From assembly GCF_000993805.1 (NCBI RefSeq), contig NZ_CP009961.1, positions 1,170,453-1,202,452 of the forward strand: a stretch of DNA of 32,000 nucleotides, given 5' to 3'. The notes beneath the pieces were generated by a model. The model searched no databases. It had not been told where the DNA came from and was given only the letters and a program-made list of their open reading frames with translations. Positions 1-32,000 of the stretch are shown in pieces. Source of the stretch: Infirmifilum uzonense (GTDB lineage Archaea > Thermoproteota > Thermoprotei > Thermofilales > Thermofilaceae). The position numbers were made by a program, and so were the translations under genes. Within the stretch, counting starts at the first letter, position 1; every line of letters begins with the position of its first letter.

Positions 1-6
1 TCTGGG

Positions 7-1038
7 ATGTTGCTTCATGCTTTGAGCATGCCAAAGTATCTTTCCGAGAGTATTGTAAGATATAAAGAAGACGTCTCAAAACTGACTTTACCGGATCCTT
101 CCACGTTTGATGGGGTAGTTATAAGCGGTATGGGCGGTTCTTTCATAAGCGGTCTTTTTTTGCAAGATCTAGCATCTGATAGAAGTTCTAAAGCCATTAT
201 ACTGAACAGGGATGTAAGGCTCCCTAGATTTATAGACGAGAAGAAATTACTGGTTGCTGTCAGCTATTCTGGAAACACTGAAGAAACACTGCGGATTTAC
301 CTTGAAGGATTGAGAAGGAATATACCAGTTGTGGCTGTAACTTCTGGAGGTGAGCTGGCTGCAGTTTCTGAGAAACTGGGTAAGCCTGTTATTCGCTTAC
401 CACCTGGAATCCCTCCTCGCGCAGCCTTTCCACACCTTACGGCTGCAATTGCAGCTCTGACTTCATCAGTACTAGGCTTAGATCTTCTGGGCGAGCTAAG
501 AAGAGCTATAGATGAACTCGCAAAAAGAGAGGACTCCGTTTTAAGCGATGGCCTAGCCTTGTCCCGTCTTCTATTTAGCGACGTCCAGAATAATTTAACG
601 CCTCTTATCTATGGTTATTCGCCCTATCTATCCCCGGCATATAGATTCAAAACACAGATAAACGAAAACTCAAAGATCCATGCATTCTTCGGCGAGCTGC
701 CGGAGGTAAACCACAACGAGATAATGGGTTGGAACGGCGTACTAAAAAGCTTTACCGTTGTCTTCGTGAGGGGCCGAGAAGAGCCAAAGTATATGGAGGC
801 ACGTATAGAGTTTCTTGAGAATTTATTCGATAAAAACAATATAAGGTTTTACAACCTCCACGGAAATTGTGAAAAGAGAGCTTGTGAGCTACTTTCACTC
901 ATAATGAAAGCTGACGTGGTGTCAATCGCTCTAGCTCTTCTTCTAGGCGTGGATCCTACGCCCGTTGATACAATAACGCAGCTTAAAAAGTTCCTTGATT
1001 CAAAAATCGGTTTCTCATTACATCGCGAGATCAATTGA
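7..1038 (+). CDS. bifunctional phosphoglucose/phosphomannose isomerase (SIS domain, crenarchaeal PGI/PMI type)
   Basis: 343-aa ORF. It has the SIS-type motifs GMGGS and SYSGNTEET, followed by NENSK and PEVNHNE, as in archaeal PGI/PMI. Recognised by eye only. Confidence 0.75.
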   Translation: MLLHALSMPKYLSESIVRYKEDVSKLTLPDPSTFDGVVISGMGGSFISGLFLQDLASDRSSKAIILNRDVRLPRFIDEKKLLVAVSYSGNTEETLRIYLEGLRRNIPVVAVTSGGELAAVSEKLGKPVIRLPPGIPPRAAFPHLTAAIAALTSSVLGLDLLGELRRAIDELAKREDSVLSDGLALSRLLFSDVQNNLTPLIYGYSPYLSPAYRFKTQINENSKIHAFFGELPEVNHNEIMGWNGVLKSFTVVFVRGREEPKYMEARIEFLENLFDKNNIRFYNLHGNCEKRACELLSLIMKADVVSIALALLLGVDPTPVDTITQLKKFLDSKIGFSLHREIN

Positions 1039-1046
1039 TAATTTCT

Positions 1047-1787
1047 CTATAACCTCTCAATCATTTTTTTGAGACGGAGAGCGTCGTCAAACATCTGAAT
1101 GTTGTTAAAGAAAACATATACGCGTGAGGCAGTCAGCGACTCTATCAGTGAAATCAATTTTTTAAGGTCGTAATCAGTATACTTGTACGAGTAATTTACC
1201 TCTCCTTTCCCTATTCCGTGAAGCCGAAAATAATAGATTTTTTCCTTTGAGAGAGGAGTATGCCTGAAAGGATCCACAACGTGGACAAGCTTATGCCTGG
1301 CTAAAGTATCTGCCAAAAACCCTTCATCTTCGTACCAAGCGCCTCGGGGTTCCCAACCTAGTACTAGATTATCCCTTTCTATCCTGTTAAAGAAGAACTC
1401 TAGGTTTTTGACATTCTCGCTTGTAGGAGTGAAACTGGGAGGCGTTTGGAAAACTATAAACGATGACTTTAAAGTATGAGCGGCTCTTTTAGTGTATTCC
1501 CAAGCTGACAGTACTTGCTGGGTGGGTTTGAAGAAGCCGTGATCCTCTGTAGCTTTAAAGCCTCTGGCCCTCCTCCACGTTGGGGAACTAGGGGGGTGTG
1601 TTATACCCTGGAAAGCTTTAATGGTAAACTCAAAGTCCTCAGGACTCTCTTTCCTCCACTTCGTCAATGTTTCCTCCGATATCACTCTATAAAACGTCTC
1701 CTGGAGTTCTACCGCTCTGAAAACCTGGTAATAGTTTTTACGGCCGCCTTTACCTGAAAAACCGCAAGTTCCGATTATAATTTCCAC
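1047..1787 (-). CDS. DUF72 (UPF0759) family protein
   Basis: 246-aa ORF. It shows the DUF72 pattern: N-terminal IGTCGFS, FEFTIKAF..ITH, QTPPSF, WEPR, and C-terminal YFRLHG....YSYKY. Confidence 0.7.
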   Translation of the reverse strand: MEIIIGTCGFSGKGGRKNYYQVFRAVELQETFYRVISEETLTKWRKESPEDFEFTIKAFQGITHPPSSPTWRRARGFKATEDHGFFKPTQQVLSAWEYTKRAAHTLKSSFIVFQTPPSFTPTSENVKNLEFFFNRIERDNLVLGWEPRGAWYEDEGFLADTLARHKLVHVVDPFRHTPLSKEKIYYFRLHGIGKGEVNYSYKYTDYDLKKLISLIESLTASRVYVFFNNIQMFDDALRLKKMIERL

Positions 1788-2056
1788 ATGAAATTACCAC
1801 GAGAATGAGATGTAAAAACTTATTCCCGCATATTTTTAGAAGAACTGTCCAATACACTTCCACCACCATAGATTACTCCTAAATCTACTCTATTCTTTAG
1901 CGCATTTCCCGTTGACACTGTTCCTGGTTATGCTCTTGAACAAGAGTTTATGAAGGAGTTATGGGAGCGATCTGATAAGAAGCACTGGAAGGTAAAAGAT
2001 GGAGCACTGTGAATAGACGTGGATCGACATCATGAGCTCTTAGCACACAGGTATCC

Positions 2057-2710
2057 CTAGGAGTTTCTCTTCCTGGCACTCGTAGCGTAGATGTGGGCCA
2101 GTCTGATTGGCTCTGGAAGAGAAGCATTACTCTTGGTTAGACTTATCGCGAGCTTCAACGCCGTATTCAATGTCAGCTTATTTCCAACACTAATGTAAAT
2201 GTCTCTCCGCGAACGACCTAACTTCACAGCGTAGGCTAAAACCTCACCGTTATAGATTACCATCCCTAGCTTATCGCTTAATCGCTCGACGCTACCCATC
2301 AAAAGCTTCTTGGCAACTCCTATAGTCGGCTTCCCTACTACAACTCCAAGATGACAAGCAAAGCCCGCCTTGTAAGGGTGTAGGCGACCGTTGCCGTCTA
2401 CGAATAGCACCTGGTATGTTGAGCGCAGTTTCTTGAGAGCTTTGAATGCCGGCCATACTTCTCTAAAAGCGAGCAGCGTCGGGATATATGGAAATTTCAC
2501 CTCCACCTCTGTTACTGAGACTTCCACGGGTGAAAGAGTTTGCACGTCGACTACAACACCGGCTGCGAATGCCTTGTCGTTTTTATAAGCCACATCGACG
2601 CCCGCCGCTAGCCTCAGTGGAAGTTCTATTTCATCTCTCTCCACAACCTTTTCAGCTATTTTCTTCTGGGCGAGCCGTGCCTTCTCGATTGAAAAGTTCA
2701 CAGGTATCAT
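2057..2710 (-). CDS. nfi: endonuclease V
   Basis: 217-aa ORF with AGVDVAY, PTLLAFRE, VDGNGRLHPYKAGFACHLGV and PTIGVAKK motifs typical of endonuclease V. Its start overlaps the stop of the upstream gene by 4 nt (ATGA). Confidence 0.85.
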   Translation of the reverse strand: MIPVNFSIEKARLAQKKIAEKVVERDEIELPLRLAAGVDVAYKNDKAFAAGVVVDVQTLSPVEVSVTEVEVKFPYIPTLLAFREVWPAFKALKKLRSTYQVLFVDGNGRLHPYKAGFACHLGVVVGKPTIGVAKKLLMGSVERLSDKLGMVIYNGEVLAYAVKLGRSRRDIYISVGNKLTLNTALKLAISLTKSNASLPEPIRLAHIYATSARKRNS

Positions 2711-3345
2711 ATTTCCTTCAAGGCTTTTTGAAACATTCTCGTGAGAGCACTAGACTTTTCCGAGAACAAGATGTCTTTTCGAGTGTTTTCGATCAAGGCA
2801 CGCGCAACGTCTATTTTATGACGTAAGCCTGGAGCTAGAGTCTCGGGAAACGACAGCTTACTTAGCTCGAAGAATACGGTCTCCATTAGCTGCAAGAGAT
2901 CCCAAGCTCTCTGAACATCGTCTTTACGTAGATTGTCTAAAATATTCCTCCTAATCTCTCCCACCAGATCGCCCATACCCAACAGGTAAGCTTGTGGCTC
3001 TACCCTCAACTCATCGATCGTCGGGATCCTTTGATGCGATAGAATCGCGAAGAGCGTCGTAGCCTCTACATATTCAGCTTGAGCGGAAAGCGTGGAGCCA
3101 CCGTAATAAATGTTAGGGGACTCTTTCTTGTATTTCTCAACCTCTCTTAAAAGAGTCTCGGCTTCCCTTAACATCTGCATGCTTTTCTCGAAATCCCCCC
3201 TATGCATAGCAAAGATCGCTTCACGAGTTTTCCTAGTTATTTCGCGGGTGAGAGCGAGAAGCTCTTCCCTACTCTCGTCTAGGATCGTCAATTCTTGTCC
3301 GGCCTTTCTAATATTCTCCCTTATTACTTCTTCGTCTAAGGACAT
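2707..3345 (-). CDS. translin-family protein
   Basis: 212-aa all-helical ORF. The C-terminal half has the translin/TRAX-like pattern YLLGMGDLVGEIRR ... LRHKIDV. It is translationally coupled to nfi. Confidence 0.6.
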   Translation of the reverse strand: MSLDEEVIRENIRKAGQELTILDESREELLALTREITRKTREAIFAMHRGDFEKSMQMLREAETLLREVEKYKKESPNIYYGGSTLSAQAEYVEATTLFAILSHQRIPTIDELRVEPQAYLLGMGDLVGEIRRNILDNLRKDDVQRAWDLLQLMETVFFELSKLSFPETLAPGLRHKIDVARALIENTRKDILFSEKSSALTRMFQKALKEI

Positions 3346-3414
3346 AATAATTTATTGGGGCAGCCGCGATATTAAATATATACCTTGGATGCAATGAATG
3401 GCTAGCATCACGGT

Positions 3415-4329
3415 ATGTTCGAGGAATATCTTAGAGCTGGAGAGATCGCAAGGCAGGCTCTCAAACTAGCAATTGATACTGTAGCTGAGGGAACGCCTCT
3501 CATAGATATAGCCGAAAAACTGGAAGGCTTCATAAGAGCTAAGGGCGGAAAACCAGCCTTCCCGGTGAACATATCCATCAATGATGTAGCGGCGCACTAT
3601 TCTCCAAGCATTGAGGACCAACAAGTTATCCCACGTGGCTCCATCGTGAAGGTCGATCTAGGAGTTCACATTGATGGATATATAGCTGATACGGCGGTGA
3701 CCATATTCTTTGACAATAAGTTTCGCCTCCATGTTAAAGCTGCTCTCGAAGCTTTAGAAGAAGCAGCTTCCACTATTAAGCCTGGGGTTGGAGTGAATGA
3801 CATTGCCAAGGCAATCTCTAGAAAAATCTATTCGCATGGTCTTCATCCTATCAGAAACTTAACCGGGCACAAAATCGAGAGATATAATCTCCATGCCGGC
3901 AAAAGCGTCCCTAATGTTCCAGGCCCGGAATACTTAGCATCCCGTATACTAGAAAATGAAGTCTACGCAGTTGAACCCTTCGCGACCGACGGAACAGGTT
4001 TTGTGAGTGAGAGAGGGCCCAGTAACATTTACAGGGTGATCTCGGTTAAAAAAGTTCCTAAAAATGAAACACTTAACGAGGTGCTAGAAGCGCTTTGGAG
4101 AGAGGTTGGAGGACTACCCTTCTCAGAGAGATGGGTGGTTGATAAAATACTTGAACGAGGGCAGCTAGAAGAACTTGTAAACATAAAAAGAGTTTATCAT
4201 TATCCTAGACTCGTCGAAGATTCTCAAGGCTTCGTAAGCCAATTTGAAGACACCTTGATTGTCACAAAAGAAAAGGCAATCCAGTTAGCAAATTCGGCAT
4301 CTCTCTACAGGAGCCTTGTCGACATCTGA
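3415..4329 (+). CDS. map: type II methionine aminopeptidase
   Basis: 304-aa ORF with pita-bread metal-ligand context (AAHYSP, VDLGVHIDGYIADTA, TGHKI, AVEPFAT, FEDT). Its length matches archaeal MetAP2. Confidence 0.9.
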   Translation: MFEEYLRAGEIARQALKLAIDTVAEGTPLIDIAEKLEGFIRAKGGKPAFPVNISINDVAAHYSPSIEDQQVIPRGSIVKVDLGVHIDGYIADTAVTIFFDNKFRLHVKAALEALEEAASTIKPGVGVNDIAKAISRKIYSHGLHPIRNLTGHKIERYNLHAGKSVPNVPGPEYLASRILENEVYAVEPFATDGTGFVSERGPSNIYRVISVKKVPKNETLNEVLEALWREVGGLPFSERWVVDKILERGQLEELVNIKRVYHYPRLVEDSQGFVSQFEDTLIVTKEKAIQLANSASLYRSLVDI

Positions 4330-4409
4330 CCCGCCTCCGCTACTCTTCCTTTAAACGTTTCGATAGGTTTGACGAAAAAAAGATAAGCTTCTGAAAGTAG
4401 ATTGCCTGA

Positions 4410-4521
4410 GGGGCCGTAGTCCAGCCTGGTAGGATGCCTGGCACGGCTTTTAAAAGCCGCGGGACTTGGGATCTGGGGACAAGAACCCAGGTGGTCCCGG
4501 GTTCAAATCCCGGCGGCCCCA
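4410..4521 (+). tRNA. tRNA-Pro with about 38 nt of intron sequence. The anticodon is most likely UGG.
   Basis: The acceptor (GGGGCCG/CGGCCCC), D arm (GTCC..GGAT) and T arm (CCGGG TTCAAAT CCCGG) are almost identical to the intron-less tRNA-Pro(GGG) at 15949-16022. The anticodon stem CCTGG/CCAGG encloses 45 nt that include CTTGGGA, an anticodon-loop-like 7-mer with TGG. Confidence 0.8.
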
Positions 4522-4547
4522 TTATCGGCTTGTTTTACTTCCGATAT

Positions 4548-4932
4548 CCCTAGTATATCTTCTTCGCCTCCTATTCCTCGAGGAGGTTTTCAAGCATGCT
4601 CCTGTGCTCCTCTAGCTCCTCGAGTATTGCATCGATGCTGTCGAGTGCCTTCCTGTGGTCTGGGAGGATGTCAGCATATGCCTTGAAAGGGGCTATACGT
4701 GTGCAGGACTTGGGCCTCGAAATAAACGCTGCATAAACATATGCTTGGACATCGCCCACAAGACAGGATACAGCCCACTAACACCAAGCGAGATCAAAGC
4801 CTTTGTGTCGACACGGAGTGGAGTCATTACTCGCCGAGAAGAAGGGCAAGATACGCCCATCGGGATTCAGAAAATAACCCTTTAACAGGGAAACCTCGCC
4901 CTTCAGGGCGGGGAGGAGGTCAGGCAGGGCGT
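4548..4932 (-). pseudogene. degraded copy 1 of a repeated small coiled-coil ORF element. The remnant ORF is 4571-4759 with a GTG start.
   Basis: The C-terminal 36 aa (AYADILPDHRKALDSIDAILEELEEHRSMLENLLEE) align with the ORF at 16908-17165. DNA similarity also continues about 25 nt past the stop (ccctagtat..) and resumes upstream at 4836-4932. About 150 nt of unrelated sequence and an in-frame stop lie between these two similar blocks. Confidence 0.55.
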
Positions 4933-4950
4933 ATTAGAACTAGCATGAAT

Positions 4951-5637
4951 TTACTGGGGGTAGCCTAGAAGCTTTTGAAGATTACTCGAGGAATAACCCT
5001 CTATTCTTTCCTCAATGAAAACTATTTTGGCCTTGGAACCAACCTCCTTTAATGACTCCTCGACCTTAGGCTTAAGCCATATCTGATCGGCACCAAGGAC
5101 GACATAGTCAGGCTTAACCCTTTCAATCGCACTTGCAAAGTTCGGCGGGTAATCGCCTAGAAAGGCTTCTTCCACAAGCTTCAGGCTGTTGAGTAGTAAA
5201 ACTCTATCCGTTTCTTTCATTAAAGGTTTTTTTCCTTTGGTTTCAATAACCGTCGCATCCCTTGCAACAACAACGTAGACCTTTCCATACTCGCCTGCCT
5301 TCCTAAGAAAATATATATGGCCGGGATGAAGGAGGTCAAAAACACCTCCTACGAGTACTCTGTGAGTGGCCACGTTGTCTTGCGGTTTTCTCCACTCAAA
5401 CTCAGCCTTGCCAAGTATTCTCAACGCGTCTAGAAGGCCTTCCGCGTAGGAGGCGCAAGCTATGGCTGTTAAACAGTCACCCAATTTAGAATAGTGTTGC
5501 GAGTCAGACAAATACAGTCTTGCCTGGTTAATCACAGTCTCAATGTCTTTTCCATCACTCGTAAATTTGAGTGTCTCTAACGCAGCATTGACGTTGCTTA
5601 TATACTTCGAAGCCTTTTCCCGACAGACTTGTTCCAT
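4951..5637 (-). CDS. cytidylyltransferase-family protein (FAD synthase RibL-like) with an N-terminal DUF357-like domain
   Basis: 228-aa ORF. The C-terminal half has GGVFDLLHPGHIYFL and VVVARDATV..KGKKP (nucleotidyltransferase HxGH type, RibL-like). The N-terminal ~85 aa form a helical domain (SYAEGLLDAL). The ORF overlaps the 3' end of the diphthine synthase gene by 40 nt. Confidence 0.6.
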   Translation of the reverse strand: MEQVCREKASKYISNVNAALETLKFTSDGKDIETVINQARLYLSDSQHYSKLGDCLTAIACASYAEGLLDALRILGKAEFEWRKPQDNVATHRVLVGGVFDLLHPGHIYFLRKAGEYGKVYVVVARDATVIETKGKKPLMKETDRVLLLNSLKLVEEAFLGDYPPNFASAIERVKPDYVVLGADQIWLKPKVEESLKEVGSKAKIVFIEERIEGYSSSNLQKLLGYPQ

Positions 5638-6431
5638 TCAATAAACACCTCTCGGCTCATTCGAAGCTTATACTGTAAAAAATCTATTTCTGTATCGTGG
5701 AGAATACCAGGGATAACTATAGAGTGGGGCGGCGCGGTTTTCTTAAGAGATATCGCTTCACTTATTTTACCAACAAAGACTTCTTCCGTTGGTGTAAGCG
5801 CTCGCGAAACAGCTATAATTATAGTGTCGGGGCTTATTACTCCCTCGCGGAACTTTTCCTCTAGCATCATGAGTAACTCTGCAGCCTCAGGAATACTCAT
5901 ATACTTATTCTCTTCAGCCTTTATGTCGAGTAGCAGCAGTGTATGTAAACCGCGATCTAGGTTGTCTCCTATAACCCTGTATGACGTGTAGGGATAAAAG
6001 TTGAATTCCTTCTGCGGATAAACAAGCGTGGCTACCCGTCCAAACTTATAGATGTGGAGTCCAGTTGAACACAAAATGGCATCTATTACTGATGGGGCTG
6101 GAATGATTTTTACTTCTATACCCCTCTTGTAAGCCTCCGCGACTAAGTATGCATGTGTCGTAGCTATAAGTGGATTTCCAAATGTAAGAAAGACTACTTT
6201 CAGTTTTTGAGAGGCTTCCAATATTTCTTCGGTTATACCGTTCTCTAAATCCTTGCGGCTAAGAGATCTTAGGGTTTTCCCGGTAATCTTCTCGAAAACA
6301 GATTTTGAGAAATCCGGTGTTATGCTTGTGTATTCTTCTAAGAATACGATATCCGCGGTCTTTATTTCTTCCATTAAACCTAGCGAAACATCACGTAAAC
6401 CGTATAGCCCTAGCCCTCCTATTACAAGCAT
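5598..6431 (-). CDS. dph5: diphthine synthase
   Basis: 277-aa ORF. The N-terminus GGLGLYGLRDVSLGLMEEIKTADIVFLEEYTS and the overall tetrapyrrole-methylase-like layout are typical of Dph5. Confidence 0.85.
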   Translation of the reverse strand: MLVIGGLGLYGLRDVSLGLMEEIKTADIVFLEEYTSITPDFSKSVFEKITGKTLRSLSRKDLENGITEEILEASQKLKVVFLTFGNPLIATTHAYLVAEAYKRGIEVKIIPAPSVIDAILCSTGLHIYKFGRVATLVYPQKEFNFYPYTSYRVIGDNLDRGLHTLLLLDIKAEENKYMSIPEAAELLMMLEEKFREGVISPDTIIIAVSRALTPTEEVFVGKISEAISLKKTAPPHSIVIPGILHDTEIDFLQYKLRMSREVFIEWNKSVGKRLRSI

Positions 6432-6488
6432 TAAGATAATTCGTGGTTATAGGCTCTATAAAATATATGTCAAAGAGGAAAACTCATT

Positions 6489-7451
6489 CTACCTGTTGGG
6501 CTTGATGGGCAACTTTATACCGAGCTTCTTTACAAGCTCCTTGTATCTGTTGCGTACAGTTACCTCGGTAACCTTTGCCGCCCGGGCAACTTCTTTCTGT
6601 GTACGCATCTCTCCATTCTGGATAGCAGCTATGTAAATGGCTGCCGCCGCAAGTCCTGCAGGATCCTTGCCAGCGGTAAGTCCTGCACTTCTAGCCTGTT
6701 CAATTATCTCCATTGCTCTTTTTATTGTTGAACCGGATAATCTTAGCAAAGAGCCGATCCTTGGAACAAAATCAGAGGCATTAGGGAGGGGAACCTTTAT
6801 CGCTGCTTCTCTTAGCAAGAGCCTATAGCATCTTGCAACATCTTTACGTCCTGCCCTTGTGTAAATAGCTATCTCATCAAGTGTCCTGGGAAGCCTCATC
6901 TCACGGCAGGCTGCATAAACGGCTGCAGCCATCACGGATTCAATGCTCCGGCCTCTAACAAGGTTACTATCTAGTGCTCTGCGATATATCTCTATAGCCC
7001 TATCTAGGACTGATTTGGGAAGCCCTAGCTGAGCACCTAGCCTTTCTAACTCGACAACTGCTTGAGCGAGATTCCTCTCCATTGAGCTTTGAGCTCTAGC
7101 CCTTACCTGCCATTTTCTTAGTCTCAACATTTCAATTTTCTTCCTAAGACTTATCTCCCGTCCCGCCGCATCTCTTCCAGCCCAATCAATATCTGTTACA
7201 AGGCTCTCGATTCCAAATCTTGAAATGGGTGCTCCAACTCGGCTACGTCTCTCCCTTTCTTCTGGTGTGAAGGCTCTCCACTCCGCACCTCGATCAATCT
7301 CACGCTCACTCATCACGTATCCGCAATTCGCACAGATTATTTCGCCTCTTGTAGCATCATATATAAGTTTGGTACTTCCGCATTGTGGACATCTAAGCTC
7401 TAACTCCGCTTCGCCCGGCGATTCCTCCTCTCTAATATTCTTTTTTTCCAT
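6489..7451 (-). CDS. tfb: transcription initiation factor IIB (TFB)
   Basis: 320-aa ORF with an N-terminal Zn ribbon (CPQCGS...CANCG), a B-linker, and two cyclin-like repeats. Confidence 0.95.
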
Positions 7452-7468
7452 GTATTCTCACCCGAAAT

Positions 7469-7477
7469 CTATTTAAG
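7469..7477 (-). promoter_or_regulatory. TATA-box-like element upstream of tfb
   Basis: The minus strand reads CTTAAATAG about 20-25 nt upstream of the tfb ATG, consistent with a leaderless or short-leader archaeal promoter. A second TTTAAATA lies about 45 nt upstream. Confidence 0.35.
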
Positions 7478-7517
7478 GATTTCTTTTCCAACCTATTTAA
7501 ACCTTTCTATCCAAAAA

Positions 7518-7925
7518 CTATATAAGTCTTCCTTTAGCCCTTCTTAAAAACAAAACCTCAACCCCCATTTTTTCGGCACGTTTCTTCATCTCTCGATCAG
7601 CGGTCGCTAAGATATACCCCCTTAGCCTGGCTTCACCAATTAAAACACTATCAATGTCTTCATGGGTGCCTGCAATCTTAATGTAACTGAAAAGATTAGG
7701 ATTTGTTTTGAGAATCTGTTCAACCAAAATAATAGCACTTGCAGCAATTACGCCTTTTTTCGATGCCTTATCGGCTGAAAGTTTTTGGAGTTCATTATGA
7801 ACAACATCTGGGATTACTACATGACATATTGGCTTCTCAGCGGGGAAAAGTACTTCGATCGGATTTAGCCTCTTTTCAACGATATACATGAGAACACTTG
7901 TATCGATAAGTACTGTTTTACACAT
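7518..7925 (-). CDS. PIN-domain nuclease (Fcf1/Utp24-like or VapC-like)
   Basis: 135-aa ORF with an N-terminal LIDTSVL acidic motif and a C-terminal ILATADREMKKRAEKMGVEV, as in PIN/Fcf1 proteins. No adjacent antitoxin ORF is evident. Confidence 0.55.
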   Translation of the reverse strand: MCKTVLIDTSVLMYIVEKRLNPIEVLFPAEKPICHVVIPDVVHNELQKLSADKASKKGVIAASAIILVEQILKTNPNLFSYIKIAGTHEDIDSVLIGEARLRGYILATADREMKKRAEKMGVEVLFLRRAKGRLI

Positions 7926-8177
7926 ATTACAGACAAGATCCCTAGTTAGAACCTCTTAATATTTCTAGTAAGCATCACCTCGAGGCCTACTCAAGAGCCA
8001 GATAACTTTGACTTAATAAGTTGTATTTTATAATATTTTTTAGACGATAAGATCCAAACAAGAGTTTTTTCGCTTAAAAAGACGTATTCATCAATAATTT
8101 ATACAAAAAATAACATAGCTTCAAAAAATATTTACAAGAATTTATTTATTCTTTCTCTACATATTCATACGAGCTAG

Positions 8178-9527
8178 ATGCAAGAAGTAGCCATATATCG
8201 AAGAAGAAAAGTTATAATCATGGGTGCTGCTGGGCGAGACTTTCATAACTTTAATGTCCTTTTTAGGAATGATTCTTCATATGAAGTTGTTGCTTTTACG
8301 GCTACTCAGATTCCATTTATAGATAATCGTAAATATCCTCCTGAGCTCGCAGGCCCGCTTTACCCTGAGGGTATACCAATTTATCCCGAACGTATGATTG
8401 AGGAACTTATTAAAAAATATAAGGTAGACGAGGTGTATCTTTCCTACAGTGATCTTAGATTCCACGAAGTAATGGACAAGGCTAGTCGTGTTACTGCTGC
8501 CGGTGCTAACTTCATCCTCCTCGGGGCTGAAAAAACCATGCTGAGATCCGTGAAGCCCGTGATTGCTGTTACCGCGTCCAGAACCGGTGCAGGAAAAAGC
8601 ACGATTACGAGGTATGTCACGCGGATACTAAGAGAAGCTGGAGTTAGGTTTACTGTAGTGAGACACCCGATGCCGTACGGAGATCTTAGGAAAAGTGTTG
8701 TCCAGAGATTCTCTACTTTTGACGACCTTGACTATTACAATTGTACAATAGAGGAGAGAGAAGAATATGAGCCGCACCTGGCTATGGGTAATATTGTGTA
8801 TGCTGGTGTAGACTACGAGAAGATATTAAGAGAGGCCGAGAAAGAATCTGACATTATAATCTGGGATGGCGGAAATAACGACTGGCCTTTCTTTAAACCA
8901 GACCTTTACATAACAATAGCGGACCCCACGCGTCCAGATGATGTTTTAGGCTCATATCCCGGGTATGTAAACGTAAAGTTGGCAGATGTCATAGTAATCA
9001 ACAAAGTAAATGCTGTTGAGGAAAAAGCCGTGGAAGTTGTGTTGAAGAGTGTAAGAGAGGTAAACGATAAAGCTAAGATAGTATACACTGCATCAGAGTT
9101 AAGCGTGGATGCTCCCGAACTTATAAGGAATAAAAAAGTAGTTGTAGTTGAGGATGGGCCTACGGTTACACACGGCTCACTAAGCTTTGCGGCTGGCTAC
9201 AACGCTGCAAGACAATTCGGTGCCCGCGAGATAATAGATCCTAGACCCTATGCTGTTGGCTCCATCGCCGATGCTTACAAATTGTATCCTCACCTTGGAC
9301 CTATAGTCCCTGCGTTAGGGTACTCTGAGGCACAAATTAGGGAACTGGAAGAGACATTGAATCGTATACCCGCCGACGCCATTGTAATGGGCACACCATC
9401 TGATCTCCGCCGATATTTGAAGCTAAACAAGCCTGCTGTCAGGGTTTTCTATGAAGCTCGAGAAGTATCGGTTCCAGGACTTAGAGAAATAATCCACGAA
9501 TTTATAAGTAGCCGCTTAAAGGTTTAG
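8178..9527 (+). CDS. P-loop NTPase of the COG2403 / cyclic 2,3-diphosphoglycerate-synthetase-like family
   Basis: 449-aa ORF with an N-terminal Rossmann-like MGAAGRDFHNFN and a central Walker A (ASRTGAGKST). The family assignment is from memory of similarly sized archaeal proteins. Confidence 0.45.
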   Translation: MQEVAIYRRRKVIIMGAAGRDFHNFNVLFRNDSSYEVVAFTATQIPFIDNRKYPPELAGPLYPEGIPIYPERMIEELIKKYKVDEVYLSYSDLRFHEVMDKASRVTAAGANFILLGAEKTMLRSVKPVIAVTASRTGAGKSTITRYVTRILREAGVRFTVVRHPMPYGDLRKSVVQRFSTFDDLDYYNCTIEEREEYEPHLAMGNIVYAGVDYEKILREAEKESDIIIWDGGNNDWPFFKPDLYITIADPTRPDDVLGSYPGYVNVKLADVIVINKVNAVEEKAVEVVLKSVREVNDKAKIVYTASELSVDAPELIRNKKVVVVEDGPTVTHGSLSFAAGYNAARQFGAREIIDPRPYAVGSIADAYKLYPHLGPIVPALGYSEAQIRELEETLNRIPADAIVMGTPSDLRRYLKLNKPAVRVFYEAREVSVPGLREIIHEFISSRLKV

Positions 9528-9651
9528 CCACTACACATTCTAATTTCTATGTCTTCGATCATGTCGGAAAAGTACCTTGTATGGTGTATGTGATCGCATG
9601 AAGTATAATAAGCACTAATAAAAATATACCAGAATAGAGTTGTGATTTGAC

Positions 9652-10728
9652 GTGAATGGTGGGGAGGAGAGAATACTCGTACTCTGCGTTGATCGAGACA
9701 ATGACGTAGGCGATGTTCTAGGTATATCTACCCCTGTGATGGGCGAGGAGAATATCTTGAGAACGGCATTAGAATATATTTTGCGCCGCCCCGAGGACTC
9801 AGATTCAAATGCATTATTCGCAGCAGTCCAAACATACCGAGAACTAGTAAACAAGGGGTACAAAGATAGAGTCGAGATAGCCCTTTTAGCAGGTGAGACG
9901 CAAGAGGGGGTTGAGGCAGACATTAAAATACTACGAGAGCTCGACCAAATTCTTTCCAAAGAGAAGTTTACAGGAGCTATATTAGTCTCAGATGGACCAA
10001 CTGATGAGGCAGTTGCACCTTTAATTCAGTCAAGGCTCCCATTGATCTCGATACGGAGAGTAATCGTCCAACAGTCTAGAGGGGTAGAAGAGACTTTTGT
10101 TCTCCTCGTTAATTATGTAAGGAAGTTATTCATGGAAGAAAAATATCGTAGGTTTTCACTCGGTCTCACAGGGGTTTTTCTAATAGTATATGTTTTCCTT
10201 TCAACACTGCTACCCCAGTTTCTCTGGCCTATTATCCTTGGCTTCACAGGATTAGTTTTAGTTGTGAAGGGCTACAACCTTGATGAGACCCTGCGTGGAA
10301 TCTATTCCTCTAAGCCAATAACCTTTGCCGCGCTCATACTTTCTGCACTGCTGGTTTTGCTTGGAACAATACAAGGTGTTTCTGTTCTTGTACAAAACAT
10401 CCCTAAGGGGTTTTTCGCTGCACTGGGAGATATGATGCTGGCATCTATTGGAGCGCAGTTAATTACTACGGATCTTTTCGTTTTAGCTGCAGCTCTCCCA
10501 ATATTTGGAAGAATCGTAGATACCTTTATATCTTATAAACCTCCGCGAGTCTCAGATGCATTTGCATTGATGACAATCCTAATCTCTAGGCAGTTACTCG
10601 TTGAAGTGGCTAAGTACCTATCCGGTGGAGGCGACATCCGTGGAGTTTTGACGTGGTCCTTTATTGTGCTAGGATTCATTGTGTTTTTCGTATCCATATT
10701 ACCTCTCGAGAGACGTGGCAAGGGGTGA
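9652..10728 (+). CDS. DUF373-family integral membrane protein
   Basis: 358-aa ORF with a GTG start. A soluble N-terminal domain (ILVLCVDRDNDVGD) is followed by about 6 hydrophobic helices. Confidence 0.5.
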   Translation: MNGGEERILVLCVDRDNDVGDVLGISTPVMGEENILRTALEYILRRPEDSDSNALFAAVQTYRELVNKGYKDRVEIALLAGETQEGVEADIKILRELDQILSKEKFTGAILVSDGPTDEAVAPLIQSRLPLISIRRVIVQQSRGVEETFVLLVNYVRKLFMEEKYRRFSLGLTGVFLIVYVFLSTLLPQFLWPIILGFTGLVLVVKGYNLDETLRGIYSSKPITFAALILSALLVLLGTIQGVSVLVQNIPKGFFAALGDMMLASIGAQLITTDLFVLAAALPIFGRIVDTFISYKPPRVSDAFALMTILISRQLLVEVAKYLSGGGDIRGVLTWSFIVLGFIVFFVSILPLERRGKG

Positions 10729-10776
10729 GTTTTACCACTGGAAGAAAAAAGAGTTATATTATTTTTCAAAAGAAAT

Positions 10777-11823
10777 TTGAGTGACTGTAGCCGTAAAGAT
10801 ATTGAGACACTAGTTGAGGCTATTTTTATTTCCGGAAAAATGAGGCAATTATCCCCTAACATCATAGAGGTTTCAGGATTACTTGATATAGTCATGCTTG
10901 AGGAGTATGTATACAGGTCGGCGACACTTCAGGATGTATTTTTGGTCATAAAACATGTAGACCTTTCAGGTTGCCTTGACTTTATGGATTTACTCTGTAC
11001 TAAAGGAACAGGAATAAAAGTTGAAAACCCAGTGATAAGAGTGCTAAGCATAGACAAGTTGTCAAAGTTACCTTCCATAACAGGTTCACTAACATGCCTT
11101 GAAGATATTCTCTCAATAGCTGACCAGCTTTCCTTTAGTAAAATTTATCCCTATGAGGGAAGACCTCACCTAATTATAAATTGTCTCGAGAAAAAAGGTT
11201 ATCTGGGAGTCTTCCTGAAGAGGATGAGAAGGGATAGATTTATCTACCGATCACCCGAGAAGAGAGCGTTCATGCAGTATTCAGCTCTTTCACCAAGGAT
11301 GGCTCTTTTCATGGTAAATTTATCCACGAGGGCTAAGGGTAGGAAAAAGCCCATGACTTTTCTGGATCCTTTCTGCGGCTCTGGCGGCGTCCTGATAGAG
11401 GCTGCTTTGCTAGGTTATTATGCCGTAGGACTGGAAATATTCTACAAACCTGTTAGAGGGGCCCGTCGTAATGTTATTCAGTTAAATCTTTACACAAATG
11501 TGGATCTTATATTAGCGGATGCATCACTTCCACCCTTTAGAGAGAAATCGTTTGATGCGATAGCCTTTGATCCTCCTTATGGACGACTTTCCCCGGTGAA
11601 GGGGCGAGAGTCTGTTGATCCTCTAATAAATTTTCTTTCCTCTGTAAGGTATATATTGAAGAAAAACGGCTCCTGTATATTCCTTTATCCAAGTGGACGT
11701 GAGACGGACAGGTTGACTAAAATGGGATTTACGGAAGAGTGTAAAATATTCGAGCACTCAAGGTTGACAAGATCTTTGTGGTGCTTGCGTGATGAGCGCC
11801 AGGGTCATGTTCTGGGGAGTTAG
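10777..11823 (+). CDS. THUMP-type tRNA (guanine-N2) methyltransferase (Trm11/Trm14-like)
   Basis: 348-aa ORF with a SAM-binding motif (LDPFCGSGGVLIEAA) and the catalytic DPPYG motif. The listed start is TTG, and the true start may be the ATG about 60 nt downstream. Confidence 0.7.
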   Translation: MSDCSRKDIETLVEAIFISGKMRQLSPNIIEVSGLLDIVMLEEYVYRSATLQDVFLVIKHVDLSGCLDFMDLLCTKGTGIKVENPVIRVLSIDKLSKLPSITGSLTCLEDILSIADQLSFSKIYPYEGRPHLIINCLEKKGYLGVFLKRMRRDRFIYRSPEKRAFMQYSALSPRMALFMVNLSTRAKGRKKPMTFLDPFCGSGGVLIEAALLGYYAVGLEIFYKPVRGARRNVIQLNLYTNVDLILADASLPPFREKSFDAIAFDPPYGRLSPVKGRESVDPLINFLSSVRYILKKNGSCIFLYPSGRETDRLTKMGFTEECKIFEHSRLTRSLWCLRDERQGHVLGS

Positions 11824-12742
11824 TAGCACAAGACCCTTTAAAGACAGATTGCCCCCTTGCATAATTGTTAAGATAAATACTAGGTTAATAGTGCTTGATG
11901 CTGGCGAATTATGTCAGGGGGCCTTTGAATACTTTCGACTAAGCCACAACTCTCCTTTAAGCATTCTTATCTCTCATCTGCATGGTGATCACGTCTACGG
12001 CTTAGCTCCTTTGATTGAATCCCTGCAACTGGCAGGGAGGAAGACCCCGATTGAGGTGGTAGGACCTCTAGGACTAGAAGAAATTATACCTTTAAGAAAC
12101 ATAGCTAAAGCAAATTTTACTATAAGAGTAATCGAGCTGTCATCTCCTGAAGGCGTATTCACGATAGATGATAAAGAGGGAATCCGAGCCGTTTATGTTC
12201 AGAGCCCTCACTCACATGTATCCTACTCCTATATAATCGAAACAAAGGAAAAGATAAGGTTGAATGGTGAAAAACTTCAAAGAGAAGGTATACCGGGCAG
12301 GCTGCGCCGTAGATTAATCGAGAAAGGCTATGTACGTTTTCGAGGTAGACAATACCAGCTAGAAGATTTTATCTCGGAGAAGATTCCAGGATTAAAGATC
12401 GCTTATAGTGGCGACACCTTACCGAATGCAAGGTTCGGTGCGAAGAGTTACCGTGCCGACCTACTTATCCATGAAAGCACTTTTGCATTTCAAGATAGAG
12501 AGGGAAGAGAGGAAGTTGCACACTCCTCGGCTAGCGAGGCAGCATACCTGGCACGTCTGGCCAAAGTAAACGTTTTAGTATTAACACATTTCAGCACCCG
12601 ATACACTGATCTTTCCCTCCTCCTTGAAGAGGCAAGGCTTATTTTTGCACGCTCAATATTAGCTCAAAAAGGCCTGATAATTGAAATTTTTGTGAAGCGT
12701 CCTCGACTGATCCGTGTTATCTTCCCTCCGCCTAGTACGTAG
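11789..12742 (+). CDS. rnz: ribonuclease Z (tRNA 3' endonuclease)
   Basis: Metallo-beta-lactamase motif SHLHGDHVYGL and C-terminal LTHFSTRY. The likely start is the third ATG at 11807 (MFWGVSS..), which still overlaps the upstream gene. Confidence 0.8.
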   Translation: MMSARVMFWGVSSTRPFKDRLPPCIIVKINTRLIVLDAGELCQGAFEYFRLSHNSPLSILISHLHGDHVYGLAPLIESLQLAGRKTPIEVVGPLGLEEIIPLRNIAKANFTIRVIELSSPEGVFTIDDKEGIRAVYVQSPHSHVSYSYIIETKEKIRLNGEKLQREGIPGRLRRRLIEKGYVRFRGRQYQLEDFISEKIPGLKIAYSGDTLPNARFGAKSYRADLLIHESTFAFQDREGREEVAHSSASEAAYLARLAKVNVLVLTHFSTRYTDLSLLLEEARLIFARSILAQKGLIIEIFVKRPRLIRVIFPPPST

Positions 12743-12780
12743 CCTGCACCGACATGACAGCTTCAAGAAAGTTAGCCATT

Positions 12781-13230
12781 TCAGACACATCGAAAAGTTG
12801 CTTCTTCATTGATGGGTTTTCCTTCTTTAGTTTCAGGCGCTATCCAGTTTATAAAAAGCTCGGGATTACATTCGCCTATGTCTATCATCAGAGTAATAGC
12901 TCCTAGGGGACTCTCACCTATCTCGAATGAGCAAAAGCTGACACGCCCCTGAAAAGCTGCCTGTTTATTCAAGTGGAACTTGAAGACGTTTTCACTTCTC
13001 CCCCTTAAAATGTAACTCCGGGCTGCGTCAAGAATTCTCTGGGATCTCAATAGGTAAGCCAGTCTCTCTAGGGGTCTGGGAGACTCAGCAGAACATACCA
13101 CTTCCTGGTACTTATCGTACCGATCCACGTGACATTCGTCCTTATTAAAGTCTAGTACGTTACGAATGGCTTTTAGAACCTTCTCTTCGGACTCTGTTGC
13201 ATATAATGGTGCACGAGCCGTTACGCGCAT
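12781..13230 (-). CDS. UPF0201 (COG1931) family protein, a predicted RNA-binding protein
   Basis: 149-aa ORF starting MRVTARAPLYATESEEKV. Size and N-terminus match UPF0201. It sits directly downstream of a UPF0200 kinase-like gene, which is a conserved archaeal pairing. Confidence 0.55.
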   Translation of the reverse strand: MRVTARAPLYATESEEKVLKAIRNVLDFNKDECHVDRYDKYQEVVCSAESPRPLERLAYLLRSQRILDAARSYILRGRSENVFKFHLNKQAAFQGRVSFCSFEIGESPLGAITLMIDIGECNPELFINWIAPETKEGKPINEEATFRCV

Positions 13231-13233
13231 GAC

Positions 13234-13806
13234 TTACCCCTCAATTATACTTTCAAGTAAATTTTCAACTACAGCTGAAAGTTGCTCTAGAGTAATATTC
13301 TCGTTCACCACCATTATGTCAGCAAGTGCTATTACAGATCCTATACCGAAGTCGAGCTCACGTCTATCCCTCAACTCAAATTCCTCCCAAGTTTTGGGAT
13401 CATCCTCCCTACCACGGCTTAATAGACGCTTAAACCTTGTACTCGGTGACGCGTGAAACGCCACCAGAACATATTTGGGAACCTTCCCCCTGAAGTAGTC
13501 GAGTTCCTCGAGACTTCGAAGCCCCTCGATTACTGCTAGCTTTCTCCCAGTTTGACAGGCTTTCTCAAAGGCTATGATGGCAATCGCGGCTTTTCCTAGC
13601 TTTTGACGTAACTCGGTTGCTATGGTTCCTAAGTTTTGATCAGTAACCTTTAGACCCCTTTCACGCGCGTGTTCTCGTACAATATCGCCCATGTTTATTA
13701 CTGGTATTCCCCTACGAGATGCTGTTTTTCCAAAAATGCTTTTTCCTGAACCAGGCAAGCCTGTCACAAGCAATAGCTTCTCTATACTGCACAAACGTAA
13801 CGTCAC
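13234..13806 (-). CDS. UPF0200-family nucleotide kinase (dephospho-CoA-kinase/adenylate-kinase-like)
   Basis: 190-aa ORF with Walker A (TGLPGSGKS) near the N-terminus and a small kinase-like layout. Confidence 0.6.
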   Translation of the reverse strand: MTLRLCSIEKLLLVTGLPGSGKSIFGKTASRRGIPVINMGDIVREHARERGLKVTDQNLGTIATELRQKLGKAAIAIIAFEKACQTGRKLAVIEGLRSLEELDYFRGKVPKYVLVAFHASPSTRFKRLLSRGREDDPKTWEEFELRDRRELDFGIGSVIALADIMVVNENITLEQLSAVVENLLESIIEG

Positions 13807-13857
13807 AAGCCAGAAGTATCGATAAAGAATAAAAATATTCTTTAGATTTAAGAAACT

Positions 13858-15537
13858 CTAATCGAACTCGCTTTTCTCTTCCCCTTCCTCTTTGCCCTTC
13901 TTCTCTTCTTTCTTGCTTTCAAGCTTGGAGGCACTTATTATATCGTCTATTCTCAGAATCATTGAGGCGGCCTCAGTCGCAACTTTTATCGCGTGGTCTT
14001 TGACACTGGCCGGCTCAAAGATTCCCTGTGAAATCATATCGGCTACACCTCCGTTATTCACGTCAACGCCGTAGCCCCACTTAGATGGATCCTGGTGAGC
14101 CGCTGTTAAATCGGCTATGACGTCGATAGGATCTAAGCCAGCATTTTCAGCCAGTGTCCTCGGAATAGATTCTAAAGCATTGGCAAAGGCCTCTACGGCT
14201 AATTGCTCCTTGCCGCTAACCTCTGTAGCATACTTCCTGAGTTCCTTCGCAATCTCGGCCTCTATAGCTCCACCTCCAGGAACTATGTACGGATGCTTCA
14301 GGACATCTGCTACAGCGTAAAGGGCGTCTTTGATGGAGCGCTCAGCCTCGTCGACAGCCCTTTCGAAACCGCCTCTGACGAGTATTGTCACGCTCTTGGG
14401 GTTGGGGCAGCCTTCAACGAAGACCATCTTCTCGTCCGCGACCTTCCTCTCCTCCACGAGCCTTGCAGTGCCGAGAGCCTCTGGAGAAATATCCTCAACC
14501 CTTGTAAGTATCTTAGCACCAGTAGCACGGGCAAGCTTCTCCATATCACTCTTCTTAACACGCCTCACAGCAAGAATACCAGCCCTGGCAAGATAATACT
14601 GAGCAACATCATCAATACCCTTCTGACAGAAAACAACATTAGCACCACTCTCCTTAATCTTGTCAACCATTTCTTTCAGTATCTTCTCTTCTTCTTCCAA
14701 GAACTGTTGCATCTGGTCAGGAGAGGAAATACGTATCTCTGCATCTATCTCGGTTTTCTCAACCTCGAGCGGGGCGTCTAGAAGCGCTATTTTCGCGTTC
14801 TCAACCCTCTTAGGCATGGCTGGATGTACAACCTCCTTGTCTACAATTATGCCATAGATAAGCTGAGTGTCTAGGAAGGCTCCTCCCTTCTTCTTTATAA
14901 TTTGAATGTTGTCGATATCTACAATAACTTTTCCATCAACCTCTTCTGCGACCTGCTTAACAGCTTTTACAGCGAGCTCCGCAAAATAGTCTCTTAGCGC
15001 AGCTACGGCTTTGCTCCTCATAGAGGTGGACGCAACTTTCTTCAGAGTCTCGACGTCGTCGAGACTGACCTTTATGGCTTTCTGCCTAATTACCTCGCGA
15101 GCCTTTTCCATTGCTTTTTTGTAACCGCCCACTATAATCGTTGGATGAATGTTTCTGTCTAGAAGCTTTTCAGCCTCTTTTAATAGCTCTCCAGTCAGGA
15201 CAACAGCAGTAGTGGTACCATCGCCTACTTCCTTGTCCTGAGCCTTGGCAACTTCCACCATAAGCTTTGCAACAGGATGCTGTACATCCATCTCATCAAG
15301 GATGGTAGCTCCATCATTAGATATTGTGATATCACCAAGAGTATCGATTAGCATCTTGTCCATGCCTTTAGGTCCAAGTGTAGTCTTTATAGTCTCTGAG
15401 ATTGCCCTGGCAACCATTATGTTTAGACGTATGGCCTCTCGCCCAGCCTGTCTAGAAGCTCCTTCCTTGAGTATTAGTACAGGAACCCCTCCCAATTGAG
15501 CTACCGAGGCCATAGCCTCACCACCGGGTAGTGCCAT
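13858..15537 (-). CDS. ths: thermosome subunit (group II chaperonin)
   Basis: 559-aa ORF with the classic motifs [16 protein letters not shown] and VPGGGA, and a charged EEKK-rich C-terminal tail. Confidence 0.95.
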
Positions 15538-15571
15538 TGTATCGCCTGCAGTACAAGCAAATTATCACTTC

Positions 15572-15579
15572 TATAAAAA
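15572..15579 (-). promoter_or_regulatory. TATA box of the thermosome promoter
   Basis: The minus strand reads GAAAGG-TTTTTATA (purine-rich BRE-like sequence plus TATA), centred about 38 nt upstream of the ATG at 15537. Confidence 0.5.
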
Positions 15580-15657
15580 CCTTTCTATTGGTTAAGCCTC
15601 ATTTCTAACGAGTAAAATCCTCAAAGGTTTGCATGAAACGTCTAATGCAATGTAAAG

Positions 15658-15764
15658 TGCGGGGGCCGGGATTCGAACCCGGGCAGGCCGACGCCAGCGG
15701 ATTTCTAATTTTTCATCTCAGGATCTTAAGTCCGCCCCCTTTGTCCTAGCTCGGGCACCCCCGC
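15658..15764 (-). tRNA. tRNA-Leu(UAA) with a ~22-nt intron at the canonical 37/38 position
   Basis: The reverse complement folds as GCGGGGG / D arm / GCGGA CTTAAG[intron]A TCCGC / long variable arm / CCGGG TTCGAAT CCCGG / CCCCCGC A. Confidence 0.85.
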
Positions 15765-15799
15765 CAGTGTTGATAATTTAGTAAAAGGGTAAAATATTT

Positions 15800-15879
15800 T
15801 TCTTGGCTATAGACCGTGAGGAGCATAATAATTTTCACTACAAACTCAGAGCACTTTTCTATGAGGCCCCAGGCAGGCC
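15800..15879 (+). repeat. copy A of an ~80-nt direct repeat
   Basis: It matches 16770-16849 with only 2 mismatches (tcttggctatagaScgtgaggagcataataattttcactacaaactcagagcacttttctatgaggccccaggcagRcc). Confidence 0.9.
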
Positions 15880-15948
15880 AGTTGATTAAAGCGAAGGGTA
15901 AAAAATTGGGCCCGCTGGCATGGACATTCCAGGAGAAAGCAGCATACA

Positions 15949-16022
15949 TGGGGCCGCCGGGATTTGAACCCGGGACCACCAGCGCCCCAGGCTGGCATCC
16001 TACCAAGCTAGACTACGGCCCC
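15949..16022 (-). tRNA. tRNA-Pro(GGG), intron-less
   Basis: The reverse complement gives a perfect 74-nt cloverleaf: GGGGCCG TA GTCT AGCTTGGTA GGAT G CCAGC CTGGGGC GCTGG TGGTC CCGGG TTCAAAT CCCGG CGGCCCC A. Confidence 0.92.
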
Positions 16023-16164
16023 TCGCGTCTTTGTGTAAGGAGAACCCTTAATATAATTTTTACGCGCTACTCTGAGAATAGGGCATCTCATAGCACTTCT
16101 CGCGTTTACGAGACAAGCTTTTTAAGATAGAACCATAGTTTCTAAACGGGATGAAATTTCAGAG

Positions 16165-16695
16165 TTATTCTGAAGAATGATGAGAAGGCATTTGTTTGAC
16201 CGCCGTGACAACGAAGATTTCATCACCCGCACTCTCAATAAGCTTTTGAATCGAGAAGCCTTCAAGGGAAACAATCTTGGTAAGTTTTTTCTTTATGGAG
16301 ATGACAGCAATTCCAGCTGGTTTCAGCACCCTATGAATCTCCCTTATTGCTTCCGGAACCTCGTGGAGAACGGTTATGCAGGCTGCAGCTTCAAAGGCAT
16401 TATCTCGGATAGGAAGTATCTTGGCGTCCGCGCGCAGAGCATCTGAGATAACGCGATGATTTTTGCCTTTGAATATTCTAAGCATTCCTTTAGAAAGGTC
16501 TAGGCATAGGTAGTATTCAGCCTTTTTGAGCATTTCACCAAGGATTCCAGTACCACAACCCACATCAAGTATCTTTTTTGAACCCTCTAAAAATCCATAG
16601 GCTATAAAATTCTTCCTGCCTTGCTCTTCGCCATAAAGCTCGTCATAGAGGGGGGCAAGATCGTCATACGAGAGAGACATAGTCTTTTTACCCAT
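16165..16695 (-). CDS. class I SAM-dependent methyltransferase
   Basis: 176-aa ORF with SAM-binding motif I (ILDVGCGTGILG) and the following acidic loop (CLDLS). The substrate is unknown. Confidence 0.7.
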   Translation of the reverse strand: MGKKTMSLSYDDLAPLYDELYGEEQGRKNFIAYGFLEGSKKILDVGCGTGILGEMLKKAEYYLCLDLSKGMLRIFKGKNHRVISDALRADAKILPIRDNAFEAAACITVLHEVPEAIREIHRVLKPAGIAVISIKKKLTKIVSLEGFSIQKLIESAGDEIFVVTAVKQMPSHHSSE

Positions 16696-16769
16696 ACTCC
16701 TTAGTTTTAAATAAGATGTGGAGAAGGGTTCTCATAAAAGGTTTTGGCCTGACAGTAGCAACGATAGAC

Positions 16770-16849
16770 TTCTTGGCTATAGAGCGTGAGGAGCATAATA
16801 ATTTTCACTACAAACTCAGAGCACTTTTCTATGAGGCCCCAGGCAGACC
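16770..16849 (+). repeat. copy B of the ~80-nt direct repeat
   Basis: See copy A. The two copies are 970 bp apart in direct orientation. Confidence 0.9.
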
Positions 16850-16907
16850 GAAGCCATTCCCACCCTCTATAATCTCGGGTAGACCCCTAGTATGTCCTCC
16901 CAGCTTC

Positions 16908-17165
16908 TCATTCCTCGAGGAGGCCTTCAATCCTGTCTGAGAGTTCTTCAAGCTCCCTAAGCATCGCATCGATGCTGTCAAGTACTACTCTGTAGTCTGG
17001 CAGGATGTCAGCGTAGGACCTCACCAAGAAGAAAGATAACACCAGGAGCCAGAGAATAACCCCTAAGAGGGGTAACCGGGAGCCCGCCCTAGTGGCGCAG
17101 GGCGGCAGGCTGCATGGCTTAAACAGTGTCCATAATATTCGCGAGCTCTTCCCATGAGATTTCAA
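16908..17165 (-). CDS. small membrane-anchored coiled-coil protein. This is copy 2, the only apparently intact copy of the repeated ORF family.
   Basis: 85-aa ORF with one hydrophobic helix (LLGVILWLLVLSFFLV) followed by the conserved tail SYADILPDYRVVLDSIDAMLRELEELSDRIEGLLEE. Its start overlaps the oxidoreductase 3' end by 47 nt, so the start is uncertain. Confidence 0.5.
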   Translation of the reverse strand: MKSHGKSSRILWTLFKPCSLPPCATRAGSRLPLLGVILWLLVLSFFLVRSYADILPDYRVVLDSIDAMLRELEELSDRIEGLLEE

Positions 17166-18186
17166 CAGGAGCCTCTTTGACAGCTGATTCTAAGGCTTTT
17201 ACAACACCTTTGAGCGCAATATATCCTTCCAACGCTGAGACTATCGGTTTTCTTCTTGTGGAGACAGACTCTAAGAAGTCTATAAGTTCAAGCTTAAGCG
17301 GTTCCTCCTGTAAATAGGATATCTCTATGCTTGTAACTTCATTGTGTATAGCAGTCTTTATCTTTTGTACATCGATAGAGTCGATTCCGTTGTCTATATT
17401 TATCCTTCTGAGAATATAGTCTGCAGTGAGAATGAAGTCCTCTGTTCTAACGGAGAAGCTTCGATGTTTATACTTTGGGCTTGTCCTCCAACTAGCGATA
17501 AGGTGTGCCGTCTTCCCACCAGGATATTGATAAACTGCTTCGACTTCAACTTCATATGGAAAATCATTCGTGCGGAAAGTTTGCGCATAGACTTTGCTTG
17601 GTAAGTTTCCCAAGAGAAAAACGGAAACATCGAGGTCATGTACTAGAAGATCGTGTGCAACACCTAGGTTGAGCGAATAGCTTCTCGCAGGACCCGGTCC
17701 AAGCCTTTTAGCCTCGAACGAAAGTATTTTTCCATTGAGTTGTTCAAGCATTCTTCGAGAAACAAGCACGATGGGATTAAAGCGCTCTATATGCCCCACA
17801 GCAAGGACTCTCCCAAGCCTTCTAGCTTTTTGGACTAAGTTGAACCCCTGCTCTATCGTTTCAGCAAGGGGCTTCTCAACAAAAACGTCATAGTTGTCAA
17901 GCAATTTATCTACAACCTTGTAATGGTAGATTGTTGGAACAACGACAATGACCGCGTCAAGATCCTTCTCCCTCCTAGACAATTCTTCGACACTACCGTA
18001 AAATGTGTCTGCATGATAAGTTTTGGCTACTTGGCTGGCACGTGAAATATCAGAATCTACTACTACGAGTCTTCCAACTAGATGGGATTGTAAAAGCGAT
18101 AAAACCCTGACGTGGTTTACACCCCACCTTCCTACCCCAACGACAGCTACATTCAAACTCATACAACCCCCTACATTCATCTGCAT
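17119..18186 (-). CDS. Gfo/Idh/MocA-family NAD(P)-dependent oxidoreductase
   Basis: 355-aa ORF with an N-terminal Rossmann motif (VAVVGVGRWG) and EKP in the expected position (VFVEKPLA). The true start may be the internal ATG at 18162 (MSLNVAVVG). Confidence 0.8.
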   Translation of the reverse strand: MQMNVGGCMSLNVAVVGVGRWGVNHVRVLSLLQSHLVGRLVVVDSDISRASQVAKTYHADTFYGSVEELSRREKDLDAVIVVVPTIYHYKVVDKLLDNYDVFVEKPLAETIEQGFNLVQKARRLGRVLAVGHIERFNPIVLVSRRMLEQLNGKILSFEAKRLGPGPARSYSLNLGVAHDLLVHDLDVSVFLLGNLPSKVYAQTFRTNDFPYEVEVEAVYQYPGGKTAHLIASWRTSPKYKHRSFSVRTEDFILTADYILRRINIDNGIDSIDVQKIKTAIHNEVTSIEISYLQEEPLKLELIDFLESVSTRRKPIVSALEGYIALKGVVKALESAVKEAPVEISWEELANIMDTV

Positions 18187-18413
18187 TAAAATTGATTATG
18201 TTTCCGTAGATCCTGTTCTGTAGTGTGAGTTTTAAGAGCCAGCCGCGAAGCAGAAAGAATACATCGTCTACCCTTCACTCCTCTTCAGCGGGGATCTTAA
18301 GGTAACACCTTTGACTCTGAGGACACCGCTCTTAGATGACACTGAAACAAAAATAATCCTTGCACCGATACCTGTTTATTGGATATACAGGTAAACTGCG
18401 CGTATTGAGAAAC

Positions 18414-18531
18414 GGCTCCAGCACCACCCTTTCCCGGGGCACGCGGACCCCAGTACTCGGGTTGGCGCACCCCCCTTAGCTTCCGGGTTCGGAATGAGTC
18501 CGGGCGTGGCAGGGGTGCTATGGCCGGAGCC
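18414..18531 (-). rRNA. rrf: 5S ribosomal RNA, stand-alone
   Basis: The reverse complement reads GGCTCCGGCCATAGC...CCCGGACTCATTCCGAACCCGGAAGCTAAG...GGTGCTGGAGCC. It has the universal 5S loop-C/helix-III core, and its ends pair to form helix I. Confidence 0.9.
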
Positions 18532-18551
18532 GATAGCCTTAACTTTGTCTG

Positions 18552-18562
18552 TAATATAAAAA
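18552..18562 (-). promoter_or_regulatory. TATA box of the 5S rRNA promoter
   Basis: The minus strand reads TTTTTATATTA, centred about 26 nt upstream of the predicted 5S 5' end. Confidence 0.55.
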
Positions 18563-18582
18563 ACTTACGGTTTATTAGATTC

Positions 18583-19755
18583 TTATGAGAGGAGGGCTTT
18601 CGCGACCTTTAGGCTGAAGATAGGATGTCTGAGAAGTTTTGTGGCAACTTGTACAACGTTTTCTCCATTTGCTAGGTTTACAACGTCTTCTGGCGAGAGT
18701 ATCTCGGCGAGCTGATTTAGCTCTTCATCACTGAGTTTTTCAATTACATTAAGTCCTTTTAGGCTGTCCTTTATCCTTTTACCCCAGTACTCGTTATACT
18801 TTGAGACGTATTCACCTAGTGTTTTTGCGGAAAAGTCATCAAGCTCAAGTGCTTTTGAAGCGACCTCAGCCGCTATCTTTCCACCAGCAATCGAAGTATG
18901 GATGCCGCCCCCCGTCAAAGGTATGACCTGCCCGGCTGCTTCTCCGATAAGCATGACATGATCCGTAACAATCCGTTCTAGCATTCCTCCAATTGTCACA
19001 GCTGCTCCTTTGAACTCGATTATCTTGGATTTAGCAAAGATCTCCTGGTGTTCCTTTATGAATTTGTCCAGGTAAATCTTTGGAGCAGAGCCCTGAACCC
19101 CAATGCCAACGTTTGCGAGCGTGCCATCTTTGGGGAAAATCCACACGTAGCCTTTTGGAGCCACCTCATTCCCTATGTAGAAGTATGTGTAGTCCGGGTT
19201 ATCAAGAGAAACGTTAGTCATCAGATATTGGACGGTGGGTATCACTTTTCTCTCGGCTTGTCTCTCTAAACCGAAAGCCCTTGAGGTAAATGATAGATAT
19301 CCATCAGCACCTACGAGGAGTGGTGCCTCCACAGTAAGGGTTCTTGCAGTGACCCTAACTAAACCACCAGTGACCGTAGCTTGTTTGACTTGTTCCCGCA
19401 TAAAGATGTCAGCTCCAGCCGAGGCAGCGTACTCGCCTAATACTCTTAAAAAGTTCCTTTTGTCTATGATATATCCCAAGTCGCCCTCGGACGTTATGCT
19501 CAGCTGTTTGCCGTTTGGTGCAACTACTATAGCACCCCTGATAGATCTTGAGATGAAACGATTTGCATCCGACTGGGAGATCTCAGCGGTAGTGATAACT
19601 CTCGAACTAATACCTTCACCGCAGGGCTTAACCGATAGTGTTTCATTCTTTTCAAGAACAGAGACCTTGAACCCTTTCTCGGCCAGTTTCCTAGCAAACA
19701 TGAGGCCTGCGGGCCCGGCGCCGACAACTATGGCGTCGTACTTCATTGGGATCAT
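18583..19755 (-). CDS. geranylgeranyl reductase family flavoprotein (digeranylgeranylglycerophospholipid reductase-like)
   Basis: 390-aa ORF with an FAD dinucleotide-binding motif (YDAIVVGAGPAGLMFARKLAEKGFKVSVLEK), a GDAAG-like motif (LIGEAAGQV) and a GGG motif (PLTGGGIH). Confidence 0.85.
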   Translation of the reverse strand: MIPMKYDAIVVGAGPAGLMFARKLAEKGFKVSVLEKNETLSVKPCGEGISSRVITTAEISQSDANRFISRSIRGAIVVAPNGKQLSITSEGDLGYIIDKRNFLRVLGEYAASAGADIFMREQVKQATVTGGLVRVTARTLTVEAPLLVGADGYLSFTSRAFGLERQAERKVIPTVQYLMTNVSLDNPDYTYFYIGNEVAPKGYVWIFPKDGTLANVGIGVQGSAPKIYLDKFIKEHQEIFAKSKIIEFKGAAVTIGGMLERIVTDHVMLIGEAAGQVIPLTGGGIHTSIAGGKIAAEVASKALELDDFSAKTLGEYVSKYNEYWGKRIKDSLKGLNVIEKLSDEELNQLAEILSPEDVVNLANGENVVQVATKLLRHPIFSLKVAKALLS

Positions 19756-19791
19756 AGTTTATGTTTTATACCTGGTATAAAAATTATACCG

Positions 19792-20232
19792 TTGATGGAG
19801 TTAGATGGAGCTGGGCTTGAACGGGAAGTTGAAGAAAAGGTTCAGCATGTGTTAAAGGGTGTTTCAGAAACTCTGGAAAAATATGTCAAGGAAAGGAACC
19901 TTTCAATAGTTGAAGCAAAGGAGCTGTTGGAGTCCTTAGAGCCAAGCTTTAAAATCATTACGAAGAAGTGGGGGCTTCTAATCCTCTACACTCTTCTCCT
20001 AATGGGTCCTTCCTCGTTTAGCAAACTACACGAAGTTACAGGAGTAAACAAAAGAAGTCTTTCAACTAGGCTGAAGGAGCTTGAGAAGGGAGGATTCATT
20101 AAAAGAACTGTTAGGACAGAGCCTCCGATTTCGACGCATTATACTCTCACACAGACAGGACGAGACACTGCATTACTTATGATTCCTCTCATCTACTATG
20201 TATCTAAGAAAATGCCTCTTCACGAATTCTAA
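19792..20232 (+). CDS. HxlR/MarR-type winged-helix transcriptional regulator
   Basis: 146-aa ORF. The pattern KKWGLLILYTLL..GPSSFSKLHEVTGVNKRSLSTRLKELEKGGFIKR...HYTLTQTG matches the HxlR wHTH pattern. Its 3' end overlaps the convergent ATPase gene by 29 nt. Confidence 0.65.
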   Translation: MMELDGAGLEREVEEKVQHVLKGVSETLEKYVKERNLSIVEAKELLESLEPSFKIITKKWGLLILYTLLLMGPSSFSKLHEVTGVNKRSLSTRLKELEKGGFIKRTVRTEPPISTHYTLTQTGRDTALLMIPLIYYVSKKMPLHEF

Positions 20233-21247
20233 GAAATACTTTCCGTGGTCTTGGATCTCCTTGTCTGAAGAAGAGTGCGGTACCCCGCGACGCAAACAAG
20301 ACGTGGTCTTTTTCGTCGTTTGTTATGGAGAATAGAGCTGCGATGTCCCTAATATAGCTCTCAGATCCACTGAGGACCAAGACAAAACCAGCTAATTGAT
20401 ATAATCTGATGTCAAACTCTCGCGGAAGCTGCGAAATAGCTATAAGACTATACCCCCACTTTCGGATTTCCTTATAGAGCGATAGTAGATATTTGGAGAA
20501 CAAGTGCGCTTCCTCTAGAATTATGATCTGTTCTAATCTTTTCTTTACCCCTTGTGAGCGGCGGTAGCCCTGTAGTAGTAAGAGTAAGACTTGTATTGAA
20601 AGTCTCCCTATTTCTTGGGAGACCATAGTTGGAAAATAGAAATAGATGTCCCTATCGGAGAGCTCTGCGATCGTTGGAGCGTCCCCGTGAATTCTTATTA
20701 AATCATCATAGAGCCGACTTATATCGGGATCCTCGTCCACAAATTTTTCCATGGGAGAAAGCGATCCCTCTTTGAGACATCTAAGTATGAGTTTTCTGAT
20801 CACGTTTCTAGACCCATAGTATGCATAGATTAACTCGATATACCTGCTGAGCTCGCTTGCATACTCTTCGTGTGACCAGCCGGGTATACTTAGAATGTTT
20901 ATCTTATCAACTGTCATTTTTATTGAATTATCAAATAATCGTTTGTATGCCTCCTCGCCATGAGGATCGATTACCCAGGCCTTGACCCCTTTCTCGCGTG
21001 CCTCCAAAATTATATGCCTTGAAAGCGTCGACTTTCCACTACCACTCGTTCCAAGTATTACACCATGTACGTTGGGTAGACTGTAAGGATTAAGATATAT
21101 ATTCCTCCCCTTGTCATCAACGCCTAATAATATTCCTTGTCCTTCTTCACGAGGTGGTACTACAGCCAGCGGAGAGAGCACGGGTATCACATCACCCGCT
21201 AGAACCATAACGTACCTCTTCTCGAGTAAATGGCGTAGTGATTGCAC
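20204..21247 (-). CDS. VirB4/HerA-superfamily P-loop ATPase (TrbE/CedB-like, ATPase domain only)
   Basis: 347-aa ORF with Walker A (GVILGTSGSGKST), VIDPHGE, Walker B (IIILEEAH) and a following ISQ motif. This arrangement is typical of DUF87/AAA_10 VirB4-HerA ATPases. It is the last gene of a 5-gene minus-strand operon. Confidence 0.65.
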   Translation of the reverse strand: MQSLRHLLEKRYVMVLAGDVIPVLSPLAVVPPREEGQGILLGVDDKGRNIYLNPYSLPNVHGVILGTSGSGKSTLSRHIILEAREKGVKAWVIDPHGEEAYKRLFDNSIKMTVDKINILSIPGWSHEEYASELSRYIELIYAYYGSRNVIRKLILRCLKEGSLSPMEKFVDEDPDISRLYDDLIRIHGDAPTIAELSDRDIYFYFPTMVSQEIGRLSIQVLLLLLQGYRRSQGVKKRLEQIIILEEAHLFSKYLLSLYKEIRKWGYSLIAISQLPREFDIRLYQLAGFVLVLSGSESYIRDIAALFSITNDEKDHVLFASRGTALFFRQGDPRPRKVFLRIREEAFS

Positions 21248-21255
21248 GGTGATAA

Positions 21256-22329
21256 TTATTCTAGAGTTTTTAAGGCCAACATATCAGGTTCGAAGTGCAA
21301 GCCCATACGCTCCATGGTATCTCTAATTTCTTTAGGTGCTATTAGTAAGCCGTTAACCAGGAAAACAGGTTCTCTTCTTTCCCATCTTCTCCTAGAGGCG
21401 AAAAAATATTTCTGACTTTCGTGGAGCATGCTCAGCTTATCAAGAGCTGTTCCCATTTCATAAACCCTGTAAGCATGAGAATCTAGGCTGGCAGCAATTT
21501 CCCATGGCGCAGGCTTTAACCTCATGGCCATGAAGGGTATAGTGGACACAATACTGTATACGACGCGGGCTCTGGTGTATATTTCTCTCAAGGATGGATA
21601 GGTATAGGTAACTGTAGCTTTTTTTAGACCCCATACTTTTAAACCTCCGTTCTGTATGCTTACTTTATAAACAATTCCCTTGCCCGATGAAAGAGCAAGT
21701 ATCTCTAGTGCCAGGATTACTACAAGAGGTGGGAATAACCCGGATACAAGTATCGTAGATATAAGGGTTAGGAGCTGTCGTACAGGATTCGTTTTCACCT
21801 CGATCAGCTCAGGAGGCCTTAATAAGCCTTTTAACTCCGACCCAGCCAGAACACGATAGGAGCAACCTAGAAGTTCAAAACCTCTTAAAAATGCTTCCCT
21901 CATGCTTTTCAGCTCGTCTTTGATCCTTTTTCCCTCGTATTCACAGACCTTAAGGACAATAAACATCTCTCCTTTAACAGTGATGAATATATATTCACCA
22001 CCTGCTGTGAAAGCAGTAGAGAAAAAAGAAAGTGAGCTTAACCAGAAATCCTTCTCGTTAAGATCGTAGCAACCATGACGGCAGTCCAAAACCTGGAATC
22101 CAAGATATACGCAAGGCTTATTACCTGAGTAAGAGAAGCAAATCTTCCTTAAACATTCCAGGTGATTTAATGGAAGACCACCATGCATCATATGCACTAT
22201 ATACGGATAAATCTCTCTTGAGATAACTACGATAGATAATCCAAGTAATATTAAGGATAGCTCAATGGAATATGCTCGTGTAAAGAAGCCAGCTATTAAG
22301 AACATGAGAAAGATTATAGCCCTACCCAC
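21256..22329 (-). CDS. membrane protein of unknown function, possibly a VirB3/VirB4 N-terminal-domain analogue
   Basis: 357-aa ORF with two N-terminal hydrophobic helices, one central hydrophobic segment, and soluble regions. There is an 8-nt gap to the ATPase gene and an 8-nt overlap with the upstream gene. No motif was recognised. Confidence 0.5.
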   Translation of the reverse strand: MGRAIIFLMFLIAGFFTRAYSIELSLILLGLSIVVISREIYPYIVHMMHGGLPLNHLECLRKICFSYSGNKPCVYLGFQVLDCRHGCYDLNEKDFWLSSLSFFSTAFTAGGEYIFITVKGEMFIVLKVCEYEGKRIKDELKSMREAFLRGFELLGCSYRVLAGSELKGLLRPPELIEVKTNPVRQLLTLISTILVSGLFPPLVVILALEILALSSGKGIVYKVSIQNGGLKVWGLKKATVTYTYPSLREIYTRARVVYSIVSTIPFMAMRLKPAPWEIAASLDSHAYRVYEMGTALDKLSMLHESQKYFFASRRRWERREPVFLVNGLLIAPKEIRDTMERMGLHFEPDMLALKTLE

Positions 22330-24778
22330 TAATATCCGACCTCAATTTCTCCCATATTATTCTCCAGCGATCATTTTTTGCAGCCCCAAAAGTAAGCCCC
22401 GGATCCTTACCCAGATACATTTTCTTAGCCATCTTCACTATAGACTCGTTCTCGTTTTTAAGCTGGTCAAGAGCTTTTAACCGATAGAGGAGCTGGAGTG
22501 ATTCGACCTCGTATCCTTTCTCAGCATACAGCTTGTTAAGTCTAAGTAATTCCTTAAAGACGCGAGGATTTGCAAGCCAGATAAATAGAAGAATCCTATC
22601 TATGCTCTCTATACTTGTACTATTTTCCACAAGGTCAGATAACTCCTTAGTGTGCTCAGATCTAATCTTTCGGATATCAACAGTAACTAGTTCACGGTAT
22701 TTTATGGTCATCAGCTCAGCTAATTTTGGGTTTAGCTTCCTTAATGTTATATCGTTGAGTTTGAAGTAAAGCTGTCCGCGTGAAAAAGCATGATAACCTA
22801 AACTAGAGACTAGTATTCTCTTAAGGGGGCTCAAGATTCTTTGAGCACCATGACTTATTGCGATATCGAATCGTCTCGCGGAAATCCTGAATTTCTTCTT
22901 CGATAAAAGATAGAAGTTATGGAGAAATATATTTCTCTTTCTCTCATTAACTACCTTTAAGAATAAGGGTACAGGTGCCTCGTTGACTTTTTCAAGTGCT
23001 GAGATCAGGCGACTCTTGTTTGGTATGCTTGTAATTCTGACACCCGAAGGAGTAATTATTTTAACTAAAATTTTATCCCGATCACCAGGCTTCGACCTCG
23101 TCGAGAAAAATACATTTATGGTTCTTGAGAGATTTGCTATTTTAGTCTTTGAAATAGTTTGACGGAAGAAAGTGGATAAAGCTACTTCTAAGCTGCCACC
23201 TAAGCCTACAATGCTAGTAGTTTCAATTAAAATAACAAAGAGAGCATTATAGAGAACGATGAATGAGCCAAGAAAATTAATAGGTGCACTAATTAAGTGT
23301 TCAGACACTTGACTTATTATTTCCCAGTGCGAGACATAAATGGGTATAAAGGACTCGTTCCAAACTCCCCTGCCTATTATCGTTATATTCAAAATGGGTT
23401 GGAAGATTTTGGTCTCGTTGCACTTGTCTAGTGAGAGATATACTGTTTGCTCCTCGAATCGTGGAATAGGGAAGTTTGTGACGTTGGATTCAAGAAAAAC
23501 ATCCATTTCTGGAAAGACTCTTACTCTCTTGAGCCATTCCGCACTCCTTTGTAAAGCACGCTGATACCACAAGGCATCTATCCTTCGTCCTGGGGGTAGA
23601 GCCCTAGAAGTTGAAATGTTTATGAGGCATGAAAGACCTTCTGACTCGAATCTTTCTATGGTAAATCCGCCGCCTCTAAAACTGATGAAGACCCCCTTTT
23701 TCAAACTACTTTCCCCTAGATAGTAGCTCACATAACCCTCTCCTCTCACAGAGGGGTGAATAGGTTTGTCTCCTGCGAAGGCTATCACATGACCCGTATG
23801 ACCTTGTGGGGTCTCAATTATGTCTACTGGGAGTGAAACAGTCAAGTTTACCGTTAAGCCACTACTGACGTTAAAGACAGCAGGCCATACGTAACAACTG
23901 CAATAACTCCACGCTCTATCCTTCTCTTCCAGATAACAGCAACTATTGAGAGTAAAGTTTGTCCAATACTCGGTAACCCACAGAGCCTTGTATTTCCCAG
24001 CAGGAAGTATCAGGATTGACCCTTCCCTTACTCTTGAAACGTACAAATTTCCTTCGTGGTCCCGTAAACCTAACAAAATAAGCGGTCTGTATATCGGAGT
24101 TCCAGATGCTTCCCGTACTTGAACGTGAAGGTAACCTAGACCACTTGGAGGATTTATTCCAGGAACTTCACTTAATCTTATCTCAGGGAAATTCCTTACC
24201 TGTAATGGTAGAATTACACTTACTGCCAAAAAAAGTAACCATACAGGAAGTATTAGTCTTCGCAGGCGTGGAATGAAAATTAGAGGTATAAGTGTTAGTA
24301 GTAGAGAATAGATGAAGGGTAAAAGGGTCGTCAGCCTCAACAATAAATGAGAGATAAATGCCGTCGTTCCAATAAGGTTACCGAGGGTCTCTAAAAAGCT
24401 AAGAGACACATGCATCCAAGGCTGATATAGTGAGAGTAGTTCTGCAGTTGCGGGTCCACCTGCTCCGGCGAAGACTATCCCAATGATTATATCAAAAACC
24501 GCTATAGACAAGGATAAGGAGACTATCCTACTGTGATATTCTTTCATCCTTGAAATCAACTGGGTAAGGGTCTCCGAGACCGCCCAGTATAAGCTGTTTC
24601 CAACCTTACTCAGTTCAGGATAGAAAATAACTAGCAGAGAAAAAGATGCTAGAAATCCTATCAACTCGGATAAGAATATTCTCAGAGCACGTTTCTTGAA
24701 TCCCAGAGACCAGTAAAGTAAAACGACAATACTTGTAGAGGCAAGTCCGACTCCAAATACCAGCTCATCTTGAGGCAA
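22322..24778 (-). CDS. large polytopic membrane protein with an extracellular sequon- and Cys-containing domain and a cytoplasmic helical C-terminal domain
   Basis: 818-aa ORF. About 6 hydrophobic helices lie in residues 1-192. Residues 195-495 carry many N-x-S/T sequons and a CC..C.C cluster. A further hydrophobic segment spans residues 497-535, followed by a basic helical tail of about 280 aa. Confidence 0.6.
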   Translation of the reverse strand: MPQDELVFGVGLASTSIVVLLYWSLGFKKRALRIFLSELIGFLASFSLLVIFYPELSKVGNSLYWAVSETLTQLISRMKEYHSRIVSLSLSIAVFDIIIGIVFAGAGGPATAELLSLYQPWMHVSLSFLETLGNLIGTTAFISHLLLRLTTLLPFIYSLLLTLIPLIFIPRLRRLILPVWLLFLAVSVILPLQVRNFPEIRLSEVPGINPPSGLGYLHVQVREASGTPIYRPLILLGLRDHEGNLYVSRVREGSILILPAGKYKALWVTEYWTNFTLNSCCYLEEKDRAWSYCSCYVWPAVFNVSSGLTVNLTVSLPVDIIETPQGHTGHVIAFAGDKPIHPSVRGEGYVSYYLGESSLKKGVFISFRGGGFTIERFESEGLSCLINISTSRALPPGRRIDALWYQRALQRSAEWLKRVRVFPEMDVFLESNVTNFPIPRFEEQTVYLSLDKCNETKIFQPILNITIIGRGVWNESFIPIYVSHWEIISQVSEHLISAPINFLGSFIVLYNALFVILIETTSIVGLGGSLEVALSTFFRQTISKTKIANLSRTINVFFSTRSKPGDRDKILVKIITPSGVRITSIPNKSRLISALEKVNEAPVPLFLKVVNERKRNIFLHNFYLLSKKKFRISARRFDIAISHGAQRILSPLKRILVSSLGYHAFSRGQLYFKLNDITLRKLNPKLAELMTIKYRELVTVDIRKIRSEHTKELSDLVENSTSIESIDRILLFIWLANPRVFKELLRLNKLYAEKGYEVESLQLLYRLKALDQLKNENESIVKMAKKMYLGKDPGLTFGAAKNDRWRIIWEKLRSDISG

Positions 24779-25570
24779 TTAGATCCTCACCACTGAAACG
24801 TAAATAGAGTCAAACACCCCCGCTAAACCATAACCTGCTACTATCGAAATACTAAATGCTAAAGCTATGAGTGTGGCACTTTCGCCCAACTTGATCGTAA
24901 TGTCGCTGACCTTAGAGGAAACACTTATCCAGTCTACAGGGTTTAATGGAGAAATTTCCGGGATTTTTTCAAGATCTCTTGAAACTATTTGTGCGCTGAG
25001 GATAAATGAGATGCTTGTAGCAAGATATATGGCCAGAAGTGATGCTCCTACGCGTCTAATCTTTGGCACAGGTAGAAGAATAGAGCCTATAAGAGCTAAG
25101 TAAGGGGCAAGCACCGAGAAGAATTTTGCTGCATAGCTTAGATGCATATAGAAAATTGCTAATATCGAGAGCTCTGAGATGGCCCAACCTGTTGCAGCTC
25201 CTAGAACACTTGAGAGCGGTGATGTTAACGGAGCCGAAGCTAAGAGAGCACGTTCTGTTTGCACATACATAATTGTGGAGATAGCTTTTTGGCTGGCCTC
25301 CCAAAACACGCTGCTTGAATATGAAATCTTCTCGCTTACTGTACCCGTTGCATTAAAACTTAGAGGAATTTGAATATATGATGCGATCAGGTCTGCAATC
25401 CAAAAAATCACTTGTAATGCGAGCAGGTGGATTAATATGTCTACGACAGCTTCAAGACTCTCGATGGCCTCTCTCCTTTTCCCAAGAATCCATTTTACAG
25501 AACCAGAGAGAATGTATATAATGGCGGCAAGGCCTGCAGCATAGTCGGCTAAAAGCATGATGTCAACCAC
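24779..25570 (-). CDS. polytopic integral membrane protein (candidate VirB6/CedA-like channel component)
   Basis: 263-aa ORF that is almost entirely hydrophobic helices (about 6-7). It abuts the downstream gene directly and overlaps the upstream gene by 8 nt. Confidence 0.5.
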   Translation of the reverse strand: MVDIMLLADYAAGLAAIIYILSGSVKWILGKRREAIESLEAVVDILIHLLALQVIFWIADLIASYIQIPLSFNATGTVSEKISYSSSVFWEASQKAISTIMYVQTERALLASAPLTSPLSSVLGAATGWAISELSILAIFYMHLSYAAKFFSVLAPYLALIGSILLPVPKIRRVGASLLAIYLATSISFILSAQIVSRDLEKIPEISPLNPVDWISVSSKVSDITIKLGESATLIALAFSISIVAGYGLAGVFDSIYVSVVRI

Positions 25571-26054
25571 CTAGGGAAGTTGTTATTAGACGCCATCCCC
25601 GCTGCAGTAGGTTTTCCATGATCTTAGCGACTGAGGAGATTTCTGGAATTCCAAGCGAGTTAAGTATCATTATCACGAAAAACAACAGTGGTAATATGGC
25701 CAGTGTTTCAGCAGCCCTGATGAATTTCGAAACCGCTATACTGCGTCCGAAACTTCCTCCGGTGACCCAGGAGAGAGCTGCATCGAGTATGAGCAATATG
25801 AAGCCAATGATTCCTATCCCGAATGTTATAGCAGCTAATAATGCAATCACGTCCACAAATGGTTGAAAAATCTTGGAAAGTAGTTCTTCTGGGCTAACAG
25901 TAAGTAAGGTGGCTGGAGGTGTAAGCATAAGCGCTAAGTTATCGTCTACTTCTTTCCAGTCTACTCTTCGTTTCAAACGGGGACGACTCCTCTTTAGATA
26001 TCCTTCGTAAACTACTTGGAGAAATCTCAGTTTTAATTTCCTTATGAACATCAA
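25563..26054 (-). CDS. small two-helix membrane protein (candidate VirB2/CedA1/TedC-like pilin)
   Basis: 163-aa ORF. The likely true start is the ATG at 26051. A basic N-terminal ~60 aa is followed by two long hydrophobic helices (VDVIALLAAITFGIGIIGFILLILDAAL and AETLAILPLLFFVIMILNSLGI). These are joined by a short loop containing R/K. Confidence 0.45.
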   Translation of the reverse strand: MMFIRKLKLRFLQVVYEGYLKRSRPRLKRRVDWKEVDDNLALMLTPPATLLTVSPEELLSKIFQPFVDVIALLAAITFGIGIIGFILLILDAALSWVTGGSFGRSIAVSKFIRAAETLAILPLLFFVIMILNSLGIPEISSVAKIMENLLQRGWRLITTSLGG

Positions 26055-26137
26055 CAGTTGATTCCTATAAACTCTTAAAAGCCAGACATAGTATAAGTGC
26101 TCCCGAATATCGATTTTTAAAGATACTAGGCTTTCTA
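26055..26137. promoter_or_regulatory. divergent promoter region of the two cluster operons
   Basis: 83-bp AT-rich spacer. The minus strand reads TTTTAAGA (26073-26080) about 26 nt upstream of the ATG at 26051. The plus strand reads TTTTTAAAGA (26114-26123) about 25-30 nt upstream of the ATG at 26147. Both fit leaderless transcripts. Confidence 0.45.
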
Positions 26138-26866
26138 GTGGGAGTCATGACCTTAGTAGTAGCTACAGTTTCTGGACATAAAGGTGGTACCGGCAAGACT
26201 GTCGTGGCTTCTCTCTTGAGCTACCATCTATCGACACGCATCGGGGAGAAAGTACTGGTTATAGATCTAGGAGAAGCAGGCAGCAGTACGACACTTCTCC
26301 TCGAGGAGGACCCAGGACCTCCATACATAAGCGATTTTTTCCTAGGCAGAGCCACATGGTCTGATGTTATAGTCGTTTCAAACTTGTCAGATAACTTGAT
26401 GATTGTTCCATGCAGTGGAGAAGTGGGCCCTGTTGATCCCACGTCGCTTGAATACCTAATTGATAGGACTTCAAAACACTTCGAGTATATAATATTGGAT
26501 TTGCCGGCATACCCTGGAAGCTTGTACGACCCAGTGGTAGGATTAGCCGAAGTTATTATCACAGTGTTTAACCCGGATTTTCTATCATTCCAGGCGGTAT
26601 CCACATGGCTTAAACGTCGAGATTTTTTCAGGAGGAAGCTTATCCTGCCTTTGTTAAACAAGTACTTTCTCTTCATGGGGGACTGGAAAGATCTCGCCCG
26701 GGATGAATTTGGAACAGTGTTCACAATGCCCTTCGATGCCGCCCTGCAGTTTTCATTTGCAAGAAATATTGGTGAAGCCTACAAGAACGCCAGTAACCGT
26801 GTCAAAAAAGACCTTGAGGTATTGACTTACAGACTCCAGAAGCCCTTACTTAAGGTGACTGGCTAA
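26138..26866 (+). CDS. ParA/MinD-family ATPase (CpaE/TadZ-like)
   Basis: 242-aa ORF starting at GTG 26138, although the ATG at 26147 is the more likely start. It has the deviant Walker A GHKGGTGKT, an A' motif (VLVIDLGE) and Walker B (YIILDLPA). Confidence 0.75.
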   Translation: MGVMTLVVATVSGHKGGTGKTVVASLLSYHLSTRIGEKVLVIDLGEAGSSTTLLLEEDPGPPYISDFFLGRATWSDVIVVSNLSDNLMIVPCSGEVGPVDPTSLEYLIDRTSKHFEYIILDLPAYPGSLYDPVVGLAEVIITVFNPDFLSFQAVSTWLKRRDFFRRKLILPLLNKYFLFMGDWKDLARDEFGTVFTMPFDAALQFSFARNIGEAYKNASNRVKKDLEVLTYRLQKPLLKVTG

Positions 26867-27213
26867 TGAGCTTTAGAAGACCTTTTACCTCTGTTAAGGA
26901 TAACGAGGAACCCCCTATTTTACCGCTACCCTCTTTGAGTCAAAAAAGCCCGGTAAAAATAGAGGATAAAAACATAAGCGATAACAGTGAGTCTCTCGGC
27001 AAAGGCATAAGAAATCTTGAGGCGGTTTTGCGGAGCCTCGGGGTTGAGGAAAACATCTCTACACGGATAACAAATAGGCTTAACGAGATTGACAGGGAGC
27101 TAAGCAGAATAAACAGTGAAATAGCAAAGCTAGAGCGCGAGAAAGAGAACCTTCTGGCAGAGCGCGAGAAAATCACCAAAGCCTTGAGACTATTTTCCGG
27201 GATCACGGAATGA
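26866..27213 (+). CDS. small coiled-coil protein of unknown function
   Basis: 115-aa ORF. The N-terminal half is Pro/Ser-rich and looks disordered. The C-terminal heptad-like region reads RLNEIDRELSRINSEIAKLEREKENLLAEREKI. It overlaps the upstream gene by 1 nt and the downstream gene by 4 nt. Confidence 0.55.
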   Translation: MSFRRPFTSVKDNEEPPILPLPSLSQKSPVKIEDKNISDNSESLGKGIRNLEAVLRSLGVEENISTRITNRLNEIDRELSRINSEIAKLEREKENLLAEREKITKALRLFSGITE

Positions 27214-28361
27214 AGCTATCGCTTAGCTTTTTAAAAAACAAGAAAAAAGGAGATGAGACCATTGCTAAGGTCGCAGTAAATACCCTTTTACCTGAAGGAG
27301 CTAAAATCATATTAAAGAACCACTCGGGATTTCTCTTCAGTTATGACTCGAAGCTGGAGATACTTCCCCTTAAAACGCATCCTGTTTGGAAAAATCTTTC
27401 CCCTCTTTTCATGGCGCGTGAAGTTGAGGAGATATGGGTTTTCGAGTCGAGAACTGTTGTGACCATAAAGAATCTAGGACGAATTAGTATAGAGGGGCTT
27501 CCAAGTAAAGAAGAACTTGAGGATATCATAGTCTCGATAATAGCCTCGACTGGTTTAAAGGTAGATATGAGAAGGCCTAGAGGCGTCGTAGACGTGGACG
27601 AGTGGAGAGTGTCTGTACAGTTAACAAGCGGTGGACAAACACAAATCGTTGCAACAAAGCTTTCAAGTATCCCTCCCTTAAAGAGTCTCTTGGATCCTCT
27701 AACAGCTGCCAGAATGATTCTCCTCTTATTGAGGCCCTCCGTAGTAGTGATCCTCGGTCCACCTGGCTCTGGGAAGACTACTCTCCTTAACAGCATCGTG
27801 GGCGAAGTTGGTAAGATGTACCCACATCTCCACATCGCAGTTATTGAGAAGTATAAAGAGCTTACATTGAGGGAGGGTTGGTTCTCTTGGATAGTCAGCG
27901 AAAATCTCGTGGAGGGGGTAAGGTGGGCGATGCGCTACTACAGACCCGACATGGTTGTAATAGGGGAAATAATGGCTGAAGACTTCTGGAGCGTTATCGA
28001 GCCTAGCCGTAGCGGGTTACCAACAATTACAACTTTTCACTCGCCCAGCATCAGAAAAGCAATAAAAATTCTCTCAGACTCTCTGAGGGCTCAGCTAGGA
28101 TATGGAGATGAAAGTAGTGCACTGCAATACATCGACGTATTTGTTCAAACTTTTAAAAGGGTTACCCCGCAAGGAGTGGAAAGAGGAGTTGAGAACATAC
28201 TTTTGAGCGATGGTCAAAGACTCATCCCAATATACTCTGACGGACAAGCCGCTCCCAAAGAGATATTCGAGAAGGCTTTACCAGATCAGCTCTACATCGG
28301 TTCAACCGCAAAAACAATGAGAGAAATATTCCAGAGATATGGATTGACACCCGAAAGGTAG
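27210..28361 (+). CDS. type II/IV secretion-family hexameric ATPase (VirB11/TadA/FlaI-like)
   Basis: 383-aa ORF with Walker A (LGPPGSGKTT), Walker B (RPDMVVIGEI) and a His box (TITTFHSPS), in the order characteristic of GspE/VirB11-superfamily ATPases. Confidence 0.75.
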   Translation: MKLSLSFLKNKKKGDETIAKVAVNTLLPEGAKIILKNHSGFLFSYDSKLEILPLKTHPVWKNLSPLFMAREVEEIWVFESRTVVTIKNLGRISIEGLPSKEELEDIIVSIIASTGLKVDMRRPRGVVDVDEWRVSVQLTSGGQTQIVATKLSSIPPLKSLLDPLTAARMILLLLRPSVVVILGPPGSGKTTLLNSIVGEVGKMYPHLHIAVIEKYKELTLREGWFSWIVSENLVEGVRWAMRYYRPDMVVIGEIMAEDFWSVIEPSRSGLPTITTFHSPSIRKAIKILSDSLRAQLGYGDESSALQYIDVFVQTFKRVTPQGVERGVENILLSDGQRLIPIYSDGQAAPKEIFEKALPDQLYIGSTAKTMREIFQRYGLTPER

Positions 28362-28368
28362 CAAAATC

Positions 28369-29769
28369 TTGCGTGTCCTAGAGGTATTCGAGAAGGCCGG
28401 GCTTAAGCCTAGGCCCGGACAGGTTGAGGCTGCTGAGGCTTTAGCTGGTGTCGAGGGTGATGCATTACTGGTAGCGCCCACAGGGTTTGGAAAAACCCTT
28501 GCCGTATTGTCTGCTTTTAGATCTTCTGGGAGGCTTCCTGTCTTGTGGCTGGTGAGGAGCCTGGAGCTCGGAAGTAGGATAAGCGGGGATGCCTTAAGGC
28601 TAGACTTGAAGCCCTTCATCGCAGCCGGGAGGGCCAGGTCCTGCAGCGTGAAGACGGACGACCCGGAAGAATACTGCTTGATTAACAGGTCACGCTGCCC
28701 CTTCTTCCAAAACTTGAAAGAGGGGGTTCCAGACCTCTTCTATACGAGTTGGGAGGAGATACCCTCCCATCTCTGCAGGTACTATGCACAAGACTTCTAC
28801 ATCGCCGCCGCCGACGTAGTGGTTCAGAACTATAGGCGGAGAGTAGTTGGAAGCTACAGAGCAGTAGTTGTGGACGAGGCACATAACCTCTTGAAGCCCA
28901 ACATTGTTGAGATAAAGGGTTTAGGAGAGGCCCTAGACGCCCTAGACGCACTGAACCCGGAACTGGGGGAGAAGATAAGAGGGATTATCAATAAGGGGGT
29001 AGCCTCAATAGACTTGGATGTCATAGAAGAGACGCTCATCGTTTACAGGGAAGAATTCGCGAAGGGGTCATTCATGGCCCGGAGACTACTACCCCTGGTA
29101 AGGTTTCTCAAAGCCGCTTCTAGGGGAATCGTCTACAGGGAAGAGGGTAAAGTCATGGTCGCCCTGCCTCCCTGGAGGCCCAGCATCGGCCCCCGCATCT
29201 ACCTTAGCGCTACTATTCCTAAACCCATCGAAGACCTCTTTCAAGCCGCCGTTATCCGGGTGCCTTCAGAGCCGAGGAAGGCCCTCGTGGTCGGCGACGT
29301 GACCACTAGGTACGGGGAGGAGACGATATGGGGGTACATGAAGCTGCTTTCAAGCCTGAAAAAGAGGCATAAACGCATCCTGGCATTCGCGACTGACAGG
29401 ATCATAGTCAAACTGGTGAGCGTAATAGACTTTCTCGACGAAAAGCCCCCGGACGACTGGCGCGGCCTGGCAATGTTTAATGTCTTCGGGCGTTTCAGCG
29501 AGGGGGTAGACCTGCCGGCAGACGCTGTCGTAATGGTCGGGGCCCCCTTCCTTCCACCCGACGTGACGGAGCGCCTGCGAAAGTACTACTACCGGATGGG
29601 CATCGACCCCGACAACGCCCGGTGGATACCCATGGTTACAGCAACACTCCAGGCTATAGGCAGGGCCACGCGCAGTCCAGAGGCAAGCCCAGAGATCATT
29701 CTCGCCGACTACCGCTTCAAAAAGTTCGCGAAATACTTCGAGCCAGTGCTACACCTTCAAGATTCCTAG
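28369..29769 (+). CDS. XPD/Rad3/DinG-family SF2 helicase, short form with a putative 4Fe-4S domain
   Basis: 466-aa ORF with a TTG start as listed. It has motif I (APTGFGKT), four Cys between motifs Ia and II (C-x10-C-x6-C-x27-C), motif II (VVDEAHNL), motif III (YLSATIP), motif V (GRFSEGVDLP) and motif VI (QAIGRATR). Its G+C content is visibly higher than that of the neighbouring genes. Confidence 0.75.
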   Translation: MRVLEVFEKAGLKPRPGQVEAAEALAGVEGDALLVAPTGFGKTLAVLSAFRSSGRLPVLWLVRSLELGSRISGDALRLDLKPFIAAGRARSCSVKTDDPEEYCLINRSRCPFFQNLKEGVPDLFYTSWEEIPSHLCRYYAQDFYIAAADVVVQNYRRRVVGSYRAVVVDEAHNLLKPNIVEIKGLGEALDALDALNPELGEKIRGIINKGVASIDLDVIEETLIVYREEFAKGSFMARRLLPLVRFLKAASRGIVYREEGKVMVALPPWRPSIGPRIYLSATIPKPIEDLFQAAVIRVPSEPRKALVVGDVTTRYGEETIWGYMKLLSSLKKRHKRILAFATDRIIVKLVSVIDFLDEKPPDDWRGLAMFNVFGRFSEGVDLPADAVVMVGAPFLPPDVTERLRKYYYRMGIDPDNARWIPMVTATLQAIGRATRSPEASPEIILADYRFKKFAKYFEPVLHLQDS

Positions 29770-29974
29770 TTCGGAAAATGTTCAACGTTTTTCATCACCC
29801 ACCCGGATAAGGGTCTCCTTTACGCTCGACCTGTTCGGTTTTAGAATTTTCGCCTCTGGTAGCCAGGCTAGAAAGCCAACCCATGAGGTTTAGAGAATAA
29901 TCATTGTTGCTTATCTTCTCTATTTTCTTCTCTACTTGTTGAATGATTGTTAAACGTTAGTCTGAGGGGTGAGG

Positions 29975-30229
29975 TTACAGCTTTCCAAAAGACTGGAGAG
30001 TAGAAGATTTCCAGCCCTCGAGAATGCCCTCGATCCCGCTTTGGAGTTCTTCCAGCCCCCTCAGCATTACATCTATGCTGTCGAGAGCCTTCCCTTAGTC
30101 TTGCAGGATGACAGCGTAGGCCCTCAACGAGAAGAAAGATAACACCAGGAGCAAGAGCCAACCCCCCAGAGGAATAACCCGGGAGCCACCCCCCAGTGGT
30201 GCAGGCCGCCGGCAACATTTTGGAAGCAC
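29975..30229 (-). pseudogene. copy 3 of the small coiled-coil ORF family, interrupted by an in-frame TAA
   Basis: In the family frame the minus strand reads ..GGSRVIPLGGWLLLLVLSFFSLRAYAVILQD*GKALDSIDVMLRGLEELQSGIEGILEG.. The stop at 30095-30097 replaces the Tyr/His codon of copies 1 and 2. The 105-aa ORF in the track (29901-30218) is in a different frame. Confidence 0.6.
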
Positions 30230-30269
30230 TTTCGCTCTAAACGGTAGGGTTATTAAGTTTAGGATAGAA

Positions 30270-30956
30270 ATGTATTACGTCTGTATGACGTTCGACCTTG
30301 AGGTAATAATGGGGGATCTAACGGACACTGAGCGGAAGATCGTCGAGTTTTTCATTAAACAGGGTGGAACTGCACGTGAAATTGCCTCGTCGCTCAACGT
30401 ATCTGAGCGTACAGTATACAAAGCACTTTACAAGTACCGTAAGATAGCCCGTGAAAAAGGTATTGACCCTAGCGCTTTCTATCTTCGAGGAACAATTCAA
30501 GTACCGGCAAGATCGTCTAACAGTTCTCCTGTGATACAACCAGATCATATTGAGCTTCTTAAGAAAGAATTGCTAAAGGAACTCGCTGAAATACTTGAAA
30601 AAAGCGTTCACGAGGCTGTTCTAAGTGCATTCGAGGAACTCTCTTTAGCCTCAAGTGCAACTCTTAGAAGAAGTTCTCCAATGAGAACCCCTCAGCTCAA
30701 TTCAGAGGAACCTGATATAACCATATATAGAAGGCTTGCTGAAAACCTTGAACGCCTGAACTATAACATTGAGAAATTATCGATTAAACTGGAAAACCTC
30801 AATGGGGGACAGCTAACGCAGAAAATAAGCTACCTACAGTATAGTACTGGAGACAATAACCACGGAAATAATGAAATGCTGCCTAGTTTTGTCCAAAACA
30901 ACCCCTGGATTGAGGTATTACAGAAAAAGACCAAGAGCACTAGTAGTTTAAGATAA
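30270..30956 (+). CDS. helix-turn-helix DNA-binding protein with a C-terminal coiled-coil region
   Basis: 228-aa ORF. The probable true start is the ATG at 30309, preceded by GAGGT. The N-terminus reads LTDTERKIVEFFIKQGGTAREIASSLNVSERTVYKALYKY, a sigma-r4/LuxR-like HTH. The rest is helical or low complexity. Confidence 0.55.
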   Translation: MYYVCMTFDLEVIMGDLTDTERKIVEFFIKQGGTAREIASSLNVSERTVYKALYKYRKIAREKGIDPSAFYLRGTIQVPARSSNSSPVIQPDHIELLKKELLKELAEILEKSVHEAVLSAFEELSLASSATLRRSSPMRTPQLNSEEPDITIYRRLAENLERLNYNIEKLSIKLENLNGGQLTQKISYLQYSTGDNNHGNNEMLPSFVQNNPWIEVLQKKTKSTSSLR

Positions 30957-30972
30957 TAACTTTTCCAGATTC

Positions 30973-31254
30973 TTAAGACACTCTCGTAACGTTCAAGACA
31001 TCTACTTGGCTTACGCCTGGTGTACCTAATAAGATGTTTTCTATCTCCTCGGTGCCTCCTTCAGTTTCCTCAGGCATCAGAATTACTAAACGCAGAGCCT
31101 CGAGACCAAAAGCTATAGGTTCGGACTGGTACTGAGCCACTTGATATTTCTCGGGAAGTTTCTCAGAAATCATCTTGTACAAGTCCTCGGGTTTAATTTC
31201 GGCGTCTTCAGGCAAAACTCTTACCAATATAGCAATTTTAGCCATTCCACTCAC
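30973..31254 (-). CDS. translation elongation factor aEF-1 beta
   Basis: The sequence MAKIAILVRVLPEDAEI...IAFGLEALRLVILMPEE..GGTEEIEN...V is typical of the ~90-aa archaeal EF-1beta. The likely start is the ATG at 31245 rather than the GTG at 31254. Confidence 0.85.
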   Translation of the reverse strand: MSGMAKIAILVRVLPEDAEIKPEDLYKMISEKLPEKYQVAQYQSEPIAFGLEALRLVILMPEETEGGTEEIENILLGTPGVSQVDVLNVTRVS

Positions 31255-31434
31255 CTACGGTCCCCTAAAGCCACATTTGGGACACACATATGGATTACCT
31301 TGCATTCTACATTTTTCGCAACGCCATATAATAACTTCACCACATTGAGGGCATCTGAAGCTTGTTGCCTTTTCGAAGGGAGGTATTGGTCTCCCACAGG
31401 AAGTACACTTAGGGAGGGTTAAAGCCTTAGCCAT
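31255..31434 (-). CDS. Zn-ribbon RNA-binding protein (COG2888 family, usually linked to aEF-1beta)
   Basis: This 59-aa ORF falls below the track cut-off. My own translation is [59 protein letters not shown], with four CxxC pairs. It lies immediately upstream of aEF-1beta. Confidence 0.8.
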
Positions 31435-31567
31435 ACGTGACCGTGATAAGAGAACTCTGCTTCATTTAAATCTTTTGCAATTTCTATGTGCGCATTCCCA
31501 TCCTAGTAAATCGTCCAAGTATTCGCTCGTAGCAAGGTACCCTTAATCCATACCGAGAACAAACTCA

Positions 31568-31659
31568 CGGGCCCGCCGGGACTCGAACCCGGGACCTACG
31601 GCTATCTACGAGCCGTATGCTCCGCAGGCCGCCACGCTTCCATGCTACGCCACGGGCCC
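31568..31659 (-). tRNA. tRNA-Arg(GCG) with an ~18-nt intron at the 37/38 position
   Basis: The reverse complement reads GGGCCCG TG GCGT AGCATGGAA GCGT G GCGGC CTGCGG[AGCATACGGCTCGTAGAT]A GCCGT AGGTC CCGGG TTCGAGT CCCGG CGGGCCC G. Confidence 0.8.
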
Positions 31660-31748
31660 CTTGAGAAATTTCTCCACTAGCCTTATAAGATTTTTCCCTG
31701 AGAATAGATAAATGCTTTTATAATACATTCAGCGTATTTAATCGTAGC

Positions 31749-32000
31749 ATGGCTAGATGTGAGCTCTGCGGTGCTGAGTTAAGGGGTATAGCTTACCGCA
31801 TAGTATTGGACGGCGCTGAAATGATCGTGTGCGCTCGCTGTGCTAGAGGAAAAACTGTACTGGGAAGCATAAAAATAGGGGTGGAGCCTTCAAGGCAAAC
31901 TTTTAAGGCAAAAGCTCCCGTGAAGTATAATAGAAGAGATACAGAAGAAGTTATCGTCGAAGGATACGGCGAGATAATTAGGCAAGCCAGAGAGAAAATG
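31749..32000 (+). CDS. archaeal multiprotein bridging factor 1 (aMBF1), truncated at the 3' end by the window edge
   Basis: My own translation is MARCELCGAELRGIAYRIVLDGAEMIVCARCARGK...EEVIVEGYGEIIRQAREKM. An N-terminal Zn ribbon is followed by the start of the cro/C1-type HTH region. The frame is open to the end of the window. Confidence 0.75.
   Translation, partial: MARCELCGAELRGIAYRIVLDGAEMIVCARCARGKTVLGSIKIGVEPSRQTFKAKAPVKYNRRDTEEVIVEGYGEIIRQAREKM

Follow-up and report, generated by a model that had tools for sequence, protein, structure and literature searches.

A cluster of nine close-set genes, in two divergent operons either side of one spacer, occupies positions 20204-29769 of the Infirmifilum uzonense DNA analysed here (32,000 nucleotides in all, hereafter the window). 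This raised the question of what kind of machine, if a single one, these genes encode. The initial annotation had proposed a minimal chromosomal machine derived from a T4SS and resembling Ced and Ted; that central idea is largely supported, the strongest new evidence being structural. The nine ORFs on which it was based were all recovered in an ORF check of the window, and independent gene callers predicted the nine genes identically in five public contigs. The features are:

20204-21247, minus strand, A347 (347 aa)
21256-22329, minus strand, M357 (357 aa)
22322-24778, minus strand, M818 (818 aa)
24779-25570, minus strand, M263 (263 aa)
25563-26054, minus strand, P163 (163 aa), first gene of the minus operon
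26055-26137, no strand, divergent spacer (83 bp, 33.7% G+C against 44.5% for the window)
26138-26866, plus strand, ParA/MinD ATPase (242 aa)
26866-27213, plus strand, coiled-coil protein (115 aa)
27210-28361, plus strand, secretion ATPase, T2SSE (383 aa)
28369-29769, plus strand, XPD/DinG/Rad3-family helicase (466 aa)

The junctions are as tightly packed as had been described. On the minus strand gaps and overlaps do not exceed 8 nt: A347 and M357 are separated by 8 nt, M357 and M818 overlap by 8 nt, M818 directly abuts M263, and M263 and P163 overlap by 8 nt. On the plus strand the coiled-coil gene overlaps ParA by 1 nt and the secretion ATPase gene by 4 nt, and 7 nt separate the latter from the helicase gene. 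In a direct reading of the spacer, each operon has a TATA-like element facing it, TTTTTAAAG for the plus operon, some 10-20 nt before its start, and, on the minus strand, CTTTTAAGAGTTTATAGG; both are putative promoter elements. Domain assignments stood at superfamily level for four products: DUF87/HerA-VirB4 (347 aa), ParA/MinD (242 aa), T2SSE (383 aa) and XPD/DinG (Helicase_C_2; 466 aa). The four membrane proteins P163, M263, M818 and M357 had no family match; hydropathy predicted two helices in P163, about six in M263, about five plus one in M818 and two plus two in M357.

The strongest new evidence concerned M357, originally described simply as a membrane protein, to which a structure search additionally assigned a VirB4 fold. 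Sequence searches gave no match for this protein. It consists of an N-terminal transmembrane hairpin and two soluble α/β domains parted by a second transmembrane hairpin (182-214); a Cys/His cluster and an RRRWERRE helix are conserved in it. The AF2 model, obtained from a 20-sequence input (pLDDT 86.8, pTM 0.82), was compared with the PDB using Foldseek, and the best 12 matches were all to R388 entries centred on TrwK/VirB4 (8rtd, 8rtb, 7o42, 7o43; E 9e-6 to 7.5e-4, probability 1.00), unrelated folds appearing from E 3e-3. The matched chains were taken as TrwK since their lengths, 457-937 residues, fit. The N-terminal hairpin lies in the same position as VirB3 in VirB3-VirB4 fusions. These data suggest that M357 is a membrane-anchored homologue of VirB4, and we infer that it corresponds to the N-terminal domain.

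A347 carries a Walker A (GTSGSGKST) and a Walker B (LEEAH) motif and has invariant residues. It matched Pfam DUF87 (4e-10) and, over the whole domain, the NCBIfam models for CedD (1e-10), VirB4-like proteins (3e-9 and 1e-8) and CedB (3e-5); its profile matched HerA-clade proteins in the PDB at 5e-12 to 4e-11 and VirB4 (4ag5) at 1.5e-10. CedB, CedD, VirB4 and the Sulfolobus conjugative-plasmid TraC align with it in their ATPase half, which in pTC TraC (621 aa) is the C-terminal one (93% query coverage, 24% identity, E 3e-6). Close homologues also occur as stand-alone genes between NOG1 and eIF5A. From its sequence, A347 belongs to the HerA/VirB4/CedB/CedD clade of P-loop ATPases, within the FtsK-HerA superfamily, and is the equivalent of VirB4's C-terminal ATPase domain. 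The earlier VirB4/HerA-type label was right as to clade, whereas a position nearer to VirB4 than to HerA was not borne out, the sequence being equally close to both. Because M357 has a VirB4 fold, M357 and A347, encoded 8 nt downstream, would represent one VirB4 divided between two genes.

A VirB6-like member of the core had been proposed as well. M263, which gave no Pfam match and no PDB sequence match, was modelled by AF2 as six long helices (pLDDT 91.0, pTM 0.85). In a Foldseek search of the PDB, ranks 1, 2, 4, 6 and 11 were 260-272-residue chains in R388 TrwJ/VirB5-TrwI/VirB6 stalk entries (7o3v, 8rt9, 8rtd), identified as TrwI/VirB6 from chain length. The proposal was therefore upheld as to the best matches, yet these are statistically weak (E 0.12-0.31, TM 0.31-0.38), and M263 is a candidate VirB6/CedA/TedA-like channel subunit. 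Its family is small, with 29 representative proteins at E <= 0.001 in 1.84 billion, of which about 22 are close to M263 in length. M818 is homologous to this family in its N-terminal membrane domain (about 5-201; hhalign probability 94.9%, E 4.8e-8) and is an extended paralogue of M263. The remainder comprises a predicted extracellular domain of about 300 aa (196-497), rich in Cys and in sequons, then by hydropathy a single transmembrane helix (498-526) and a basic cytoplasmic tail of about 290 aa. M818 had no PDB or Pfam match; some of its Cys and Trp residues are invariant. Its counterparts are 1021 aa long in L042 and 1086 aa in L008, from two more distant lineages; in the L008 protein the N-terminus is again M263-like. 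This paralogue pair echoes the CedA/CedE pair of Ced (PMC11868833).

VirB2 and TedC each combine a leader and a signal-peptidase-I-type site with two hydrophobic helices. Alignment of four P163 orthologues showed that a basic leader is followed by a weakly hydrophobic region and then by the conserved mature part, which begins at IFQPF.D and in which hydrophobic helices at about 62-98 and 113-140 are linked by an invariant loop, SW.TGGSFGRS. In more divergent orthologues, signal-peptidase-I-type sites directly precede the conserved core ('MRRR...AHA|VP' in L042, 'AVA|QP' in L017 and 'VEA|QP' in L016), and the site in TedC is 'AVA|QA' (PMC9905601). The P163 family thus resembles TedC in its leader, AxA-type site, two hydrophobic helices and operon-first gene (PMC9905601), in agreement with the two-helix pilin-like protein first noticed. 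P163 had no match to any PDB chain, by single sequence or profile, and at sequence level no similarity to TedC, CedA1 or VirB2 could be detected. We regard it as a candidate VirB2/TedC-type propilin.

The plus operon begins with a 242-aa ATPase with a deviant Walker A motif (HKGGTGKT), which matched Pfam AAA_31 (3e-11), NCBIfam archaeal MinD (6e-10) and PHROG ParA-like proteins (1e-19). The initial annotation counted it among the unusual additions, but ParA/MinD (VirC1-like) genes have been published as a recurrent feature of Ted loci (PMC9905601), and the gene corresponds to the VirC1/ParA-like gene found there. The 115-aa protein that follows is coiled-coil in its C-terminal half, with matches of coiled-coil type only; its gene overlaps both neighbours (translationally coupled) and keeps its position in four species, and the product could be an adaptor between ParA and the secretion ATPase. 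The motifs of the 383-aa ATPase are intact (Walker A GPPGSGKTT, Walker B RPDMVVIGEI, His box TFHSPS). It matched Pfam T2SSE (4e-10) and, in NCBIfam, VirB11 (6e-9), TrbB (1e-8), DotB (1e-7) and FlaI (3e-7). The VirB11-type label given to it was not sustained by the profile ranking against the PDB, which puts DotB first and VirB11 last (DotB 5e-9, afGspE 7e-7, FlaI 9e-7, PilT 1e-5, CpaF 2.5e-5, VirB11 2e-4). It is a secretion-superfamily hexameric ATPase of the GspE/PilT/DotB/VirB11/FlaI class, nearest DotB. The 466-aa protein matched Pfam Helicase_C_2 (2e-12), XPD in the PDB (1e-6) and PADLOC typeIV_DinG (2e-28), and has invariant C92, C103, C110 and C136 together with APTGFGKT, VDEAHN and QAIGRATR; it is a short XPD/DinG/Rad3-family SF2 helicase with a four-cysteine (4Fe-4S-type) motif.

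The host is a heat-loving archaeon of the Thermofilaceae, and not a member of the Desulfurococcales. All nine genes occur in the same order, amid housekeeping genes, in four species from two genera of this family; orthologues of all nine were found in an Infirmifilum MAG, I. lucidum and Thermofilum pendens (tblastn identity 29-68%). The locus holds one fixed chromosomal position in the four species. That it is the remnant of an integrated conjugative plasmid or ICE is most improbable. The plasmid relatives of A347 found by tblastn are VirB4-like genes of Sulfolobus plasmids only, the helicase gene is atypical in GC3 (0.655 against 0.43 +/- 0.04 in flanking genes; GC-rich precisely over the gene in this genome), and about 440 bp beyond its stop codon there is a strain-level breakpoint. 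Yet eight of the nine genes are host-like in composition, codon usage matches that of the host (r = 0.89; flank-versus-flank control, 0.91), the insertion site is identical in both genera, and M357 and the helicase had no match in 72,556 plasmids. No integrase, transposase, relaxase, coupling protein or prepilin peptidase was seen among the 20 flanking ORFs scanned, nor a replication gene among the ORFs scanned; with the conserved synteny and housekeeping flanks, this agrees with the chromosomal, non-mobile character originally suggested. Very unlikely too, and not favoured although the initial annotation had offered it, is an anti-virus/anti-plasmid defence island with a membrane-anchored HerA-like ATPase and a DinG-like helicase. 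The best single profile match of A347 is indeed a defence-system protein, mad8 of MADS (PADLOC; 1e-19, full length), and the helicase resembles the type IV CRISPR-associated DinG. Against this, domain and PADLOC searches found no other MADS, CRISPR, methylase or nuclease component in the cluster, the locus is not variably present in the four species, and we know of no defence system with room for VirB4/VirB6 folds or a pilin-like gene.

The two operons might instead be independent neighbours by inheritance, a T4SS-like pilus/transport module beside a cytoplasmic DNA-handling/segregation module, which we consider unlikely. L042 has all five minus-operon genes in the same order and L008/L009 a reduced version, in neither case with the plus operon adjacent; the spacer showed no conservation between the species compared; and the operons, which do occur together outside this genome, do so in Thermofilaceae only, where the A347-side flank is syntenic as well. 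The divergent pairing nevertheless persists between two genera at 29-54% protein identity, although the DNA past the helicase gene differs among the four species. T2SSE ATPases are normally partnered with an envelope machine, and a domain search found no T2SSF platform protein in the cluster. ParA/MinD, moreover, is a recurrent partner in Ted loci (PMC9905601). A machine that moves no DNA, building an adhesive or surface filament or secreting protein with the helicase incidental, is more doubtful still. It would fit the lack of relaxase, coupling protein and nuclease in the cluster and scanned flanking ORFs, the occurrence in L008/L009 of the same ATPase pair beside small proteins with type-IV-pilin-like N-termini, and the large predicted extracellular domain of M818, which could be an adhesin. 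However, the Fe-S helicase is a dedicated one, coupled in translation to the secretion ATPase, and among the chromosomal relatives of the T4SS in archaea only Ced and Ted have been characterised, both of them DNA-exchange systems (PMC9905601, PMC11868833).

The locus is therefore probably a chromosomally fixed, T4SS-derived envelope machine of the same class as Ced and Ted, forming a separate, sequence-unrelated lineage. In our model, P163 would be exported, cut by signal peptidase I and polymerised to give a pilus or conduit of the VirB2/TedC type. The membrane channel, or a platform for assembly, would be built from M263 and M818, the latter contributing its cytoplasmic tail and an outer domain that is large and would be glycosylated, and M357 (membrane anchor and VirB4 N-terminal domain) and A347 (ATPase domain) would make a VirB4-like energising ring below it. 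The plus operon would supply the cytoplasmic side, its DotB/VirB11-class hexameric ATPase docking on the VirB4 ring; this coupling is based on synteny within one family, since the plus operon is not adjacent in L008 and L042. The ParA/MinD ATPase and its coiled-coil partner might place the machine or bring substrate, as VirC1 does. DNA as the substrate is suggested by ParA/MinD, shared with Ted loci, and by the helicase with its intact motifs and four invariant cysteines. The helicase could unwind chromosomal DNA for ssDNA export or process incoming ssDNA, as a substitute for a relaxase or TraI helicase, neither of which is, to our knowledge, present in archaea. Compared with Ced and Ted, the secretion ATPase and the helicase are additions that appear undescribed, and the locus would represent a variant within the archaeal Ced/Ted DNA-exchange systems rather than a separate kind of system.

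All nine open reading frames proposed in the initial annotation were found at the same coordinates and with the same junctions. The AT-rich spacer that it described between the two divergent operons was likewise present, spanning 26055-26137 (83 bp, 33.7% G+C versus 44.5% in the window), with TATA-like runs, as read from the sequence, facing both operons. The features are as follows.

20204-21247, minus strand: A347, P-loop ATPase, 347 aa
21256-22329, minus strand: M357, membrane protein, 357 aa
22322-24778, minus strand: M818, membrane protein, 818 aa
24779-25570, minus strand: M263, polytopic membrane protein, 263 aa
25563-26054, minus strand: P163, candidate pilin, 163 aa
26138-26866, plus strand: ParA/MinD ATPase, 242 aa
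26866-27213, plus strand: coiled-coil protein, 115 aa
27210-28361, plus strand: secretion-superfamily ATPase, 383 aa
28369-29769, plus strand: helicase, 466 aa

Read from A347 to P163, the minus-strand junctions are an 8-nt gap, an 8-nt overlap, a direct abutment and a further 8-nt overlap; those of the plus operon are a 1-nt overlap, a 4-nt overlap and a 7-nt gap. Gene calls publicly available for five near-identical contigs contain the same ORFs.

The window comes from the chromosome of an archaeon like Infirmifilum uzonense (Thermofilaceae). M357 is 100% identical to I. uzonense MA03_06150, and the window carries housekeeping genes (thermosome, TFB, endonuclease V, methionine aminopeptidase, geranylgeranyl reductase and EF-1β) together with four tRNA genes, three of which (4410-4521, 15658-15764 and 31568-31659) are 92-112 nt long, a length that suggests introns. 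No plasmid backbone gene was found in the window, no integrase or transposase among the 20 flanking ORFs scanned, and no relaxase or TraG/VirD4-family match above cut-off in the cluster and the scanned flanks. Composition was host-like in eight of the nine cluster genes, and codon usage of the cluster correlated with that of the flanks at r = 0.89 (flank-versus-flank control, 0.91). A stand-alone 5S rRNA gene lies at 18413-18531, 1.7 kb from the cluster. Similarity to a 99.5%-identical MAG contig (L001) is lost at window position 30208, some 440 bp downstream of the end of the helicase gene, where the MAG contig carries a 922-aa gene; the second difference from L001 is a segment of roughly 0.8 kb around 15876-16770. 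The interval 30000-30200 is GC-rich (0.56) and has no convincing ORF or RNA family match, its single match being to a C/D-box snoRNA (sub-threshold, E 0.55).

P163, M263, M357 and M818 had no sequence or profile relative in Pfam, NCBIfam, PHROG, PADLOC or the PDB. Structural comparison was more informative for M357. The best 12 PDB matches of a model built on 20 homologues (pLDDT 86.8, pTM 0.82) were all TrwK/VirB4 of the R388 T4SS (E 9e-6 to 7.5e-4, probability 1.00), followed from E 3e-3 by unrelated flavoenzymes; the matched region probably falls in the VirB4 N-terminal domain. At the N-terminus of the model is a transmembrane hairpin, placed as VirB3 is in VirB3-VirB4 fusions, and two α/β domains follow with a second hairpin between them. 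Since M357 has no P-loop and A347, which begins 8 nt downstream, supplies an ATPase domain, the two are best read as a VirB4 split into two genes, with M357 as the predicted membrane anchor and N-terminal domain and A347 as the ATPase domain; the locus thus has a VirB4-family ATPase with its characteristic N-terminal domain, distributed over two genes. Similarity between M357 and the N-terminus of TraC from the Sulfolobus plasmid pTC was not found, and a search of BFVD returned a few large Bacillus-phage proteins of unknown nature, which are uninformative. M357 also has a conserved Cys/His cluster in its first soluble domain (C59, C64, C83, H85 and C87) and an almost invariant basic helix, RRRWERRE, near its C-terminus; these could be sites that bind metal and nucleic acid or a partner.

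A347 had been described as a VirB4/HerA-type ATPase, which holds for the superfamily: it is a HerA/VirB4-clade P-loop ATPase (Pfam DUF87, 4e-10). NCBIfam models for CedD (1e-10), VirB4-like proteins (3e-9 and 1e-8) and CedB (3e-5) matched across the entire domain, with scores that were all far under the equivalog cut-offs (CedD, 40.5 bits versus 600; CedB, 22.8 bits versus 700), so A347 is neither a CedB nor a CedD equivalog. A preference for VirB4 over HerA did not hold, as a profile of 19 sequences scored HerA-clade structures (5e-12 to 4e-11) and VirB4 (4ag5, 1.5e-10) about equally, and the two are not separable by sequence alone. In agreement with this, published work assigns CedB and CedD to the HerA clade (PMC11868833). 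Among 72,556 plasmids searched, A347 matched only two Sulfolobus plasmids, of the conjugative pTC and pNOB8 family, through their VirB4/TrbE-like 'TraC' and DUF87 proteins; identity was only 23-24%, and A347 aligned with the C-terminal half of the 621-aa pTC 'TraC'. Neither M357 nor the helicase matched any of these plasmids, and phage searches with the helicase, M357 and A347 gave no match.

The model of M263 (23 homologues, pLDDT 91.0, pTM 0.85) consists of six long helices. Its PDB matches at ranks 1, 2, 4, 6 and 11 were chains of 260-272 residues from the R388 VirB5-VirB6 stalk entries, read as TrwI/VirB6 because of their length. These five matches are weak (E 0.12-0.31, TM 0.31-0.38) and, in context, suggestive of a VirB6-like protein. 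The N-terminal membrane domain of M818 is a clear paralogue of M263 (hhalign 94.9%, E 4.8e-8), and the locus therefore has two putative VirB6-like proteins, of which M818 is extended by a predicted outer domain and cytoplasmic tail. The pair resembles CedA/CedE and the bacterial 'extended VirB6' proteins.

P163 has two predicted hydrophobic helices linked by an invariant loop. In its divergent orthologues the conserved core is preceded by a Sec-type leader and an AxA site: MRRR...AHA↓VP, a textbook Sec leader, in L042 (an uncultured lineage outside Thermofilaceae), AVA↓QP in L017 (a contig-limited relative) and VEA↓QP in L016 (a divergent Thermofilaceae metagenome contig). Such leaders are also those of the long-leader VirB2/TraA pilins, and the sites are like the TedC cleavage site, AVA↓QA (PMC9905601). 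Searched singly or as a profile against the PDB, P163 resembled none of TedC, CedA1 and VirB2 in sequence; a TedC chain is expected in that database (8DFT/8DFU, per PMC11823120). Its comparison with the first hairpin of M263 was not significant (hhalign E 0.022 and 0.006, probability 2-6%). VirB2 has a published similarity to the VirB6 N-terminus, as does CedA1 to the CedA N-terminus, and the comparison of P163 with M263 runs in the same direction. The architecture fits a VirB2-like pilin, for which P163 is a candidate.

Domain labels assigned earlier to the soluble proteins were borne out at superfamily level and not at finer levels. The 242-aa protein is a ParA/MinD ATPase, and the 115-aa protein had coiled-coil matches only. 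The 383-aa protein is an intact secretion-superfamily ATPase (Pfam T2SSE, 39.4 bits versus a cut-off of 24.9), for which the label 'VirB11-type' could not be established because its profile ranks DotB first (5e-9) in the PDB, followed by afGspE (7e-7), FlaI (9e-7), PilT and CpaF, with VirB11 last (2e-4); the NCBIfam VirB11 model gave 35 bits versus a cut-off of 250.

The helicase belongs to the XPD/DinG family and, at 466 aa, is shorter than XPD. It has the SF2 motifs (Walker A, DEAH and motif VI) and a predicted four-cysteine Fe-S domain in helicase domain 1, with C92, C103, C110 and C136 invariant across four species. Helicase_C_2 scored 48 bits versus a cut-off of 25, the Rad3 equivalog model was missed (34 bits versus 247), and the PADLOC match to type IV CRISPR-associated DinG (2e-28) was far stronger than that to Rad3/XPD proper (1e-8). 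The gene stands apart in composition, with a GC of 0.55 and a GC3 of 0.655 against a GC3 of 0.43 ± 0.04 in the flanks and 0.39-0.49 in the other cluster genes. This shift coincides with the gene borders at both ends, which suggests replacement of the helicase gene alone from a GC-richer relative; the orthologues from three other species fit the composition of their own loci. A metagenome scan with the helicase alignment found two close relatives, on short contigs; its other matches were generic XPD-like genes without the other eight nearby and are uninformative on co-occurrence.

Thermofilum pendens Hrk5, Infirmifilum lucidum and another Infirmifilum MAG share the order and orientation of all nine genes. 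These genomes have a common flank on the A347 side (HxlR, geranylgeranyl reductase and a GFO/IDH oxidoreductase) and differ in the DNA past the helicase gene. L017 has the same start of the cluster. In L016 (927-7020) the orthologues of M263, M818 and A347 are each present as two ORFs, which points either to a decaying system in that lineage or to faults in the assembly. Outside the family, L042 (4581-11116) has the minus-strand module in the same order (137, 274, 1021, 375 and 371 aa); all five proteins match the profiles, topoisomerase VI genes adjoin the module, and the plus operon is absent there. As it recurs outside the family, the five-gene module is the conserved unit, and so far it is paired with the plus operon in Thermofilaceae alone. 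At the more distant locus L008 (2561-11074), and likewise at L009, homologues of M357 and A347 follow a 1086-aa protein with an M263-like N-terminus, and upstream are five small proteins with N-termini like class III (type IV pilin) signal peptides, such as MVLKSRG↓QILLLAVIIFG; the plus operon was not found within 10 kb. These loci could be hybrids of a VirB4-type motor with T4P-type pilins. At L012, L013 and L014 (about 10001-11100), A347 homologues with 35-37% identity are flanked by a NOG1-type GTPase gene and eIF5A; this housekeeping context is conserved, and the homologues stand in it by themselves, with no membrane partner close by. When the ATPase alignment was used to scan the genome collection, the 600 candidates were generic P-loop proteins and none was a relative; a single-protein rescan returned one locus.

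Several other identities were considered for the cluster. A type IV filament system (type IV pilus, Tad or archaellum) was rejected: the cluster and the scanned flanks had no family match to a T2SSF/FlaJ/TadC platform, a class III pilin or a prepilin peptidase, and the fold search returned no platform protein for M263. The absence of T2SSF from the cluster argues for a DotB/VirB11-like accessory role of this ATPase, not that of a type IV pilus motor. An integrative conjugative element or its remnant is unlikely, as the flanking ORFs scanned include no integrase and two genera share the insertion site. A defence island would agree with the PADLOC matches, namely that of A347 over its full length to mad8 of MADS (1e-19) and that of the helicase to DinG. 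Beyond these two, PADLOC gave only sub-threshold P-loop matches to mad3 of the MADS set, neither a methylase nor a nuclease is present with the cluster, and the locus is fixed in four species and not variable. The defence reading was therefore rejected: its partner genes are absent, and the mad8 and DinG matches reflect shared ATPase and helicase folds.

The cluster is real and conserved, and is best read as a chromosomal system that derives from T4SS and belongs to the Ced/Ted class, in a lineage from which none had been described. The Ted system of Thermoproteales comprises VirB6-like TedA, VirB4-like TedB, the pilin TedC, TedD, which is HerA-like and CedD-like, ParA/MinD and sometimes Rad50 (PMC9905601, PMC11823120); Thermofilaceae were outside the scope of its description. 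The ParA gene, presented in the initial annotation as an unusual addition, is therefore no novelty, as Ted loci already carry such a (VirC1-like) gene. Ted and the cluster are both chromosomal, domesticated T4SS derivatives in Thermoprotei without a relaxase. In each locus a ParA/MinD ATPase and a HerA/VirB4-clade ATPase stand with a polytopic membrane protein, VirB6-like in Ted and putatively so in the cluster, and with a pilin or, in the cluster, a candidate pilin, bearing a signal-peptidase-I-type site. Unlike Ted, the cluster has VirB4 divided between one gene for a membrane-anchored N-terminal domain and another for the ATPase, two putative VirB6-like paralogues, one of them extended, and a secretion ATPase, a coiled-coil protein and an XPD/DinG-type helicase in place of the HerA-like and Rad50 genes that adjoin Ted. 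Among the Ted proteins the sequence comparison covered TedC, to which no similarity was detectable.

The Ced system of Sulfolobales, Desulfurococcales and Acidilobales consists of CedA, CedA1/A2, CedB, CedD and CedE, and the N-terminal domains of CedB and CedD match different parts of that of VirB4 (PMC11868833). Apart from the sub-cut-off scores of the A347 ATPase domain against the CedD and CedB models, Ced has in common with the cluster a VirB4 N-terminal domain distributed over separate polypeptides, paralogous proteins that are VirB6-like in Ced and putatively so in the cluster, and two-helix pilin candidates. Ced differs from the cluster in that its pilins have no signal peptide, its genes lie scattered and are dependent on Ups pili, and no ParA, secretion ATPase or helicase is described as a component. 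Thermofilales proteins were scored as 'VirB4' and 'CedD' in the same study, whose supplement does not list them (PMC11868833). Full-text literature searches found no description of the locus, no secretion-superfamily ATPase described in Ced or Ted, and no XPD-type helicase described with an archaeal T4SS.

Likeness to bacterial T4SS (R388 Trw, VirB/D4 and Dot/Icm) extends to the modelled VirB4 fold of M357, the weak best match of M263 to VirB6, the VirB2-like features of the candidate pilin, a second cytoplasmic hexameric ATPase of the DotB/VirB11 class and a ParA-like ATPase comparable to VirC1. Unlike these systems, the cluster lacks VirB5, VirB7, VirB8, VirB9, VirB10, VirD4 and a relaxase, has its VirB4 divided between two genes, is a non-mobile part of the chromosome, and carries an XPD-type helicase in place of the SF1 TraI/TrwC helicase; its host has a single membrane and an S-layer.

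What distinguishes the cluster is the split VirB4, the duplicated, putatively VirB6-like proteins and the linked operon with ParA, a coiled-coil protein, a secretion ATPase and an Fe-S helicase. DNA transfer and its direction, the formation of a pilus and the coupling of the two operons are what we infer from these genes. These results define a five-gene core module, present also in uncultured lineages, and extend domesticated conjugation machinery to another order of Thermoprotei. They also indicate that VirB4 can exist as a membrane-anchored N-terminal-domain protein and a free ATPase, which bears on the idea of CedB and CedD as 'two halves of VirB4' (PMC11868833).

Ced and Ted raise the question of where their single-stranded DNA comes from when no relaxase is present; resection by the unlinked HerA-NurA machinery has been proposed (PMC9905601). 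The cluster makes this question testable, as a T4SS-like envelope module physically linked to a dedicated helicase and a second hexameric ATPase provides concrete candidates. We tentatively propose, as a possibility somewhat short of even, that Thermofilaceae have a third, independent lineage of domesticated conjugation systems, self-contained where Ced and Ted are not, in which the Fe-S XPD/DinG-type helicase and the DotB/VirB11-class ATPase, recruited by the ParA and coiled-coil pair, would make ssDNA and feed it to a split-VirB4/double-VirB6 channel. If true, this would allow chromosomal DNA to be exchanged without a relaxase and would say concretely where archaeal T4SS-like systems get their ssDNA.

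What the first reader, a model, noticed from the sequence alone, without database searches (positions are those of the whole stretch)
28369..30229. Abrupt G+C jump at the XPD-like helicase gene and the adjacent pseudogene
I hand-counted individual 60-nt lines. Within 28369-29769 they give roughly 47-62% G+C: 62% at 29461-29520, 57% at 29221-29280 and 29581-29640, and 52% at 28441-28500. Lines in the neighbouring genes give about 37-45%: 37% at 28021-28080 in the ATPase gene only 300 nt upstream, and 45% at 23161-23220. The change coincides with the 7-nt junction between the ATPase and helicase genes. It persists through copy 3 of the small-ORF element, to about 30230, and the HTH gene after that is AT-rich again. 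This suggests the helicase and the repeat element were acquired or replaced together from a higher-GC source and grafted onto the operon. The helicase is also short, at 466 aa with a reduced Arch region, compared with canonical archaeal XPD.
Basis: seen in the sequence. Interest (0 to 1): 0.65.

Follow-up and report, generated by a model that had tools for sequence, protein, structure and literature searches.

The report
Helicase gene overwritten by GC-rich copy
One gene in a hot-spring archaeon (Infirmifilum), a short XPD-like DNA helicase at the end of a conserved operon, is far richer in G+C than the rest of the window, most likely because a G+C-richer related copy overwrote it by recombination, as can be seen directly in a sister genome.

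Summary
The G+C jump is real. The helicase ORF (28369-29769) has 55.2% GC against 44.5% for the window. Its GC3 is 65.5% against 42±4% for 28 other ORFs (z≈5.9). Maximum-likelihood segmentation places the GC-rich block on this ORF.

The helicase is not a recent graft. The operon ParA / coiled-coil / VirB11-like ATPase / helicase, with a divergent VirB4-like membrane operon, is syntenic in seven Infirmifilum lineages. The helicase tree around the window matches its neighbours' tree.

The helicase does appear to be overwritten repeatedly:
- In Infirmifilum sp. SLHALR2 the operon helicase shows the same GC jump. It is an 82%-identical mosaic of a second helicase beside a ≥15-kb GC-rich island in the same genome. 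The converted tracts have island-like GC3 and the central tract has host-like GC3.
- I. lucidum and a close relative show a similar helicase-only divergence.

In the window, GC3 steps up about 170 nt inside the gene and dips in the Arch-coding centre, the same shape as in SLHALR2. No donor was found.

The adjacent small-ORF pseudogene is a separate feature. All three of its copies are 52-55% GC, and a 36-46% GC spacer lies between it and the helicase. It marks a strain-variable breakpoint.

Verdict: a new instance of in-situ gene conversion or replacement, of moderate interest.

The parts
28369..29769 (+). Short XPD-like Fe-S helicase gene (466 aa, TTG start). This is the GC-rich block: 55.2% GC, GC3 65.5%.
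   Evidence: - Composition.
- Pfam Helicase_C_2 and DEAD.
- PDB profile hit to archaeal XPD 3crv, E=2.4e-33.
- AF2 model with pLDDT 93; Foldseek best hits are DinG 9kqh and XPD 3crv (TMq 0.71).
- Purifying selection among strains, 14 variable nucleotides against 2 variable residues.
28542..29750 (+). Inferred imported or converted tract. GC3 is about 0.69, with a dip to 0.56 at codons 161-215. The first ~58 codons keep host-like GC3 (0.47).
   Evidence: - GC3 change point at 28542 (LLR 24.4, permutation p<=0.0005) and per-segment GC3 values.
- Right edge.
- Same profile shape as the SLHALR2 mosaic.
28474..28497 (+). Walker A motif (A36-PTGFGKT43). It lies just upstream of the GC3 step.
   Evidence: Invariant columns A36, G39, G41, K42 and T43 in the 29-sequence alignment. 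Sequence read.
28642..28776 (+). Four invariant cysteines (C92, C103, C110, C136), forming the 4Fe-4S cluster insertion typical of XPD/DinG helicases.
   Evidence: Invariant in 29 homologues. They align with the Fe-S region of SaXPD.
28873..28884 (+). DEAH box (D169-E170-A-H172).
   Evidence: Invariant D169, E170, H172 and N173.
28921..29118 (+). Reduced Arch-like insertion of four helices (residues ~185-250). It is the most variable part of the protein and has the lowest GC3 within the GC-rich tract.
   Evidence: - Secondary structure of the AF2 model.
- No Pfam HBB hit, unlike canonical XPD L035.
- Identity profiles of 24-50% in this region between lineages.
27210..28361 (+). VirB11/FlaI/DotB-like secretion ATPase (T2SSE family, 383 aa), immediately upstream of the helicase with a 7-nt spacer. 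Host-like composition (44.5% GC, GC3 0.45).
   Evidence: Its homologues are restricted to Infirmifilum-like contigs.
26866..27213 (+). Small coiled-coil protein (115 aa).
   Evidence: Weak coiled-coil, Rad50-like and SMC-like hits only. Conserved position in all syntenic loci.
26138..26866 (+). ParA/MinD-like ATPase (242 aa), first gene of the helicase operon.
   Evidence: Pfam AAA_31 and CbiA; NCBIfam MinD and ParA.
20204..26054 (-). Divergent five-gene operon:
- p165, with two long hydrophobic helices
- p259, with about 7 TM segments
- p814, with 6 N-terminal TM segments and a large domain
- p357, with 3 TM segments
- a 347-aa VirB4/HerA/CedB-like ATPase (20204-21247)
   Evidence: - Hydropathy.
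- DUF87 ATPase hits: NCBIfam CedB, CedD and VirB4 models, PADLOC HerA/mad8, PDB VirB4-like 4ag5.
- The membrane proteins match no family.
- Synteny.
29770..29974 (.). Spacer between the helicase and the small-ORF element. Its GC falls back to 45.8% and then 36.5%.
   Evidence: Five independent assemblies end their contigs here, at 29893-29957.
29975..30229 (-). Copy 3 of a small TM + coiled-coil ORF element, broken in two ways:
- an in-frame TAA at 30095-30097, where copy 2 has Tyr
- loss of the normal stop

GC is 54.9%. A strain breakpoint lies at 30208.
   Evidence: L007 diverges from the window at 30208, and both forms occur in one metagenome.
16908..17165 (-). Copy 2 of the small-ORF element (intact, 85 aa, 52.3% GC).
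4571..4759 (-). Copy 1 of the small-ORF element (62 aa, 51.9% GC), next to an intron-bearing tRNA.
30270..30956 (+). HTH protein gene (228 aa, 41.3% GC). It is present after the helicase in the window, L001 and L004 only.

Best explanation
**What the gene is.**
- It encodes a short XPD-like Fe-S helicase.
- It is the last gene of a chromosomal operon conserved in the genus Infirmifilum: ParA-like ATPase, coiled-coil protein, VirB11-like ATPase, helicase.
- This operon sits back to back with an operon of membrane proteins and a VirB4/CedB-like ATPase. Together they look like a domesticated conjugation-type (Ced/Ted-like) DNA-transfer module.

**What the G+C jump is.**
- It is the footprint of homologous replacement (gene conversion).
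- Most of the helicase ORF, from about codon 58 to the stop, was overwritten by a G+C-richer homologue.
- The homologue came from a closely related source, most plausibly a helicase carried by a GC-rich island or mobile module of the same lineage.
- The 5' end, the operon junction and all neighbouring genes stayed native.

**What is shown.**
- The compositional block and its boundaries.
- The conserved operon.
- The same process in SLHALR2, where both copies are visible, and a helicase-restricted divergence between I. lucidum and a close relative.

**What is inferred.**
- That the window's allele arose in the same way.
- The direction of transfer and that the event is recent.
- The DNA-transfer function of the module.

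**Small-ORF pseudogene.** The small-ORF pseudogene downstream is an independent repeated element that serves as a rearrangement breakpoint.
For: **1. The block is gene-sized and lies mainly at synonymous sites.**
- GC3 is 0.655 against 0.42±0.04 (z=5.9). GC1 and GC2 are raised only slightly.
- The maximum-likelihood segment coincides with the ORF.
- GC3 steps up at 28542, just after Walker A, and dips at the Arch-coding centre.

**2. It is not expression-linked codon bias.** The thermosome gene has GC3 0.475 and EF-1beta has 0.426.

**3. The codon choices match those of 53-56% GC Infirmifilum genes** (AGG, GCC, GGG/GGC, GAG).

**4. SLHALR2 shows the same thing.**
- Its operon helicase (L067 6248-7690) has 61.4% GC and GC3 0.753, against 0.43-0.61 in 19 neighbouring genes.
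- It is 82% identical to the second helicase of the same genome. That helicase lies at the edge of a >=15-kb island of 57-76% GC.
- All other inter-lineage helicase pairs are <=72% identical.
- Its ATPase neighbour groups with L003 and L006.
- Nucleotide similarity between the two copies is confined to the ORF. Tracts of 84-98% identity have GC3 of 80-92 over most of their length. They flank a ~300-nt tract of 50-67% identity with host-like GC3 of 52-62.

**5. I. lucidum (L003) against its close relative (L006).**
- Identity is 82-92% over 21 kb.
- It falls to 56-66% in the 5' two-thirds of the helicase, with discordant GC3.

**6. The helicase GC3 excess is specific to the Infirmifilum loci where the helicase ends the conserved operon.**
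- z = 5.9, 4.2, 1.9, 1.5 and 2.4 in five of these loci.
- A sixth operon locus, L064, has none.
- There is no excess where the helicase is stand-alone in other Thermofilaceae.

**7. The site is recombinationally active.** There is a strain breakpoint at 30208, and assemblies break at 29893-29957.

**8. The junction is real.** Six assemblies agree, and depth is flat across it.
Against: - No donor was found. Nothing lies between 61% and 100% identity among 5.8 billion proteins. There is no 80-95% relative in the metagenomes that hold this strain. Nothing was found in the plasmid, phage or viral collections.
- The window's helicase shows no phylogenetic displacement and no mosaic in amino-acid identity relative to L001 and L004.
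- The window shares a derived non-overlapping ATPase|helicase junction with L001.
- Its dinucleotide signature is host-like.
- L001 and L004 also carry a smaller excess. That could point to a sustained local force rather than discrete events.
- No intermediate lineage is available for a before/after comparison. ATPase homologues also jump from 99% to 70%.
- The direction of conversion in SLHALR2 is argued from GC3 alone.
Confidence: 0.6

Rival explanations
1. The helicase is a vertically inherited orthologue whose high GC3 is generated or maintained in place. The force could be GC-biased repair at a recombination-prone operon end, or selection on the mRNA or DNA of this gene. No foreign or paralogous allele was imported.
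For: - The tree is congruent with the neighbours' tree, and the window shares its junction type with L001.
- The dinucleotide signature is host-like.
- Five of the six operon-type Infirmifilum loci examined before SLHALR2 show a positive excess; L064 shows none.
- No donor was found.
Against: - The GC3 step is sharp and lies inside the ORF, not graded.
- The size of the excess varies widely between sister lineages, from +5 to +23 points.
- L064 has no excess although it has the same operon.
- SLHALR2 shows that real conversion tracts from a GC-rich copy produce exactly this pattern.
- No known mechanism would confine mutation bias to one ORF.
Confidence: 0.22
2. The helicase and the adjacent small-ORF element were acquired together from a distant higher-GC organism and grafted onto a pre-existing three-gene operon in this genome.
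For: - The GC of 28369-30229 is above background as a whole (53.7%).
- A right boundary at about 30234 is statistically almost as good as one at the stop codon.
Against: - The four-gene operon including the helicase is conserved and syntenic across the genus.
- The helicase is sister to that of L001.
- The dinucleotide signature is host-like.
- The small-ORF element has the same 52-55% GC in its two other copies, far from any helicase.
- The spacer between helicase and element has 36-46% GC.
- L001 and L004 have the helicase without the element.
Confidence: 0.05
3. The GC excess comes from amino-acid composition or from expression-linked codon adaptation of an ordinary native gene.
For: GC1 and GC2 are somewhat high, at 0.58 and 0.42 against about 0.51 and 0.38. 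The protein is rich in Ala, Gly, Arg and Pro.
Against: - About three quarters of the excess is at third positions.
- Highly expressed genes in the window are not GC3-rich: the thermosome has 0.475 and EF-1beta 0.426.
- Orthologues in a low-GC Thermofilaceae genome have GC3 0.37 (L017).
Confidence: 0.05
4. The jump is a metagenomic mis-assembly that joins a helicase from a GC-richer organism to this contig.
For: - The window comes from a MAG.
- Many contigs break just downstream of the helicase.
Against: - The ATPase-helicase junction is identical in six independent assemblies from four NCBI and two ENA records.
- Single unitigs of uniform depth (17.2 and 20.3) span it in two runs.
- The helicase's N-terminus and junction are orthologous to those of L001.
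Confidence: 0.02

Closest known systems
Archaeal XPD/Rad3 helicase (e.g. Sulfolobus acidocaldarius XPD, PDB 3CRV; S. tokodaii 2VL7)
   Same: - SF2 fold with two RecA-like motor domains, Walker A and a DEAH box.
- A four-cysteine Fe-S insertion and the Helicase_C_2 C-terminal domain.
- A full-length profile match with E=2.4e-33 and Foldseek TMq 0.71.
   Different: - About 90-110 residues shorter. The Arch is reduced to four helices, with no Pfam DEAD_2 or HBB match.
- It is a separate paralogue. A canonical 576-aa XPD coexists with it in a Thermofilaceae MAG (L015 and L035).
- It is embedded in a secretion-ATPase operon, not a stand-alone repair gene.
DinG-type accessory helicases of mobile or defence systems (CasDinG of type IV-A CRISPR; PDB 8S35, 7XF0)
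   Same: - Same helicase superfamily. The best PADLOC hit is the typeIV_DinG model, E=2.4e-28.
- Like CasDinG, it is an accessory helicase wired to a multi-protein system with links to mobile elements.
   Different: - There are no cas genes or CRISPR array in the window or in related loci.
- CasDinG lacks the Fe-S cluster (my own knowledge), whereas this protein keeps four invariant cysteines.
Ced/Ted chromosomal conjugation-derived DNA-transfer systems of Thermoproteota (Beltran et al. 2023, PMC9905601)
   Same: - A chromosomal cluster with a VirB4/CedB-like ATPase, polytopic membrane proteins and a small protein with two hydrophobic helices.
- A ParA/MinD ATPase, which that paper lists as a frequent Ted neighbour.
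- Linkage to a helicase. The Ted loci carry HerA.
   Different: - There is no detectable sequence or structural similarity of the membrane proteins to TedA/TedC or CedA/CedA1.
- This cluster adds a VirB11/FlaI-like ATPase and an XPD-like helicase instead of HerA.
- The text search of that paper found no mention of Thermofilum; its Ted figure shows five other Thermoproteales genera.
Xenologous or orthologous gene displacement in situ, and gene conversion between chromosomal and element-borne paralogues (mosaic operons)
   Same: One gene of a conserved operon carries foreign-looking composition while its position and neighbours are unchanged. In SLHALR2 the tracts, the donor-like copy and the recipient are all visible.
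   Different: - The donor is so closely related that protein phylogeny around the window is not disturbed.
- The process appears to recur at the same gene in several lineages.

Membership tests
XPD/DinG (Rad3-like) SF2 Fe-S helicases | Motor core with Walker A (motif I) and a DEAH box (motif II) | tested here: met
   A36-x2-G39-x-G41-K42-T43 and D169-E170-x-H172 are invariant in 29 homologues. Pfam DEAD and ResIII match the N-terminal part.
XPD/DinG (Rad3-like) SF2 Fe-S helicases | Four-cysteine 4Fe-4S cluster domain inserted in helicase domain 1 | tested here: met
   C92, C103, C110 and C136 are invariant and align to the Fe-S region of SaXPD. Metal binding itself was not tested.
XPD/DinG (Rad3-like) SF2 Fe-S helicases | Helicase_C_2 type C-terminal motor domain | tested here: met
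   PF13307 with E=1.8e-12, above the gathering score.
XPD/DinG (Rad3-like) SF2 Fe-S helicases | Overall fold like solved XPD/DinG structures | tested here: met
   AF2 model with pLDDT 93.2 and pTM 0.90. Foldseek top hits are DinG 9kqh (E=4e-22) and XPD 3crv (E=2e-21, TMq 0.71).
Canonical archaeal XPD (the repair/TFIIH-type orthologue) | Full Arch domain (Pfam HBB) and DEAD_2 domain, length about 550-620 aa | tested here: not met
   - No DEAD_2 or HBB hit, and the protein is 466 aa. The Arch is about 66 residues in four helices.
- NCBIfam rad3 scores 34 bits against a cut-off of 247.
- A canonical XPD with these domains exists separately in Thermofilaceae (L035).
Canonical archaeal XPD (the repair/TFIIH-type orthologue) | 5'->3' DNA helicase activity | not testable with these tools
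   Needs biochemistry.
Type IV-A CRISPR-associated DinG | Encoded next to csf/cas genes and a CRISPR array | tested here: not met
   No cas families in the window's neighbouring genes. No array among the repeats.
Ced/Ted-type domesticated conjugation (T4SS-derived) system | VirB4/CedB/TedB-like ATPase | tested here: inconclusive
   - The 347-aa DUF87 ATPase (20204-21247) hits NCBIfam CedB over most of its length (E=3e-5), plus CedD, VirB4 and TraC models. All are far below their cut-offs.
- PDB VirB4-like 4ag5, E=6e-4, and HerA at about the same level.
Ced/Ted-type domesticated conjugation (T4SS-derived) system | VirB2-like pilin (CedA1/TedC) | tested here: inconclusive
   - p165 has two long, conserved hydrophobic helices joined by a polar loop.
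- It has no sequence hit in the PDB.
- The AF2 model is poor (pLDDT 66) and has no Foldseek match.
Ced/Ted-type domesticated conjugation (T4SS-derived) system | VirB6-like polytopic channel protein (CedA/TedA) | tested here: inconclusive
   p259 (about 7 TM) and p814 (6 N-terminal TM) are polytopic but match no family even at E<=1.
Horizontally or recombinationally imported segment (compositional island) | Composition significantly different from the host at synonymous sites, with sharp boundaries | tested here: met
Horizontally or recombinationally imported segment (compositional island) | Phylogenetic incongruence with flanking genes, or an identifiable donor | tested here: not met
   - For the window the helicase tree is congruent with the ATPase tree, and no donor was found.
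- The criterion is met in the related genome SLHALR2.

The most novel reading that the evidence does not exclude
The short XPD-like helicase may be the DNA-unwinding and substrate-selecting component of an undescribed Thermofilaceae chromosomal conjugation-like DNA-transfer machine. That machine would comprise a VirB4-like ATPase, a VirB11-like ATPase, ParA and orphan membrane or pilin-like proteins. The helicase would then supply the 'missing relaxase/helicase' function of archaeal Ced/Ted-type systems. On this reading it is a recurrent target: GC-rich mobile modules that carry their own version repeatedly overwrite the host copy. This could redirect the host machine towards element DNA, or reflect a specificity arms race. 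It would explain the hypervariable Arch region and why only this gene shows GC jumps in several lineages.
Probability: 0.15. Interest if true: 0.75.

Novelty: new member of a known kind. Interest (0 to 1): 0.45.

Why it matters
- The finding turns a bare compositional anomaly into a documented case. One gene of a conserved archaeal operon is repeatedly replaced or converted by GC-richer homologues while its neighbours stay put. In one sister genome the donor-like copy, the recipient and the tract boundaries are all readable.
- It is a caution for gene-tree-based HGT detection. In the window, protein phylogeny does not reveal the event; only the synonymous-site composition does.
- It flags an uncharacterised, genus-wide gene cluster in Infirmifilum with the ingredients of a domesticated conjugation-type DNA-transfer system plus an XPD-like helicase.
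- How archaeal Ced/Ted systems make single-stranded DNA without a relaxase is stated as an open question in the primary paper (PMC9905601). This helicase is a concrete candidate to test in a cultured species, I. lucidum.

Tried and rejected
**Donor search (nothing found).**
- The 5.8-billion-protein search gave nothing between 61% and 100% identity.
- One viral-contig scan gave only a single 25% hit.
- tblastn against the plasmid and phage collections gave no match.
- Metagenome contigs laid at >=80% likeness showed only the single-copy gene itself.
- A before/after comparison with a closer lineage was not possible. The ATPase neighbour also jumps from 99% to 70%.

**Tests that did not point to a foreign origin.**
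- Mosaic structure in amino-acid identity between the window and L001/L004: none beyond the conservation pattern common to all pairs.
- GC-normalised dinucleotide signature: the helicase is typical of the window (delta* 0.048 against a mean of 0.060), so a distant donor is rejected.
- Polarised SNP spectrum among the 99.5% strains: 7 AT>GC against 5 GC>AT in the helicase, and 20 against 27 elsewhere. The counts are too small to read.

**Explanations rejected.**
- Expression-linked codon bias, rejected using the thermosome and EF-1beta genes.
- One continuous GC block through the pseudogene, rejected because of the GC dip and the composition of copies 1 and 2.
- A conserved RNA in the spacer downstream of the helicase: the spacers are unalignable between lineages and have no Rfam hit.

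**Attempts to name the membrane proteins.**
- No Pfam, NCBIfam or PADLOC family even at E<=1.
- p165 has no PDB sequence hit. Its AF2 model is poor and has no Foldseek match.

- Folding an alignment that included locus-derived sequences.
- Laying reads on L002.
Full report
**1. The observation**

- The ORF 28369-29769 has 55.2% GC, the highest of all 1401-nt windows. The next non-overlapping one has 48.2% (profile).
- The excess lies mainly at third codon positions. GC3 is 0.655, against 0.33-0.51 for every other real ORF. Across 28 ORFs of at least 120 aa the mean is 0.421 and the SD 0.040, so z=5.9.
- GC1 and GC2 (0.58 and 0.42) are only slightly raised.
- A free two-boundary likelihood scan of the whole window places the GC-rich segment at 28376-29750, with a log-likelihood ratio (LLR) of 34. 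That is the helicase ORF.

Two refinements follow.

- Third positions alone give a change point at 28542, about 58 codons into the gene and just after the Walker A motif. GC3 is 0.448 before it and 0.685 after (LLR 24.4, permutation p<=0.0005). Within the gene, GC3 is 0.47 (codons 1-60), 0.72 (61-160), 0.56 (161-215) and 0.69 (216-466).
- After the stop codon, GC falls to 45.8% (29770-29900) and 36.5% (29901-29974). It then rises to 54.9% in copy 3 of the small-ORF element.

A right boundary at about 30234 is only 1.4 lnL units worse than one at the stop codon.

**2. Not an artefact**

- Six independent assemblies (four NCBI MAGs and two ENA assemblies) carry window 18369 onwards at 99.5% identity, including the ATPase-helicase junction.
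- In two hot-spring metagenome runs, single unitigs of uniform depth (17.2 and 20.3) span the junction. No second helicase-like sequence of 80% identity or more is present.
- Among the strains the helicase has 14 variable nucleotides but only 2 variable residues. It is therefore a functional gene under purifying selection.

**3. What the gene is**

- Pfam finds Helicase_C_2 and DEAD.
- A profile of 29 homologues matches archaeal XPD (3crv) over its full length, E=2.4e-33.
- Walker A, DEAH and four cysteines (C92, C103, C110, C136) are invariant.
- An AlphaFold model (pLDDT 93) matches DinG and XPD structures, with TMq 0.71 to 3crv.
- The Arch is reduced to four helices (residues ~185-250). The Pfam DEAD_2 and HBB domains are not detected. 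A canonical 576-aa XPD from Thermofilaceae does have them, and it coexists with a short helicase in the same MAG (L015 and L035).

The gene is therefore a distinct, short XPD-like paralogue, not the single XPD orthologue. The family has 58 close members. Those with a source name are Infirmifilum, Thermofilum, Thermofilaceae or unclassified Thermoprotei/Thermoproteales MAGs.

**4. Context**

The organism is an Infirmifilum sp.. The helicase is the last gene of the operon ParA-like ATPase (26138-26866), coiled-coil protein (26866-27213), VirB11/FlaI/DotB-like ATPase (27210-28361) and helicase.

A five-gene operon runs the other way. It encodes:

- a small protein with two hydrophobic helices;
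- a ~7-TM protein;
- an 818-aa protein with six N-terminal TM segments;
- a 3-TM protein;
- a 347-aa VirB4/HerA/CedB-like ATPase.

The cluster lies between housekeeping genes (5S rRNA, geranylgeranyl reductase and HxlR on one side; HTH and EF-1beta on the other). Synteny is as follows.

- The whole cluster is syntenic in L001, L004, I. lucidum (L003), L006 and SLHALR2 (L067).
- L064 carries the helicase-operon part; its contig ends upstream of it.
- In other Thermofilaceae the helicase stands alone among housekeeping genes.
- Elsewhere it follows a DUF87 ATPase next to PolB.

The cluster has the ingredients of the domesticated conjugation-type Ced/Ted systems, for which ParA and a helicase (HerA) are reported neighbours (PMC9905601). 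None of the membrane proteins matches any family, and the pilin idea could not be tested. The DNA-transfer function is therefore inference.

**5. Is the helicase foreign here?**

Protein phylogeny says no.

- Identities follow the neighbours' pattern. The helicase is 61% identical to L001, 56% to L004 and 45-48% to L003/L006. The ATPase values are 70%, 68% and 63-64%.
- NJ trees group window+L001(+L004) for both genes.
- There is no mosaic in amino-acid identity.
- The window and L001 share a derived 6-7-nt spacer where L003, L004 and L006 have a 4-nt overlap.
- The GC-normalised dinucleotide signature is host-like.

A distant donor, and a graft of the gene onto the operon in this genome, are therefore rejected. 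Expression-linked codon bias is also rejected, because the thermosome has GC3 0.475.

**6. What the relatives show**

(a) Infirmifilum sp. SLHALR2 carries the standard cluster (L067) and a second helicase (L002). The second helicase lies at the edge of a >=15-kb island of 57-76% GC with three HerA/VirB4-like ATPases and a TnpB-like gene, in a ~50% GC genome.

- The operon helicase has 61.4% GC and GC3 0.753, against 0.43-0.61 in its 19 neighbours. This is the same kind of jump as in the window.
- It is 82% identical to the island-side copy. Every other inter-lineage pair is <=72% identical, and its ATPase neighbour groups with L003 and L006.
- Nucleotide similarity between the two copies is confined to the ORF. 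Tracts of 84-98% identity carry island-like GC3 (80-92) over most of their length. They flank a ~300-nt centre of 50-67% identity with host-like GC3 of 52-62.
- This is the pattern expected of gene-conversion tracts. The direction, from island copy to operon copy, is inferred from GC3 alone.

(b) I. lucidum and a close relative are 82-92% identical over 21 kb. In the 5' two-thirds of the helicase they are only 56-66% identical, with discordant GC3.

(c) The helicase's GC3 excess over its locus is positive in five operon-type Infirmifilum loci (z = 5.9, 4.2, 1.9, 1.5, 2.4). It is absent in the stand-alone Thermofilaceae loci and in L064.

**7. Interpretation**

The window's GC3 profile runs host-like 5' end, high, dip at the Arch-coding centre, high. 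This has the same shape as the SLHALR2 mosaic.

I conclude, at about 0.6 confidence, that most of the window's helicase ORF was overwritten by a GC-richer homologue. The source was close, either a resident or related island-borne copy or a GC-richer relative.

The event must be much younger than the window-L001 split. Synonymous sites between those lineages are saturated (proteins are 60-80% identical), so an old excess should have decayed. This last step is inference.

The main rival, at about 0.2, is a sustained local force with no import. It is favoured by the congruent tree, the missing donor and the smaller excesses in L001 and L004.

**8. The adjacent pseudogene**

- The small-ORF element encodes a TM + coiled-coil peptide on the minus strand. 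Copy 2 (16908-17165) is intact. Copy 3 carries an in-frame TAA at 30095-30097 and has lost the normal stop.
- All copies have 52-55% GC wherever they lie. Copy 3's GC therefore does not link it to the helicase.
- Strain L007 leaves the window's sequence at 30208, inside copy 3. Both forms coexist in one metagenome, and five assemblies break at 29893-29957. The element is thus a rearrangement breakpoint.
- L001 and L004 have the helicase followed directly by the HTH gene, without this element.

**9. Verdict**

It was not a graft, and it did not come together with the repeat element.
- The finding is a new instance of a known evolutionary process, in an uncharacterised and potentially interesting archaeal gene cluster.

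Noticed in passing
window 15800-15879 and 16770-16849: An 80-nt direct repeat, 98% identical, brackets tRNA-Pro(GGG) (15949-16022, minus strand) and a methyltransferase ORF (16165-16695). It looks like a duplication or an att-like pair.
   Followed up: no
window 4410-4521 (+) and 15949-16022 (-): An intron-bearing tRNA at 4410-4521 was found by Rfam and missed by ARAGORN. Its exons are the reverse complement of the tRNA-Pro at 15949-16022 (33 nt at 100% and 31 nt at 94%). Small-ORF copy 1 begins 26 nt downstream of it.
   Followed up: no
window 30208 (inside small-ORF copy 3); L007 11839 onwards: This is a strain-level structural polymorphism.
- In GCA_049972805.1 the sequence after 30208 continues into unrelated genes (922-aa and 441-aa proteins and a KaiC-like ATPase) instead of the HTH gene.
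- Both forms occur in the same metagenome run.
- Depth rises to 27-38x over the repeat, against about 17-20x in the flanks.
   Followed up: partly
L003 10009-10750 vs L006 (I. lucidum and a close relative): The 5' two-thirds of the helicase is 56-66% identical at the nucleotide level, against 82-92% across the other 20 kb. The spacer after the helicase is 34-48% identical. This is an independent helicase-restricted replacement or mosaic.
   Followed up: yes
L002 1-15000 (Infirmifilum sp. SLHALR2, CP182482 629053-644000): A GC-rich island of at least 15 kb (57-76% GC in a ~50% genome). It carries three HerA/VirB4/FtsK-like ATPases, large orphan proteins and a TnpB-like gene, and ends at a helicase paralogue next to PolB. 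Its left end lies outside the fetched locus.
   Followed up: partly
window 26866-27213: The coiled-coil gene has the highest SNP density among the 99.5%-identical strains: 9 variable sites in 348 nt and 2 amino-acid changes. Neighbouring genes have 0-10 per kb.
   Followed up: no
L004 11390-11714: A very GC-rich 325-nt spacer lies downstream of the helicase in a 46% GC locus. It has no Rfam hit and cannot be aligned to the spacers of other lineages.
   Followed up: partly
window 27690-27990: There is a local GC3 bump (0.53-0.65) inside the otherwise host-like VirB11-like ATPase gene. It is unexplained.
   Followed up: no
window 18413-18531 (-): A 5S rRNA gene lies immediately beside the geranylgeranyl-reductase gene that flanks the cluster. 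The same arrangement occurs in L003 and L004.
   Followed up: no
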